Shown: piece after piece, positions 1-64,000 of the stretch
How the letters are laid out: each line of letters begins with the position of its first letter
How positions within the stretch are numbered: position 1 is the first letter of the stretch
Assembly: GCA_032718475.1 (NCBI GenBank)
Contig: JAUCBJ010006410.1
Span: 1 to 64,000, forward strand
DNA: 64,000 bases
Direction of reading: 5' to 3'
DNA from: Nemertoderma westbladi
Lineage: Eukaryota > Animalia > Xenacoelomorpha
Made by a program: the position numbers and the translations under genes
The notes under the pieces: model-generated
What the model saw: only the letters and a program-made list of their open reading frames with translations
Database searches by the model: none
What the model was told of the DNA's origin: nothing

Positions 1-1436
1 AGTCCCACAAGAAATGAAAACAAATAAGTTGGTGCCAGTTCCCAATAAGGGCAACCTAACACTCTATGGTTCTTTTCGGGGAATCTCATTTATCTCGATT
101 GCTGCAAAGCTATACAATAGAATTCTATTAAATCGCATCAGGGATCCCATTGAGAGACTGCTCCGTGGAAAACAGAATGCGTTCCGTAAAGGTCGTGGGA
201 CCATGGAGCCCATTATGGCACTTAGAAGGATAATTGAAGAGTTATCAAAAAAGAAAGACAGGCATCTGGCTGTTATCTTTGTTGACTTCTTCAAGGCCTT
301 TGATTCAGTCTCGCGCTCACGTATGTTCAGCATACTTTCATTATATGGGATTCCTGATGAAATTATTGCAGCAATCAGATCAGTATACGATGGTTCGACA
401 ACATTTGTGTCTACTGTTGACGGTGACACAGAACCATTTGAAGTGTTATGGGGCGTCCTCCAGGGAGACACACTTGCACCATTCTTGTTCATAATTGTTG
501 TTGACTATATTCTACGCATGTCCTTAGATCATCATAATGATGATGGGGTGATGATAACTCTACCTACTGGCTCCAGAAGTCGAGGAAATTCTGCCAAGTA
601 CCTAACTGATCTAGACTTTGCTGATGACTTAGGAGTACTCTCAGAATCACTAGAGCGAGCCCAACGGCTCCTCAGCTCATTAGAACATGCTGCTTCTAGT
701 GTTGGTCTTTTTATTAACTCCAGAAAGACCAAAATTTTGACAGTTAACTTTGAAAGTCCTCAGCAAGTATCTGATCGGATGAGCATAAGCTCAAAAGATG
801 GTATGCTTGAGCATGTGGATGACTTCTGTTACCTGGGATCATGGATCCGGAAGTCAGGTGAGGACCTTCGAATACGTAAGGGAAAGGTATGGGCAGCCTT
901 GAATAGGCTTTCCAGGATTTGGAAGTCACCGAGAATTAATCGGAAACTTAAGGTCCGATTATTTAGAGCAGCAGTAGTTCCAGTACTCCTCTACGGGAGT
1001 CCATGCTGGGCTCTAACTGCTGAGGACACCAAATCTCTGGACGGCACATTCACAAGAATGCTACGCCGGGTTCATTGTGTTAAGTTCAATGCACACATCT
1101 CCAACCAGACACTATATAACATTGGAGGTGTCTCATTGGTTCCCCAAGCTTGACACTAGAACAAAATCGCCTCCGCTTTGCAGGACATTGCTTTCGCTGT
1201 GAGGACCAGCCAGTGCATAATCTTGTACTTTGGCAGCCTCATGGAGTGAATAAGCATGGTGGACAGCCCATGACTTTCTTGAGACGCATTTTAAAGGACA
1301 CTGGCCTTGAAGATGCTGATGATCTAGCAAATGTCATGGGTGATAGGGAGTTGTGGCGGTGCAATTTTGTCGATAAGCCGGCACAGCATTCTTAAAAATG
1401 CAGCTGCAATGCAGCATGCCGATCCTAGTAGTAGTA
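1..1436 (+). mobile_element. RTE-clade non-LTR retrotransposon, RT and 3' end (copy 1; 5' end not defined, possibly beyond the window)
   Basis: RT motifs FVDFFKAFDSV, GVLQGDTLAP, DLDFADD, FCYLGS; C-terminal RLRFAGHCFR; (TAG)n tail at ~1426-1436. A 1-bp deletion at ~1142 relative to copy 3 splits ORFs 14..1153 and 1150..1395. Confidence 0.92.
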
Positions 1437-1618
1437 TGCCGCCGATGATAGTAGGAAATCTGCTACGGAATGGCAAGCAATTAATTTAATTTAATTTAAT
1501 TGCGCCTCGGGAATGGCATGAAACCGGTAAAAACATACGTGGTAAATAATAAAAATATAATTAATTGATAAAATAAAAAAGAACATTTTATTGACATACT
1601 ATTCAGTTCTTATATAAA

Positions 1619-2056
1619 TATGCTCAGCCAGCTGTTGCGACCAACACTAATCACCGTAATTCGAGTGCAATCCACCGCTGTTCTACAGCTATCATTGGCA
1701 GTAGACAGGGCGGTAACCTACGTGTAGCCGAAGGCCCTCAACGGCAAAACGATGCGGAACGACAAGCCCATATACATATTGGACGACTACACCCTACTGT
1801 TACCAAGGAGGATATAGCTGCCCACCTGGCCGCGGAGAACGCACCTTTTGATGATATTATTCCGATCACACCACGACCTGAATCGCCGTTTGTTAGTTTC
1901 CATCTCGTATGTAAACAGAACGAACGGGACACCCTGATGGATCCTTCCCTATGGAACGAGGGAATTACAATTCGTAACTACAAACTATCGGATGGCAAGC
2001 AATTAAAGAAAGAAAGAGCCAACCAACAGCCAAGGTTCTGGGGAATTTCCAGCTGA
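1619..2056 (+). pseudogene. Fragment resembling the C-terminal RRM-like part of a CR1/L2/Jockey-type LINE ORF1 (no start codon, absent from the ORF track)
   Basis: Manual translation: ...AHIHIGRLHPTVTKEDIAAHL...SPFVSFHLVCKQNERDTLMDPSLWNEGITIRNY..., matching the 'hxRL.P.TT..DI...SF.h...L.DP..WP.GI.IR.Y' pattern of LINE ORF1s. Confidence 0.55.
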
Positions 2057-3297
2057 TCGGGTGGCTGGTTGGAAGTCTCACTTTCAGATAATGAATCAAT
2101 AATGATGGAGTACTCTGCTCTTCAATTCCTGATGACTTTGCTATACATCGTGTTTTTCCCACATTACTCAAAGTCACCCCCAAGGTGATACTACGTTTTC
2201 GAAAGTAGCGCGCAGTAACCGCGCGCGACCACAAGAAATGGGGACTAACAACCTAGTTACTGTCCCTCCAAGGAAATCCTTCATTCATTGCAATGGTGAT
2301 CCTTTCAAAACTTGAAAGGATGTATCGATAAAGCATGGCCAATTATCGCAACACCAAGGTCGGAATATTCAATTGTAAACCCTTTGACGTGGTTTGTGGT
2401 CACTTTGAAACAGTTGAGAACCCTTTGACATAGTAAAACGATAAAGAAAGTCTGTTCTTGAAAAAATACGATGGTCGCTTTGGGGCACCGTAGATGTGAT
2501 ACCATCTGTAGAAAAACTGAACGTTCCAGAATTTATGTACAATACTTAAGATACAAAAAGTCTGTAATTACAATGATCAACATATTATTATCAAGAACCT
2601 AACTAGCAATTTTAAGTTCGCCTTGTCTATCTATTTTATTTATTTATTTAAACCAGACAATTATATCATAGGGATATTACGTCCATAACTACAGAACCAT
2701 TAATATTGTACAGAAGCAGAGCACGACCCATTAAAAAGCGCAAAACAAAACACAGCACGTAATAGATTGTGTATTGTAATATATATTAGTAAAAGATAAA
2801 ATATTTAAAAAAAAAAACAAGAAATTGAAGGATAAAAGAAAATGTGCACAGCCTGTAATAATGTAGGCAGATTATATTATAAAAAATCAATTGTTTTACG
2901 AATCCGACTCGACCGAGAAGTTGCCACCACTACAGCCTGTAATAAACTATTATTTGACTCCTCCGGGCGGTTGAGTAAAGAAACTATTGATTATACCTAA
3001 TATGTATAAATTTAGGCAAACCAAGTTGCCCAAACATCAATGAGACACTATAGTCGTAACTATAACCAAAAAGACGTCAGGCTATGTTATTATAACCAAC
3101 TCGGAATTTATTGTATATGCCGAGACTAAAATTGCGTCTGGACCATAATGCGTTACAATAAAATTGAGTAAAGTATCTATAAACAGCTGGTTGCATTGGG
3201 AATATCCAAGTAAACATATCCTCGTTTAAAATGGGCGGTACTTTTTCCGCTTAATTGAATTAATATGCCGCCCAGTCAAGCCGGAAATGCCTTTATT

Positions 3298-3592
3298 AAT
3301 ATAAAGGTGTAATATTATGGGTTCGTTCAGAAGTGGAAAAAAAGAGAAAGCGCGTCACCGGGGGTTGAACCAGCGCTATACGTACGTTTCGGCCTAACAG
3401 GCCTCATCAGTAGCGCTAACCAGCTCAGCCACTAGCCCCTGACACTCACACTCCCACCTAATCCACTTCTACTAAACGGGCAGTCTTAAGTTGCATATAT
3501 ACTACTATCTCTAACAGCATTTTTTCCACTTCTGAACAAACCCATAATATTACACCTTTAATTACAGTTGCAACAGCTCATCTCCAATTTAT
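3298..3592. mobile_element. Hammerhead-bearing short element with a partial inverted duplication (Penelope pLTR- or retrozyme/SINE-like)
   Basis: 3303-3342 is the near-perfect reverse complement of 3519-3559; the sequence is homologous to 9541-9765. Confidence 0.6.
3372..3417 (-). ncRNA. Minimal type I hammerhead ribozyme (family A)
   Basis: Minus strand: AGCGCUA-CUGAUGA-GGCC(UGUUA)GGCC-GAAA-CGUACG-UA|UAGCGCU. Intact core, stem I 7 bp, stem II 4 bp, palindromic minimal stem III. Confidence 0.88.
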
Positions 3593-3774
3593 TTTATTAA
3601 TATAATCAAGCTATTCTGATAGGACTAAATATTTTCCCCTTGAAACAAATAAAACATAAATTATAAAAGCAGAAGCAATATTCCTAATTGTCTGAAACGA
3701 AAGCAGTTTTATATTCTAACATTCGTTTCTCATTCATTCGTTTAACCGTTATGCACTACGTAACCTTTATTCCT

Positions 3775-3980
3775 CAATTAGTTAACCTCAGTTTGTTTAA
3801 CCGCTAACCTAACCGTTGTTCCACGGTTAGTTTAACCGCTGTCCTAACTACTGTTTCTTAGTTAGTTTAACCGCTGTCTTAACCTTTGTTCCTCATTTAG
3901 TTTAACCGCTGTCCTAACCTTTTGTTCCTCATTTAGTTTAACCGCTGTCCTAACCTTTTGTTCCTCAGTTAGTTTAATCG
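3775..3980. repeat. ~34-bp tandem repeat (TTAGTTTAACCGCTGTCCTAACCTTTGTTCCTCA), ~6 copies
   Basis: Directly visible periodic repeat. Confidence 0.8.
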
Positions 3981-4162
3981 ATATGTCCTATCCCAACCAC
4001 ACTTTTCAGTCGTTTCACCTTTATTTCCTAACCTTTTCTCAGTAATATAACCATTATTTCCTAACCTACTTGGCATATTGAAATTATGTACCGCCCAGTG
4101 AAAAATGCTTCAAAGAGGTTGTGCAAATATACGAAATATCACCCCTGACACTTGCGAGATTA

Positions 4163-4305
4163 TCCGCATCTTCAAGGCCAGTGTCCTTTATGAGGTTATC
4201 ACGAAAGTCATGGACTGTCCACTATGCTTAATCTCTAAATGAGGCCACCAAAATCCCAGGATAGTGCAGTGGCTGGTGAAAGCAATGCCCTGCAAAGCGG
4301 AGGCG
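4163..4305 (-). mobile_element. Diverged 3' fragment of the same RTE family
   Basis: atccgcatcttcaaggccagtgtccttta...aagcaatgccctgcaaagcggaggcg matches the copy 2/3 sequence with many substitutions. Confidence 0.7.
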
Positions 4306-4585
4306 GCTCAGCTTTGCTTTGTACAGTCATGGAATGCTACTGTAGCTTTGCTTTGTACAGTCATGGAATGCTACTGTATATTGATGAATTATGTTCTAAT
4401 GATATCTGAAGATTACATTCAAAAGCCTAAAATAAAGTAGTATTGAAATTTTATAAACATTATGGAGGGTGGGTGGGGTTAGGCTCCGACTTGCTAGAAA
4501 TGGTTGTTGTATTTGTAGCGGACTACCATGAGTCACTGATAGACTTTAGTTTCAATATGTGGATTTCGAAGTCTCATTTAGGTTA

Positions 4586-4852
4586 GGTTCCACCTTGGTG
4601 TAGTGGTTGCATTGAATTCAGATCTCCTGTAGGTCGTGGGTTCGATCCTCACATGGGCCAGGGCAGTTTTCGTTTCGGTACGAATGCTTTAAAGGGACCA
4701 GCAAGGGCGCATCTCTGCCTTGCATCCTCCTTAAGTGGTAGCTAAATCTCTGGGAGTAAAGTTCTGGGGGGACCGCACTGGAAATAAGTCGTCAGACTTT
4801 GTGCGTAATCCCTGGCCTAGCGGCCGAAGAAAATTTACTTTACTTTACTTTT
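4586..4852 (+). mobile_element. tRNA-derived SINE
   Basis: A box TGGTGTAGTGGT (~4596), B box GGTTCGATCC (~4639), non-tRNA body, (TTTAC)n tail at ~4834-4852. Confidence 0.7.
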
Positions 4853-6187
4853 ATGAAATACCATATCACTGTGCTGGAGTACTGCATATTGTACGCCTGA
4901 TATAATATACTACAATATTATTATATTATATTTTATCCAGGCTGACGTATTTTACTTCTTTTGATTTATACGTGTAGGCCTACATCGCTGGAGGCGGCTC
5001 TTTGTCACCCCTACATATTAAGGGAGATGGTGTAAGCACATTATTTCCTCCTTTGCGCGTATACCTTTATAAAAAATATTCACTCTTGAACATCATGAAA
5101 TAATAATTGATGTCAAAATTATACTGTAAAACGCCCAAAGGTAAATAATTGTTTTATTTCTACTTATACTTGCTGAATCCATTTGCATAAACCATAAAAA
5201 CGTATTCAGAATTCACAAAGAAAATTTCGGCCTTAAAAGCCTCTTTCGGCCTAAAAATTATTTACATTATTTGCAAAGAAATGTGATTGTTTGGGAATAA
5301 TAGAGGCGGATTATGAAAGGCTAAGTAAAACTCGCACGGAGATAAATGTGATTACCACATATTGAATGTGCAAATTGTAAAACTCATTCGAAGTAATGAG
5401 CTTATAATATATACTGTATACCTACATATAGTTAGGCACAGCAAGCAGTGCCATTTTCCGGATTTCACCTTTCAATATTAAAAATAGGGTTTGTCGCACG
5501 CGGACGATGCAAGTCTTCCGGGTGAATTTGATTTTGGATCGGATTGATTATACCACGTTCAAATTGATAAGTTAGTTACACCAGGTTAGGTTGAAGGACG
5601 TCGCTTGTAACGTAGGGCCAGGTAGGAAGTAACCAGGGTTAAACAGTCAACATAAAACTAATTGGGATGGCATGCCTTGTACCACTGACATCCATTGCAC
5701 AACATATTGCTCCTGTGTTTACCTGGTATAATGCGCCCTGGGCAGAGAAGTGACTGAAGGAACTAATTACTTCTCGGCTTCACAAACACAAAAGATTGTC
5801 ACAGAAAGCGAAGTATTCGGTTTCAAAACCTATTTCCCGAGAAACGGATTTCCGTTGGAGGTACCGAAGGCGTTTATTACGGAAAGTGCCAACCGAGAGT
5901 GAAACCACAGCATAGCTTTAGATATTTGGTGAGGTTTTATGAGCTTCTCAATTCAGAGCACCAAAATGCTTAGTTTGGATTTCTGAGGACTAATTGGCAA
6001 GTAGGCCAAGTGTTAGTGTATCAAAAATGTTACAAAACTCGAATTTATTTCCCCATTTATTGCATTGTGAAATGTTGCTAATGCTAATGAAGAACAATAT
6101 CGACTCATACACAATAATGCAGTATAATACCGATACGTCAAATAATAATAACATCAGATACCGCAGTACCGGTACTTCAGTAGTTAA

Positions 6188-6272
6188 TGTAATATGAGTT
6201 TTATCTGACTAAAAAGAAGCTTACAAAATTGTGAACAGATACCGTAACAACAGTTTATGCCTACATATTACA
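6188..6272 (-). repeat. Probable 85-bp 3' LTR of the Gypsy element
   Basis: Bounded by the 9-bp inverted repeat TGTAATATG...CATATTACA and directly adjacent to the polypurine tract (6273-6287). The partner LTR was not found. Confidence 0.6.
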
Positions 6273-7916
6273 TTCCACCCCTCTCCACAAAAGTTCGCTT
6301 AAATCGATTCTAAAGACTCTTTAAGAATCTTTTAATTTAACTAAACCCATAATAGTTCGGAAATTTACGTTCTCTTGTGGATCGACGAAAATAATTACTT
6401 TTCAGTTTCTAACTCAGGTTGTTTCTCATAACTATCAAAAGTATCCCTTCTACTAGCCTCATCATCTCTATCAGCAACTTCATGAAGTTGGGCTGGTTGG
6501 GCCAGATCTCGCACAGATACAGTACTCTCCCTTCCGTTTGAGTACCTCACATGAGTATAAAAAGGATTAGCCACAATCAAGTCTCCTTCACCTACTTGCG
6601 GATCGTATTTGGTGTTGCGAACATGGCGTCGGATTAGAACAGGACCCGGAGATGACAACCAGGTAGGAATCGATCGACATGTGGATGACTTACTGGTGTA
6701 ATTAAAGAGAAGCTCATGGGGTGTACAGATCGTGGCAGTGCACAGAAGAGATCAGATAGAGTGAAGTGCATCAGGAAGGACAGACTCCCACTCACTTTCG
6801 TCGTGGGTTATATGGACACATACGGCTGGTAGCTATGTTATGAGAGTGTAAATAATTATTTAGCTCAGTAGAAATACCACATTGTGATATCACACGAATA
6901 TGGCAGATTTCGAACTTTCACAAAGTGGTAATAAAACCTAGCCATACAGGGGTGACAGAGGGAATGATGAAGGTTTGTTAGTGAAGTAGAATTTACTGAT
7001 GCACAATATAAACGTGAAACTCTATAAAAATTGTGAAAATCTATAGAAATTACAGATGCTCCTTCAATATCATGGTTAAGAGTACAGAAGGCAGTCTGTG
7101 CATCTGCCCAAAGTGGAAAAGATTTAGCTTGTATGAGAGGATTGATTTTATCTGAGAAATGTCAAACCCAGTTTGCATAAAAGGAGAATAAAGCAATCGA
7201 CCTCTTTAATTATTTATTGTTTGTAGGAAGGGGAATGTTTCGAAAAGGTTCCAACCTTCAGGATCAGGTTTAAGTGAACTATGAGAAACTTTGAACCCGA
7301 GCATAGATATTAAATTCTTGGAAAATATACACTTACTGAAATTGAAAGTAAGACTGTGTTTCCTGGCCGTTTCTAGAAACTTATTGAGATTGTCATCATG
7401 TTCTTGCTGTGTCATACCACAAATTGTAATATTGTCTAAGTAGACAAAGCAAGCATGGAGGTTGTTTTCTTTTATGAAGTTATCGATAATCTGTTGGAAT
7501 GCAGATACACCATTAGTTACCCATAAGGTATACATGTATACTGATACAGTGAACCATTTGCCTCGAATCTGGTGTAAAGTCTTTCTTCTTTAGGAATAGG
7601 AATTTGATGATATGTGCTTTTTAGGTTTAGGCCACCATAGAACTTGTACTTTGATACTTCATTGACTAGATTATCTATATGGGGAACCGGATAAGCATCA
7701 AGATGTGTATATTTGTTGATAGTTTGAGAGTAATCAACAATAAAGCGGACTCTATGATGATCCGTCATAGGAACAACATGAACTTGAGCTCGCCATATGA
7801 GATGGGTTCTATAACTTGATCCTTCAGAAGTTTGTCAATTTCCTTAGCAATATAATCCTTCTCTGAATGCCCAAATCGACGAGATTTGGTTGCTATGGGT
7901 ACACAGTTAGGTTGAA

Positions 7917-9012
7917 CTACTAGGATCGGCTCGGCATGCTGCATTGCAGCTGCATTTTTAAGAATGCTGTGCCGGCTTTTCGACAAATTTGCGCTGCCAC
8001 AACTCCCTATCACCCATGACATTTGCTAGATCATCCGCATCTTCATGGCCAGTGTCCTTTAAGATGCGTCTCCAGAAAGTCATGAGCTGTCCACCATTCT
8101 TATCCAATCCATGAGACTGCCAAAGCACAAGATTATGCACTGGCTGGTCCTCACGGCGAAAGCAATGTCCTGCAAAGCGGAGTCGACTTTGTTCAAATGT
8201 CAAGCTTGGGGGAACCAATGAGACACCTCTGATGTTATATAGTGTCTGGTTGGAGATACGTGCATTGTACTTGACACAATGAACCCGGCATAGGAGTACT
8301 GGAACTACTGCTGCTCTAAATAATCAGACCTTAAGTTTCCGATTAATTCTCTGTGACTTCCAAATCCTGGAAAGCCTATTCAAGGCTGCCCATGCCTTTC
8401 CATTACGTATTCGAAGGTCCTCACCTGACTTTCGGATCCATGATCCCAGGTAACAGAAGTCGTCCACATGTTCAAGCATACCATCCTTTGAGCTTATGCT
8501 CATCCAGTCAGAGACTTGCTGAGGACTTTCAAAGTTAACTGTCAAAATTTTGGTCTTTTTGGAGTAAAGACTAAGTCTAAGACCAACACTAGAAGCAGCC
8601 TGTTCTAATGAGCTGAGTCGTTGGGCTCCCTCTAGTGATTCTGAGAGTACTCCTAAGTCATCAGCAAAGTCTAGATCAGTTAGGTACTTGGCAGGATTTC
8701 CTGGACTTCTGGAGCCAGTAGGTGGTGTTACCATCACCCCATCATCACTATGATCATCTAAGGACATGCGTAGAACATAGTCAACCACAATTATGAACAA
8801 GAATGGCGCAAGTGTGTCTCCTTGGAGGACTCACCATAATACTTCAAATGGTTCTATGTCACCATCAACAGTAGACACAAATGTCGTTGAACCTGATCTG
8901 ATTGCTACAATAATTTCATCCGGAATCCCATATAATGAAAGCATGCTGAACATACGTGAGTGAGAGACTGAATCAAAGGCCTTGAAGAAGTCAACAAAGA
9001 TAACAGCCAGAT
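7917..9012 (-). mobile_element. RTE LINE copy 2 (5'-truncated, internally deleted) inserted in the Gypsy pol
   Basis: ORFs 8324..8800 and 7958..8218 are near-identical to copy 1; short (TAG)n tail at ~7917-7923. Confidence 0.9.
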
Positions 9013-9540
9013 AACGGCAGTCAGCTAATTTAACCTAGTTATAATATTGTCCATTTATCACTAACGTAGCTTCACAGAAACCATTTACTTTCTTGGTTTC
9101 AGAATGTTTCAAGTAGCCATGTTAATGTCAAAGTTTGCTTTCTTCACAGTAAGTTTACCCAAAATACTATGGTGTATAAAACTTTCAGAACTTCTGCTAT
9201 TGATCAATGCCTTGCATGGTTTCTTTTTGAGCATAACATCAACTAAACTTCCCGATAAGCAGGTTGGAGCACCGATAGTAGCTAGAGTAGCAAAAGCAGA
9301 GGCAGTAACAGCCTGATTCGTCTTACTTTGAGACTAACAAACCTTGGCGAAGTGACCATTCTTACCACAGTTAAGGCAGTCAGTATGTTTTGCTGGACAC
9401 GATTCATGTCCTCCGGGGTGCAGTTTACCACCACAGAAGTAACCTTTCTTTACTGTCACAGATGCTGATGTGTTTGGAGGATCGTTTCCTGAATCACCAC
9501 AATCTTTTCGATCCATGCTGGCCGAGCTGTAACTGCAAAA

Positions 9541-9765
9541 AAACTTAAGACTGCCGTTCAATATAAGTGGATTAGGTGGGAGTTAGAGTGTCAGGGTCTA
9601 GTGGCTGAGCTGGTTAGCGCTACTGATGAGGTCTGTTAGGCCGAAACGTACGTATAGCGCTGGCTCAACCCCCGGTGACACGCTTTCTCTTTTTTTCCAC
9701 TTATGAACAAAACCATTACCATTACATCATTAATTACAGTTGCAACAGCTCATCTCCAATTTATT
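9541..9765 (+). mobile_element. Hammerhead-bearing short element, family A
   Basis: Homologous to 3298-3592; abuts and truncates the Gypsy gag remnant. Confidence 0.6.
9616..9661 (+). ncRNA. Minimal type I hammerhead ribozyme (family A, second copy)
   Basis: AGCGCUA-CUGAUGA-GGUC(UGUUA)GGCC-GAAA-CGUACG-UA|UAGCGCU; predicted cleavage after A9654. Confidence 0.88.
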
Positions 9766-10271
9766 TAATATTATTGTAAACACCACCATGTCCGCAACCC
9801 TAACCGACATTTGTTAAGTTGATTTTAATCCTTTTCTGCAGTGACATTTCACGGCTAAAGTTTTAGCATGTAGGCCTTATAGGCCCTACTATGGTAACTT
9901 GCTTTCGTGGTGGCCGTTATGGGCTCCGTACTTCTAGGATATGTAAAAACTTGGAGCTCCCTCTGCCATTATCTGCACTCTGTTAACAATCCGATCTCCA
10001 ACGGGGCTGGAGTGATCAACAATAATATCCATAATAACAACTAATAATAACAAATAATCGACAATATCAACAATAATATGCAATAAAATAGATCATCTTC
10101 AGGCAGTCCCATGGTTCAATAAATGTGGACGCCAACCAATTACATATCATACTGTGTATATACGGTAGTTACGGAAGATGTCGCTAGGGATTCCTTTCCA
10201 ATTTTTAAATTTAAATACATTTTTTATTTAGAGAGTGAAAATTATTGGGAGTTAAAATACACAATAGTGCA

Positions 10272-11431
10272 TGTAAAAGCTTTTGCGGAATTAGCCGGTT
10301 ATTTTCCCCGTAAAGTGCTCTGTAGTTGTTTTAACAGGCATAAAAGGCCGTATCCTTACTGTACTGATGTTTTAGGGGACATAAAAAGCTATTTCTTCTG
10401 TATGTGTACTTTAGCGGACATAAATAGCAATTCTATGACGCAATGCGCTAGATCCTCTTGAAACAGTGTAGCTACCATGACGACGGCTAACAGCTGATGC
10501 TGTACACGTGGAGCTTTTCCTTTGTTCTCTGTTCCTTCTTTGTTCGGTCGACCAATCAGAGCGTTTTTTGACTCTGTGTTGGAGATTGTATACAGAAACT
10601 CGTGGAGTTGAGTCAGTATGTGTTTTATCCACTGCCTAGAACACCGGCTTTGGAACCTCCGTGTTTCAGACTTTAGCCCTACATTAGTAGGCTTAATTAT
10701 AGAACGTATATCTGTTATCATATCTCATATCAATCAAACATAACCATTCATACCTTAACCTTTGTACTGCTATTTACTTTCAGTTATTCATTATATATGT
10801 TGATGGAATATTATTATATTTGGAATACCGATAAATGATTACAAACCCTCGATCTTCTTGATATACCAAAGGTTAGAGAGACCGGTTACATATAACGATT
10901 GCGACTTACATTAAAGTGGTTTGAAGTGAATCTAATGCTATTTCATAGGCACTACATGTATTGTCTGTTGTTCTCTTTATATGTGACTAAAATTAGTGAA
11001 GGTCGGCAGATCAGTGTGCAGCATTGTGCAGTATTGTGTATGATTGTGACTGATAACAAAGCATCTCCCAAAGAATGCGCCATATACGTGAATCTATAGC
11101 CATCCCGTTGTGTCTAGTTTAAGTCATAACTCTGTTTACATATTTAGAGCGCCACGTCCTAAAGGAACTGTTAATATTTCCCGAAAGTGAATAATATTTG
11201 TCAGAGATTATATATTACGACCAGTCGAATAATACAGTAGGCCTACCCCGCAATACGGTTAGGCTTCCAAATCCAGTCTCCCGGGTATATCCAGCGGGTG
11301 AATGATCGCACATAGACTGGCTTCGGCTAATGTAGTGTATCAAATACTCGTCATAGGCTAAAGTCGATTTATTATCTAGAAGACATCCAAATTTGGCAGG
11401 TTAAACTGCTAAAGGTCTGAAAGCGCGAACA
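10272..11431 (+). repeat. 5' LTR
   Basis: TGTAAAAGC...GCGCGAACA; about 8 substitutions versus the 3' LTR by visual comparison. Confidence 0.95.
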
Positions 11432-11710
11432 ATAACAGATATTGCTTCTGTATTGCAGTAGGCAATAAAGCTGAAGTACCGGTTAACCGGTACCTAGTAG
11501 GCCTGAATACCTAACCACCCGGACCGGTACCTACAGCAGTACAGGTACAGTAGTATTATTCGATTGTGATATTATATACCGGTAGGCTGTTTAAGAGATT
11601 AGGGACTGTACACCCCTTGTTTCTTTTGGAGCTTACTTATTTCTGTCAGGTTTTATTTATTTGTAGGCCAATATTGAGCAGAAGGCGTGTAAGCCTGCTC
11701 CGATTGTACA

Positions 11711-12280
11711 GACAATTTGTAGGCTGGACTGTTGTCTGACTGTTGTTAAGTCTGAAGAGACTGTAGTGTGTGTAGAGCGTATGTCCGAAAAAGTACTAGT
11801 TAGGAAAGTAGGGGCTGCCAGTGCTGTGAGGTGAACCCCCTCGAAAGAATAAGTCGTACTACTCGGTTAGAATGCATACTAACTAACCATTTCGGAGTCT
11901 GCATATACTGTAGTGTATTTAGGCTTGATAGTAGTCTGCCAGCGTTTGGTCTGTACTTTGTTTGTGTAGTTTGTACGGGTAGCGTAATATTTCTTATTTA
12001 GATAATTTGTAGGCTGGATTTTGTCTGGCTGTTGTTAGGTCTGAAGAGATTTCGGTGTGTGTAGAGTGTATGTCCGATAAAGTGCCAGTTGGGAACGTAG
12101 GGGCTTCCAGAGCTGTGAGGTAAACCCCCTCGAAAGAATAAGTCGTACTACTGGATTAGAACGCATACTAACTAACCATTTCGGAGTCTGCATATACCGT
12201 AGTTTGTTTAGGCTTGATAGTAGTCTGTCAGTATTTGGTCTGCATTTTGTTTGAGTAGTCTGTACGCGTAGCGTAATATT
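11711..12280 (+). ncRNA. Tandem pair of ~285-nt units (period 290) in the LTR-element leader, each predicted to fold as a rod-like RNA
   Basis: Direct repeat 11711-11991 / 12001-12280; long G-U-rich stems with compensatory changes between the copies. Confidence 0.55.
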
Positions 12281-13227
12281 AATTATTCAGAGTTTATGCG
12301 ATTATTCGCAACATTCATATCCCCAAGTTTATTCCTACAGTAATTGTGCTTGTTATATATACCGTTATAGTTAAACTAACCCCGGTACTACATCAGGGCT
12401 GCTTGGCGTAGGTAAAGACTGGTGATTTTGTGCCCCGGTCACTCCAGCAGATACCATGGTTCTTTTAGCTGTTCAAGTATTTTTAACTACTGATTATTTG
12501 TTGTATAAGTACTTGTACCTAATTTAGGGTTTAGTGTACAGTGCTTTCCGAAGGTAATTAGTATGTAGGCAGTATATTTGTGTTGTAAAGTGGTTAATAG
12601 GCACGTTGGTTCTGGTAGACCGCGGTAATTAACTTCTAGGTAGGAACACTCCGTGATACATAACGTAGTACTTATAGCGATACGGCTATAAGTCGTCAGA
12701 CGGTGGTATTTTCCTATCTGGACAACGCAGTGTATTTACTACTACTTATTATTTTCAAATACCGTAGTACCCTGTTCGTTGTAATAACCAGATATTCTAA
12801 CCCTTTGTTAGGCTGGTTAGTAAACTTCTTGTAAAATTACCCTAAAAATTCGTACGTGTAATTTTTGTGTTTATTTAGAGATTGTAATCTCACCCCGAAT
12901 TGTACGTAATTTGTAGTATTAAGTAACTTAGGTAAATTAGAATTATTTGTTTTAGTGTCCCACAAGTAGCACTTCACTGAGAGCGCACAGCTTCTGTGTA
13001 GTGACTCCCCCAGAAATAATAACATTTATTTCAAATATTGACAAAACCCATTTTAACGGGTATATATATTATAAATCAACTCAAACGATTTATAAATAGT
13101 AGGCCTGCCATACAACAATTAGGTCTCAATATCAGTTGGACTACTGCTCAAATAACGGTAATAAAGTAAGTTAAAGTAACCAAGTAACCCCAAAAATTTC
13201 AGAAATTCAATTATTTAAAATAATTGA

Positions 13228-13480
13228 CATACCGGTATTCGCGATAGGCTTATTATATTTATTTCTATAAATTTAGGCTAAATTATATACCGGTATTCTG
13301 TGATTAATTCTAGTCTGCAATTATACTTATATATATATACTATAAGTGTAAGCTGTATACCGGTATTCACGATAGGCCTATTATATATTTATATATATTT
13401 GTGCTGAAATTACATACCGGTATTCTGTGACAAACCTAGTCTGTAATAATACTTATATATACTACAAGCACACCGGTATT
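13228..13480. repeat. Repeated (AT)ACCGGTATTC motif (5x) in a ~125-bp duplication upstream of the gag-like ORF
   Basis: Motif at ~13228, 13287, 13357, 13414, 13472. Confidence 0.6.
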
Positions 13481-13618
13481 CTAATATATTATATATATAT
13501 ATCAAGTTACATTTAGTGACGATATCGGTAATTAATTACTAGGCTATCAGTTGATACTGAATTACTAGATTTGCTTTAACTGTAACATAGCAGTAGACAT
13601 TCAACTGTGCAAACAAAC

Positions 13619-15772
13619 ATGTCTGACACAAAGCAAAACCTGTCAGACAGTCTCTTAGATACAACCATCTGTGACCCAGACAGGAGTGTGGAACATGTGA
13701 GACCGAAGTTCAACTCACCTCCTACTGTAAGAAAGATCATTCCCCCAGTAGTAATATCAGAACCTAGGCTGGTCCAACACCGTAGGTCTGTCATAGGCAC
13801 TAGAGCTCAGGTCAAGCGGGACCAAGAAGCAGCGGAACAGCAACCACCCGCGAGCCGAGAACTTATTTCTCAGCGGCCCGACAGCTCGAGTAGTGCGGAT
13901 ACTGTAGAGCTGACACCCGAGCACGGAGCAAAGATGACAGATGCGGTTTATTCGGATCCCCTTCTCATCCTTCCTGCAGCCGTACTCACTAGGTTATTGA
14001 TTGCGGTGGAGGAACACCAGATTGATTGGGCGAGAAGTAAGCGATCGACTAAGGATAGTTATGCGGGATACTCAAGGGAAGAACTGAAGTCTATTGTCGA
14101 GTCGCAATGGAACTTCCCCGGACCCGGACTCCCGTTTGATTTATCGGAAGCTGCCTGGGAAGACATACACAGGATGGGAGTAACCAAGGAAACCATCGAT
14201 CCAGCTGTGTGGAAGAGGTCCGCAGCCGGATACGTACAGGGATTCTTCAGCTCCATGGGGCGATTAGAAGAACAATTGTTTGGACAACCACAAGGACCTC
14301 AAGAGCAGGGAGATCTGCTTTATCAAGTTCGAGAAAGAATTCTAAGAATCAGACTAATCCTATCGGCCTTTGAGGAGGCTTCAAAAAGAAGACAAGACAC
14401 GTCGTTGCAAGTTGCCGTAAAGATTTGGTTACAGCGGGTGAGTCTCCAAGTTCAAAGAACTGCCCCTTGGAAATCTCAGTTATCTGAGCGCTCAACCCAT
14501 GAAGAATCCACAGACGCTACATTTTCCCAAGTGGAAAGTGAAGCGACGGTAGAGAAGCCGCATAAGAGGGATGCTATTGATATCTATCTGTCGGACTATC
14601 AACGTTTTGTAGGAAATGAAGAGTTGAGGAGAAGGTTAGATGGACTTAGCCCTAACAGTGAAGGAGCCAAGCTTGTGTTGGACGCAATCGATGTGGATAT
14701 GAGAGCTGCGAACCAAGCTGAATTTGATGAACGCCTCCGCATCACTAGAGTCCAAGAAGAACAAGTAAAGAAAAAACGTATAGAAGACAGAAAGATAGCA
14801 GCAGCGGCAGCAGCGGAGGCAGAAGCAGAAAGAAAAGCAGCAGCGGTAGTAGTAGAAGCAGAAAGAAAAGCGGCAGAAGTGGAAAGAAAAGCGGCAGAAG
14901 CAGAAAGAAAAGCAGCAGCGGCAGTAGTAGAAGCAGAAAGAAAAGCGGCAGAAGTGGAAAGAAAAGCGGCAGCGGCAGCAGTAGAAGGAGAAAGAAAAGC
15001 GGCAGCGGCAGCAGTAGAAGCAGAAAGAAAGCGAGCAGTGGCAGAAGCAGAACGAAGAGCAGCTGAAGAGACCACCCAACTGGAGTTGGAGGATATTCAG
15101 GAGAGTCGGGACTGCATAAATAAACAGTTAACAGCTAGTCAAATGCAGATGATGAGTCGATCTACTCCCAAGAGACAGGGTTTTACATCATCAGATGAGG
15201 GCGATACAACAGATCCTGAAGGCGGAGGAAATCGATCTCGTCTCAGCAGACGTCGAAGAATGTCCCAACGTCAGAAATTGCCGGATTTGCCCCCAACTGT
15301 TCGAAAACAACTAGCTAGCACAGACTTAGGTAGTACAGAACCCCTAGACCAAATTATTAAAATAGACAGACTCCCTACTATAGTAGATGAGCCTGAAATA
15401 ATTAGGCCTGTTCTCGAAGCCACCACTTTGGTGATAGAGACACCTGTACTCCCAAAACCTACCTCTAGATTCCCTTTGCATAGCACTAAGCTACCTGTGC
15501 CCAGCAGAACAGCCCAAGAGACAGTTCATGTCCTGGACTCCGAGCGAAATATTAATGATTTGTCGCCCGTTGTCCCTCGTCCGCCCGCTACAATGTTGGC
15601 GGCTCCCGCTTCGGCGGTCGAGTGGGTGGATGAGAGACGGCGGGGGATGGATCTCCTGCTCGGGCAGATGCAGGAGACTGTTAAGCAGTTCAAGGGCACA
15701 GTAAGGGAAAGTAGGTTAGAGTTGCAAGAAGTGCAGCAAAGTATCGCATTAGAACGCGATAAACTTACGTGA
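13619..15772 (+). CDS. Gag-region ORF of the BEL/Pao element (coiled coil, AAAAVEAERK repeats), truncated by an internal deletion
   Basis: Long ORF in the gag position (first ATG 13619), directly followed by an integrase fragment in another frame. No clear domain recognised. Confidence 0.55.
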   Translation: MSDTKQNLSDSLLDTTICDPDRSVEHVRPKFNSPPTVRKIIPPVVISEPRLVQHRRSVIGTRAQVKRDQEAAEQQPPASRELISQRPDSSSSADTVELTPEHGAKMTDAVYSDPLLILPAAVLTRLLIAVEEHQIDWARSKRSTKDSYAGYSREELKSIVESQWNFPGPGLPFDLSEAAWEDIHRMGVTKETIDPAVWKRSAAGYVQGFFSSMGRLEEQLFGQPQGPQEQGDLLYQVRERILRIRLILSAFEEASKRRQDTSLQVAVKIWLQRVSLQVQRTAPWKSQLSERSTHEESTDATFSQVESEATVEKPHKRDAIDIYLSDYQRFVGNEELRRRLDGLSPNSEGAKLVLDAIDVDMRAANQAEFDERLRITRVQEEQVKKKRIEDRKIAAAAAAEAEAERKAAAVVVEAERKAAEVERKAAEAERKAAAAVVEAERKAAEVERKAAAAAVEGERKAAAAAVEAERKRAVAEAERRAAEETTQLELEDIQESRDCINKQLTASQMQMMSRSTPKRQGFTSSDEGDTTDPEGGGNRSRLSRRRRMSQRQKLPDLPPTVRKQLASTDLGSTEPLDQIIKIDRLPTIVDEPEIIRPVLEATTLVIETPVLPKPTSRFPLHSTKLPVPSRTAQETVHVLDSERNINDLSPVVPRPPATMLAAPASAVEWVDERRRGMDLLLGQMQETVKQFKGTVRESRLELQEVQQSIALERDKLT

Positions 15773-16557
15773 ATACTTACGATAAAGCTTACGTCAAAGA
15801 TTGGAACCAAAGACAGGTGGACGATCAGCTACGAGTAACAGCGTCTAGCTGGACCTTCAACGCCGCCGACGCCCCTTGGTGGGGAGGAAGTTGGGAGAGA
15901 TTAATAAGAAGTGTGAAGACCGCATTTCACTTTATAGTGCCGTGCCGCGCGTATCTCACCGACGAACTTTTGCGGATGTTAATGGAGGAAATCGCCGCCT
16001 ATCTCAACGAGAGACCGCTTATGCCAATCTCATCGAGTCCCAATTCCCTGGAAGCGCTAACACCCGCGCACTTCCTACTGAAGAAACCTGTAGCCATGCT
16101 CCCACAATCGGAAATCACAGACGGAGACGAATACTGCCGGCAAACTTGGCAACTCATGCAATTGTTATCCCGTCGTTTCGCTGACCATTTCGAAAAACAC
16201 TATCTGCCCACGCTACAACTTCGAACGAAGTGGTTTGCGCAGCAAGAAAACGTCAGCGCTGGAGACATGGTCCTTATTGTGGATGCAGATCTTCCACGTA
16301 AGCGGTGGCAGACAGGTCGTATCATCGAGACTCACATCTCGGATGACGGTTTGGTGCGATCGGTAGAACTCGTCGTCATGCGACGTAACTTCAAGAAACC
16401 GGGAATTGTCTTCGAGACACAACAGCTCAATCGCCCAGTTGGTCGCTTATGTTTACTGGAAAGAGACAGAGAACTCTCCGGAAACTATGGAAGACAAGAT
16501 ACTCTTCCCACGACCACCTCCCTAATCCAACAAACATCTAGGGACTCCCCAGCTTAG
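15769..16557 (+). pseudogene. BEL/Pao integrase C-terminal part (end of catalytic core plus DUF5641-like domain)
   Basis: APWWGGSWERLIRSVK, LNERPL, ALTPAHFL, YLPTLQLRTKW, GDMVLI, W.TGRI, DGLVRSV, RPVGRLCLL are characteristic of Pao-family integrases. Confidence 0.92.
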
Positions 16558-17108
16558 TAGCGTATGGAGTGGGTGTGTGACCAGATTATTTTATATTCTT
16601 ATCATTTTATATTTATGTATATATTATTATGTAATTTTATTATAATCGTTTTCTTTAATTTTATTTAGCAGAATGTTATTTTAGCGATTATTTAGTAGAT
16701 TAGTGCAATATATATTCGCGTTCATTACTTAATTACTTATATATTATATATTTAGTGCGACGGCGAGAAATAATTCTTTTTCTCCTTCCTTACTGTCCGT
16801 ATTACATTACAAATACGTAACTACAGTAAGATGAAATATCCGTACTTATTAAAGTACAATAAAGCTCCTACTATATTCAAGTATTATTGGTAAGTAGAGT
16901 ATTAGGAATGCAAAATTCAGATCCTTGTGTCTCGGCTAAACCAAGCTCTGGGTAGACCTTGGAAACGACTTGCCTCTTCTCACTGACATTGCTTCGTGCG
17001 ATATTGCTCTCATACCGTATATTAAATAATACATATAGTAGCGTGATGTCCCTTTAACAGTAGCGTATAACGCAAAATAAATCTGTTAAACCCTTTGACC
17101 ATCTGCAA

Positions 17109-17380
17109 TTCTAGTCGATTAAGATATCGCGGCACCCACCGATATGCTTGAAAGACCAAATTCTAGAATCAGTGGTTAACGTCCCCAGACATGTTCTGGA
17201 ATAAACTGGTGCCCATCCTAAATATTAATTATTAATATTTACAAAATCTGTCGAATTTTAGATCCTTTAAAATTCTAGTCGATTAAGATATCGTAGCACT
17301 TACCGATACTCTTAAAAAGACAAAATTCCTAGAATCAAGGATCCCAGTCCCCAGACACGTTCTGGAATAAAATTGTGTCT
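17109..17380 (+). repeat. Imperfect duplication (period ~163 bp) with hairpin potential
   Basis: TTCTAGTCGATTAAGATATCG...CTAGAA...GTCCCCAGACA.GTTCTGGAATAAA at ~17109 and ~17273. Confidence 0.7.
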
Positions 17381-17690
17381 ATTTAACATTAAATAATAAA
17401 ATTTACGGGAATAAATTTAAATTCATATATTTCAATGAATTTAATAAATTGTCATTTTTATACAATTTATAACATTCCCAAAATTCCATTAATAAATAGA
17501 TCATGGGAGCGGAGATTCACTCTATTAAGCGTATTTGTGTGCGAGAATCTCCAATATATAGTCAATAGCCGATAAAATTCATAAAATCATGTATAGAGAG
17601 GATATTGACCATTAAAGAATTACTATTAAATAGCATCCCAGATCTGTATGCATGAGAATTACCCTAATTCTACCGCTAGCTTTCCATAAT

Positions 17691-17704
17691 GTCACCATGG
17701 CAAC
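17691..17704. promoter_or_regulatory. RFX X-box-like motif inside the LTR element
   Basis: GTCACCATGGCAAC fits GTHNYY-AT-RRNAAC; ~490 bp upstream of the cargo ATG. Confidence 0.3.
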
Positions 17705-18004
17705 AACCACGCTAGAATTAGAAGTGAGTTAAAAGAACAATAGAAAGCTTGCCCCATTGAAAAGCATAGGGAATAAATAGCGCACTGCTAGTATCCAAGG
17801 ATACATAATAAATAAAGTGATATTCTGGAAGGTACTGACTAACGGACAAATGGCCCGAATATGTACAGTTTGTGGCAGTTGTGTTGAATTTGTGCGTTCA
17901 TAGGTGAATGTTACTGCTAAAGTGTGTTTACAGTAGCTAGTCGCAATTGTGAAAGTAGCCCTAACTCTCCAGAAAGAACCTGAAGTACATCTAAGCCTTT
18001 GGGA

Positions 18005-18151
18005 CGGACAGTGGAGTGACTTGTGCCGGTTATCGTTGTCGTTGTGTAGCTACATCGTTGGCGAAAGCACAGCGACGATGGTACATCGGCGCTGAGGATC
18101 TTGCACTGTCCGGGGGCAAAAGAGGGGTAGGCAGCGACGCCCGCTAGCCTA
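18005..18151 (+). ncRNA. GC-rich structured RNA element immediately upstream of the cargo ORF
   Basis: Nested stems 18005-18013/18104-18112, 18023-18029/18086-18092 and 18031-18047/18067-18083 (17 bp, 5 G-U), plus hairpin 18128-18151. Confidence 0.55.
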
Positions 18152-18192
18152 ATATATAAACTCATTATAATATTGATAAACTCATAGCAGAT

Positions 18193-18729
18193 ATGACTGA
18201 GTTGATAGAAGATGATCTTGGTATCAGGGAGCGATATACTCTACCTTTACAAGCGTTTGTCGATAGCTTGATACGCGGCGATGCTGGCCCAACTACTACG
18301 GAGGATGATGGTCGTTATATCGAACCGCCAATGTCCCAGGAGCAACTTACGCGTGAATTGGACTATCGAAAGTTCACCGCTCGCTATACGCATCGTAATG
18401 GTACGTATATGGACTTCTTAACTACTGGCCATCCTATCGATTTACACTATACGGACGACGTAGACACCGAAAGGGAAATGGTTTTATTTAAATATCATAC
18501 CCAGCGGAGTCGGAACGATAAACCGAGAATAGAACACGAGAACTCTATTCGAAACAGACTCGAAAGGGAAGACGTTGAAGAGCCGGATAGACGCAGCGAC
18601 TTCAACAATTATCTGGAATTCCTGAGAGAGACATATCTCAATATTGCCAGCCAACAAAATCTCGAAACTCGATATCCTCAAGGTATACATCATGATCCTA
18701 TGATAGAACTCAAACGTTTTCACGTTTGA
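18193..18729 (+). CDS. Cargo ORF part 1, unknown function (probably the N-terminus of one long cargo protein)
   Basis: ATG-initiated 178-aa ORF overlapping the next ORF in the -1 frame (that frame is open from 18696). Confidence 0.55.
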   Translation: MTELIEDDLGIRERYTLPLQAFVDSLIRGDAGPTTTEDDGRYIEPPMSQEQLTRELDYRKFTARYTHRNGTYMDFLTTGHPIDLHYTDDVDTEREMVLFKYHTQRSRNDKPRIEHENSIRNRLEREDVEEPDRRSDFNNYLEFLRETYLNIASQQNLETRYPQGIHHDPMIELKRFHV

Positions 18730-21299
18730 ACTATTTCTATTTCACTATGATGTATCTTACCGCCGATCGACCACTACCTGTCGTCCCAGATAGCTTCGAA
18801 CAGATGGAGGAATATTGTAAAACTGGAGAACGATCATCCGCGTTTCCCCTGCAGGACGTGCGCCTTTGGTATTACTGCGACGAATGCCCTAGACCCAATC
18901 AGCAAACGGAAAGACATAAACATCCGCGGAGACGTTGCGCTAAACACAGTTTTACACGATATACTTATGGGAGTTTCGAGCGAAACCTATTCGACGTATC
19001 ACCTACGGTCGCTCAGCTCAAACAATCCTTGAATAAACCAATGATCAGAGTTCCGGAATACTCGGTCAGACCTCCTCATTCCTCAGTTAGACCTCAGACT
19101 CTTGATCCTAATAGTATCACGGATCCTCCCGAACTGTACTCACTGTTCAAAGATCTAGTGTTACCCGAACAGTTGATCGGTGGCACTCCGGTAGTAGGCT
19201 CACTAGATATTCGCCAACCCTACCTAGCTGGATTGGGACACGGTCATCTAATATCGCCGTTTAACCCATACAACCGTCCCGGCTTCACCTCGATCCAACC
19301 CATTACGGAAGTCGAAGAGAGCGTCGTACGAAACGCATTAGACGCTATTCGGCAGAAAATCGGAAAGGGAACTTACGATTGTTTGGAGAAACGTAAATTG
19401 CAGCAACAAGTCCAAGCGGTGAATGAATTAGCTTTACCCCAGTTCGATAGAGAAATACAAAATCTCGAGGAGGACATCGAACGTGGACGAACCTACTCTT
19501 TACAAGAGTTCCTAGATGAGCGTCTACAACAACAAGCGGAGGATAATCAGCTCGAGGAAAGACATATAGAACTAGATGAGAGAGAAGAAGCAGCTTTAGC
19601 CCAACCCGAAGCTCAAATCCTTATGACGGATCTCTACTCTAAAACCATCCTTCATCCCTCGATGGTTCCCCATTTCGGAGACAAACTCTTTGCGACGGTA
19701 CAACCCCAACCGGTTGATATCAACCTAAGATCTCGAGATCTTATCGCTGACGCTCCCATGTTGCAACGTCCGCCCATCGAAGCCGCTCGTGTCGATGGTA
19801 TACTCGTTGAACCTCCGGACAATAGAGCGGATCTTGTCCGTCGCATGGTACACGATGTAAACATACGCGCTAGACCTTTACCGGACTCGTTTTATGGGAT
19901 CAAAGATCACTCTTATTACGTCAATCTAACACAATATTACATGGTAAAACCAGAAGATCCTACACATAGTCTGAGGTTTCTACCACTCATAAATCCTCTC
20001 GATCTTGTCGAACTCGAACAACTGCTGAAACATCTGGATCAGTTAGTTAAAATAAACTCATTTCGAAAACCATATAATGTTTCCAGAATAGAGAAAGAAA
20101 CAATACCTCCGTATAATCTTGATGGATTCATCAAAACTCGATTAGTACACTGGAATCTTGACGTGTTATTCGAGGAGGAAAGAATACAACGATATGGAGA
20201 TGTGGAAACATATACCACACAATATTTAAAGTATAGAGATCTACCTAATGCAAGCGAATGCGCTACCTTGTGGCATCCAGTGGGAATGACCCTCGAAAAC
20301 GCCACTAAAGAGTGGAACGAAACTCTTAACGTTATCGAGATGTATGGATTTGTCACTTACGATAACGAAGGTAGCATTCCGGTTGGAGAACTGGGAACTA
20401 CGCGGATGATACACATACGAGGACTCGCTGGTTCTACCCACGTATTTACTCGAGCGTGTTCCGATGTGATTGATTATTCTTTTGAAACTCTTACTGAGAC
20501 ACAAAAGAAACTCCGACATGGACAATTCGAACTCGCGCAGCGTTACGTCACCGACACCGAGCGCAAACCGGCCATGGGTATCGATGGATCGATGTTACCC
20601 CAGCCCGTGCTCGAGATGTTGTTTAACGAAAGAATCCTTAAAATCGGCTCAGCTGTTTATGGAGACCTACAAAACGACTTTCGGAATATGGAGAACATTC
20701 CATACCCTTTCGTTGATACTCAGCTGATTGCTCCCTGGGCAGAAGGCCGAGGTTTCTTCCGCACTATGTATGCCAATACACCCAGCGGCATTACTAAAGT
20801 ACAACGAACCTCCATCGGACATCTTGCCTTTCAAGAATACGGATGGAATTTCAAGGTTGGAAATCCTATCAATTACCGACAAGTATATGGAGATCATTAT
20901 TCTCGTTTATACTTTGATGGACCATTGACCGCACCTGGCGCCGTGTATAGCTTTATGAGTGTTCCACTTCGTCCCTCCTTAGCTATATACACGATCTTTG
21001 AAAACGCAGCACTTGCCGGTTGGCTAGCCGATGTGTGCAGTCGTACCATACGCGCCCATCCCTTAATACTTGGAACCAAACTCGCCAAGTTAGATGAACA
21101 CAATAAATTCATCCGCTTCGAATGTTTCAGGCGCTTTCTGACTCCGTTCCGTAACGTTGATAGTCAGTTCAAAGACCGCGCTCTGACCAAACTCAGCCTA
21201 AGAGACTCAGCTGCGGAGAAGCTAAACAGCGCGGGATTTGCCCTCTTTCAGGACGTTTGTATACAGAACTTACATTCATCTGTTATACAAAGACCCTGA
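18726..21299 (+). CDS. Cargo ORF part 2: Cys/His motif, coiled coil and DEDDy (WRN/EXD/RNase D-like) 3'-5' exonuclease domain
   Basis: ExoI-like FVTYDNEG (D at 20361); LPQPVLEMLFNERILKIGSAVYGDL (cf. WRN [25 protein letters not shown]); FVDTQ; SIGHLA; ExoIII-like PL....IYTIFE. Confidence 0.75.
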   Translation: MNYFYFTMMYLTADRPLPVVPDSFEQMEEYCKTGERSSAFPLQDVRLWYYCDECPRPNQQTERHKHPRRRCAKHSFTRYTYGSFERNLFDVSPTVAQLKQSLNKPMIRVPEYSVRPPHSSVRPQTLDPNSITDPPELYSLFKDLVLPEQLIGGTPVVGSLDIRQPYLAGLGHGHLISPFNPYNRPGFTSIQPITEVEESVVRNALDAIRQKIGKGTYDCLEKRKLQQQVQAVNELALPQFDREIQNLEEDIERGRTYSLQEFLDERLQQQAEDNQLEERHIELDEREEAALAQPEAQILMTDLYSKTILHPSMVPHFGDKLFATVQPQPVDINLRSRDLIADAPMLQRPPIEAARVDGILVEPPDNRADLVRRMVHDVNIRARPLPDSFYGIKDHSYYVNLTQYYMVKPEDPTHSLRFLPLINPLDLVELEQLLKHLDQLVKINSFRKPYNVSRIEKETIPPYNLDGFIKTRLVHWNLDVLFEEERIQRYGDVETYTTQYLKYRDLPNASECATLWHPVGMTLENATKEWNETLNVIEMYGFVTYDNEGSIPVGELGTTRMIHIRGLAGSTHVFTRACSDVIDYSFETLTETQKKLRHGQFELAQRYVTDTERKPAMGIDGSMLPQPVLEMLFNERILKIGSAVYGDLQNDFRNMENIPYPFVDTQLIAPWAEGRGFFRTMYANTPSGITKVQRTSIGHLAFQEYGWNFKVGNPINYRQVYGDHYSRLYFDGPLTAPGAVYSFMSVPLRPSLAIYTIFENAALAGWLADVCSRTIRAHPLILGTKLAKLDEHNKFIRFECFRRFLTPFRNVDSQFKDRALTKLSLRDSAAEKLNSAGFALFQDVCIQNLHSSVIQRP

Positions 21300-21320
21300 A
21301 TACCCACAGGTTATTCTGTC

Positions 21321-22457
21321 GTGGAAGTTCAGACAGTGGGTCCGCTTGCGGAGACAGCCGCACCTACCTCAGCTATGCAATTGGAAGACGAACCAATATG
21401 CTTAGAATCTGAAGCGATCCAGCCTACAGCGCCCCGGAGCAGCGATATCGATTACGTCTTGGAGTGGTATCAAGGTCCACAATGTCTCACCGCATACGAT
21501 TATCGACACGCCAACTATGTTTCTCGAAAACGTTGTCGATTATGCGCATCGAGAGACCATTTCACCCCTATGGACTCCGACGTACCCTGCTCCTATTTCC
21601 ACGAACAACCGATGATGGAAATCTATTGTGCGTATTGCAGACTTAATAACTCGCACATTTTTGCAGTCTGCCCCCCATTTATGACTCAATGCCACCACTG
21701 TCAACTTAAAGGACATGCCAGTTATAATTGCCCCTTTAACCGCGATTTAGAAAGCGTAGATGAGATGATTACCCTGCGCTACATCCGAGCTTGGGAAGCG
21801 AACGCGGATTTACATTGTGAGTCCCGCCATCGCTACTACCCTGGACGCTCTTACGAGGGAGTTTACGCGTTCCATCCTTATTTATTCGCGTCTGTGGAAC
21901 AAAAAACACGCACACCGAGTTACGAACTAATGAAGCGTGTTGGTGAGTGTATTTCCACCAAATTTGTTCGAAAATATCTTAGGAACGTCAATCCTAACGA
22001 TATTACTTCATACCATTTGATCAATTTCATCCGTCAAGACCCTGAGTATGGCGATTTATTTATCAACTCGCACCCTGAGTTACCAGAAGTATCTCGACGG
22101 CCCTACGAATATCGAGCCCGAGAATGCGAGCTGGAAAGAACCATTAAACCGAGGAAGTTTCTCACCACTCACGGTCCGCCTACCGCCATTGTCCAGACGA
22201 CCCGTCAAGGACCCGTAGGAGCTGCTGTCCTAAGACGCGCCCTAAAGGCCGTTAGACCTCGCTCCACTGAAGTTGATATCGATCAACCAGGTACCTCGAC
22301 CGGCGGATACACCGATCGTAATCCTAAACCTTCTGATGCAATAGTATTGCACCCTTCACCCAGGAGTTACAGCCCTCCTAGTAAAGTGGCTCGCCCCAAA
22401 GAGAAAAGGACTCTTGCTAGCCTCAAAAAACTGCGTAAACGCCGTAAGAAAGACTAA
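21321..22457 (+). CDS. Cargo ORF part 3: CCHC zinc knuckles and basic NLS-like tail
   Basis: CRLCASRDH, CAYCRLNNSHIFAVC, CHHCQLKGHASYNC (CX2CX4HX4C); C-terminus LKKLRKRRKKD; in frame with part 2 across a single TGA. Confidence 0.7.
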   Translation: MEVQTVGPLAETAAPTSAMQLEDEPICLESEAIQPTAPRSSDIDYVLEWYQGPQCLTAYDYRHANYVSRKRCRLCASRDHFTPMDSDVPCSYFHEQPMMEIYCAYCRLNNSHIFAVCPPFMTQCHHCQLKGHASYNCPFNRDLESVDEMITLRYIRAWEANADLHCESRHRYYPGRSYEGVYAFHPYLFASVEQKTRTPSYELMKRVGECISTKFVRKYLRNVNPNDITSYHLINFIRQDPEYGDLFINSHPELPEVSRRPYEYRARECELERTIKPRKFLTTHGPPTAIVQTTRQGPVGAAVLRRALKAVRPRSTEVDIDQPGTSTGGYTDRNPKPSDAIVLHPSPRSYSPPSKVARPKEKRTLASLKKLRKRRKKD

Positions 22458-22534
22458 CTGTTTAGAGTATTTTTATATTTAGAAACTGTGATTTTTTATA
22501 TTTTATAGACTTAAATCCCATTTTCTGGGAGCGG

Positions 22535-23694
22535 TGTAAAAGCTTTTACGGAATTAGCCGGTTATTTTCCCCGTAAAGTGCTCTGTAGTTGTTTTAACAG
22601 GCATAAAAGGCCGTATCCTTACTGTACTGATGTTTTAGGGGACATAAAAAGCTATTTCTTCTGTATGTGTACTTTAGCGGACATAATTAGCAATTCTATG
22701 ACGCAATGCGCTAGATCCTCTTGAAACAGTGTAGCTACCATGACGACGGCTAACAGCTGATGCTGTACACGTGGAGCTTTTCCTTTGTTCTCTGTTCCTT
22801 CTTTGTTCGGTCGACCAATCAGAGCGTTTTTTGACTCTGTGTTGGAGATTGTATACAGAAACTCGTGGAGTTGAGTCAGTATGTGTTTTATCCACTGCCT
22901 AGAACACCGGCTTTGGAACCTCCGTGTTTCAGACTTTAGCCCTACATTAGTAGGCTTAATTATAGAACGTATATCTGTTATCATATCTCATATCAATCAA
23001 ACATAACCATTCATACCTCAACCTTTGTACTGCTATTTACTGTCAGTTATTCATTATATATGTTGATGGAATATTATTATATTTGGAATACCGATAAATG
23101 ATTACAAACCCTCGATCTTCTTGATATACCGAAGGTTAGAGAGACCGGTTACATATAACGATTGCGACTTACATTAAAGTGGTTTGAAGTGAATCTAATG
23201 CTATTTCATAGGCACTACATGTATTGTCTGTTGTTCTCTTTATATGTGACTAAAATTAGTGAAGGTCGGCAGATCAGTGTGCAGCATTGTGCAGTATTGT
23301 GTATGATTGTGACTGATAACAAAGCCTCTCCCAAAGAATGCGCCATATACGTGAATCTATAGCCATCCCGTTGTGTCTAGTTTAAGTCATAACTCTGTTT
23401 ACATATTTAGAGCGCCACGTCCTAAAGGAACTGTTAATATTTCCCGAAAGTGAATAATATTTGTCAGAGATTATATATTACGACCAGTCGAATAATACAG
23501 TAGGCCTACCCCGCAATACGGTTAGGCTTCCGAATCCAGTCTCCCGGGTATATCCAGCGGGTGAATGATCGCGCATAGACTGGCTTCGGCTAATGTAGTG
23601 TATCAAATACTCGTCATAGGCTAAAGTCGATTTATTATCTAGAAGACATCCAAATTTGGCAGGTTAAACTGCTAAAGGTCTGAAAGCGCGAACA
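22535..23694 (+). repeat. 3' LTR
   Basis: Near-identical to 10272-11431; followed by TSD GTGCA. Confidence 0.95.
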
Positions 23695-24533
23695 GTGCAA
23701 CATCAATTGGCTCTCTGCCATCCACAATAAAATAAGAAAAAATAAATAAAACCCAGTATAATTTTGGAACCTTAAACCGTCATTATTGTATACAGTGCAA
23801 TTATTAGAGTACGAACTGTAAATTAGGACGATGGATGTTGGACTGTAAAGACGATTTCTTCTTATTGTAGTAAAGTAGCTATCAGGTTCAGCTATCTCTC
23901 TTTATCAGGAAACACTTCAAAGCAAAGTTCTTTCGTAATTGCTAATTGCTCAGTATCCCATTTTATCAAGTTTACGGTATTTTTTGATAAATAGGTGATT
24001 GACTGATCTCATAAAAGGCCGGCACATTCTGCCGTTGCTACTGTACACTACATGCATGCTACGCTCTGTGTTCGTACATGTATAAGCGTGTGCTGACGTA
24101 CATTGCAATAGATAAGCATATACTCACTTCTGTATGCATAGTGGAGGCCTAATAAGGTAAAGAGCAAATATGCCGGGACACAAACCTTTTAATGTTTTAT
24201 TTAGCAAATTGTTCTAGAGACACTAAGAAATGTTACGACAAAAACACACCTTGAAAAATTGGCCCTTGGGAGATCTGTTAAATTGACGAAACTAACATTA
24301 GCAACAATAATTTTCCATAGCAACAAGTTAAACTACATATTTGTGGTAATTTCCACCGATGACAACTTGGCATTTCTACAGTAGTTATCTATGCCGTGCC
24401 GTGTTTTCCTGTTAGCGCCCCCATTCCTGTCCCCCCCCCCCCCCCCCGAATTTCCACTTACCCCCCGACCATTCCTGTTACCCCCCATATAATCCATATT
24501 TTGTATTTTCCATATTTCTCATTTCTCCATATA

Positions 24534-25378
24534 TGGAGATTAATCCGTATGTGATTTTAAAGATTAGGCATTGCGGACCAGTAAGAAGTGCACAGCACAC
24601 ATGCAGACTGAAGACAGGTAGGCCTACTTAAAAGCGATATGATTTAAAGAGTGCGGCTGCCGCTACCTAATGCAGTAATGGCAAATAAACATTGTAGGTC
24701 CAGGATGAGTGACAGCTGACAGATGATGTCCTTCAGCCCCGGGATGCCTTGTTTTATTGTACTAACTGACACCTGGCCGCCCGGTTGGACTTAGATTAAT
24801 TACTGGCACCCGGTTGCACTCGCTGACACGTGGTTTGACTAACTGGCACTACGTTGGACTTGTTGGCACTTGGTTGCATATGGTTAACTAAATACTGGCC
24901 CCGAAACAGCCAAAATAAAAGGTACATATATTATATGTTAATAAATTCACAAAGACAGACACGATGGTTTTCAATATCTGTGCGAATGTTTATTCCCTTA
25001 GCATTCTCATTGCTGCTTCTATCAGTCTATACTATGTTAGTGCCATATACTGTAACAACCAACAACATTCTATAGCCAGGTTGGTGGAAAAACAGTTCAA
25101 AAATAAATCACGGTTGGTTAGATTTCCAAGCGGCGTCAAGAAGTGTTAACCGGTTAATAGGTACTGCACTGCTGGCGCATCCTGGGGCTGGCGGACACCG
25201 GCTGTCACTCATCCTGGACTGTCCTGCATTGTTTATTTGACAAAAGGTAGCGGCCGCCACACTCTTTAAATCACTTAGCTTTAAGTAGGCCTACCTGTCT
25301 TCAGTCTGCATGTGTGATGTGCACTTCTTACTGGTCCGCAATGCCTAATCTCTAAAATCACATACGGATTATTCTCCA
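24534..25378. mobile_element. Foldback/MITE with ~185-bp inverted arms, flanked by TA
   Basis: 24532-24718 is the approximate reverse complement of 25199-25380. Confidence 0.75.
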
Positions 25379-26383
25379 TAGGAATCCATCACATAGGGCA
25401 CATACGCGTATGTACTGTACATACGGATACGGCAAATGCATACGAATACGGATACGGCGAAAAGTTATACCCATAAACCATGTCTTTTAATAACCGTGGA
25501 CAGGGATCAAGTGTAAATACTAAATAGTAGTGGGCCGAATCGTTGTTAAACGAGCAATTACAGTATGTCTCTCAACAGAGGTACACTAAATCCCCCGACA
25601 TGGAGTCACTAACACTGGAACATTTACTCGAGTGTCTGTATTTTTTTACATGTTTCCTTTATTGAAAAATATCGTGAAGTTTTATATTTGAAAAATCCCC
25701 CCAAATACAGAAAATTGGCGGGAACGTTTGAAACTCTCATAACTTCAAAGTCGATTTTCTCAAAACTTTGTTAATATTAAGACTGCTAATTTTGAAAATT
25801 CATTATCTTGACAACACGTTATTGAATTTGAAATCTGTGTTCAGTTTCCGATTCATCATAAAAATGTGTATTTGAAAAAAAAAACATACAAATTTATTTT
25901 TTGTAACCGCGTAGGTCGGTTTCTTGATCAAACCTCACATACTGTATGTTAACGTTGTTTAATTTCATTCATTTTGATTAGATTTGTTAATTTTGAGTCC
26001 CCCCCCCCCCCTTTATAGCTCTGGCCCCTCCCCTTCTGAAATCATGGCTACGCCACTGATCAGATATAGACAAATATCCGTTGGCCTAACTGCTTAAATA
26101 ATTATTAGGAACAGATTATGACAGATTGTAATTGTTTGCTAACTAACTTTGATCACTAATCATGTTGCAATGCTCAACATGTGCAAGTTACAGTTAGTAT
26201 GCGGGTTACAAGGCTAATTGCTAATAAGAAGTTGACAGTAACAATGTGTTGGCAAAGCTGTATTTTTCGAGGTGTTTGTTATTATGCATTTATTATAGGA
26301 AGGGATCTAGGGGTCTTTTACCTCGAACGATCATCCGAATGTGGTTGTAGTCTCGGCTTCCACCTCGAGTTCCCTGGTTCGAA

Positions 26384-26437
26384 TCCGACACCACGCTGAT
26401 GAGACCCAGTAAGGTCGAAATGCGTACGTGGTTTGGA
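26384..26437 (+). ncRNA. Minimal type I hammerhead ribozyme (family B) directly after a tRNA-like head
   Basis: ACCACG-CUGAUGA-GACC(CAGUAA)GGUC-GAAA-UGCG-UA|CGUGGU; stem I extended by UCCGA/UUGGA; B box GGTTCGAATCC at 26376-26386. Confidence 0.8.
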
Positions 26438-27099
26438 GATATATGAGATATTAATTTCAAGAAAAATTACGCGATTCTTAAATTTGTACACTACCCGGTT
26501 AAAAAGTACGCATGTGATGGGATTAGTCCTACAATTGCGCCAATAAAAGATAAGTTATTTTCGGTAAAAAAAACTTATCATTCGAGCACCTATAATAAAT
26601 GCATAATAAGAAGTTAACTGACAGTCAGATTTGTAACTTTGGTACATGAATTCGTACCTTGGACATTTTGATCTTCTTATGGGTGCTTGGCTTTGTTACT
26701 GGCGACTTAAATTGGTAATTGGGCAGGGGGACTTCAATTTGTAACCAGTAACTTCAAATCGTAACCAGGTTGCCAACAAATCGTAACCAGGTTGCCAACA
26801 AAGATACAGATGATTTACTAAAAAATTTCTAAATTGACCCCAACCCCCCGGAGGGACATCAGTTTGCTACCAGGTGGTCATATTTGTAACCAAGAAACAC
26901 ACATTGATTTGAAACCACTACCACAGATTCGTAAAAAGATTCGTATCACTAACCCGTGGCTGTGTCCTCTGTCAAACGAAAATTATAATGAAGATTTTGT
27001 GGCATTTGATTACAGATTAGGCCTAAATAACTGCAGAACTGTAACCCAGTACCGGTTGCGGGTAGGCCTAACTGCCTAAGTGAATAGCAGTGGATAGCA

Positions 27100-28155
27100 A
27101 TGGATCTACCAATGGCGAACGCGGAACCTTTAGCGTTATCTTTATCCCTCCCGTGTTTTATCGGCAATTTAAAACTCCGATATGATCTGTGGAGATACTG
27201 TCGGAATAGACACCGACAGAAAGACAAACTCGCAAACTTCTACACAAACAATATGTTGTTGTCTCTGACGTTGGATCTGGTTCTCGGACTGTCTATAGTA
27301 GCCTACCTCATCCACATGACATCAGCGCATAACGTGTACACCAGACTAGCCGACTCTATGGTCATGACTGGTTCCTTTATTGCCGAGAAACTAGACTCCT
27401 TATTGCGTTGGTTAATGGGATCGCCTGTAGGCCTGAAACTCAATACGCCCCTGGCGGATATCCTCGGTACTTTCTTCCTGTACCACGTCCGACTGTGGCA
27501 CTCGTGGCTCCTCGTGCTTTCACCCCATCTCCCGGGCATCCTCACCGCTCTCTCCCTCACCGGCTGTCTCGGTATCTCTACACTTCTATGCGCTGTACTA
27601 GACCTCGTATCGGTCATGTGTTTCCATGTTTCTTGCTTCTATATTTACGCTGCTAAGATTTACTCGGTAGGAGTGAAATCGCTTCTATCTTTGTCGCGAT
27701 TATTTCGCGGTAAGAAATGGAACGTCCTGCGACAACGGGTAGACAGTTGTGACTATTCCACCGACCAACTCTTCCTTGGAACTATCCTATTTACTATCAT
27801 TCTGTTCCTAATGCCAACTATCACACTCAACTATGTAGTCTTCGCCGCGTTAAGATCTTCTCTCTTAGCCTTCCAGGGCGTGGCCCAGTACCTTATTGGC
27901 TGCATCCGTTACGCGCAGCTCTACACCGTCTACTGCTGGGCTCGTAATCACCCTGCGGTTGCAACGCGCTGTTACTACCGGGTTGAATCGGTGGACTCGA
28001 GTGGACGCCGCACGTTACGGAGATGCCTCTCGTCGCCACCGTTACGGGTTCTGTTAGAGAGAACTACTCCCATAACTGGCAGACCGCAGTCATTGGGCGG
28101 GATATTCAAAAAGATTCTGGTTGGCCATCTTTTATTTAAATGGGGCGCGAATTAA
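27100..28155 (+). CDS. PIGQ: Phosphatidylinositol N-acetylglucosaminyltransferase subunit Q (Gpi1 domain)
   Basis: WLMGSPVGLKLN, LGTFFLYH, RLFRGKKWNVLRQRVDSCDYSTDQLFLGTILFTIILFLMPT; multi-pass hydrophobic; AATAAA at ~28265. Confidence 0.93.
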   Translation: MDLPMANAEPLALSLSLPCFIGNLKLRYDLWRYCRNRHRQKDKLANFYTNNMLLSLTLDLVLGLSIVAYLIHMTSAHNVYTRLADSMVMTGSFIAEKLDSLLRWLMGSPVGLKLNTPLADILGTFFLYHVRLWHSWLLVLSPHLPGILTALSLTGCLGISTLLCAVLDLVSVMCFHVSCFYIYAAKIYSVGVKSLLSLSRLFRGKKWNVLRQRVDSCDYSTDQLFLGTILFTIILFLMPTITLNYVVFAALRSSLLAFQGVAQYLIGCIRYAQLYTVYCWARNHPAVATRCYYRVESVDSSGRRTLRRCLSSPPLRVLLERTTPITGRPQSLGGIFKKILVGHLLFKWGAN

Positions 28156-29477
28156 TGGGATTTAGTTCCTTGATGTAACAAATTTGAGTTAAACTTGCTG
28201 AAGTTCCATTAGTTAACTGATGGGATGGATTTAATTAACTAATTAGTTAATGACTCAAATTCAAAATAAAAGCAATACAAGTCTTTTTGTTCGGTTTTAA
28301 AACTTTCTACAGCAAAACTCTCGTTGTCACTGTGAAGATTCATATTCAAATATGTTTTAAAGACATGAAATTTCGTCAACAAATATTTGAATTAATACCC
28401 GAGCTAATGAAACATTCCAGATAATATTATTTATTGGATATTCAATCGACATCGATAGTGTCTAAATAATATTTCCAGAATGTTTTGTATTAATAAACGA
28501 TACCCCATCAATAGATAATATTTAAACTGAGGAGATCAATCACCTATTATTGGTTTAATAATTTAATTATTTCTGAACTTTTCAAACGCGAGAACAGTTT
28601 ATATCCTCTACTTTAACATGTTATAAAAAATTCTGAAAGTATATTTCATTTCTGTAAAAAAGTAGCATCTCATTAATTGTGGTTTGAGTTTTGATTTTTA
28701 TTCGTGGGTCATATTGATATTTAGAGAAAGATATAATATAATACAGTTTCTTGTTTTGTTTCCTATTATATTATTATAATTATTTATTACAGTTCCAATA
28801 TCAGCTCAACCCTGATTCATTTTTAGTGTTTAAACGATATCCTGGGGAGAAATATAATCCCGGTCCCGACTTTTTTTTGGAACGTGATCCCGAAGTATAA
28901 ATAGTGAAGTAAATTAGTTGAATATCCGATAAATAGCTGCAGCAGAAGGAAATTTAGTGATTATACAGAATTCATATGTCAGTAAACCATCTTAGTAAAC
29001 AACTATAAATTAATTCTACTCATATAATTTTATGTTACTAATATTTCGGCAGTGTGATTGTAATGTTGCCAAAAACTCGTTTTATTCCCGAGAGTGATAA
29101 GCCCAATCCCGAAATGTCTGACCCCGTTCTGATACTAGTAGTTAATTTATAGGAAAATATAGATGTCAATGACAGTTTCAATTTAAATTTAAGAACAAAC
29201 AGATTTATCTTTTTATTTTTTTTACAAAAATTTAGTTATAAACTATTCCACGTGTTATGAAATTTAAGGATTATTTTCATTATTTATTGTTCATCATTTC
29301 GTTTAAGGGGGGGGGGGGGGTAGTCTAATTTGGGCCAAAAAATTGAAATTTTTAAATATATCCTATCTGCATCAGAATATAATGGTGATTCCAAATCTAA
29401 AAACAGTTTTTCCATATCTTGTTATGTTTACGAGATATTATGTACGTAATGTGAAGTACGGATAGTTTCACATGTAC

Positions 29478-29620
29478 AGTAGTTGAGTAAGCTGAATTTG
29501 CGTTTCACAGATAGTTGAGTAGACTGAATTTGCGTTTCACAGATAGTTGAGTAGACTGAATTTGCGTTTCACAGATAGTTGAGTAGACTGAATTTGCGTT
29601 TCACAGATAGTTGAGTAGAT
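29478..29620. repeat. 32-bp tandem repeat, ~4.4 copies
   Basis: TAGTTGAGTAGACTGAATTTGCGTTTCACAGA repeated. Confidence 0.9.
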
Positions 29621-29950
29621 AAAATCATATTTGTGTCAACTTTAATATATTTTAGAGGTGAGTTTTGAATTAAGGACCCCTGTTTTGTGCATATAGCAAG
29701 TATTGGTGTTCTACTCATTGCAGAATCCATTATGTGACTATAATTTAGTTGTTCGATAAAGAATCAAAGCGCGATATTTCTGTCTTACACTAAATCGAAT
29801 ATTCCCGTCAATGATTTTTTTGCTATTAGCGTGTCTTAAAAAAGTTTCACACTTTTCATTTTTTATCGTGCAGAGCTCATTCAGGCCTCATTTTAAGGGG
29901 AATTATCAGGAGAACAAATGTTAATATATTTTACAGATATTTTCAAGATA

Positions 29951-31264
29951 CTACTACTACTACTAGGATCGGCATGCTGCATTGCAGCTGCATTTTTAAG
30001 AAAGCTGTGCCGGCTTATCGACAAAATTGCACCGCCACAACTACCTATCACCCATGACATTTGCTAGATCATCCACATCTTCAAGGCCAGTGTCCTTTAA
30101 GATGCGTCTCAAGAAAGTCATGGGCTGTCCACCATGCTTATTCACTCCATGAGGCTGCCAAAGTACAAGATTATGCACTGGCTGGTCCTCACGGCGAAAG
30201 CAATGTCCTGCAAAGCGGAGGCGATTTTGTTCTAGTGTCAAGCTTGGGGGAACCAATGAGACACCTCCAATGTTATATAGTGTCTGGTTGGAGATGTGTG
30301 CATTGAACTTGACACAATGAACCCGGCGTAGCATTCTTGTGAATGTGCCGTCCAGAGATTTGGTGTCCTCACCAGTTAGAGCCCAGCATGGACTCTCATA
30401 GAGGAGTACTGGAACTACTGCTGCTCTAAATAACCGGACCTTAAGTTTCCGATTAATTCTCGGTGACTTCCAAATCCTGGAAAGCCTATTCAATGCTGCC
30501 CATGCCTTTCCCTTACGTATTCGAAGGTCCTCACGTGACTTCCGGATCCATGATCCCAGGTAACAGAAGTCATCGACATGCTCAAGCATACCATCTTTTG
30601 AGCTTATGCTCATCCGATCAGAGACTTGCTGAGGACTTTCAAAGTTAACTGTCAAAGTTTTGGTCTTTCTGGAGTTAATAAAAAGACCAACACTAGAAGC
30701 AGCATGTTCTAATGAGCTGATGAGCCGTTGGGCTCCCTCTAGTGATTCTGAGAGTACTCCTAAGTCATCAGCAAAGTCTAGATCAGTTAGGTACTTGGCA
30801 GGATTTCCTCGACTTCTGGAGCCAGTAGGTGGAGTTATCATCACCCCATCATCATTATGATGATCTAAGGACATGCGTAGAACATAGTCAACAACAATTA
30901 TGAACAAGAATGAAGCAAGTGTGTCTCCCTTGAGGACGCCCCATAACACTTCAAATGGTTCTGTGTCACCGTCAACAGTAGACACAAATGTTGTCGAACC
31001 ATCGTATACTGATCTGATTGCTGCAATAATTTCATCAGGAATCCCATATAATGAAAGTATGCTGAACATACGTGAGCGGGAGACTGAATCAAAGATAACA
31101 GCCAGATGCCTGTCTTTCTTTTTTGATAACTCTTCAATTATCCTCCTAAGTGCCAAAATGGGCTCCATGGTCCCACGACCTTTACGGAACCCATTCTGAT
31201 TTCCACGGAGCAGTCTCTCAATGGGATCCTTGATGCGATTTAATAGAATCCTATTGTATAGCTT
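29951..31264 (-). mobile_element. RTE LINE copy 3, 5'-truncated, with TSD
   Basis: ORF 30041..31267 with RT motifs; (TAG)n tail 29951-29965; TSD TTCAAGATA at 29942-29950 and 31263-31271. Confidence 0.93.
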
Positions 31265-32369
31265 CAAGATAGCTTACTAATTGACTGCAATGAAATATAT
31301 CCAGAATTTGCGAATGCTTACCATTTAAATTATGGATAGCTCTACTTTGCATGAATCATTGGCTTTGACTTATACTAACATTTGTTCTCCTGAAAATTCC
31401 CTTTAAAATGAGCTCAGTACGATAAAAAATGAAGGGTGTGAAACTTTTTAAGACTACTATATTTAAAACTATTCAGCTAGAATGAATTTCTGAATTTTCT
31501 GAATGAATTTCGCCAAATTGAAAATGAGTGAAAAAGGGGTGATCTGCGCGAATTCGAAAAATTTTTTCAGTGTAGACACTCAATATGTAAGTTAAAGGCA
31601 TTTAAATTTTATAATGTTAACGAACCAGATGTTGATTGTTGATATCTATATACCATATGAAAGATTCAATCATATATATTATCAATTATAATATCAATAT
31701 CAAGATATCAATATGTAAGTTTTTGGTATCAAATGAAAGCGACTAGTGTGTGCAATAATGGAATTTGAACAGTTTTTTTTAATTTTGCAATTGTTCATCT
31801 GTTATAACATCTTTTACGAAAAAAACGTCCTTATAATTCAAAAATATAAATTTTGGATCTGGCCGTTAAGGGGCGTCAAAAATGTATTTTTTTGAAAATA
31901 TTACAATTCAATATACTGTAGTGCACCCAAAATGTGTCTTACACTTTTTTCTACTTATTAGCTTTTTGATGCAATAGCATTTCAAAATGTTTACTTCCAA
32001 GTCAGTAACACCCCCCCCCCCCCCCCCCCCCCCCCTTAAGTCTAAAGCTTTATTAAAAATCCTTGCAATAACAACCCACTATTCAGTGCCTGAGCCAATA
32101 TGTGCACTTTATTAAGTTGAACTTTACTTTATTTATCAATATAGAAAGTACCAATATCAATATCATTATTGTACTGTAAACACACTGGGAACACTAGGAC
32201 AGGCGTAGGCCTACACAATTCAACCAAAGTTGCTCTCTGTGGCTCTTTCACATGAAACCAACGAAAACTGGGAAATAATGTCCGAGTCGTCAACCCCATT
32301 GGGAACCGGATAAAAAGCATTATTTCAATGTGGGTTCCAATTGCATTCACTAATACCCCAGGTTAAAGG

Positions 32370-32832
32370 GCTCGCCCATGTGAAGAATACCAGGATTTCA
32401 CTTTTCGGTCGACTTTCTATTGGAATTTTATATATGAAGATTTTTTTTTTTTTTTTAATTTATCTTTATTAAATGTTTTATAGCGCTTATTTCTGTCTTA
32501 TAACCTGTACATACTAATTCGTTTATTGTTTTGGTTATATTCAGCCCTTTTGTAACCTGTGTTTTCGGTGAAAACCCGGTATTCTTCACATGGGGGTAAC
32601 TGCAAAGTGAAATATAACGGCAGAAAGTCTGGTATTCTTCACATGGGCCAAAGGGCTGAATAGCCAAACCAATAAACGAATTAGTAGGCCTATCTGTACA
32701 GGTTATAAGATATAAATAAGCGCTATGATACACATTACTGTATAAGGAGAAATTAAAAAAATACAAAATAATTATTCTTGTATAAATTAGAATAAAATAT
32801 CGTCCGAAAAGTGAAAACCCGGTCTCACATGC
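32370..32832. mobile_element. Small inverted-repeat element with internal TCTTCACATG motifs
   Basis: CATGTGAAGAATACCAGGATTTCACTTTTCGG (~32377) versus CCGAAAAGTGAAAACCCGGTCTCACATG (~32804); motif repeated at ~32570 and ~32630. Confidence 0.5.
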
Positions 32833-33119
32833 TTCATGTGGAAGCAATTGCTCGGGTCAGTATTGTCCCCGTTCCAATTGTCCTATATCCATTGCAGCTT
32901 ATGTGGGGCATATCCAACGACAGAATGTACTTGAGATTAATTTGAATTATTGTTTATTGATTGTCAGCAAATACAATACAAACCCTTGTATCAGCCAAAT
33001 GATGAGCTTCCTTACCAATTAGTTATTACTCTTTGTGTGTCTACTACGGTACTTCCTATCCTTATTCGACTCTATTGCTTCCAATTATTCTTGTAAGTGC
33101 AAATGTCATTTTGTTTACT

Positions 33120-33132
33120 GTTGCCTAGCAAC
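33120..33132. promoter_or_regulatory. RFX X-box upstream of the lebercilin gene
   Basis: GTTGCCTAGCAAC, ~230 bp 5' of the ATG of a ciliary gene. Confidence 0.6.
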
Positions 33133-33362
33133 AAATGCCTGGCAAGTAATCAAACTGGGAGTGGGGATCGATATATAGCTCCAGTGTAACAAATTACAGA
33201 ATAATAGAAAGGGATCTGACAAATTATCCTTTCAAATACTTATTTCGACTCTATTTTACTCAAACATTTGATATATGTACTTTTTTACACTAAATTAAAT
33301 TTATTTTAGTATTATATCAATAAAAGCTACTAGGATATAATTTTATTAACGCATAAATAAGT

Positions 33363-35165
33363 ATGAGTATTAAAACAGGTACGAAAGCGCGCCAAATTCA
33401 AAGTAATAGTAATGCAGGAAATATTAAGCGCTCCCGGCAGTTGCGTGAAGGGGCCGAGGTTGACAACTATAGCGAGGATAGTTTCAACTCAGAGGAGGAG
33501 TCTCTTTCTAAATCATCTCATCGTAGTCGGAGCAACGGTCCCCATGGTAACCGGCAACGTAGACGCGATCAGCGCGCCCCACCGGCCAGACACCCACCAG
33601 ACACCGTGGCGCTCCACCGATTAATATCCGCAAAAGATAAACAAATCCACAATCTCCGAGACAAAATGGATGTTTTGCTAGGCAACCTAGATTGCGAACA
33701 GGAGGAGGTACGAACGTTAAGGAGACTACAGTCGAGACATCAACGGGCACTACAGAAGTATGAAGGGGAGTCGAGCGAGCTGGCGAGGCTGTTCCACGAT
33801 CACGCGAGCGAAGTCGCAGCTCTCCGAGGCCAAATCAAAAAGTATAAGTCGCGGGATAGCGAGACAAACCGTAAATACAGTGCCCAGAATCTCGAGGTTC
33901 AGAGACTAATAGATAAAAACGAAGAGTTAAAGGCGTTAGTAGATAACGATCAGCTAGAAGATAGAGACAAACTGCAATCGGCTGTTAATCATTTGGAAGA
34001 AATCATCATAGAGAAAGACAAACAGATAACACACTCTCAAAAGAATCTAGAACTGTCGCAGAAGAACACGCAGACAGAAGTAAACACCTGGAAGGCAAAG
34101 AACCGGCAGTTACAGAGGCAATGCGATGAACTGGAAAATGAAATCCAACGTATGGAGCAATTACTTCGAGATAAGGAGAAGGAACTTAGTGTAAAAAATA
34201 TTTATTCACAGAGGATAATAAAACCTCCAGTACGTTTACAGTCCAATTCCTCCTCGTCTGGGAATAATAAAGTGGTATCCACGGCAACAAAGTCAACAAT
34301 GACAAATTTCGAAAGTAAAAGCGGTGATAATAATCAGTTGGAGGATGAAATACGTGAAGCAATAATGCAAGAGGAAATAAAGCGTAAGGATGCAGAAGTA
34401 AAACGTCAAAAAGGTGAGGAAATGAAACGTATGGAGGAAATAAAGCGCCAAGAAGAGGAAATAAAGCGCCTAGAAGAGGAGGAAATAAAGCGCCTAGAAG
34501 GGGAGGAAATAAAGCGCTTGGATGAAATAAAACGTATGGAGGAAATAAAGCGTCAACAAGAGAAGGAGATACAGCAGCGCAAAGAAGAGGAAGAAGAAAA
34601 GAACCGTAAAGATGAGGAATTAAGACTCCAAATCGAGCGTGACAAGAAGCGTGAAGATGAAATAAACCATAAAGAGGAAGAAATAAAGCGCGTGAGTAAC
34701 AGCAGGCAAAGTTCAGACGACCATTTAGCGATATTGGCTGATTTAGATAGGCATCCTGAGGGTGGAAATAAAACTTTGGCAACTGATAAACAAATACAGG
34801 AGGGAGAAAGAAGGAAGAAAGATGCGCTACTGAAAGAAATGATGGAAATCGATGATAAATTAGGAAGCGGAAGAGATCGGAAAGAATATACATTCCGTGA
34901 TGCAGATGAGAACCTGCACGCTGGAAAAGCAAGTCATTCAAAAGAGGAGCACTCCTCTACAGTTGTAGGGAGATCTTCCAGGAAGAATTCTATAGAGCTA
35001 AGTTACAAACCCAATATGGAACATGGGAGGAACAATACACGGATATTGAGACAGAGTTCCATATCAAATAACTCAATGAAATCTGTAAATAAATCTCCCC
35101 CAGGTACTTTACTACCTAGACGTTCCCTCACTAAACGTATTAGCTTAGAATCACTGGAATTATAG
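33363..35165 (+). CDS. LCA5: Lebercilin / lebercilin-like ciliary coiled-coil protein
   Basis: RLISAK...I..LR, EVRTLRRLQSRHQRALQKYEGESSELARL..H..EV..LR, and KEKELSVKNIYSQRI match the lebercilin domain. LCA5 versus LCA5L cannot be resolved. Confidence 0.82.
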   Translation: MSIKTGTKARQIQSNSNAGNIKRSRQLREGAEVDNYSEDSFNSEEESLSKSSHRSRSNGPHGNRQRRRDQRAPPARHPPDTVALHRLISAKDKQIHNLRDKMDVLLGNLDCEQEEVRTLRRLQSRHQRALQKYEGESSELARLFHDHASEVAALRGQIKKYKSRDSETNRKYSAQNLEVQRLIDKNEELKALVDNDQLEDRDKLQSAVNHLEEIIIEKDKQITHSQKNLELSQKNTQTEVNTWKAKNRQLQRQCDELENEIQRMEQLLRDKEKELSVKNIYSQRIIKPPVRLQSNSSSSGNNKVVSTATKSTMTNFESKSGDNNQLEDEIREAIMQEEIKRKDAEVKRQKGEEMKRMEEIKRQEEEIKRLEEEEIKRLEGEEIKRLDEIKRMEEIKRQQEKEIQQRKEEEEEKNRKDEELRLQIERDKKREDEINHKEEEIKRVSNSRQSSDDHLAILADLDRHPEGGNKTLATDKQIQEGERRKKDALLKEMMEIDDKLGSGRDRKEYTFRDADENLHAGKASHSKEEHSSTVVGRSSRKNSIELSYKPNMEHGRNNTRILRQSSISNNSMKSVNKSPPGTLLPRRSLTKRISLESLEL

Positions 35166-38114
35166 TGGTGAAGTGGAATTGGTTTTGTTTCATTCTTATG
35201 GAAATTTCACAGTTTACAATTTTTGTTGCTGATATTTTTAGTTAATCCAATATGAAACAAAGAAGCAGTAAAATTGGTGCAGAATATATTTATATATAGA
35301 GAGTTGACCTACATTACAGTACTGTATGACATTTTTTTTGAAGTAGGATTGATAATTTATGGTATCTGAATTCTGCCAAACAAAAAATATTTTAATTGTT
35401 TATGGTCGACCACTACTTAATTAATGGTCAAATCAATCACTTTGCCTTTTACTTTTTGATAATTATCTACCCTCTATCTACTATTTTGAAATATTATTAC
35501 CCGCTACTGTATTATCCATTAAACAATATGGCTTATGCTATACGTTTGAGCAAATAATTATGTTTTCTATAAAACGTTATTTCTTATAATTACTTAATAA
35601 TCTTACTTATAATTGAATTTTACTTTGCAAAATAAATCCGGTGAAATTCGCGATCTATTTCACTATAGAGCCCCATCGTGCGATCCATTTCACTATAGAG
35701 CCCCATCGTGCTACCTGATTTTTCGTTGGTATGCCTACTGCTGTGAGTCACGCTAGGGGAAACTAAGGAAAGACCTCCAAGGTTGTATAGAGTCTGATTG
35801 GAGATGTTTTCATTGTAATTGACAAATCTGTATCAATCTGTATAAACTCTTATGTACCATTACATTAATATGCAATATTTCTTATACAGTAGGCTATGAA
35901 TATGAATGAAATAAATGAAACGAAATATGAATCTTTTAGTTTTCGTGCAATATCATTATTAATTTACTTGTTACTGTATGTTAATTTATCTATAGTAAAT
36001 GCCTCACTCTTCACTATACAATGGCGAAATTGGATTAGGTTTTTATAATCTTGCCAGTGGGCAAAGTTGTCCTACAGTAATTTATGGATGACTACTGTAC
36101 AAAACAAAGTCCCAAGACGCAAATAATAAAGACCTCCATAATATTGTAACATGTGTTAACTTTCGTTTATTGTTTTGGTTCCCCCAACACGCCTCTGTAA
36201 GCTCCTCCTTTACTAACCTGATCCTTAATTTAAATGGCTTGGTGGTTAATCCAAATTTTCATCTTTCCATTACAACTGTACAGTGTATTAACACTGTACA
36301 GTCTGACAGTGTACACGTACAGGTGTATTGTACACATGAATGTACAGTGTACAACTGCGACTGTAGTTTTGGTTTTGCACTGTTATGAAAAGAGCTACGC
36401 CAGTAGGCGTCATAGTGTAAAAATAATGTCCCATATTACAAGATACAGAGTCGGTATCGTACTACAGTATCTTACTGTAGTCCGTCAATGCCAATTGATG
36501 GAAAGCTTTTACAGACTGACAGAGGCGGGTATTTTTTAACCAAAACAATAAACGACCCCGATACCAATTGCGTGAAAAGGAACAGGTTACAGATAGGCTT
36601 TTCTAACCAAAACAATAATACAGTAATACACGATATCATTATACCGATTGGAGGAAAGGAGCCGATGACTACAACTGTACAATGCTATTGAAAATTTATA
36701 CTACAAAACTATAAGACCATAATTTTACGACAGCGCTACATATATCTTAATACAGTAATACAGTATAATACGTATCGCGGGATTATGCTGTTTTGGGGCC
36801 TCAATAACCCCCAGGCAGGTTAGTAAAGGAGCGTTACGGTTACAAGTTGAAACGAACCAAAACAATAAACGAGAGTTAGTAATATTGTAGAATATTTAAT
36901 CATATCATACGTAATCATATTTAATTGAGAATCAAAATCGGCCTACTGGCTGACTGGAACTCCGAAAAGCCTGGAGGCCCCGGAACAGGATAGAGCCCGT
37001 ATCGCAGTAACTGCTGTATAATTTTTTCTAGTTTATATGTTTTTCATAATGTGTAAATAAAGTAGCGACTGTTCTACCTACAGTACTATGATACCAAATA
37101 CCGTTAGGTACTGATGGCCTAAGAGTACAGCAGTAGAGATACCGATATGTCCCTGAAAATAAAATCGAAAAAAAACGGACAAAAAGTAAAAACACCACAA
37201 TCTTCTTAGCAGCTATAGTATTCCTTCCTGTATTCAATCTGCAATGATAAAACAGTTGAATTTACCGCCAAAATATAGGTGACAGATCTGATTTGCCACC
37301 AAGGTGTCTGCCACCCTTTCGAGTCAGCCAGTACAAATTACATATGTTTCAATCATTTGAATTTCCCGGGCTACAGGGCTATCTGGCTATGGAGCAGGTT
37401 GGCACCTTTTAGGGACTTGTTGCTGTCATGTCCCACATGTCAGCATCACAGCATATGATACCGGTATGTGGTGATATGTGCCCGACAGCCCCTATAGCTG
37501 GCATCTGGTAATGGCCAGCCAGTCCATAACTGGAGTACGAGTACTGCACTTTTTAAATTTAAATGATTTATTGCAAGGTAAATAATATATTTAAAAAAAA
37601 AACATATAATAAAACCCACAGACCTAGGCTGCTAGGCCTACTGCTGTACTGTAGCTTTTTTCAACCTACAGACCTATCCCAGTATCCTGCTATCCTGTAA
37701 ACCGCCTTACAAAATGTAGGTCGTACTCGTACAGTTAGAAGTTGTCCTCAGACTGATAAATAATAGGCCTGCCGGCTGGCTGGCTGGCCCGTAGTTTATT
37801 CTATTACCGTCCTTCCGTCCCGTCAGTCGTGAGGTCACACCGTCTGAATTATATTTAATACCGCAGTACCGGTCAGCCGGTACGCAGGTACGTTTGTGTA
37901 AATAGGCTCAGGTCATTTTCGATTATAATTTTTGTTGGCTCTGCACTACTGCACTATGGGCTATCCTATCTGGTATCCTAGCTTATTTCGTTAGCTGGAT
38001 AGGATACGGTGTACGGCAGTACAGTACCGGTACCGGTACCGTACGTATCGGCTTGTTTTATTGTAACGCCTTAATTCCCGTATTTTATTTCGATTTACAA
38101 CTGTGAACTGTACA

Positions 38115-41100
38115 ATGGAAGCGGAAATCATTGAGGCTTACGACAACGGTGACAACAATCGTTTGTCGGCTATTCTCGACCGCGCCGACACCAACGAGCT
38201 CAATAAATCCATCCGTAGACGATCAGTGAACGCCAATGACGTGGGACCCGTCCCGCTAATTCGCGCAATGCTTAGCGGTTCCTCGTACGATAAAGAATCC
38301 GGTACTAAACGCCGCATCCAAGTCATCAACTACTGCGCCACCTTACTGGACAACGGGGTCGACACCAAAGCCGCTGACGACATAGTCGCCTTCCTACTCG
38401 TTGAGATCGAGAACGTTTCATCCCGCCATCTTACCGAGCTCTGCGACTTCTACATCGAACTGGTAGGGGGCGACTGCACAAAGTTCTGCCAGAGTTTTGA
38501 ACTCCTTCCGAAGATTTTGGAATCGCTGTTGCTATGCGACACTTTGGAGTACTGCGGAGAGACGCTCAAAGGTTCCGAGTGTCGAAATAAAGTCCTGGAG
38601 AATCTCTGCGCCAAGGAATGGAACTTTAAACGTGCGGTTTTATTAACGACTGCGTTACGCGAAACCAATCTATCAGCTAATGAGCTCAATATAGTTGAGG
38701 TCAAACTGTTTAAACTGATAACTATATTGGAGGGCGCTGCCGTCCCCAGACTGGTCTACCAACTTCTCCTTTTAGCATCTAAAGGACAGAAATCTTCCAT
38801 CCTGCGGGGTTTGTTCTCCCACTTCGGAGGATCCGCTCCCCTTACTCCCCCTCTACTGGGAGTCGTCCTCCTCCACATGACCCACGCCGCCCGTCGGGAC
38901 CCTGAACTCGTCGCCGAAACGCTCAAATACCTCAAGTTCTCCTCCAAGAAGGTGATCCAGTCGACCTTCAGTCTCGCCTTCGTGCTCTCCCTCTGTGAAC
39001 TCCATCGTGTCGCGGACAAAATCCACGAGATTATCCGACAGTCACTCCTCCAGAGTTTCTCTGACTCGGACAAACTGTCCGGGAGTCGATTAATCCGGGA
39101 ACTGATTCCCGGACTGGGGGATCCCGTCGTCGCTCTTCTAGAACTCGTGGAACTCACCCAGGACGGATGGGAGGTTGTGGCGCCGTTGTTTCGCTTCGCC
39201 ATCAACCTGTTGGAGACGTTGGCACCGCGCTGCTCTCACGACGTCAACTCTTCCCCCACCCCCGCGGGACGTCTCCTCTCCCTCGCCAAGGACGTCGTCG
39301 TTAAACTCTTTACCTACCACGACTCGGTCCGCTCCGAGTCCCTATCCTTGGCTCTCCGTTGTTCCTTCGGCTCGGCAACCCCCCTAGTCGTCCACCACCA
39401 CCTCGACCTCCTCTCCTCTATGATCCAGCACCACCCCTGCGCCATCCTCCAACGTCTCCCCCGTGTCATCGAGGCCCTCGACTACCTCACCCAACTGGCC
39501 CTCCCAGTCGCAGACCGACTGCTGCGTTCCTTGCGACCGCTACTCACGCACAGCCCCGCCCTCAGACAGGCGCTCTTCCTCGTCCTAAAGAAAGGCACCT
39601 TCGCTAAGGAACCCGAGGCCCGGAGGGTCGCCGTCAACGGTTACCTCCAACTCCTCCGTTATTTCAAATTGTCCGGCTCATTGCCTAGCAGCCAGTCCAG
39701 CCAGTCGTTCAGCATCAGCCAAGTCCCGGGGGTCGGTGCGCGTACTAGCGACGCCGCTAACGAGTCACTCTGCATCGAGGTGGTCGGCTGTGTCCGTCGC
39801 AGTCTCTCCCAGCAGCCGCTAGTCCGGGTCCACATCTACAACCACATATACGACGTCCTCCTATCCAACTCCCAACTATCCTCGACCCTCGTCACTATAC
39901 TCCACCAACACGTCGTTAAGTACCTCAACGAAGAGGCCACCACGATCTTAGTAGACCGCGGTATCGAAGACGACGTTGTGAAGGATCCACTAGGGCGACT
40001 CGTCCACGCTCTCGGCTCCTGTACGCTACTCGCTAAACGCTTCAACGGAGGAAACGATTTATTCAACGAGTTTGAAGACGAGGACGCTGCTGTTAGTAAG
40101 GTGGAGGTTCTATTGGGAACCCTTACAGAACATTTCAGCGAGTTTAGTATAGAGGGCGATGAGGCCAAACTGGTGCTGGAGAATAAACTTGGTGTCGCTG
40201 AGCTGTGCAACGTGATGGAAAGTTTGATTGAGTTTCAGTTCATCTCCGATCCCTACAGCGACGAACGTTGTAAACGAGTTGCCAGGTTGTTCTCAAGTTT
40301 AACCGCCGTTTCCGAGAAATTATCGGATACCACCAGCAGACGGAAGACGCAGTCGATAGCTAGAAGCAGCTTGTTGACTTTGCGTTGCGTGTCTACCATC
40401 CTTCAGAGTCTCTTCGTTGTACCCGGCCATGAAGACGCCCTCGATGTGCTGCGAAAGAATTTCGAATTCGTAAAATACGTCATTAACGTTGGTCTTCAAC
40501 ACCTTCAGCATATTCTCGCCCATGGCTTCCTCGAGGGACCAGAAGGTCGCAACAAACCCAAGTTGTTCGACCACATTGGGGATATCGGTAGAGCGTTGTA
40601 CAAGATCGTGGATAAGGGCGAGGCCGGAAGATCCGAGAAGGGGAAGAAATCCATTGTGGATCTCTCCATCGAGGGTTTGTGTGTGATTGTCGAAATCGTA
40701 ACCAAACAGCACAGTAAAGACGATCTATATAAACTGGTGGTCGCTATAGACGACAATGTAGACGATGTTACAGAGGAGAGTTTGCATCTCCATGTGGAAC
40801 ATTGCGAGGAATTGTTTAAAAGGTGTTTGGGATCAAGTGGAGGGGAACGGAGAGGAATTAATTGGATCCAGATGGTCGGTCGCTATTCCGTTCCGTACTC
40901 CCCTGATTCTCCTCTGCTTCAGCGGCTTCAGCAGTGGCTGCTACATCTCGTGGAATCCGAGGATATTTCGGATATTCAACTGATTAAGTTTATCTTTTGT
41001 TTGCTGTTTCAGTTACAATGGCGCTGTTCGTCGTCCATTGTTCTCCTCAGGGAAGTGGCTGAAGAGATTCACAGCAACCTAGGCGACATCGATGAAGACG

Positions 41101-42161
41101 TTACCATAGAGGAAGTTAGCCGATTTAAGATGATATCAATGCGCTCCGCCGCTCCCACCGTATTGGTTTCGTTAACTTCCCATCTCGAGGTCATCCTCGA
41201 CCACCTAGACTGGCTGGTTAACTATCTGAAGTCTCGAGTTGTGGTTAAATCGAATCTAGTTGATACGGAAGACGATGAAGAGGAAACCTTAGAGCTCCGT
41301 GCTAAGGTTGAACTAGAGGTATCGCACTGCCTATCGATGGTAGTAAACGTTATGTGCCAGGTGCTACAGAGTGCCTTACCGGCAGGTACTTCGGTAGACG
41401 GAGTATTTAAATGCGTCACCAAGTTGTGCAACACGCTGACCTTGTTAATCAAATACAACATCCATATGGTCCAAGTAACAGGAGTGAAACTCTATGTGAC
41501 CTCGGTTCATCTGAAGAAGTTGATAAAGCTGACGGGGGCGCAGTTGCAACCGTGTTCCTACGGGTTCATAATCTACGTGCAATCGGTGCAGACCGAGCAG
41601 TTGAAAGTTAGCGAAGCGAAGGAAGCCAAGAAGAAAGGTGTGGCGGTGATCGGGAAGAAATCCGCTAAATCCGCTGGTCTCCAGGAACCGGCGAAGCAGA
41701 GGGTGCTCAAGGAGACCCGACCAATCCCTAATCTAGTGTTCGCCATAGAGCAGTACGAGCGGTTCCTTATCGAGTTCGGCCGGAAGATTAAGTTCGACTT
41801 TATGGCCGGTTTCAAACGCAGTACGTCACGCGATTTCCGAATTAATTTGGCGAATATTAATTTGGACGAAAGTCGCGTGGAATCTGAGCCGGAAGAGGAC
41901 GAGAGTGTGGTTACTGGGATTGAGTTAGAGGATATAGAACCAGCGACTAACGGGGTGGAAGGTCCATCTAACGTAGATGATGTTGTTGGCCCTCCCTCTT
42001 CCAAAGAATCGGCCCCGGCGGCCAGGGTTTCCTTTCGACTTAGCGGTAAACGCCCGACTCCTAGCGGCTCCAACGCGAATCCGGGAACCTCCAACCAATT
42101 GCAGACGCAACCGCCGCCTAAAGTTCGCAAATCTTTAGGAGCTCGGAGGAATATAAAATAA
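38115..42161 (+). CDS. FANCI: Fanconi anemia group I protein
   Basis: VPRLVYQLLLLASKG; LVLKKGTF (monoubiquitination-lysine region); S/TQ cluster SSQSSQSFSISQ; LGDIDEDV; C-terminal VLKETRPIPNLVFAIEQYERFLI...KRSTSRDFRI; ATG at 38115; AATAAA at ~42258. Confidence 0.95.
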   Translation: MEAEIIEAYDNGDNNRLSAILDRADTNELNKSIRRRSVNANDVGPVPLIRAMLSGSSYDKESGTKRRIQVINYCATLLDNGVDTKAADDIVAFLLVEIENVSSRHLTELCDFYIELVGGDCTKFCQSFELLPKILESLLLCDTLEYCGETLKGSECRNKVLENLCAKEWNFKRAVLLTTALRETNLSANELNIVEVKLFKLITILEGAAVPRLVYQLLLLASKGQKSSILRGLFSHFGGSAPLTPPLLGVVLLHMTHAARRDPELVAETLKYLKFSSKKVIQSTFSLAFVLSLCELHRVADKIHEIIRQSLLQSFSDSDKLSGSRLIRELIPGLGDPVVALLELVELTQDGWEVVAPLFRFAINLLETLAPRCSHDVNSSPTPAGRLLSLAKDVVVKLFTYHDSVRSESLSLALRCSFGSATPLVVHHHLDLLSSMIQHHPCAILQRLPRVIEALDYLTQLALPVADRLLRSLRPLLTHSPALRQALFLVLKKGTFAKEPEARRVAVNGYLQLLRYFKLSGSLPSSQSSQSFSISQVPGVGARTSDAANESLCIEVVGCVRRSLSQQPLVRVHIYNHIYDVLLSNSQLSSTLVTILHQHVVKYLNEEATTILVDRGIEDDVVKDPLGRLVHALGSCTLLAKRFNGGNDLFNEFEDEDAAVSKVEVLLGTLTEHFSEFSIEGDEAKLVLENKLGVAELCNVMESLIEFQFISDPYSDERCKRVARLFSSLTAVSEKLSDTTSRRKTQSIARSSLLTLRCVSTILQSLFVVPGHEDALDVLRKNFEFVKYVINVGLQHLQHILAHGFLEGPEGRNKPKLFDHIGDIGRALYKIVDKGEAGRSEKGKKSIVDLSIEGLCVIVEIVTKQHSKDDLYKLVVAIDDNVDDVTEESLHLHVEHCEELFKRCLGSSGGERRGINWIQMVGRYSVPYSPDSPLLQRLQQWLLHLVESEDISDIQLIKFIFCLLFQLQWRCSSSIVLLREVAEEIHSNLGDIDEDVTIEEVSRFKMISMRSAAPTVLVSLTSHLEVILDHLDWLVNYLKSRVVVKSNLVDTEDDEEETLELRAKVELEVSHCLSMVVNVMCQVLQSALPAGTSVDGVFKCVTKLCNTLTLLIKYNIHMVQVTGVKLYVTSVHLKKLIKLTGAQLQPCSYGFIIYVQSVQTEQLKVSEAKEAKKKGVAVIGKKSAKSAGLQEPAKQRVLKETRPIPNLVFAIEQYERFLIEFGRKIKFDFMAGFKRSTSRDFRINLANINLDESRVESEPEEDESVVTGIELEDIEPATNGVEGPSNVDDVVGPPSSKESAPAARVSFRLSGKRPTPSGSNANPGTSNQLQTQPPPKVRKSLGARRNIK

Positions 42162-43306
42162 GCTTTGTGTTACTCTTACTATCACATACGTATTAGAGTT
42201 ATTCCGCTTAAACTAGATTATAAATAGTTAAATCAACTTTTATCTAAAACCTTAACGAATAAACTTATTTAATAATAATAAGATTCATCTTGTTTCTTTT
42301 CGTAACTAATTATACTAAAAGTCATACTGAGATATTATACAATGATGTAGCTATTACTTATATTGTTGTATTATTACCATGTAGTATTAGAGATGGTATA
42401 GATTGAGACTGTTTCTTTACATCCGTATTTTTAACAGTGTAATATTTCGAATCAAAACTCAAACTATAACTATGCAATAATTTATTAACAGTGCTTTGTT
42501 TTCTAAACTATTCAATACATTAGCAGTGTTTTACCTTCAATTTTATATCCTATTAACACTAATTTATTCTTAAATTGGTACTCCTATGTCCCGATTATAC
42601 GCCAACAGAACAATAAACTATTTAGTATCTGTACAAAAAACCTGGTATTCTTCACAGTTCACATGAAATAATGGCGTAAATAATGGTAGCCTATTTTATA
42701 AATTTTTATTTGTAAATAATATTATTTTGAAATAATTATTAAAAGTATCAATTGAAGACTAAATTATGAATTGGGTTCAATCTTATAACTTTTTTACAAT
42801 GCTCGATTTATTTTATTTACCGGGCCCCATCGGGGAAATAAAGAGTAGAGAACATAGTGATAAACTTTGTTCCCTTGTAATAAATAATTATTAGAGTAAC
42901 GATAATATTTTATATTTATTGCAATATTGTTTGTCGGGCCCCAGTGTAATAGTGTCATTTATAAGTATCTGGTAAATCACTAACGAACGGTTTCATTATA
43001 TATTTTATAGTTTTACATTGATTATGTTTCAGTGAGACGGGGGGGGGGGGGGTTGATTTAAATCCTTTCTCAGCAAATTTATATTATTTGCGTCTATTTT
43101 CCCATTGTGATTTATGTTGAAAGCGTCAGCCCATCCCCTATTTTTGGAATAGGTATCTTCAGAAAATTTCAGAAAAAAACAGGAAAAAAAACAGGCAGTG
43201 AACCTGAACATACTGTGTAACATTATTCATTTCCTAGGCGGCTTATTTAGACCCACGATAGATGGGACACTATTAAACTAAAATAAATATTTTAAACATA
43301 ATCTTA

Positions 43307-44293
43307 CAGGTTAGTCACTCAATTTTAGTTTCCCCTGACGTTTTAAAAAAATTCCCTGACCGCATAGGTACGCTACATTTGTATAGCTACTTTCTTATTC
43401 AGGCCTGTTTTATTATGCCTACATTCCAGAAAAGTTAAATGAGTCATTTTAATATCAATATATCGGTCCCCAGGATTAGAACTATCGGCCTTCCGACAGT
43501 TTTAATCCTGGGGACTTAGAACCGCCAGACTACCTCACCGCTTTCAACCAAAGACCTTGAAACTACCTCGCCGCTTTCAACCATGTACCTTGAGACTACC
43601 TCGCCGCTTTCAACCAAGACTACCTCACCGCTTTCAACCAAAGACCTTGAAACTACCTCGCCGCTTTCAACCATGTACCTTGAAACTACCTCGCCGCTGT
43701 CAACCATGTACCTTGAGGAAACTACCTCGCCGCTTTCAACCATGTACCTTGAGAATACCTCGCCGCTTTCAACCATGTACCTTGAGAATACCTCGCCGCT
43801 TTCAACCATGTACCTTGAGACTACCTCGCCGCTTTCAACCAAAGACCTTGAAACTACCTCGCCGCTTTCAACCATGTACCTTGAGAATACCTCGCCGCTT
43901 TCAACCATGTACCTTGAGACTACCTCGCCGCTTTCAACCATGTACTTTGAGACTACCTCGCCGCTTTCAACCATGTACCTTGAGACTACCTCACCGCTTT
44001 CAACCATGTACCTTGAGACTACCTCGCCGCTTTCAACCATGTACCTTGAGACTACCTCGCCGCTTTCAACCCTTGCGTACCTTGAGACTACCTCGCCGCT
44101 TTCAACCCTTGCAGGACCTTGAGACTATTCGTGTTGGAAGGAAATGAAATGGCGAGGAGAGAAGATTTTACACAGATGTCCTGCATATATACCAAATTCC
44201 CTGACTTTGACATTTTTTACATGAATCAACGAAATTTCAAGAAAATGTTAAATTCCCTGAATATTCCAGTAAGTATCAATGGCATGTGACCTG
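43307..44293. mobile_element. TA-flanked non-autonomous DNA element with TTCCCTGA subterminal motifs enclosing a minisatellite
   Basis: TA|CAGGT...ACCTG|TA; TTCCCTGA at ~43331, 43352, 44197, 44254. Confidence 0.4.
43527..44126. repeat. 33-bp minisatellite (ACTACCTCGCCGCTTTCAACCATGTACCTTGAG), ~18 units
   Basis: Directly visible; produces repetitive ORFs in three frames. Confidence 0.95.
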
Positions 44294-45736
44294 TACTTCA
44301 TAAGATTAGAGTGCGAGGCGTTTTAACATTGTTTTACGGCGAATAATGTGTAGGGCAACTATTAAAGGAAGGAATAGAAGGATTGCGATATAGGTTAAAA
44401 TAACAACTAAACAATAATATTCTTCAATCATAACCTGGCCAGATTCCCAAAGTGCCATAAAGCAGGACACCAAGTTGAGCCCTGTGCGATTTGATGAAAA
44501 TTGAAAAATACAAAAAAATTATACACCATTTAATAAGTAAATTAATTAATAAGTAATCTGTTGAAGGCCACCAAATACATTACGAAAGCGCAATCAAGGC
44601 ATGGTGGGGGACGTGAGTAATATGTTTCAATGTTTGTCCTAGGAAATTTCCGGAAATGTATACTTACGAAAAACTGTACCTACATACTTCAGCCGGCGGA
44701 GTGAAAACAAACCTATCAAAGAGCGGATAGTAATTACAGAAAATAGAAAAAGAACTGAAATATGTATAATTAATGTGATAAGTTTATGTTAGGTTATAAT
44801 TTATACTATAATATATATATCCGCTGAGGGCCAGAAATGGTAATAGATTGTAATTAATATTAAATAAAAAATAAGTAATATTTATATTCCTACAGTACAA
44901 CCAATATATTTAAACACCAACAAAAAGTGAATCAATTAAACGGTTGTATTATATTTGTGGGGCGAGACACGTATGGCGAGCCATCAGCGAACTGATATAA
45001 TTATACTATGGCCGTTTCTCAAAAGTCTGTATGTGTGTGTGTGGGGGTGTGTGTGTGTGTGTAGGTGTGTGTGTGTGTGTCGGAAGCCATAAATGTCGGA
45101 AGCCATAATCGAAGTTAATATCTTCAGGTAAATTGCATGGTTGAGTCATTTTGAACGGTCTCTCCATGAAAATTAATTGTTTAGCACCATACGATTAAAG
45201 TTATTTTGCACAGAAATTAGATATCTGGAATCCACGTACCCCATTCCATTATAGTTTTTTATTTTCTCAAGTGATTTGCGTTAATAAATGTATTTTTAAT
45301 TGATTTAAACATAATTAACATTGTAAATTCATACCCTGATTCCATTCTCCCCCATAGAGCCTAAGGCATGGCAATGGCAGCCGTGCCCAATAATATTTCT
45401 TTAAGTTCTACATTACTAACATGGCAAGCTAAAGTCATTGACCAAGCCAGTGCCTAGGCTAGTACACAAGGACATAGTAGTCCAGTAGAAGGAATAGTGC
45501 TCCTTCAATACATCTCAACAGACATCAATTCATTCGCCTGTGCCTACCAACGCGTGCTCCATAACATAACATATATTCTTGATTTCCAATCACCTCTCAC
45601 CACAATTATTATTAGTAATTAAAAGTTTCAATTCGGTTTGTCGTTCCGTTATCTGGTTATTCAGTTATTGCATTATTAATAAATAAATGTTTTAAAATAT
45701 ATCTTACGAAATATGGTTAATAATTAAAACTTGTCG

Positions 45737-46270
45737 CTAACATTCTCACTATGGGGGTTTTAAGGAGTGCTGATTACATTTCTGATGTCAGTTTTCACGT
45801 TTACATAAATCTAGTCTGTCTGTCTGTCGGTCATTCTGTCAGTCAGTCTGTCAAAACATAAAAGAGAATTCAAATTAACTAACATTCTCGCTATGGGGGT
45901 TTTAAGGGGTGCTGATTTCATTTCTGATGTCAGTTTTCAGGTTTACATAAATCTAGTCTGTCTGTTTGTCGGTCTTTCTGTCAGTCAGTCAGTCTGTCAA
46001 AACTTAAAAAAGAATACAAACTAACTAACATTCTCGTTATGGGGGTATTAATGGGTGCTAATTTTATTTCAGATGTCAGTTTTCACGTTTAAAAAAATAT
46101 AGTCTGTCTGGCTGTCGGTCTTTCTGTCAGTCAGTCTGTGAAAACTTAAGAAAGTATACTAACTAACCAACATTCTCGCAATGGGGGTTTAAGGGTTGCT
46201 GATTTCATTTCTGATGTCAGTTTACACGTTTACATAAATCTAGTCTGTCTGTCGGTCTCTCTGTCAGTCT
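45737..46270. repeat. ~143-bp tandem repeat, ~4 copies, downstream of a (GT)n tract
   Basis: CTAACATTCTCGCTATGGGGGTTTTAAG...TCTGATGTCAGTTTTCACGTTTACATAAATCTAGTCTGTC at ~45737, 45879, 46025, 46167. Confidence 0.9.
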
Positions 46271-46448
46271 GAACTACTGTACTGTGGTTGGCATTACGCC
46301 ATATACCTAACACTAATAAATACAGTCTACAATACAGCCTATCTACAGTACAGAATGGATTTTTTGCCACGAAGAGCAATAAATGTCATTAATACTATCC
46401 ACCAGTATACCTACTCCAAGAGCCTTCCAATAAAACATGTATTCCAGC

Positions 46449-46520
46449 ATGACGTCCACTGCACGTCTTCGTGTTGACCATGGTGACGTGCAGTGGACGT
46501 CATAGGCTCTAAGGGGTTAA
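46449..46520. mobile_element. Perfect 19-bp inverted repeat followed by a piggyBac-like right end (GGGG|TTAA)
   Basis: ATGACGTCCACTGCACGTC...GACGTGCAGTGGACGTCAT, then AGGCTCTAAGGGGTTAA. No matching left end was found. Confidence 0.35.
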
Positions 46521-46569
46521 GCAACACGGTCCCTACTTCGCCCTGTCGACACCCCAGCCATTTTCACCA

Positions 46570-46872
46570 ATCCTTTTTTAGAGTTTTTTAATTTTTTTGG
46601 TATTGGTGAAAGTTCTACAGCATTAGTAGATATGTGTTTTATGATAGCTAGTGTTTTTTTGCTAGCTAGTATTTTTTGAAATTATAAAAAATGTGAAAGT
46701 CCATGATATTTCAGGTTAAACTGTTGAAGAATATATTAATGACCAAAATAATTTCCAAAAATTACTAGCTAGTAAAAAATACTAGCTATATACAATTGAA
46801 AATCTACTAAGGTTCTAGAATATTCACTAATATAAAAAAAAAGCACTCAAAATCACAAAAAATAAAGGTTAA
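46570..46872. repeat. Degenerate AT-rich foldback
   Basis: ATTAGTAGAT...TAGCTAGT...GCTAGCTAGTA versus TACTAGCTAGT...ACTAGCTA...ATCTACTAA. Confidence 0.5.
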
Positions 46873-48341
46873 AAAACTCATTCGGGACCCCTTTTGCTTA
46901 AGGAGTCAAAATTGTAGAACAAATTCCCGAAGTCTGCGACGTTTGCGAAATTCGCGAAGAATCCGTCAGTTTCTGTGCCCTAATGGTTTCGTGACGAAAC
47001 AATCAAATCTTACACACTTAACACACACGAACTAATTTAATGTGTGTATTAGTATGCATGAATCATTAAATATAAATTAAATTAATGAACGCTATTTCAA
47101 CATGAAATCTACGGAATCAATACACAACACACGCACACTACTGAATTTAAAAATTTATATAGATTGCAACTTATATTTGGCTACCTTTTAGGCCTAATGG
47201 GTGACTAATTTAATTATTCACCCCTATATATTTGTAGCCTTTTTAATTTGTGCCTCTAATTGAATCAAACATTAAACTAAAATATATGTCACAATATTGG
47301 TCTGTCGGTAGCTGGTCAATGAATCTCTCATAAATTTGTTAATTAGTCGCTGCTCAGTCATTGAACCTTTGAACACGTGCTGCTCGAAGACCCCACAACG
47401 TGTTTTATTGCCAGCAACTCAGGCTAGTCCCGATTCCACACCTACATCTGTCAAAGTTGAACCAATCCGAGTTAGTTTACCATACATAGGATCGTTGTTT
47501 CAACAAAGTCTTGTAAACAAGCCAATATTATACTTAGTTAGTAAAACTGCTCAGAGTATCTCAAGTAGGGCTTCTTAGACTCTGTTCTTAGACTAATTCC
47601 CTTGTTTATACTCATGGTTAATTACCCACACTTCGGCTAGCACACTCCTCATCATACTCTTTTAATTACCATCTCCCCAGTTGTGACGTTTGATATATTG
47701 CTCACAACAAATATCAAATGAGAAACCTGAGAATCATCTATCAGAAACGTTTTCTGAATTATTCTCAATTATTTTCTAAATAATTATTTTTGAAAATTGA
47801 GCAAATATTGTGAAATTTCAACAATACACCAATTAATCATTTGAATTTTATTTTTTTCTCCCATGTATTTAGTTTCCTACGTAAGAAATACCGATACACG
47901 TCCTTCAGAGGTACACCCTGGTGGGGTCGAAAAATCGGCTACTGATTGACAGGAACAAAAGATAGAGTTGAAGGAAGGACCAACTAAAGAAATGTGAAAC
48001 ACTAAAGATTAAAACAACAATGAGCGCGCACTCACTCTGAAAGCTCATAGTAAACTGGGTGACATCTGGCATGGTAGCTTAGGAAACGGCAATAAGGTCT
48101 TGCAGCTGCAGGATCTAATTTCGTAATTACTCTATTCTATTAGCTATTAATTGGCAAATGATAGTTTGTTGGTTAGTTACTGATCGCAAATACTTTGAGT
48201 GAATGACTTATTTGCATTAGATCATTATAAGCACTTTTATATGCTTGATGTAACTCAGTACACTTTGCTTTTAACTTGGGATCTAAGTTCATTTCGCGAC
48301 TAGCATGATGATTACCACAGGCTTTTAAATAGCATAAAGTG

Positions 48342-49865
48342 AGATCTAAGTTCACCTAGTTAGGATCTAAGTTCACGTAGTTAGGATCTAAGTTCACCTA
48401 GTTAGGATCTAAGTTCACATCGTTAGGATCTAAGTTCACCCAGATAGGATCTAAGTTCACCTAGTTAGGATCTAAGTTCACCTAGTTAGGATCTAAGTTC
48501 ACCTAGTTAGGATCTGAGATCACCTAGTTAGGATAAGTGCAACTAGTTAGGATCTAAGTTCACCTAGTTAGGATCTAAGTTCACCTAGTTAGGATCTAAG
48601 TTCACCTAGTTAGGATCTAAGTTCACCTAGTTAGGATCTAAATTCACCTAGTTAGGATCTAAGTTCACCCAGATAGGATCTAAGCTCACCAAGTTAGGAT
48701 CTAAGTTCACCCAGATAGGATCTAAGTTCACCTAGTTAGGATCTAAGTTCACCTAGTTAGGATCTAAGTTCACCTCGTTAGGATCTAAGTTCACCTCGTT
48801 AGGATCTAAGTTCACCTAGTTAGGATCTAAGTTCATCTAGTTAGGATCTAAGTTCACCCAGTTAGGATCTAAGTTCACCTAGTTAGGATCTAAGTTCACC
48901 TAGTTAGGATCTAAGTTCACCTAGTTAGGATCTAAGTTCACCTAGTTAGGATCTAAGTTCACCCAGATAGGATCTAAATTCACCAAGTTAGGATCTAAGA
49001 TCACCTAGTTAGGATCTAAGTTCATCTAGTTACGATCTAAGTTCACCCAGATAGGATCTAAGTTCACCAAGTTAGGATCTAAATTCACCTAGTTAGAATC
49101 TAAGTTAACCTAGTTAGGATCTAAGTTCACCTAGTTAGGATCTAAGTTCACCTAGTTAGGATCTAAGATCACCTAGTTAGGATCTAAGTTCACCTAGTTA
49201 GGATCTAAGTTCACCTAGTTAGGATCTAAGTTCACCTAGTTAGGATCTAAGTTCACCTAGTTAGGATCTAAGTTCACCTAGTTAGGATCTAAGTTCACCC
49301 AGATAGGATCTAAGTTCACCAAGTTAGGATCTAAGTTCACCTAGTTAGGATCTAAGATCACCTAGTTAGGATCTAAGTTCACCTCGTTAGGATCTAAGTT
49401 CACCAAGTTAGGATCTAAGTTCACCCAGGTAGGATCTAAGTTCACCTACTTAGGATCTAAGTTCACCCAGATAGGATCTAAATTCACCAAGTTAGGATCT
49501 AAGTTCACCTAGTTAGGATCTAAGTTCATCTAGTTAGGATCTAAGTTCACCCAGATAGGATCTAAATTCACCAAGTTAGGATCTAAGTTCACCTAGTTAG
49601 GATCTAAGTTCATCTAGTTAGGATCTAAGTTCACCTTAGTTAGGATCTAAGTTCACCTAGTTTAGGATCTAAGTTCACCTAGTTAGGATCTAAGTTCACC
49701 TTGTTAGGATCTAAGTTCACTTAGTAAGGATCTAAGTTCACCCAGATAGGATCTAAATTCACCAAGTTAGGATCTAAGTTCACCTAGTTAGGATCTAAGT
49801 TCATCTAGTTAGGATCTAAGTTCACCCAGATAGGATCTAAGTTCACCAGCTAGGATCTATGTTCG
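48342..49865. repeat. 21-bp satellite (TTAGGATCTAAGTTCACCTAG), roughly 70 units
   Basis: Highly homogeneous array with recurrent variants (CCCAGATAGG, ACCAAGTTAGG). Confidence 0.97.
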
Positions 49866-51000
49866 CATGTAGGACCTAAGTTCGCAAAGATCTAAGTCAA
49901 AGTCAGGCCCTGCAGGATCTAAGTTCACCAGATAGGATCTATGTTCGCATGTAGGACCTAAGTTCGCAAAGATCTAAGTCAAAGTCAGCCCCTGCAGGAT
50001 CTAAGTTCGTTTTTCCAACAGGCAGCAGGTAGGTCTGTACTGCATACTGCAGTGGTACTGCACCCTGCACTGCAGTGCTATAGGCCTACACAATCAGACA
50101 ATACAGCAAGCAATACACAACCTGTCACTCAGTAATACTGTAATATACCACTCTGCCACTGCCAGTGAGTACTGCTGTAGGTGCACTGCACTGCAGTTAC
50201 TTAATTCAGTAATTAGATCTGTCTGTCTGTAGATGAACTTGAACTTGTTTATTAGCGCGCGGTTTCCAAAGTAAAATAAATACATTTCACTTCACTACAA
50301 TTAGTTATAGCACCAGGCAGCCAGGCAGCCAGGGCTCGTACAACTAAAGTACAGTACAGCAGTAGGCCTACTGCCTGACTGAAGTTGCAGTATGAGAGTA
50401 TGACGATCACATTGCAATTGCTACTGTCTGACTGTTAACATAGTTGATATAGGGCAGTAGGGCCTATCAGCCTATCAGCCTATGCAATTTAGTTTGTGTT
50501 AAATATTGAATATTTACAACAATCTGACAATGTAAGATTCGCAATTGAAATAAAATCAATAAAGACAAAAGAACGTAATTGACTGATTGATACAGAAACC
50601 CCTGACATGACATAGGCCTCCTGAAATAGGCCTAGCAGTTAGGGTAGCCTAGCTGCCTAGGTTTCATAAATAGCAAGTTTTTTTTTCTTCTTATAGGCCT
50701 ATCTGCCTATAGGACAGTAGGAAATCGTGCTTCCTATATAGGAAATTTTTGCCATTTTTCTGAACATTTTCTTCGTTATCTTTTGAAATAAATTTTAGCG
50801 GCATACCGCAGTACCGGTAGGCCTATTTGAATTCCTGCTTATCATGCTTATTGCTGTATTCAGGTATTGGAGGTTAATCTTTACTATGTGAATACTAGAA
50901 AAAAAACTATCTGTGCATTCGCTTTCTATATGCTATAGCCAGATACTGGTAGCCATTTTATAAACGTAACTTTTTTCAGAGAATTTCTTATATATATAGG

Positions 51001-54000
51001 CAGTAGGGAACATACCCTTAAATAAGCTCCAAAAGCGGGTTCTTATTTAAGGAAAATGGCTCTTATTTAGGGGTTTTTGGGCCTTTTTTGGATATTTTTT
51101 CGACATAATATGCAAGAACTTGTTTCAGTAAAAAATACCGCATAATTTTATTTCACAATATAAAAGTTGGTTCTTTCTTGAACATAATGCAAAAAACCAG
51201 AAAACATTTCACCGTCCGGTTTTTTTTCTACAAGCGTTTTAAAATTGCATCAAAAATACGACCAGTTCCTAAATAAGAGGGATTTTTTAAATTTACCTTA
51301 TTTAAGACATCGAAATTGTACACAAATACTAAAAGTCCTTAAATAGGAACTTTTTGACATGGGTTTCTGATTTAGGTATACAATTTCATTCCAAAATCTG
51401 CATACTCCTTAAATAAATTAAATATTTCTCATTTCTCACAGAGAGTAGAAGCAGTTCCGCGACAATAATATTGCTATAATATTGCTCCTCAAAAGAGGGC
51501 CCTTACTGCATCAGGGACGCGTTTTTCGACAGAGCCCCGTCAGCTGAAACAGCCAGTGCCGCTAGTCGATGGGGTTGACTTGTTGACGAGAGGCTATTAT
51601 GAGGCGCAATGGGATACGCATTGCGTATCTCCTTCTGTCAACCAATACTGGCCTCACTTCTCATATATTAAATAAAATAAATTAAATTAAATATCCTTAT
51701 ATAATGTCTCTTATAACTTCGTCTCCCAGCCCCGTCCTCCTTCTGCCCTTATCTGCTTATGACAGTTATGACCTACCTGCCTAACCTTGACAGGAGACAG
51801 GACATTGCAAGATGCAGAGATAAGGGAGTTTCTGAGCTTAATTGGATAGGTGCAAAAATGCACAACGAGCAACAATGACCAACAATAAGCAACAAATGAA
51901 CAATGAGTAACAAAACAACGAGCAACAATGAGTAACACAACGAGCAACAATTAGCAACAACGAGTAACATTGAACAATAATAAAGTACAACAACGAGTAA
52001 TAATGAGCAACAACGACTGAACGAGCAACAATGAGCAACAACGAGTAACAATGAGCAACTACGACTACTACGAGTAACATTGAGAAACAATGAGTAACGA
52101 GCAAAAATGAGCAATAATAAAGTACAACAACGAGCAACAATGAGCAACAGCGAGAAACAACGAACAACAATGAGCAATAATGAGGAACAACGACTGAACA
52201 AGCAACAATGAGCAACAACGAGTAACATTGAGAAACACCGAGCAACAATGAGTAATAATAAAGTACAACAACGAGCAACAATGAGCAACAACGAGAAACA
52301 GCGAGCAACAATGAGGAACAACGACTGAACGAGCTATAATAAAGTACAACAACGAGCAACAACGAGTAACAATGAGTAATAATGAGCAACAACGAGCAAC
52401 AATGAGCAACAACGAGTAACATTGAGAAACACCGAGCAACAATGACTGAATGAGTAATAATAAAGTACAAAAACGAGCAACAACGAGAAACAGCGAGCAA
52501 CAACGAGAAACAATGAGGAACAACGACTGAACGAGCAATAATAATAAATAGTACAACAACGAGCAACATTGAGAAACAACGAGCAACAATGAGCAATATT
52601 AAAGTACAACGACTAAACGAGCAACAACGAGTTATATTGAGCAACAACGAGATATATTGAGCAACAATGAACAATAATAAAGTACAACAACGAGCAACAA
52701 TGAGCAACAACGAGTAATATTGATCAACAACGAGCAACAATGAGCAATAATAAAGTACAATGAGAAACAACGAGCAACAATGAGGAACAACGTTTGAACG
52801 AGCAATAATAAAGTACAACAATGAGAAACAATGAGCAATAATGAGCAACAACGAGCAATAATAGAGTACAACGAGCCACAACGAGCAATAATGAAGTACA
52901 ACTAACGAGCAACAATGAGCACCAACAAGCAACAATGACCAACAACGAGCAACAATGACCAACAATGAGAAATAATAAAGCACAACGAGCAGCAATGAGC
53001 AACAATGAGCAACAAACTGCGTTGAATGTGGGGGAGAGCCACGTTCAAGTGAGCGAAGCCTTAGCATATGGGTGCTATTAACGAGTTATCTGTCGTCGTT
53101 GTAAATTTTTTATCGCTAATAACTCGGTCATTCCTTGATGAAATTAAACGAAACTTAGTATGTATGTAGTCTGTCAAAAGATTAAAATAATCTGAAGTTT
53201 GGTAAAAACGAGTATTGTGTTGAACGACCTCTGACTAACGAAAGATAACATGTTAATGGGGTGGGACCCCTATCAGCTAGGTCTAGCTAAGGCTTTGCTC
53301 ACTTCATGCTGCGCAAAGGTCCCACAAACGTGTCCCACTCCTGCCTGAGCCAGTTGAGCCAAAACGTCATCCAGTCATCATCTTTAACCTTCATAACGTC
53401 TATCAGCTGCCCAACCGAACAATCTTTGTGCCTATTGACATGACAGTGACATTGGTTTTTCACTTTTTTCACACCTTTCAAGTACAACATTGTGGACAAT
53501 CCATCTAAGTGGGGCGTAACGCGGAGCAGAAGAGGAAACGCAGGACACAAGTTAGTTTTTCGAAACTGTGCGGCGATGTCCAGTTACTTGAGTCATGTTT
53601 CATCGAAATACGTGAACGTGACAATGTATGTGCACTCAGATGGGCGATGGGCTATTCTTTTGAATATCAATGGGCTATTCTATGCTACCGTGTGAGGTAA
53701 GAATGCCAGTGCTAGCAACTTCATTATGATACGATATTCTATAGAGGATTTATAGAGTGCAGTGCAATCATTGTCCTTATCCTTAACCCAACAATTAGCA
53801 ATATACAGACTGACATAAATCAAAGAATTATGAAAGAAGTGTAACACATATGTAAGGAATAAGGAATATTTATTTTATTTAAGGAATGTGCAGATTTTGG
53901 AATACAATTGTATTCCTAAATAAGAAACCCAGGTCAAAAAGTTCTTATTTAGGGACTTTTAGTATTTATCTGTACAATTTCGATATCTTAAATAAGGTAA

Positions 54001-54292
54001 ATTTAAAAAATCCCCCTTATTTAGGAACTAGTCGTATTTTTGATGCAATTTTAAAACGCTTGTAGAAAAAAAACCGGACGGTGAAATGTTTTCTGGTTTT
54101 TTGCTTTATGTTCAAGAAAGACCCAACTTTTACATTGTGAAATAAAATTATGCGGTATTTTTTCCTGAAACAAGTTATTGCATATTATATCGAAAAAATA
54201 TCCAAAAAAGGCCCAAAAACCCCTAAATAAGAGCCATTTTCCTTAAATAAGAACCCACTTTTGGAGCTTATTTAAGGGTATGTTCCCTACTG
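51001..54292. mobile_element. Long-TIR non-autonomous DNA transposon (inner), 5-bp TSD ATAGG
   Basis: CAGTAGGGAACATACCCTTAAATAAG...CTTATTTAAGGGTATGTTCCCTACTG; ~420-bp near-perfect arms; ATAGG at 50996-51000 and 54293-54297. Confidence 0.88.
51860..53015. repeat. AAC-rich degenerate ~10-bp repeat (AACGAGCAAC/AATGAGCAAC)
   Basis: Low-complexity array producing spurious L/V/C-rich minus-strand ORFs. Confidence 0.9.
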
Positions 54293-55394
54293 ATAGGAAA
54301 CAGGCCTATCCTATTTTACTTCCTATTTAGGAGTTTAACCTATCTGCTTATTTCTTATTTAAAAAAATTTATGTATTTATTTTTCGTAAAATAAGAAAAT
54401 ATATTTTCCAGCAGTTCATTCCGGATTCTGCAGTACTGACAGACTGAGCTGAGGCTTGAGCTGATAGCGATAGGGCTGGGATACTACTAGATACTACCCT
54501 GTCATCCTCTCCTGTCTTGCAGTCTAGGCTATATCAGTATATGGTTTGCAGTTTCAGATGGCCTAATACAGCAATATAACTGATATAAAACTACATCCCT
54601 CCAACACAGTGGGATATTTTTACAATAATTATTACAGTAATACTGTAATAATTATTGATTAATAATATTTTTAAAATAATTAATAATTATTAATGCATAT
54701 TATTTTTATAATAATTAATGCAATGTTATTTTATAATAATTAGGCCTAATGCAGTAATGATTATATATGCATCAAGCAATAATATTTTTGTAATAATTAA
54801 CAGATTAATGATTATTCATGCAATATTATTTTTACAATACCAGTAGGCTTAATTAATAATTACTTTGCTGCTTTGCAATAATATTTTAAAATAATTATTA
54901 ACTATTGATGTGATGCAATATTATTTTTACAATAACTAATAATTATTTATGCAATAATATTTTAAATAATAATTAATAATTATTTATGCAATAATATTTT
55001 TACAATAATTAATAATTATTGATGGAAAAATATTTTTACAATAATATAGTAGGCCTATAACAGTATAATCAGATAATAGCAACAATGCCTGCAAATATAT
55101 TTCCCCCTTGACATATATCATAGGCCTATACTGCTATATATCATTAGTATCTTGTAGGCTTTTATCACGCACCCTAACTTATTTGCTTTCCTTAAATCTT
55201 CAAAAATTTACATTTATTTGCGTCAGAATATTGACTTCTAAACATGGCCAGTTTCTGAATTTCTTCATACAACATCCAAGACCTAGTAGAGAGCGACATT
55301 TCACTTTTTAAGTAAGATAAACTAAATATAACTTAGTACAGTAGTAATAAATCATCCATTCCTCAAACTGAAAGTAACTTACAGAGATTGGATT

Positions 55395-55602
55395 GGAACA
55401 AAGTTTGCAATAATAGGAACAAAGTTCGCATTGATAGGAACAAAGTTCGCAATAATTGGAACATAATTGTCCTTGAAAATTCGATAGGAACATAGTTCGC
55501 ATTCGCAAGTAGAGGAACAAAGTTCGCTACGTGTTGGAACGAAATTCGCAAAAATGCAATAGGAACAAAATTCGCAAAATAACAATAGGAACAAAATTCG
55601 CG
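55395..55602. repeat. Short tandem repeat GGAACAAAGTTCGCA plus spacer, ~8 copies
   Basis: Directly visible. Confidence 0.75.
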
Positions 55603-56614
55603 CCACCAGTACAGTACAGTCAGAAAGTAGGCCCTACACGAACACGAGTCTGCGAGTAGGACTACAGCAATAACACTAACGTATTTACTATATATATTGT
55701 TTTATCATTTTGCAATTTGTTAGTATTTTATTTACTACATTTAACATCGTCTTAAATTGAACTGGCAAGTCATAATTTTTCTTAATTAAGAAAAATCAAG
55801 ACATAAAATATTTTAAATAAGAAATAAGTTAAACTCCTAAATAGGAAGTCCAAAAAATATTTCCTATATAAGAAATTCTCGGAAAAAGTAACGTTTTTAA
55901 AATGGCTGTAGAAAGCGAATGCACAGATAGTTTTTTTTCTAGTTTTCACAACAAACGTAGTACCGGTATAGATGTATAGATTATCCTCCAATAACCAGGA
56001 ATTCAAATAGGCCTATGCCATTAAATTTTATTTCAAAAGATAACAAAGAAAATATTCAGAAAAATGTCAAAAATTTTCTATATATATAGGAAGCACTTTT
56101 TTCCTATATAGGAAGAAAAAAACTTCCTATTTAAGAAACCTACCCTAACTGCCTAGTCAGCTAGTTGAATATAATATACCCAGTCAGCCAGTACAAGCGT
56201 TATAATGGCGGAATGGGGTTTTACTTTTCAACGTATGCTATACGTAACCACCCACGTATGAGCGTACGTTACGTATCCATGTATATATACATTACATTGA
56301 GCGATTTGACATACGCCTGTATGCGTAGGCCTATGCATAGGCCTATGCATAGGCAGGCGTAGTCGAATACTGTTTCCTGATTGGTCCAGATGAGATACAA
56401 GAGAAATGTCATGCAAAACGCTTAGGCCTCAGTTAGTTAAATTATATTCGACACAGAGCCCATGGGACCGGTACATACAGTTCAATATACTAAAAAGCCG
56501 AAACAACTGGCAGACTGGAAACACATCACAGATACGACTTGGAATACTATTCCCCAGTGGCAGTGTAGTTGCGTAGTGTGGGGAGGGGGGGGGGGGGGGG
56601 GGGGTCGAATAATG

Positions 56615-57386
56615 ATCTTAATGAGATAGCATGAAATTTGAAACAGAGATAGTTTCTCTACCCTACTCCTTGCTGGGTGAGAATTAGAGAGAATTTTATA
56701 GAATTTTTATTTTTGCTTTCATTCTTTAGCTACAAGCGTTTGAAAGAGGTGTCTCCATCGGTATTGCGCCAGTTATTCTTCAACCTTATAGCGATTTGTT
56801 GATATTGACAGAAAGCTGGCCATGCAAGGATTCCAAATATGTATCACAAACTGAATTTCGTCGTAAAACAGCAGAGATATGGGCATTCTAAAGTTGCATT
56901 GTTTTACACCTGCGAAAAGGTTATTTTATTATATTTAAAAAATACATCATATTCTAGAACATGTTGTTTATCCCATGCAGCTGGGCTACAATGCAATAAC
57001 TCTAGGTAATCATACTATTGCATACCCATTCGTATATAAACAAAGTGTTCTAGAATATGAATTATTATTTAAATAGAATAAAATAGCCTCGCGCAGATGC
57101 AAAATCATGCACCATTTCAACGCTCATATCTTAGCTATTTTACGGCCAAATTCAGAATATGATACATATTTGGAATCCTTGTATGGTCAGCATTCCATCA
57201 ATATCAACAAATCGCTATAAGGTTGGAGAATAACTGCGCTGTAACTGGCGCAATACCGATGGAGACACCTTTTTAAAAAGCTTGTAGCTAAAGAAGGAAA
57301 GCAAAAATAAAAATTCTGGCTCACCCAGCAAGGAGGAGGGAGGTGAAACTCTCTCTGTTTCAAATTTCATGCAATCTCATTAAGAT
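56615..57386. mobile_element. Foldback MITE with ~345-bp inverted arms, TTAA near both ends
   Basis: ATCTTAATGAGATAGCATGAAATTTGAAACAGAG... versus ...CTCTGTTTCAAATTTCATGCAATCTCATTAAGAT. Confidence 0.85.
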
Positions 57387-57760
57387 TTGTAGAAAAATTT
57401 GGGGGGGGGGGGGGGTCCAGGTACATATTATATTTGGTCTATATTCCAGGACATGGTGTATATGGATACTCACATCAACTCAACATCTTCACCGAATTAT
57501 TGTCTTCTGTTACTAGTTTCTTCCTCTCTCTTTCAATATACTGCATAAACACTAAACAGTCCTAATAGTCGCCTCTTTCGGAATGGGCAGTAAATCACCT
57601 CGGGCTTGGCAGCTTGGAACAACAATCCAGACTGGAAAATTGTTTGCAAAAATTAAAACGCGTGCGCAGTAAAATAATGGGTGCGCGTGCGCGGAAAAGA
57701 CCAAAAACGTGCGCCGTGCGTCGACAGAGCAAGCCTCATGTGCGCGCTCTTGCGCATTAA

Positions 57761-58068
57761 AAATTACCTGTTTTTCTAAACATATGCTTAAACATATGTA
57801 AGTACGGAAATTTTAATTGACAATTTAATATAAAACAAAAAAATTTAAAATATAAATAATTTTAAATAATAAAAATGTAAAACTGCAATCTCGAGTACGG
57901 GAGTGTGCGCATATTGAAAATACCCTGACCCCATTAATAAGGCGGGTCTTTATGTCGCTGTATGCTTTCATGGCAGGTTAATTCAACTATTTCGTTTTAA
58001 CTACTTGGTTTCCGCACTTACATATGTTTTAACTTTTAAGCATATGTTTAGAAATACAGGTAATTTTT
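57761..58068. repeat. Inverted repeat pair (~50 bp)
   Basis: AAATTACCTGTTTTTCTAAACATATGCTTAAA...TAAGTACGGAAA versus TTTCCGCACTTA...TTTAAGCATATGTTTAGAAATACAGGTAATTT. Confidence 0.65.
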
Positions 58069-58890
58069 AGTTCAACATTTATAAGTTTTTTTATTATCAT
58101 AACACTACTAATTGGTGATGTAAAACATAATACATGTAGTCCTGTCCTGCTGTAAGTGATTTAACACAATTTTTGATGAACAACTAAAGTATTTATTTAT
58201 TGAAGGTCACTTTTTTGTCAGATAATTACTTTGATGTTTATTACAGTAGGCCTATATCCAATCCACTTTATAATCAATAATTACCAATTCAGCGCAATTT
58301 AACATTTCACTATTCTACAAATTTAAAGTTCAATTTTCACCCATAGCTGCATAGCAGGTAATATCACATTTGAGGCACAGTGGTAAGAATTTTTTTTATC
58401 GATTCCCCTATGCCCGTGGCGTGGCGTACCACTTACAGACTTATACTTTTTTTTCAAACTTTAATGTACTTTTTTTTCAAACTTTAATGATTCCCCTATG
58501 CCCATGGCGAATCACTTATACTTTTTTCAAAAACTAAAACTGCTAATTAACTATGTATTAATAAATGGCACAAACTGCAAATTAATTTATTATTGTACAA
58601 AATGCCACAATTCCTAAAAATATGCACTGTAATATAATAATTGCTTAATAATAATTTGAGGTATACTTAAAAAAAACTTACTAAAAAATGATTGATTAAT
58701 TAAAATTTACTTGGTAAGCCATATAAATTACATAATTAACTAAAATAAACTATTATTACAAATTTATTACCGGTAATTATTGATTTCATGAATAATACTT
58801 ACTGACTCAGTATAAAATGCCACGAAAAATTACTGTAATGTAATTCACAACATAATTATATTGTAAATTATATTATTTAAAAATATATCA

Positions 58891-59043
58891 TCAATAATAT
58901 TCATCATCAGTGCGGGTAGAGAGATTGCCGCTTCCGCATCTGTTGCGTGTGCATCTCCACATGAGTTGATGAGCATCAGGTCGACGTATAGAACGAGACT
59001 TCCTCAAAGATAACTTCATTGCCATCAAGCAACGACAACACAT
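58891..59043 (-). pseudogene. Possible remnant of a Merlin/IS1595-like transposase N-terminal zinc ribbon
   Basis: Manual translation MCCRCLMAMKLSLRKSRSIRRPDAHQLMWRCTRNRCGSGNLSTR (CxxC...M.L...WRC...C...S.R). Confidence 0.3.
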
Positions 59044-60589
59044 TTGGGGTGTTTCCAGGTGACGTCCGACAAATCTCTGCTAATCGTAAATCGTCAAGGC
59101 ACTTAAACTGGCAATTGTAGGCCTACTGACGGCCCATCGGTACAATTGAAAATCACCACAATTGACAGTTAAAGTGGCAAGTTTTTCTAACCAAAACAAT
59201 AAACGAGAGTGAAAAACAAGTATTTCAGGGGTATTTTGGTTTGGGGTAATTCATAGGACCGGTTTTAAAACACTGCACACACAGAAAACAGTGCTACACG
59301 GTCAAGGCAGCAAGGGATCGGACAGGGGCCTCCTAATTGGAAGCCCAGGAATTTCGCCACTAGACAGCTAGACCATACAGCTGCTTGAAAATACCAACTA
59401 GATGCGGTAAATTGCGGTTTTTAGTTGGACCGGTATAATCACCCCGCAGTTGTGGTTAGAATTCACTAGGGTATTTTAACCGGGGAGTGGGGCTAACAAC
59501 TACTGACAGACTGAACTAGGCCAACTATAACTTCTGTATCTGCCCTCTGTATCTCAATCTCACTATGAAATTCAAATTAACCTTGTATTAAATTTGAGGT
59601 AATCCCAAAATTGGGTCTATAATTTGAAATTTGAGGTATTCTTTAATTTGATGATCTCCCTGACTGTCAATTCCTGGTGTTGATTGTATCATATGATACT
59701 AATACATGACCCTGTTACTAAAAGTCTGACTAAAAGTATAAAACAAAATAAATCCTACCGGTAAGTTCATTTCATGACATTTTAGAATAATTAATTATTG
59801 TATAGTACCGGTACCTTTGTAGTGTATAGGCCTACTATATTATCAAAGTAGGCTAATTGATAAAATGAAAAAAAAAAGGTAAAAATGAAAAACATTTAAA
59901 AATTGCATATGATACCAGTAGGCCTAATGCGATTGAGGCGTTTAATTTCTAAAACAATTGGAGAATAAATAAAATATAAATTAATTATTAATTTAAAATA
60001 TAATAATACAATTCAGCAATTAAAAGTATATAATAATTTATTAGAAAAAACTACAGAACTATATTAAAAAATTATATTATTATTACATGTTCAGATATTT
60101 GTAATTCCTGTTACTCTTCTTAGCAGAGTAAACTGCTCTTTGGGACCGTTTCCTATGGTGGCTCTGATGTTCTGAAGGGCCATCACATGATTATATTTTT
60201 TTTCTTCATACTGGTAGAACTGAAATGTCATGCGCACGAGATTTAAGAGCTGAAAAGTCGTGAGCACGAGATTTAAGAAAGTCTGGGAAATTTGCCCAAT
60301 AGGGAAATTAATTTATTTCCCTATAGGGAAATTTGTGTTTCCCTATTGGGAAATCACAGTTTTCCCTATAGGGAAATCATGGAAATCTTGGTTTTTAATT
60401 AGCCTAATTTTACATGATTTTTATTTATTTTAGACTATACATTTCCTGTTTTAATATGATTCACTATATATATATATATATATGTTCTATATATATATAT
60501 GTTTTACTATGATTCAAAATATATTGGATATTGGTACACTACCTACACTACAGTCATTTACTTTTAATCAGAGGTTGATTATTTTCATT

Positions 60590-63030
60590 AAAAACATCGC
60601 CTTCCCCTTATACCCATAATATTCCTTCGCCCTTTATGGCAATTCCCTTGCACACACTTCGAAATGGAAGACATAGACTGAAGATTACATGATAATAGTC
60701 TCAAAGAGTAATGTTTGAATTAACCAATCACCAATGTCATGCTCTCTACAGGACTCCCAAGTCTTTTTGTAAATCTGTGGACTTTAGTGAGTGGTCGAGC
60801 ATTACCTTTAGGGCTCGATCGAAGTTGGGATTTGGCCGGAGCCGGAGCAGGAGCCGGAGTTGGATAATTTGGCCGGAGCCGGAGCAGGAGTTTTTCAAAA
60901 ATTTTAAAAATGTAATTATTTATAAAAAAAAAATAAAGTATGGTTATCGTTCGCCAATCGCTCATAATCAACCATACTGCTGTACTGTAGGTCTAATTAC
61001 AGAATTAATTTCATAATTTATAGATTTACGAATTTTCAATTTAAAATTTAAGTAATTAATTTATCACGGACAGACGGCCTGACGCTGACGGCTAAAAATT
61101 ACCTACAGTACCTAACTCACTACCTACCTAACCTAACTGTACAGCAGTAAGTGTACAAGTACTGCAGTACGGTATGCTGGATGGCAGCAGTAAATGGCTG
61201 CAGTGGTACAGTGTACAATCATAGCATTTACAATTTTTTACAGTAAGGCCTACCTGTAATAGTCTGCTAGTCAGCCAGCTGGCCAGTACCAGTAGGCCTA
61301 CTGCAGTACAGTCAGTCAGTCATTGACTTTCAGACTTTTAAGTAAATACTGCAGTATTATGCTTGATATTACTGTATTGAAGCTGTACTGCAGTACTTAT
61401 AGTGTAAATAATTGTTCAGATTAGAATATGCACGAAATATAATACTTTATGAAAAAATTAACTCCGGCAATATTTTTACCGGAGCCGGAGCAGGAGCCGG
61501 AGGTGCCAAAATGGCCGGAGCCGGAGCCAGAGGCCAGAGCTCCGATCGAGCCCTAATTACCTTACATTTGTCGTGGTTAAAAATAAGTTGCCACAATTTG
61601 CTCCAGCGGTCCAGGACTTCCAAATCACTTTGTAGTGGGGCAATAGAGGTGATAAAACCGGCAGACTGGGGTCGAATATAGCACTGCCTTTGAGGTCATT
61701 GGCGAAAAGATGAATATGCTGATGAGCAGAGATGGAACATCATCCAGCATCCACGTATGTATCCAAGGAATAGGGAAAACTCCAGCAACAGTTCCCTGAG
61801 GAACACCACTGTCAACAAGTAGACATGGTGATGCTTTCCCACTGATGACCATGCATTGGTATCTACAAGAGAGAAACGCCTGAAACAAATTTAATAACTT
61901 TCCAGTTATTCCAAGCTGCCAAGGGCCTGCAATTTGACAATCTGTCTCTGGTGTGGCACTGAATCAAAGGCTTTCGGAAAGTCCAAGTACGTATCAATGC
62001 ACATGCGATCATCTAGTACTTTGAACCAATAGAAGGTACAATCAAGTAGTTGCAGAGTGTGTGATCGCCATTTCTGTCTTTCTGGAAACCGTATTGATCA
62101 TAGGGTATATGGTTATTTTCCATCATGTAGCTGTATGTTTCATTGACAATGTTTTGTTCCATAAGTTTGCAGACCACTGATGTTAGACTGATAGATCTGA
62201 AGTTTTCACGCAAATATTTACTACCATTCTTAAATTATGGAGAAATGTTGGCGAGCTTTCAATCAATTGGTAGCACTCCTTCATTCATTGACTTATAATG
62301 AAGCCAGGGGTTCAGTAATTGCACCAGATAGTGTTTTTATAACTTGTGGATAAACTTAATCAGGACCAGTAGCACCAGACCCTCTCATTTCGTTGATTGG
62401 CTGAAGAACTGATTCATTCATATGTCTGTATGTGAAGTTGATGGTAGATCTAGATATGCTGGAATTAATTTCTTGAGAATATTGATCAGAAGGAATATAT
62501 GAAAGGTCTTCGTAAATGCAGTATTGAAATATTCATTTAAAGGTGTAGCCTTTTCGATATCAGCTAGCAAACGCACCATCATTCTTCTTGAGGCACTGTG
62601 TTGCTGGTCTTGCCTTTGTCTTTGCTGTTTTGACCGTTTAAATTTCCAAAAGATTATGGGGTTACTAGGGGCATCACTTGCAATTTTACTTTCGTTTTAC
62701 CTTCTCCTGTTTAATTACTGACAAACTGAAATATATTTGTTTCTAGCTTGCTTGTAGGCTGTGACCTGTGAATGAAGAAAGTGTTTTTTTATTTTTGTAC
62801 CTAATCCAAGCATGTTCCTTAATCCTTATTTGAGATTTGACAATTCCATTTATCCACTTATGTTTACTGTGTGGAGGTCCTGACTTAGTTGGAATGATAC
62901 GTTTACATGTGGAAATCAGCTCTTTGTGAAATAAGTCCCATGATGAATGTTGTCTAATGGCTCTAAGATGGAAGCCCAATTAATAGAGCTCAGATCGTGA
63001 GACATCGAGGGATAGTCAGCCTTCTATTAT
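60590..63030 (-). mobile_element. Degenerate CR1-like LINE ORF2 (RT)
   Basis: ENFRSISLTSVVCKLME, QYGFQKDR, YLDFPKAFDSVPH, SGVPQGTV, LFANDLK (FADD variant), KDLGV; many frameshifts. Confidence 0.8.
60809..61555. mobile_element. hAT-type MITE with 8-bp TSD ATTACCTT inserted in the CR1 RT
   Basis: TIRs TAGGGCTCGATCG...CGATCGAGCCCTA; ATTACCTT at 60801-60808 and 61556-61563; subterminal GCCGGA repeats. Confidence 0.92.
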
Positions 63031-64000
63031 TGTTATTACTTCGAGGGATAGTCAGCCTTCTATTATTGTTATTACTGTCACACTCAAATTCAAATAGTAT
63101 AATACTGAAAAAATTATACAAAACTCACAATTAATGTTTTGTACATACATAAACGAGTGAGGAAGGATGCCACCCAGGCATAAAGCTGTAAAGCACCTAC
63201 AGTATATACTTTATTTATGGCAGTGAATACTTTATGAATGGCAATGGCTGTGAATAAATATACTATAACTATACTGGTAATATATATAATAATGCAAACA
63301 GACAAATACAATAATGCACCAATGCAATATAGGCCTACGTAATACATATTATTCTATCAGTCTATAGTATGAACGTATACATCTCATAAAGAAATGCATG
63401 AACAGTGGTATTAACAAATCTATGCTATAGATATTCTACATGATATATGTACTGCATGTATGTAGTAGAGGCATAGCTGCATAGAAAGCACAACAACAAA
63501 GACGTTGAAATTTCAGATCACAGTGCAGCAGTGCAGTTTGCAGTTATATCAGTTATCATCAAACCACCTAAACTGTTATGAAATTTTGCAATATTTCCCT
63601 ATCGGGAAATTTCTGATGTCATTGTGAGAGATATCCATGGTAAAATTTCCGTATATGGAAATATATGGATGTTTCCCTATAGGGAAACATGCAAAGTTAA
63701 TTTTCACATGTCTGTAAAACCCCCAGGCAGCCAGGGTAGTCTGGTAGTAGTTGGCTGCCTCAGGGCAGTAGTTATATTAAATGTAAGGTAGAAGTGAATG
63801 ACCTAGTATATCTCACTTAATGCACTATGTCCTCAGTGAATGCGCCATAGCGATTATGCAAAAATTTCCCTATAGGGAAATAAAAGATTCCCTATAGGGA
63901 AATTGTAAAAGCACGACTTTTCAGCTCTTAAATCTCAACTTTTCAGCTCTTAAATCTCGTGCTCACGACTTCTTAGCTCTTAAATATCGTGCGCACGACT

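Follow-up and report, generated by a model that had tools for sequence, protein, structure and literature searches.

In Nemertoderma westbladi, an LTR retrotransposon family of many copies carries in the env position a third gene, here called the cargo, which is a family gene under strong purifying selection and not captured junk. On sequence comparison, its product very probably contains a domain of the DEDDy 3'-5' exonuclease fold (WRN/EXD2/RNase D-like), and zinc knuckles follow behind it. The window analysed here comprises positions 1-64,000 of the forward strand of contig JAUCBJ010006410.1 (GCA_032718475.1), 64,000 nucleotides in all. Its copy is a recent insertion, which has lost most of pol and is slightly decayed (Table 1).

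Direct terminal repeats with TG...CA ends, a target duplication and a polypurine tract identify the element as an LTR retrotransposon. The two LTRs differ at exactly 8 of 1160 bases and are flanked by the 5-base duplication GTGCA, in agreement with an earlier note on this DNA, which had counted about 8 differences by eye. Protease, RT and RNase H are absent between the LTRs, as that note had also stated. The gag-like frame has neither a Pfam match nor a CCHC, so that the triple Cys-His box of BEL/Pao is not seen in a frame whose end is deleted here. DUF5641 and the PWWGGSWERL motif, which we take to be markers of BEL/Pao integrases, are both present, and the family is likely BEL/Pao. Hallmarks of this class are a YVDD RT, the order PR-RT-RH-IN and long D-E spacing in integrase, according to PMC554778. 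Sinbad, Tas and Cer7, all BEL/Pao, are described there with the same integrase tail type, TG...CA ends and 5-base duplication. The third gene of Tas and Cer7 is an envelope gene, whereas here it encodes a soluble nuclease-knuckle protein: no membrane-spanning stretch was found in the cargo (top 19-residue hydropathy 1.19), which does not fit an envelope gene.

Table 1. Features of the window copy and its flanks.
Feature	Position	Strand	Remarks
Target-site duplication, left copy	10267..10271	+	GTGCA, 5 bases
5' LTR	10272..11431	+	1160 bases, TG...CA ends
Candidate self-primer in LTR	10708..10718 (also 22971-22981)	+	putative function; 10698-10704 could give 7 further pairs
Primer-site position	11432..11442	+	lacks TGG; abuts the LTR end and is the exact reverse complement of 10708-10718
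Long non-coding leader	11443..13618	+	tandem duplication inside (11732-12291)
Gag-position frame, 717 aa	13619..15772	+	Ala/Glu-rich repeat; stops at deletion point ahead of any knuckle; presumed gag from its position
Deletion junction	15760..15775	+	gag end, protease, RT, RNase H plus integrase front gone; most other copies diverge here
Integrase C-terminal part	15763..16557	+	PWWGGSWERL motif; DUF5641 E 3.8e-21
AT-rich non-coding spacer	16558..18192	+	TATA-like word at 18153, 40 bases upstream of cargo ATG; putative promoter
Cargo piece 1, 178 aa	18193..18729	+	frame break near 18720, peculiar to window copy; 8/10 shared differences silent
Cargo piece 2, 849 aa	18750..21299	+	frame open from 18696; closes at window-copy-specific stop, 21297-21299
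Cys/His motif	18876..18947	+	possible zinc site
DEDDy-like 3'-5' exonuclease domain	20310..21060	+	ExoI D 20361, E 20367; ExoII D 20664; ExoIII variant Y 20988, E 21000
Cargo piece 3, 385 aa	21300..22457	+	same frame as piece 2
Three zinc knuckles	21534..21731	+	21534-21590 (atypical), 21627-21671, 21690-21731
Basic tail	22365..22454	+	possible nuclear localisation signal
Polypurine tract, short	22527..22534	+	
3' LTR	22535..23694	+	1160 bases, TG...CA ends
Target-site duplication, right copy	23695..23699	+	GTGCA

The cargo (18193-22457) runs over some 1,420 codons, split into three pieces, and its size of about 4.3 kb and its env position are as the earlier note described. The Cys/His motif, the three acidic motifs, the knuckles and the basic tail were found where that note placed them. 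Its three CCHC-type knuckles are all present, the first being atypical, and its coiled coil was not confirmed, as the Q/E-rich stretch near 19520 does not exceed another one, near 19820, in a crude heptad score. The Cys/His motif has no family match, and K or R occupies 13 of the final 30 residues. The frameshift near 18720 and the stop belong to the window copy alone. An intron was considered for the frame change and dropped, because the one GT...AG pair checked by eye would not keep the phase and the length at this place is different in other copies.

Comparison among copies revealed how the cargo is maintained. All 30 of 30 cargo bins are covered in each of four sequencing runs. For the selection test, 39 of 1,142 listed differences were used, picked by support; among the best-supported shared ones, 26 of 29 are silent where 29% would be expected (p about 1e-11, crude pN/pS 0.05). 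This holds for the nuclease (8/8) and for the knuckle part (5/6), and silent changes are seen at the codons of the ExoII Asp, one knuckle Cys and one knuckle His. Differences private to the window copy, in contrast, change the residue in 8 of 10 cases. Cargo pieces among the listed contigs are mostly gap-free (27/32, 7-19% diverged), compared with none of the four non-coding pieces. At 15763, 57, 21 and 5 contigs leave the window sequence in three runs, numbers close to the coverage of neighbouring positions. Since most contigs depart at this point, the loss of pol looks rare or private, and the trans-mobilised derivative proposed earlier is not established. The common derivatives seen among contigs have the nuclease deleted, not pol.

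The nuclease has no sequence match in Pfam or PDB, and its half of the cargo matched a single entry, P0001, among 1.84 billion protein representatives. P0001, from a contig of 9.4 kb, is a distant protein (29% identity) which shares with the cargo the nuclease, its Y-x3-E variant and three knuckles, and in each of the two proteins the five residues proposed as catalytic are acidic or Tyr. Used as a query, it retrieves only itself. Searches of the nuclease half against 4586 and 3466 candidate proteins gave no match, contig scans of viral, metagenome and prokaryote genomes found no relative, phage and plasmid scans matched only at E above 1, PHROGs gave no match, and a two-row profile matched 0 of 5 genomes. 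No rotifer ORF3 sequence came up in the protein searches. The sole match among 201 genomes is an exonuclease of WRN-like type.

Profile comparison points to the DEDDy fold. Against a profile of 35 bacterial WRN-like exonucleases, the pairwise E was 7e-5 for the window, 1e-4 for P0001 and 3.5e-8 for both together, while the best of 21 control pieces reached 0.1. The cargo and P0001 ranked first and second among 603 targets. An RNase D model matched the cargo nuclease at E 0.0037, and Atlas leads toward a DEDDy-type fold stood at 0.89 and 0.86. The core around ExoII is homologous to DEDDy nucleases with the controls included; the ExoI piece alone and the ExoIII piece alone were not significant in the profile comparison. 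The ExoII D is supported by the profile, and the ExoI and ExoIII registers were aligned by eye. The D-V-E of P0001 aligns to the ExoI of the family and the D-N-E of the window to that of P0001; a different register was preferred by MAFFT and by the guided model. ExoIII reads Y-x3-E in the window and P0001, on a predicted helix, where the canonical motif is Y-x3-D, and the fourth acidic residue of the window nuclease is E instead of D. No HRDC domain matched behind the nuclease at E 1, and the single-sequence model is unreliable over 21060-21300. Folding from the single sequence, unguided, gave no usable model (pLDDT 30). A guided model (pLDDT 51), which left the proposed ExoI residues unplaced, resembled RNase D, WRN and EXD2 (Foldseek E 6e-5 to 8e-4; Z 9.6, rmsd 4.8, 173 aligned), matches that are circular because the model was made from DEDDy rows. 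By profile (bacterial WRN-like rows) and guided model, the cargo nuclease would belong to the same DnaQ branch as WRN, EXD2, Nibbler/Mut-7, EXD1 and Egalitarian; no one-to-one orthology is claimed. Weak but agreeing sequence evidence supports the retroelement-borne DEDDy-like exonuclease with knuckles of the earlier note, and the nuclease is probably an active enzyme. Of the three refuting conditions which that note had set for its reading, two were checked, and neither refuted it.

The start of reverse transcription also appears unusual. Two features are new here: a tRNA-type primer site is absent (no TGG within 40 bases after the 5' LTR), and the 11 bases that follow the LTR are exactly complementary to a stretch inside it, an arrangement like that of Tf1 self-priming. 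Both had been missed in the first reading of this DNA. A complement flush with the LTR end arose in 28 of 20000 shuffles (85 of 20000 with offsets 0-5), and 2 of 11092 internal positions have an exact complement of this kind. Seven extra pairs lie past a 3x3 loop from the 11-base helix. Of 1000 shuffles, 28 reached the energy of the 22-base duplex, and 3 of 6 predicted folds of longer leaders lacked the helix. In Tf1-type elements the primer is the 5' end of the transcript and is freed by RNase H; here no canonical TATA box was found 30 bases upstream of the candidate primer. A primer formed at a splice junction is unneeded because the complement is contiguous, and no donor word is present in the LTR; one formed at a poly(A) site was rejected likewise, there being no poly(A) signal just upstream of 10718. 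In Tf1/Tf2, Tj1, Tf1/sushi and Tcn1, an 11-base primer site by the LTR pairs with the element's own LTR, as here (PMC7175516, PMC4600332, PMC6317226). The self-primed systems in these reports are Ty3/gypsy (or plant copia), and the loop in the window element is about 710 bases. These features suggest, with fair likelihood, that the element's own RNA serves as the primer for reverse transcription.

What the enzyme does is less certain. The best explanation, which we propose tentatively, is that the third gene encodes an RNA-binding 3'-5' exonuclease of 1,420 residues that acts in trans against host small-RNA silencing; self-priming would then be a separate feature. The knuckles would hold single-stranded RNA and guide it, 3' end first, into the active site, a mechanism that is reasonably likely by analogy with the RNase D of Trypanosoma brucei (TbRND, PDB 7C42). 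In TbRND, the exonuclease domain is followed by tandem CCHC fingers, as in the cargo; the fingers increase RNA binding and cleavage, and overexpression reduces guide RNAs (PMC7797062). That report describes a cellular, mitochondrial protein of <400 residues with four fingers near the domain, trimming the U-tails of guide RNAs, whereas the cargo is mobile, has three knuckles about 150 residues off and matches TbRND at E 2.9 in the knuckles only. The target would be guide RNAs of the host (piRNA/siRNA) or their precursors, cut back until they can no longer direct silencing; this choice of target is a shade more tentative still. The basic tail and the 700 further selected residues would suit a regulator in contact with host factors more than an enzyme of the virion.

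The closest known arrangement is found in rotifers. Juno and Vesta (LTR elements of bdelloid rotifers) and Athena/Terminon carry, in the env position downstream of pol, a DEDDy/RNase D-like exonuclease gene (PMC5408684, PMC6431247, PMC5718144). As these sources present it, rotifer ORF3 resembles the cargo in having no membrane segment and one altered acidic residue, its motif being given as DEED, with E at the fourth position of the cargo. Its hosts are rotifer-specific LTR lineages of low copy, whereas the present family is likely BEL/Pao, with hundreds of copies and clear purifying selection. The cargo exceeds ORF3 by about 700 N-terminal residues and has three knuckles, whereas the main text of PMC5408684 uses neither 'CCHC' nor 'zinc knuckle' (its supplement may differ). 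The earlier note did not recognise the architecture; rotifer DEDDy third genes (PMC5408684) and the exonuclease-CCHC combination of TbRND (PMC7797062) are on record, and a literature search found neither a DEDDy third gene nor exonuclease plus knuckles in BEL/Pao. Rotifer elements with DEDDy genes show, as reported in PMC5408684, no clear tie to copy number and still draw small RNAs, which we count against the counter-silencing reading.

A weak or dead nuclease fold might instead serve RNA binding, as an adaptor carrying, packaging or shielding the element RNA, comparable to Egalitarian, EXD1 or Maelstrom. Consistent with this are the variant fourth acidic residue, the long insertions in the domain, the three knuckles and the long N-terminal part; Egalitarian ties with WRN and EXD2 atop the fold list of the circular model (Z 9.6, 9.5, 9.2), and inactive DEDD derivatives exist in the piRNA pathway, according to PMC5408684. 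We nevertheless regard it as unlikely, though worth keeping in mind, as the five proposed catalytic positions remain acidic or Tyr in the window and P0001 despite 29% identity, and the ExoII Asp carries a silent change.

It is more doubtful that the element uses the exonuclease to finish its own primer: unpaired RNA would be trimmed to the edge of the duplex of 10708-10718 with the primer site, and the resulting 3' end, level with the end of the LTR, would start reverse transcription. The lack of a tRNA-type site, the flush complement and the seven pairs past the loop agree with this, the length and geometry equal those of Tf1 (PMC7175516), and RNase D-type enzymes trim ends of structured RNA, as PMC5408684 notes. 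But the Tf1 primer is made by RNase H with no extra gene required (PMC7175516), DEDDy genes are found as well in Penelope-like elements and in Dada DNA transposons, whose chemistry is different (PMC5408684, PMC3706591), and the shuffled duplexes and longer-leader folds above weaken the helix. A BEL/Pao family without tRNA priming, whose own exonuclease-knuckle enzyme trims a self-primer, would be a third route to start reverse transcription, and it is equally doubtful.

Action on DNA, by trimming cDNA ends or failed integration intermediates, is improbable. LTR ends are already processed by integrase, most LTR elements manage without a gene of this kind, and tandem knuckles suit single-stranded RNA better. 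On the other side, the closest profile is of the WRN/EXD2 type, which includes DNA exonucleases, the tail is basic, and Dada transposases have a DEDDy domain for which the same role was suggested (PMC3706591). Captured host DNA in neutral decay within one copy, which the earlier note had held against its own reading, can be practically discounted and is refuted for the family: the frameshift, stop and mostly residue-changing private differences of the window copy would suit it, but the cargo is multi-copy, with silent shared differences, full coverage in four runs and gap-free diverged copies.

The rotifer report found no clear benefit of DEDDy genes to the elements that carry them (PMC5408684). 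Here the gene is large, present in many copies and under strong purifying selection, and therefore clearly serves the element. The nuclease domain is uninterrupted in the window copy and can be assayed directly. If the enzyme does trim a self-primer, this would be a new priming route and the first concrete job for DEDDy genes captured by retroelements. If, as in the preferred reading, it shortens the guide RNA of the host, this would be a case of an element in an animal countering piRNA silencing with an enzyme.

The element at 10272-23694 keeps the outline that an earlier note on this DNA had drawn. Its two LTRs have 8 mismatches over 1160 bases, GTGCA stands on either side, and no protease, reverse transcriptase (RT) or RNase H was found in this copy. 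The gag-position frame has no knuckle and no Pfam family match. The sequence suggests that the family is likely BEL/Pao, and we take the integrase tail of this copy as the mark of that class. The RT-based features of the class described in PMC554778 belong to the part of pol that this copy has lost. The short frame just left of the insertion matches nothing in Pfam and may be left over from a different retroelement. In this stretch the host, an animal, has genes with few introns.

Features of the element and of the surrounding window
Feature	Position	Description
LINE-type reverse transcriptase element, three copies	298-1436, 7928-9012, 29955-31273	RVT_1 + DUF6451; 92-98% alike
Short frame, minus strand	9334-9582	ends in zinc-knuckle-like stretch
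5' LTR	10272-11431	1160 bases, TG...CA ends
Leader		2.2 kb, inside element
gag-position frame		717 residues
Integrase tail		DUF5641, E 3.8e-21; starts at end of gag-position frame
Spacer		1.6 kb, between integrase tail and cargo
Cargo gene	18193-22457	three pieces
3' LTR	22535-23694	1160 bases, TG...CA ends
Gpi1/PIGQ	27088-28155	long single frame
Lebercilin-like gene	33357-35165	long single frame
FANCI	38067-42161	complete, one unbroken frame, 1,348 residues, six FANCI Pfam domains
Tandem array	43460-44146	33-base units; open frames on both strands
Tandem array	48200-49900	21-base units
Nested long inverted repeats	50735-57386	flank 10-base and AT-rich tandem arrays; foldback- or MITE-like

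The large gene claimed for the env position (the cargo) was recovered with about 1,420 codons, but two breaks interrupt it in the window copy: the frame changes near 18720, and a stop occupies 21297-21299. An envelope gene is ruled out, because no membrane-spanning stretch was found in the cargo. Contigs from four of nine listed public sequencing runs (X1, X3, X4 and X5) were aligned to the element. In each of the four runs, almost all of the depth over the stop has other sequence; at the frame change, depth is at most 48 in X1 and 45 in X3, versus tens of thousands on both sides, and X4 and X5 contigs span the site with gaps. Both interruptions are peculiar to the window copy, and the family-level cargo is most likely a single continuous frame. 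Single cargo contigs in X3 have depths of 5,700 to 14,000 against 26 to 52 in the flanks (about 110 to 540 fold, an order of magnitude only, as depth is not copy number by the tool's own caveat), which puts the element at roughly hundreds of copies. Run X5 carries the label of a second organism; it gave diverged, low-depth pieces of the whole element including the cargo (10100-23900), which come either from a related species or from mixed material.

The cargo is a family gene under selection, present in many copies. We scored 39 differences, the best-supported 40 of 1,142 listed minus the row at the stop; this sample represents the best-supported rows, not the whole variation. Among differences shared between copies, 26 of 29 are silent, versus 29% expected (p ~1e-11; crude pN/pS 0.05), distributed as 8/10 in the first piece, 5/5 in the N-terminal half, 8/8 in the nuclease and 5/6 in the knuckle part. 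This, together with coverage of 30/30 bins in all four runs, excludes captured DNA decaying neutrally in a lone copy. Private differences of the window copy are mostly residue-changing (8/10; Fisher p 1e-4 versus shared). Their density including the stop, 0.29%, is close to half of the LTR divergence, 0.34%, as it should be if the copy has decayed from the time it inserted. Of the listed cargo pieces (9,850 bases, 15% diverged), 27/32 are gap-free, versus 0/4 listed non-coding pieces.

At 15763, contigs depart from the window sequence (57 in X1, 21 in X3 and 5 in X5), about as many as cover nearby positions. Since most contigs depart there, the pol deletion looks rare or private, and the proposed trans-mobilised derivative gains no support from these contigs; pol of the parent was not seen. 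Many-copy derivatives without the nuclease are present: in other copies, joints 18560-21383, the deepest form in X4, and 19571-22301 take out most of the cargo, nuclease included, and joint 18220-18430 deletes part of the cargo front. Frequent nuclease-deleted derivatives are expected if the cargo protein acts in trans.

The window nuclease has no match in Pfam or PDB sequence searches, and the first 700 cargo residues have none in Pfam, NCBIfam or PHROGs; NCBIfam RNase D reached E 0.0037 against the cargo, far under the model's cut-off. Among 1.84 billion representatives, the nuclease has a single match (E 5.7e-4, 29%), P0001, a 648-residue protein with nuclease then knuckles from a 9.4-kb contig, singleton in its collection. 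P0001 was found via the nuclease region, and its three knuckles also match those of the window (pairwise E 7e-5); therefore the domain order appears old and not confined to the window family. By eye, there is extra likeness directly behind the knuckles. Atlas leads stayed below the 0.9 mark: DNA_pol_A_exo1 clusters for the window (0.89) and, for P0001, a Euglenozoa exonuclease-CCHC cluster (0.86). Over 603 targets, the best match to a 38-row profile of bacterial stand-alone WRN-like exonucleases was the cargo (E 0.001) and the next best P0001 (E 0.017). Against a 35-row alignment of the same set, hhalign gave E 7e-5 (probability 63) for the window, 1e-4 (57) for P0001 and 3.5e-8 (95) for both, versus 0.24 for the N-terminal part of the cargo and 0.1 for the best of 21 control pieces. 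A two-row profile had matches in 0/5 genomes; over 201 genomes it had one, a WRN-like exonuclease (E 0.017 per genome), a number not above chance. Putative ExoI (D 20361, E 20367) and ExoIII (Y 20988, E 21000) were placed by eye and by alignment to P0001; MAFFT put ExoI in a different register. The unguided nuclease model had pLDDT 30 and no usable fold. A model guided by 17 rows, of which 16 were exonucleases of known type, came to pLDDT 51; its matches to RNase D, WRN, EXD2 and Egalitarian are circular, and the proposed ExoI residues remained unplaced in it. Of the DEDDy exonuclease with three knuckles first described, the knuckles and the core around ExoII, the supported part of the predicted homology, hold; the ExoI and ExoIII pieces by themselves gave no significant profile match.

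No TGG lies within 40 bases after the 5' LTR, and the reverse complement of the first 11 bases there is identical to LTR 10708-10718; the 3' end of the candidate primer is flush with the LTR end. The earlier note had missed this feature. A flush 11-base complement arose in 28/20,000 shuffles (85/20,000 with offsets 0-5), and 11-base complements to the LTR exist at only 2/11,092 internal positions. Seven additional pairs lie beyond a 3x3 loop next to the helix. Three results speak against self-priming: the energy of the 22-base duplex was equalled by 28/1000 shuffles, the helix is well populated in three folds but absent in three with other ends, and no canonical TATA box was found 30 bases upstream. 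In Tf1, too, 11 LTR-paired bases prime, the primer being freed by RNase H (PMC7175516, in part; further precedent in the available parts of PMC4600332 and PMC6317226). The element probably self-primes reverse transcription. Self-priming in BEL/Pao was not found in the searchable, mostly non-subscription literature, including the accessible text of PMC3601003.

In the soluble protein that the cargo would give, the knuckles would bind single-stranded RNA and the DEDDy domain would trim RNA 3' ends, by analogy with Trypanosoma brucei RNase D (TbRND), where fingers increase RNA binding and cleavage (PMC7797062, in part). As the target we tentatively favour host silencing RNAs. DEDDy genes are carried by elements whose chemistry differs widely, and this speaks for a common enemy more than for a common step; a regulator would fit the basic tail and the long N-terminal part under selection; and priming in Tf1 takes no extra gene. 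It is rather unlikely that the nuclease is dead and the protein an RNA adaptor. Trimming of the self-primer is doubtful, given Tf1 and the varied chemistry of the carriers, and trimming of DNA ends is improbable.

The earlier note did not recognise the architecture. No report of a DEDDy gene in BEL/Pao was found in mostly non-subscription literature without Repbase (including part of PMC8220671), but the exonuclease with CCHC fingers is already known from TbRND, and rotifer Juno and Vesta LTR elements and Athena/Terminons carry DEDDy third genes with a DEED variant (accessible parts of PMC5408684, PMC6431247 and PMC5718144). For these, PMC5408684, as far as available, gives no clear copy-number link and describes activity as undemonstrated. 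Dada DNA transposons likewise carry a DEDDy gene (PMC3706591, in part). In summary, there is good support for a family that is likely BEL/Pao, probably primes itself and carries a large exonuclease-knuckle gene under strong selection; this selection, the copy number and the unbroken nuclease domain make the role of retroelement DEDDy genes testable.
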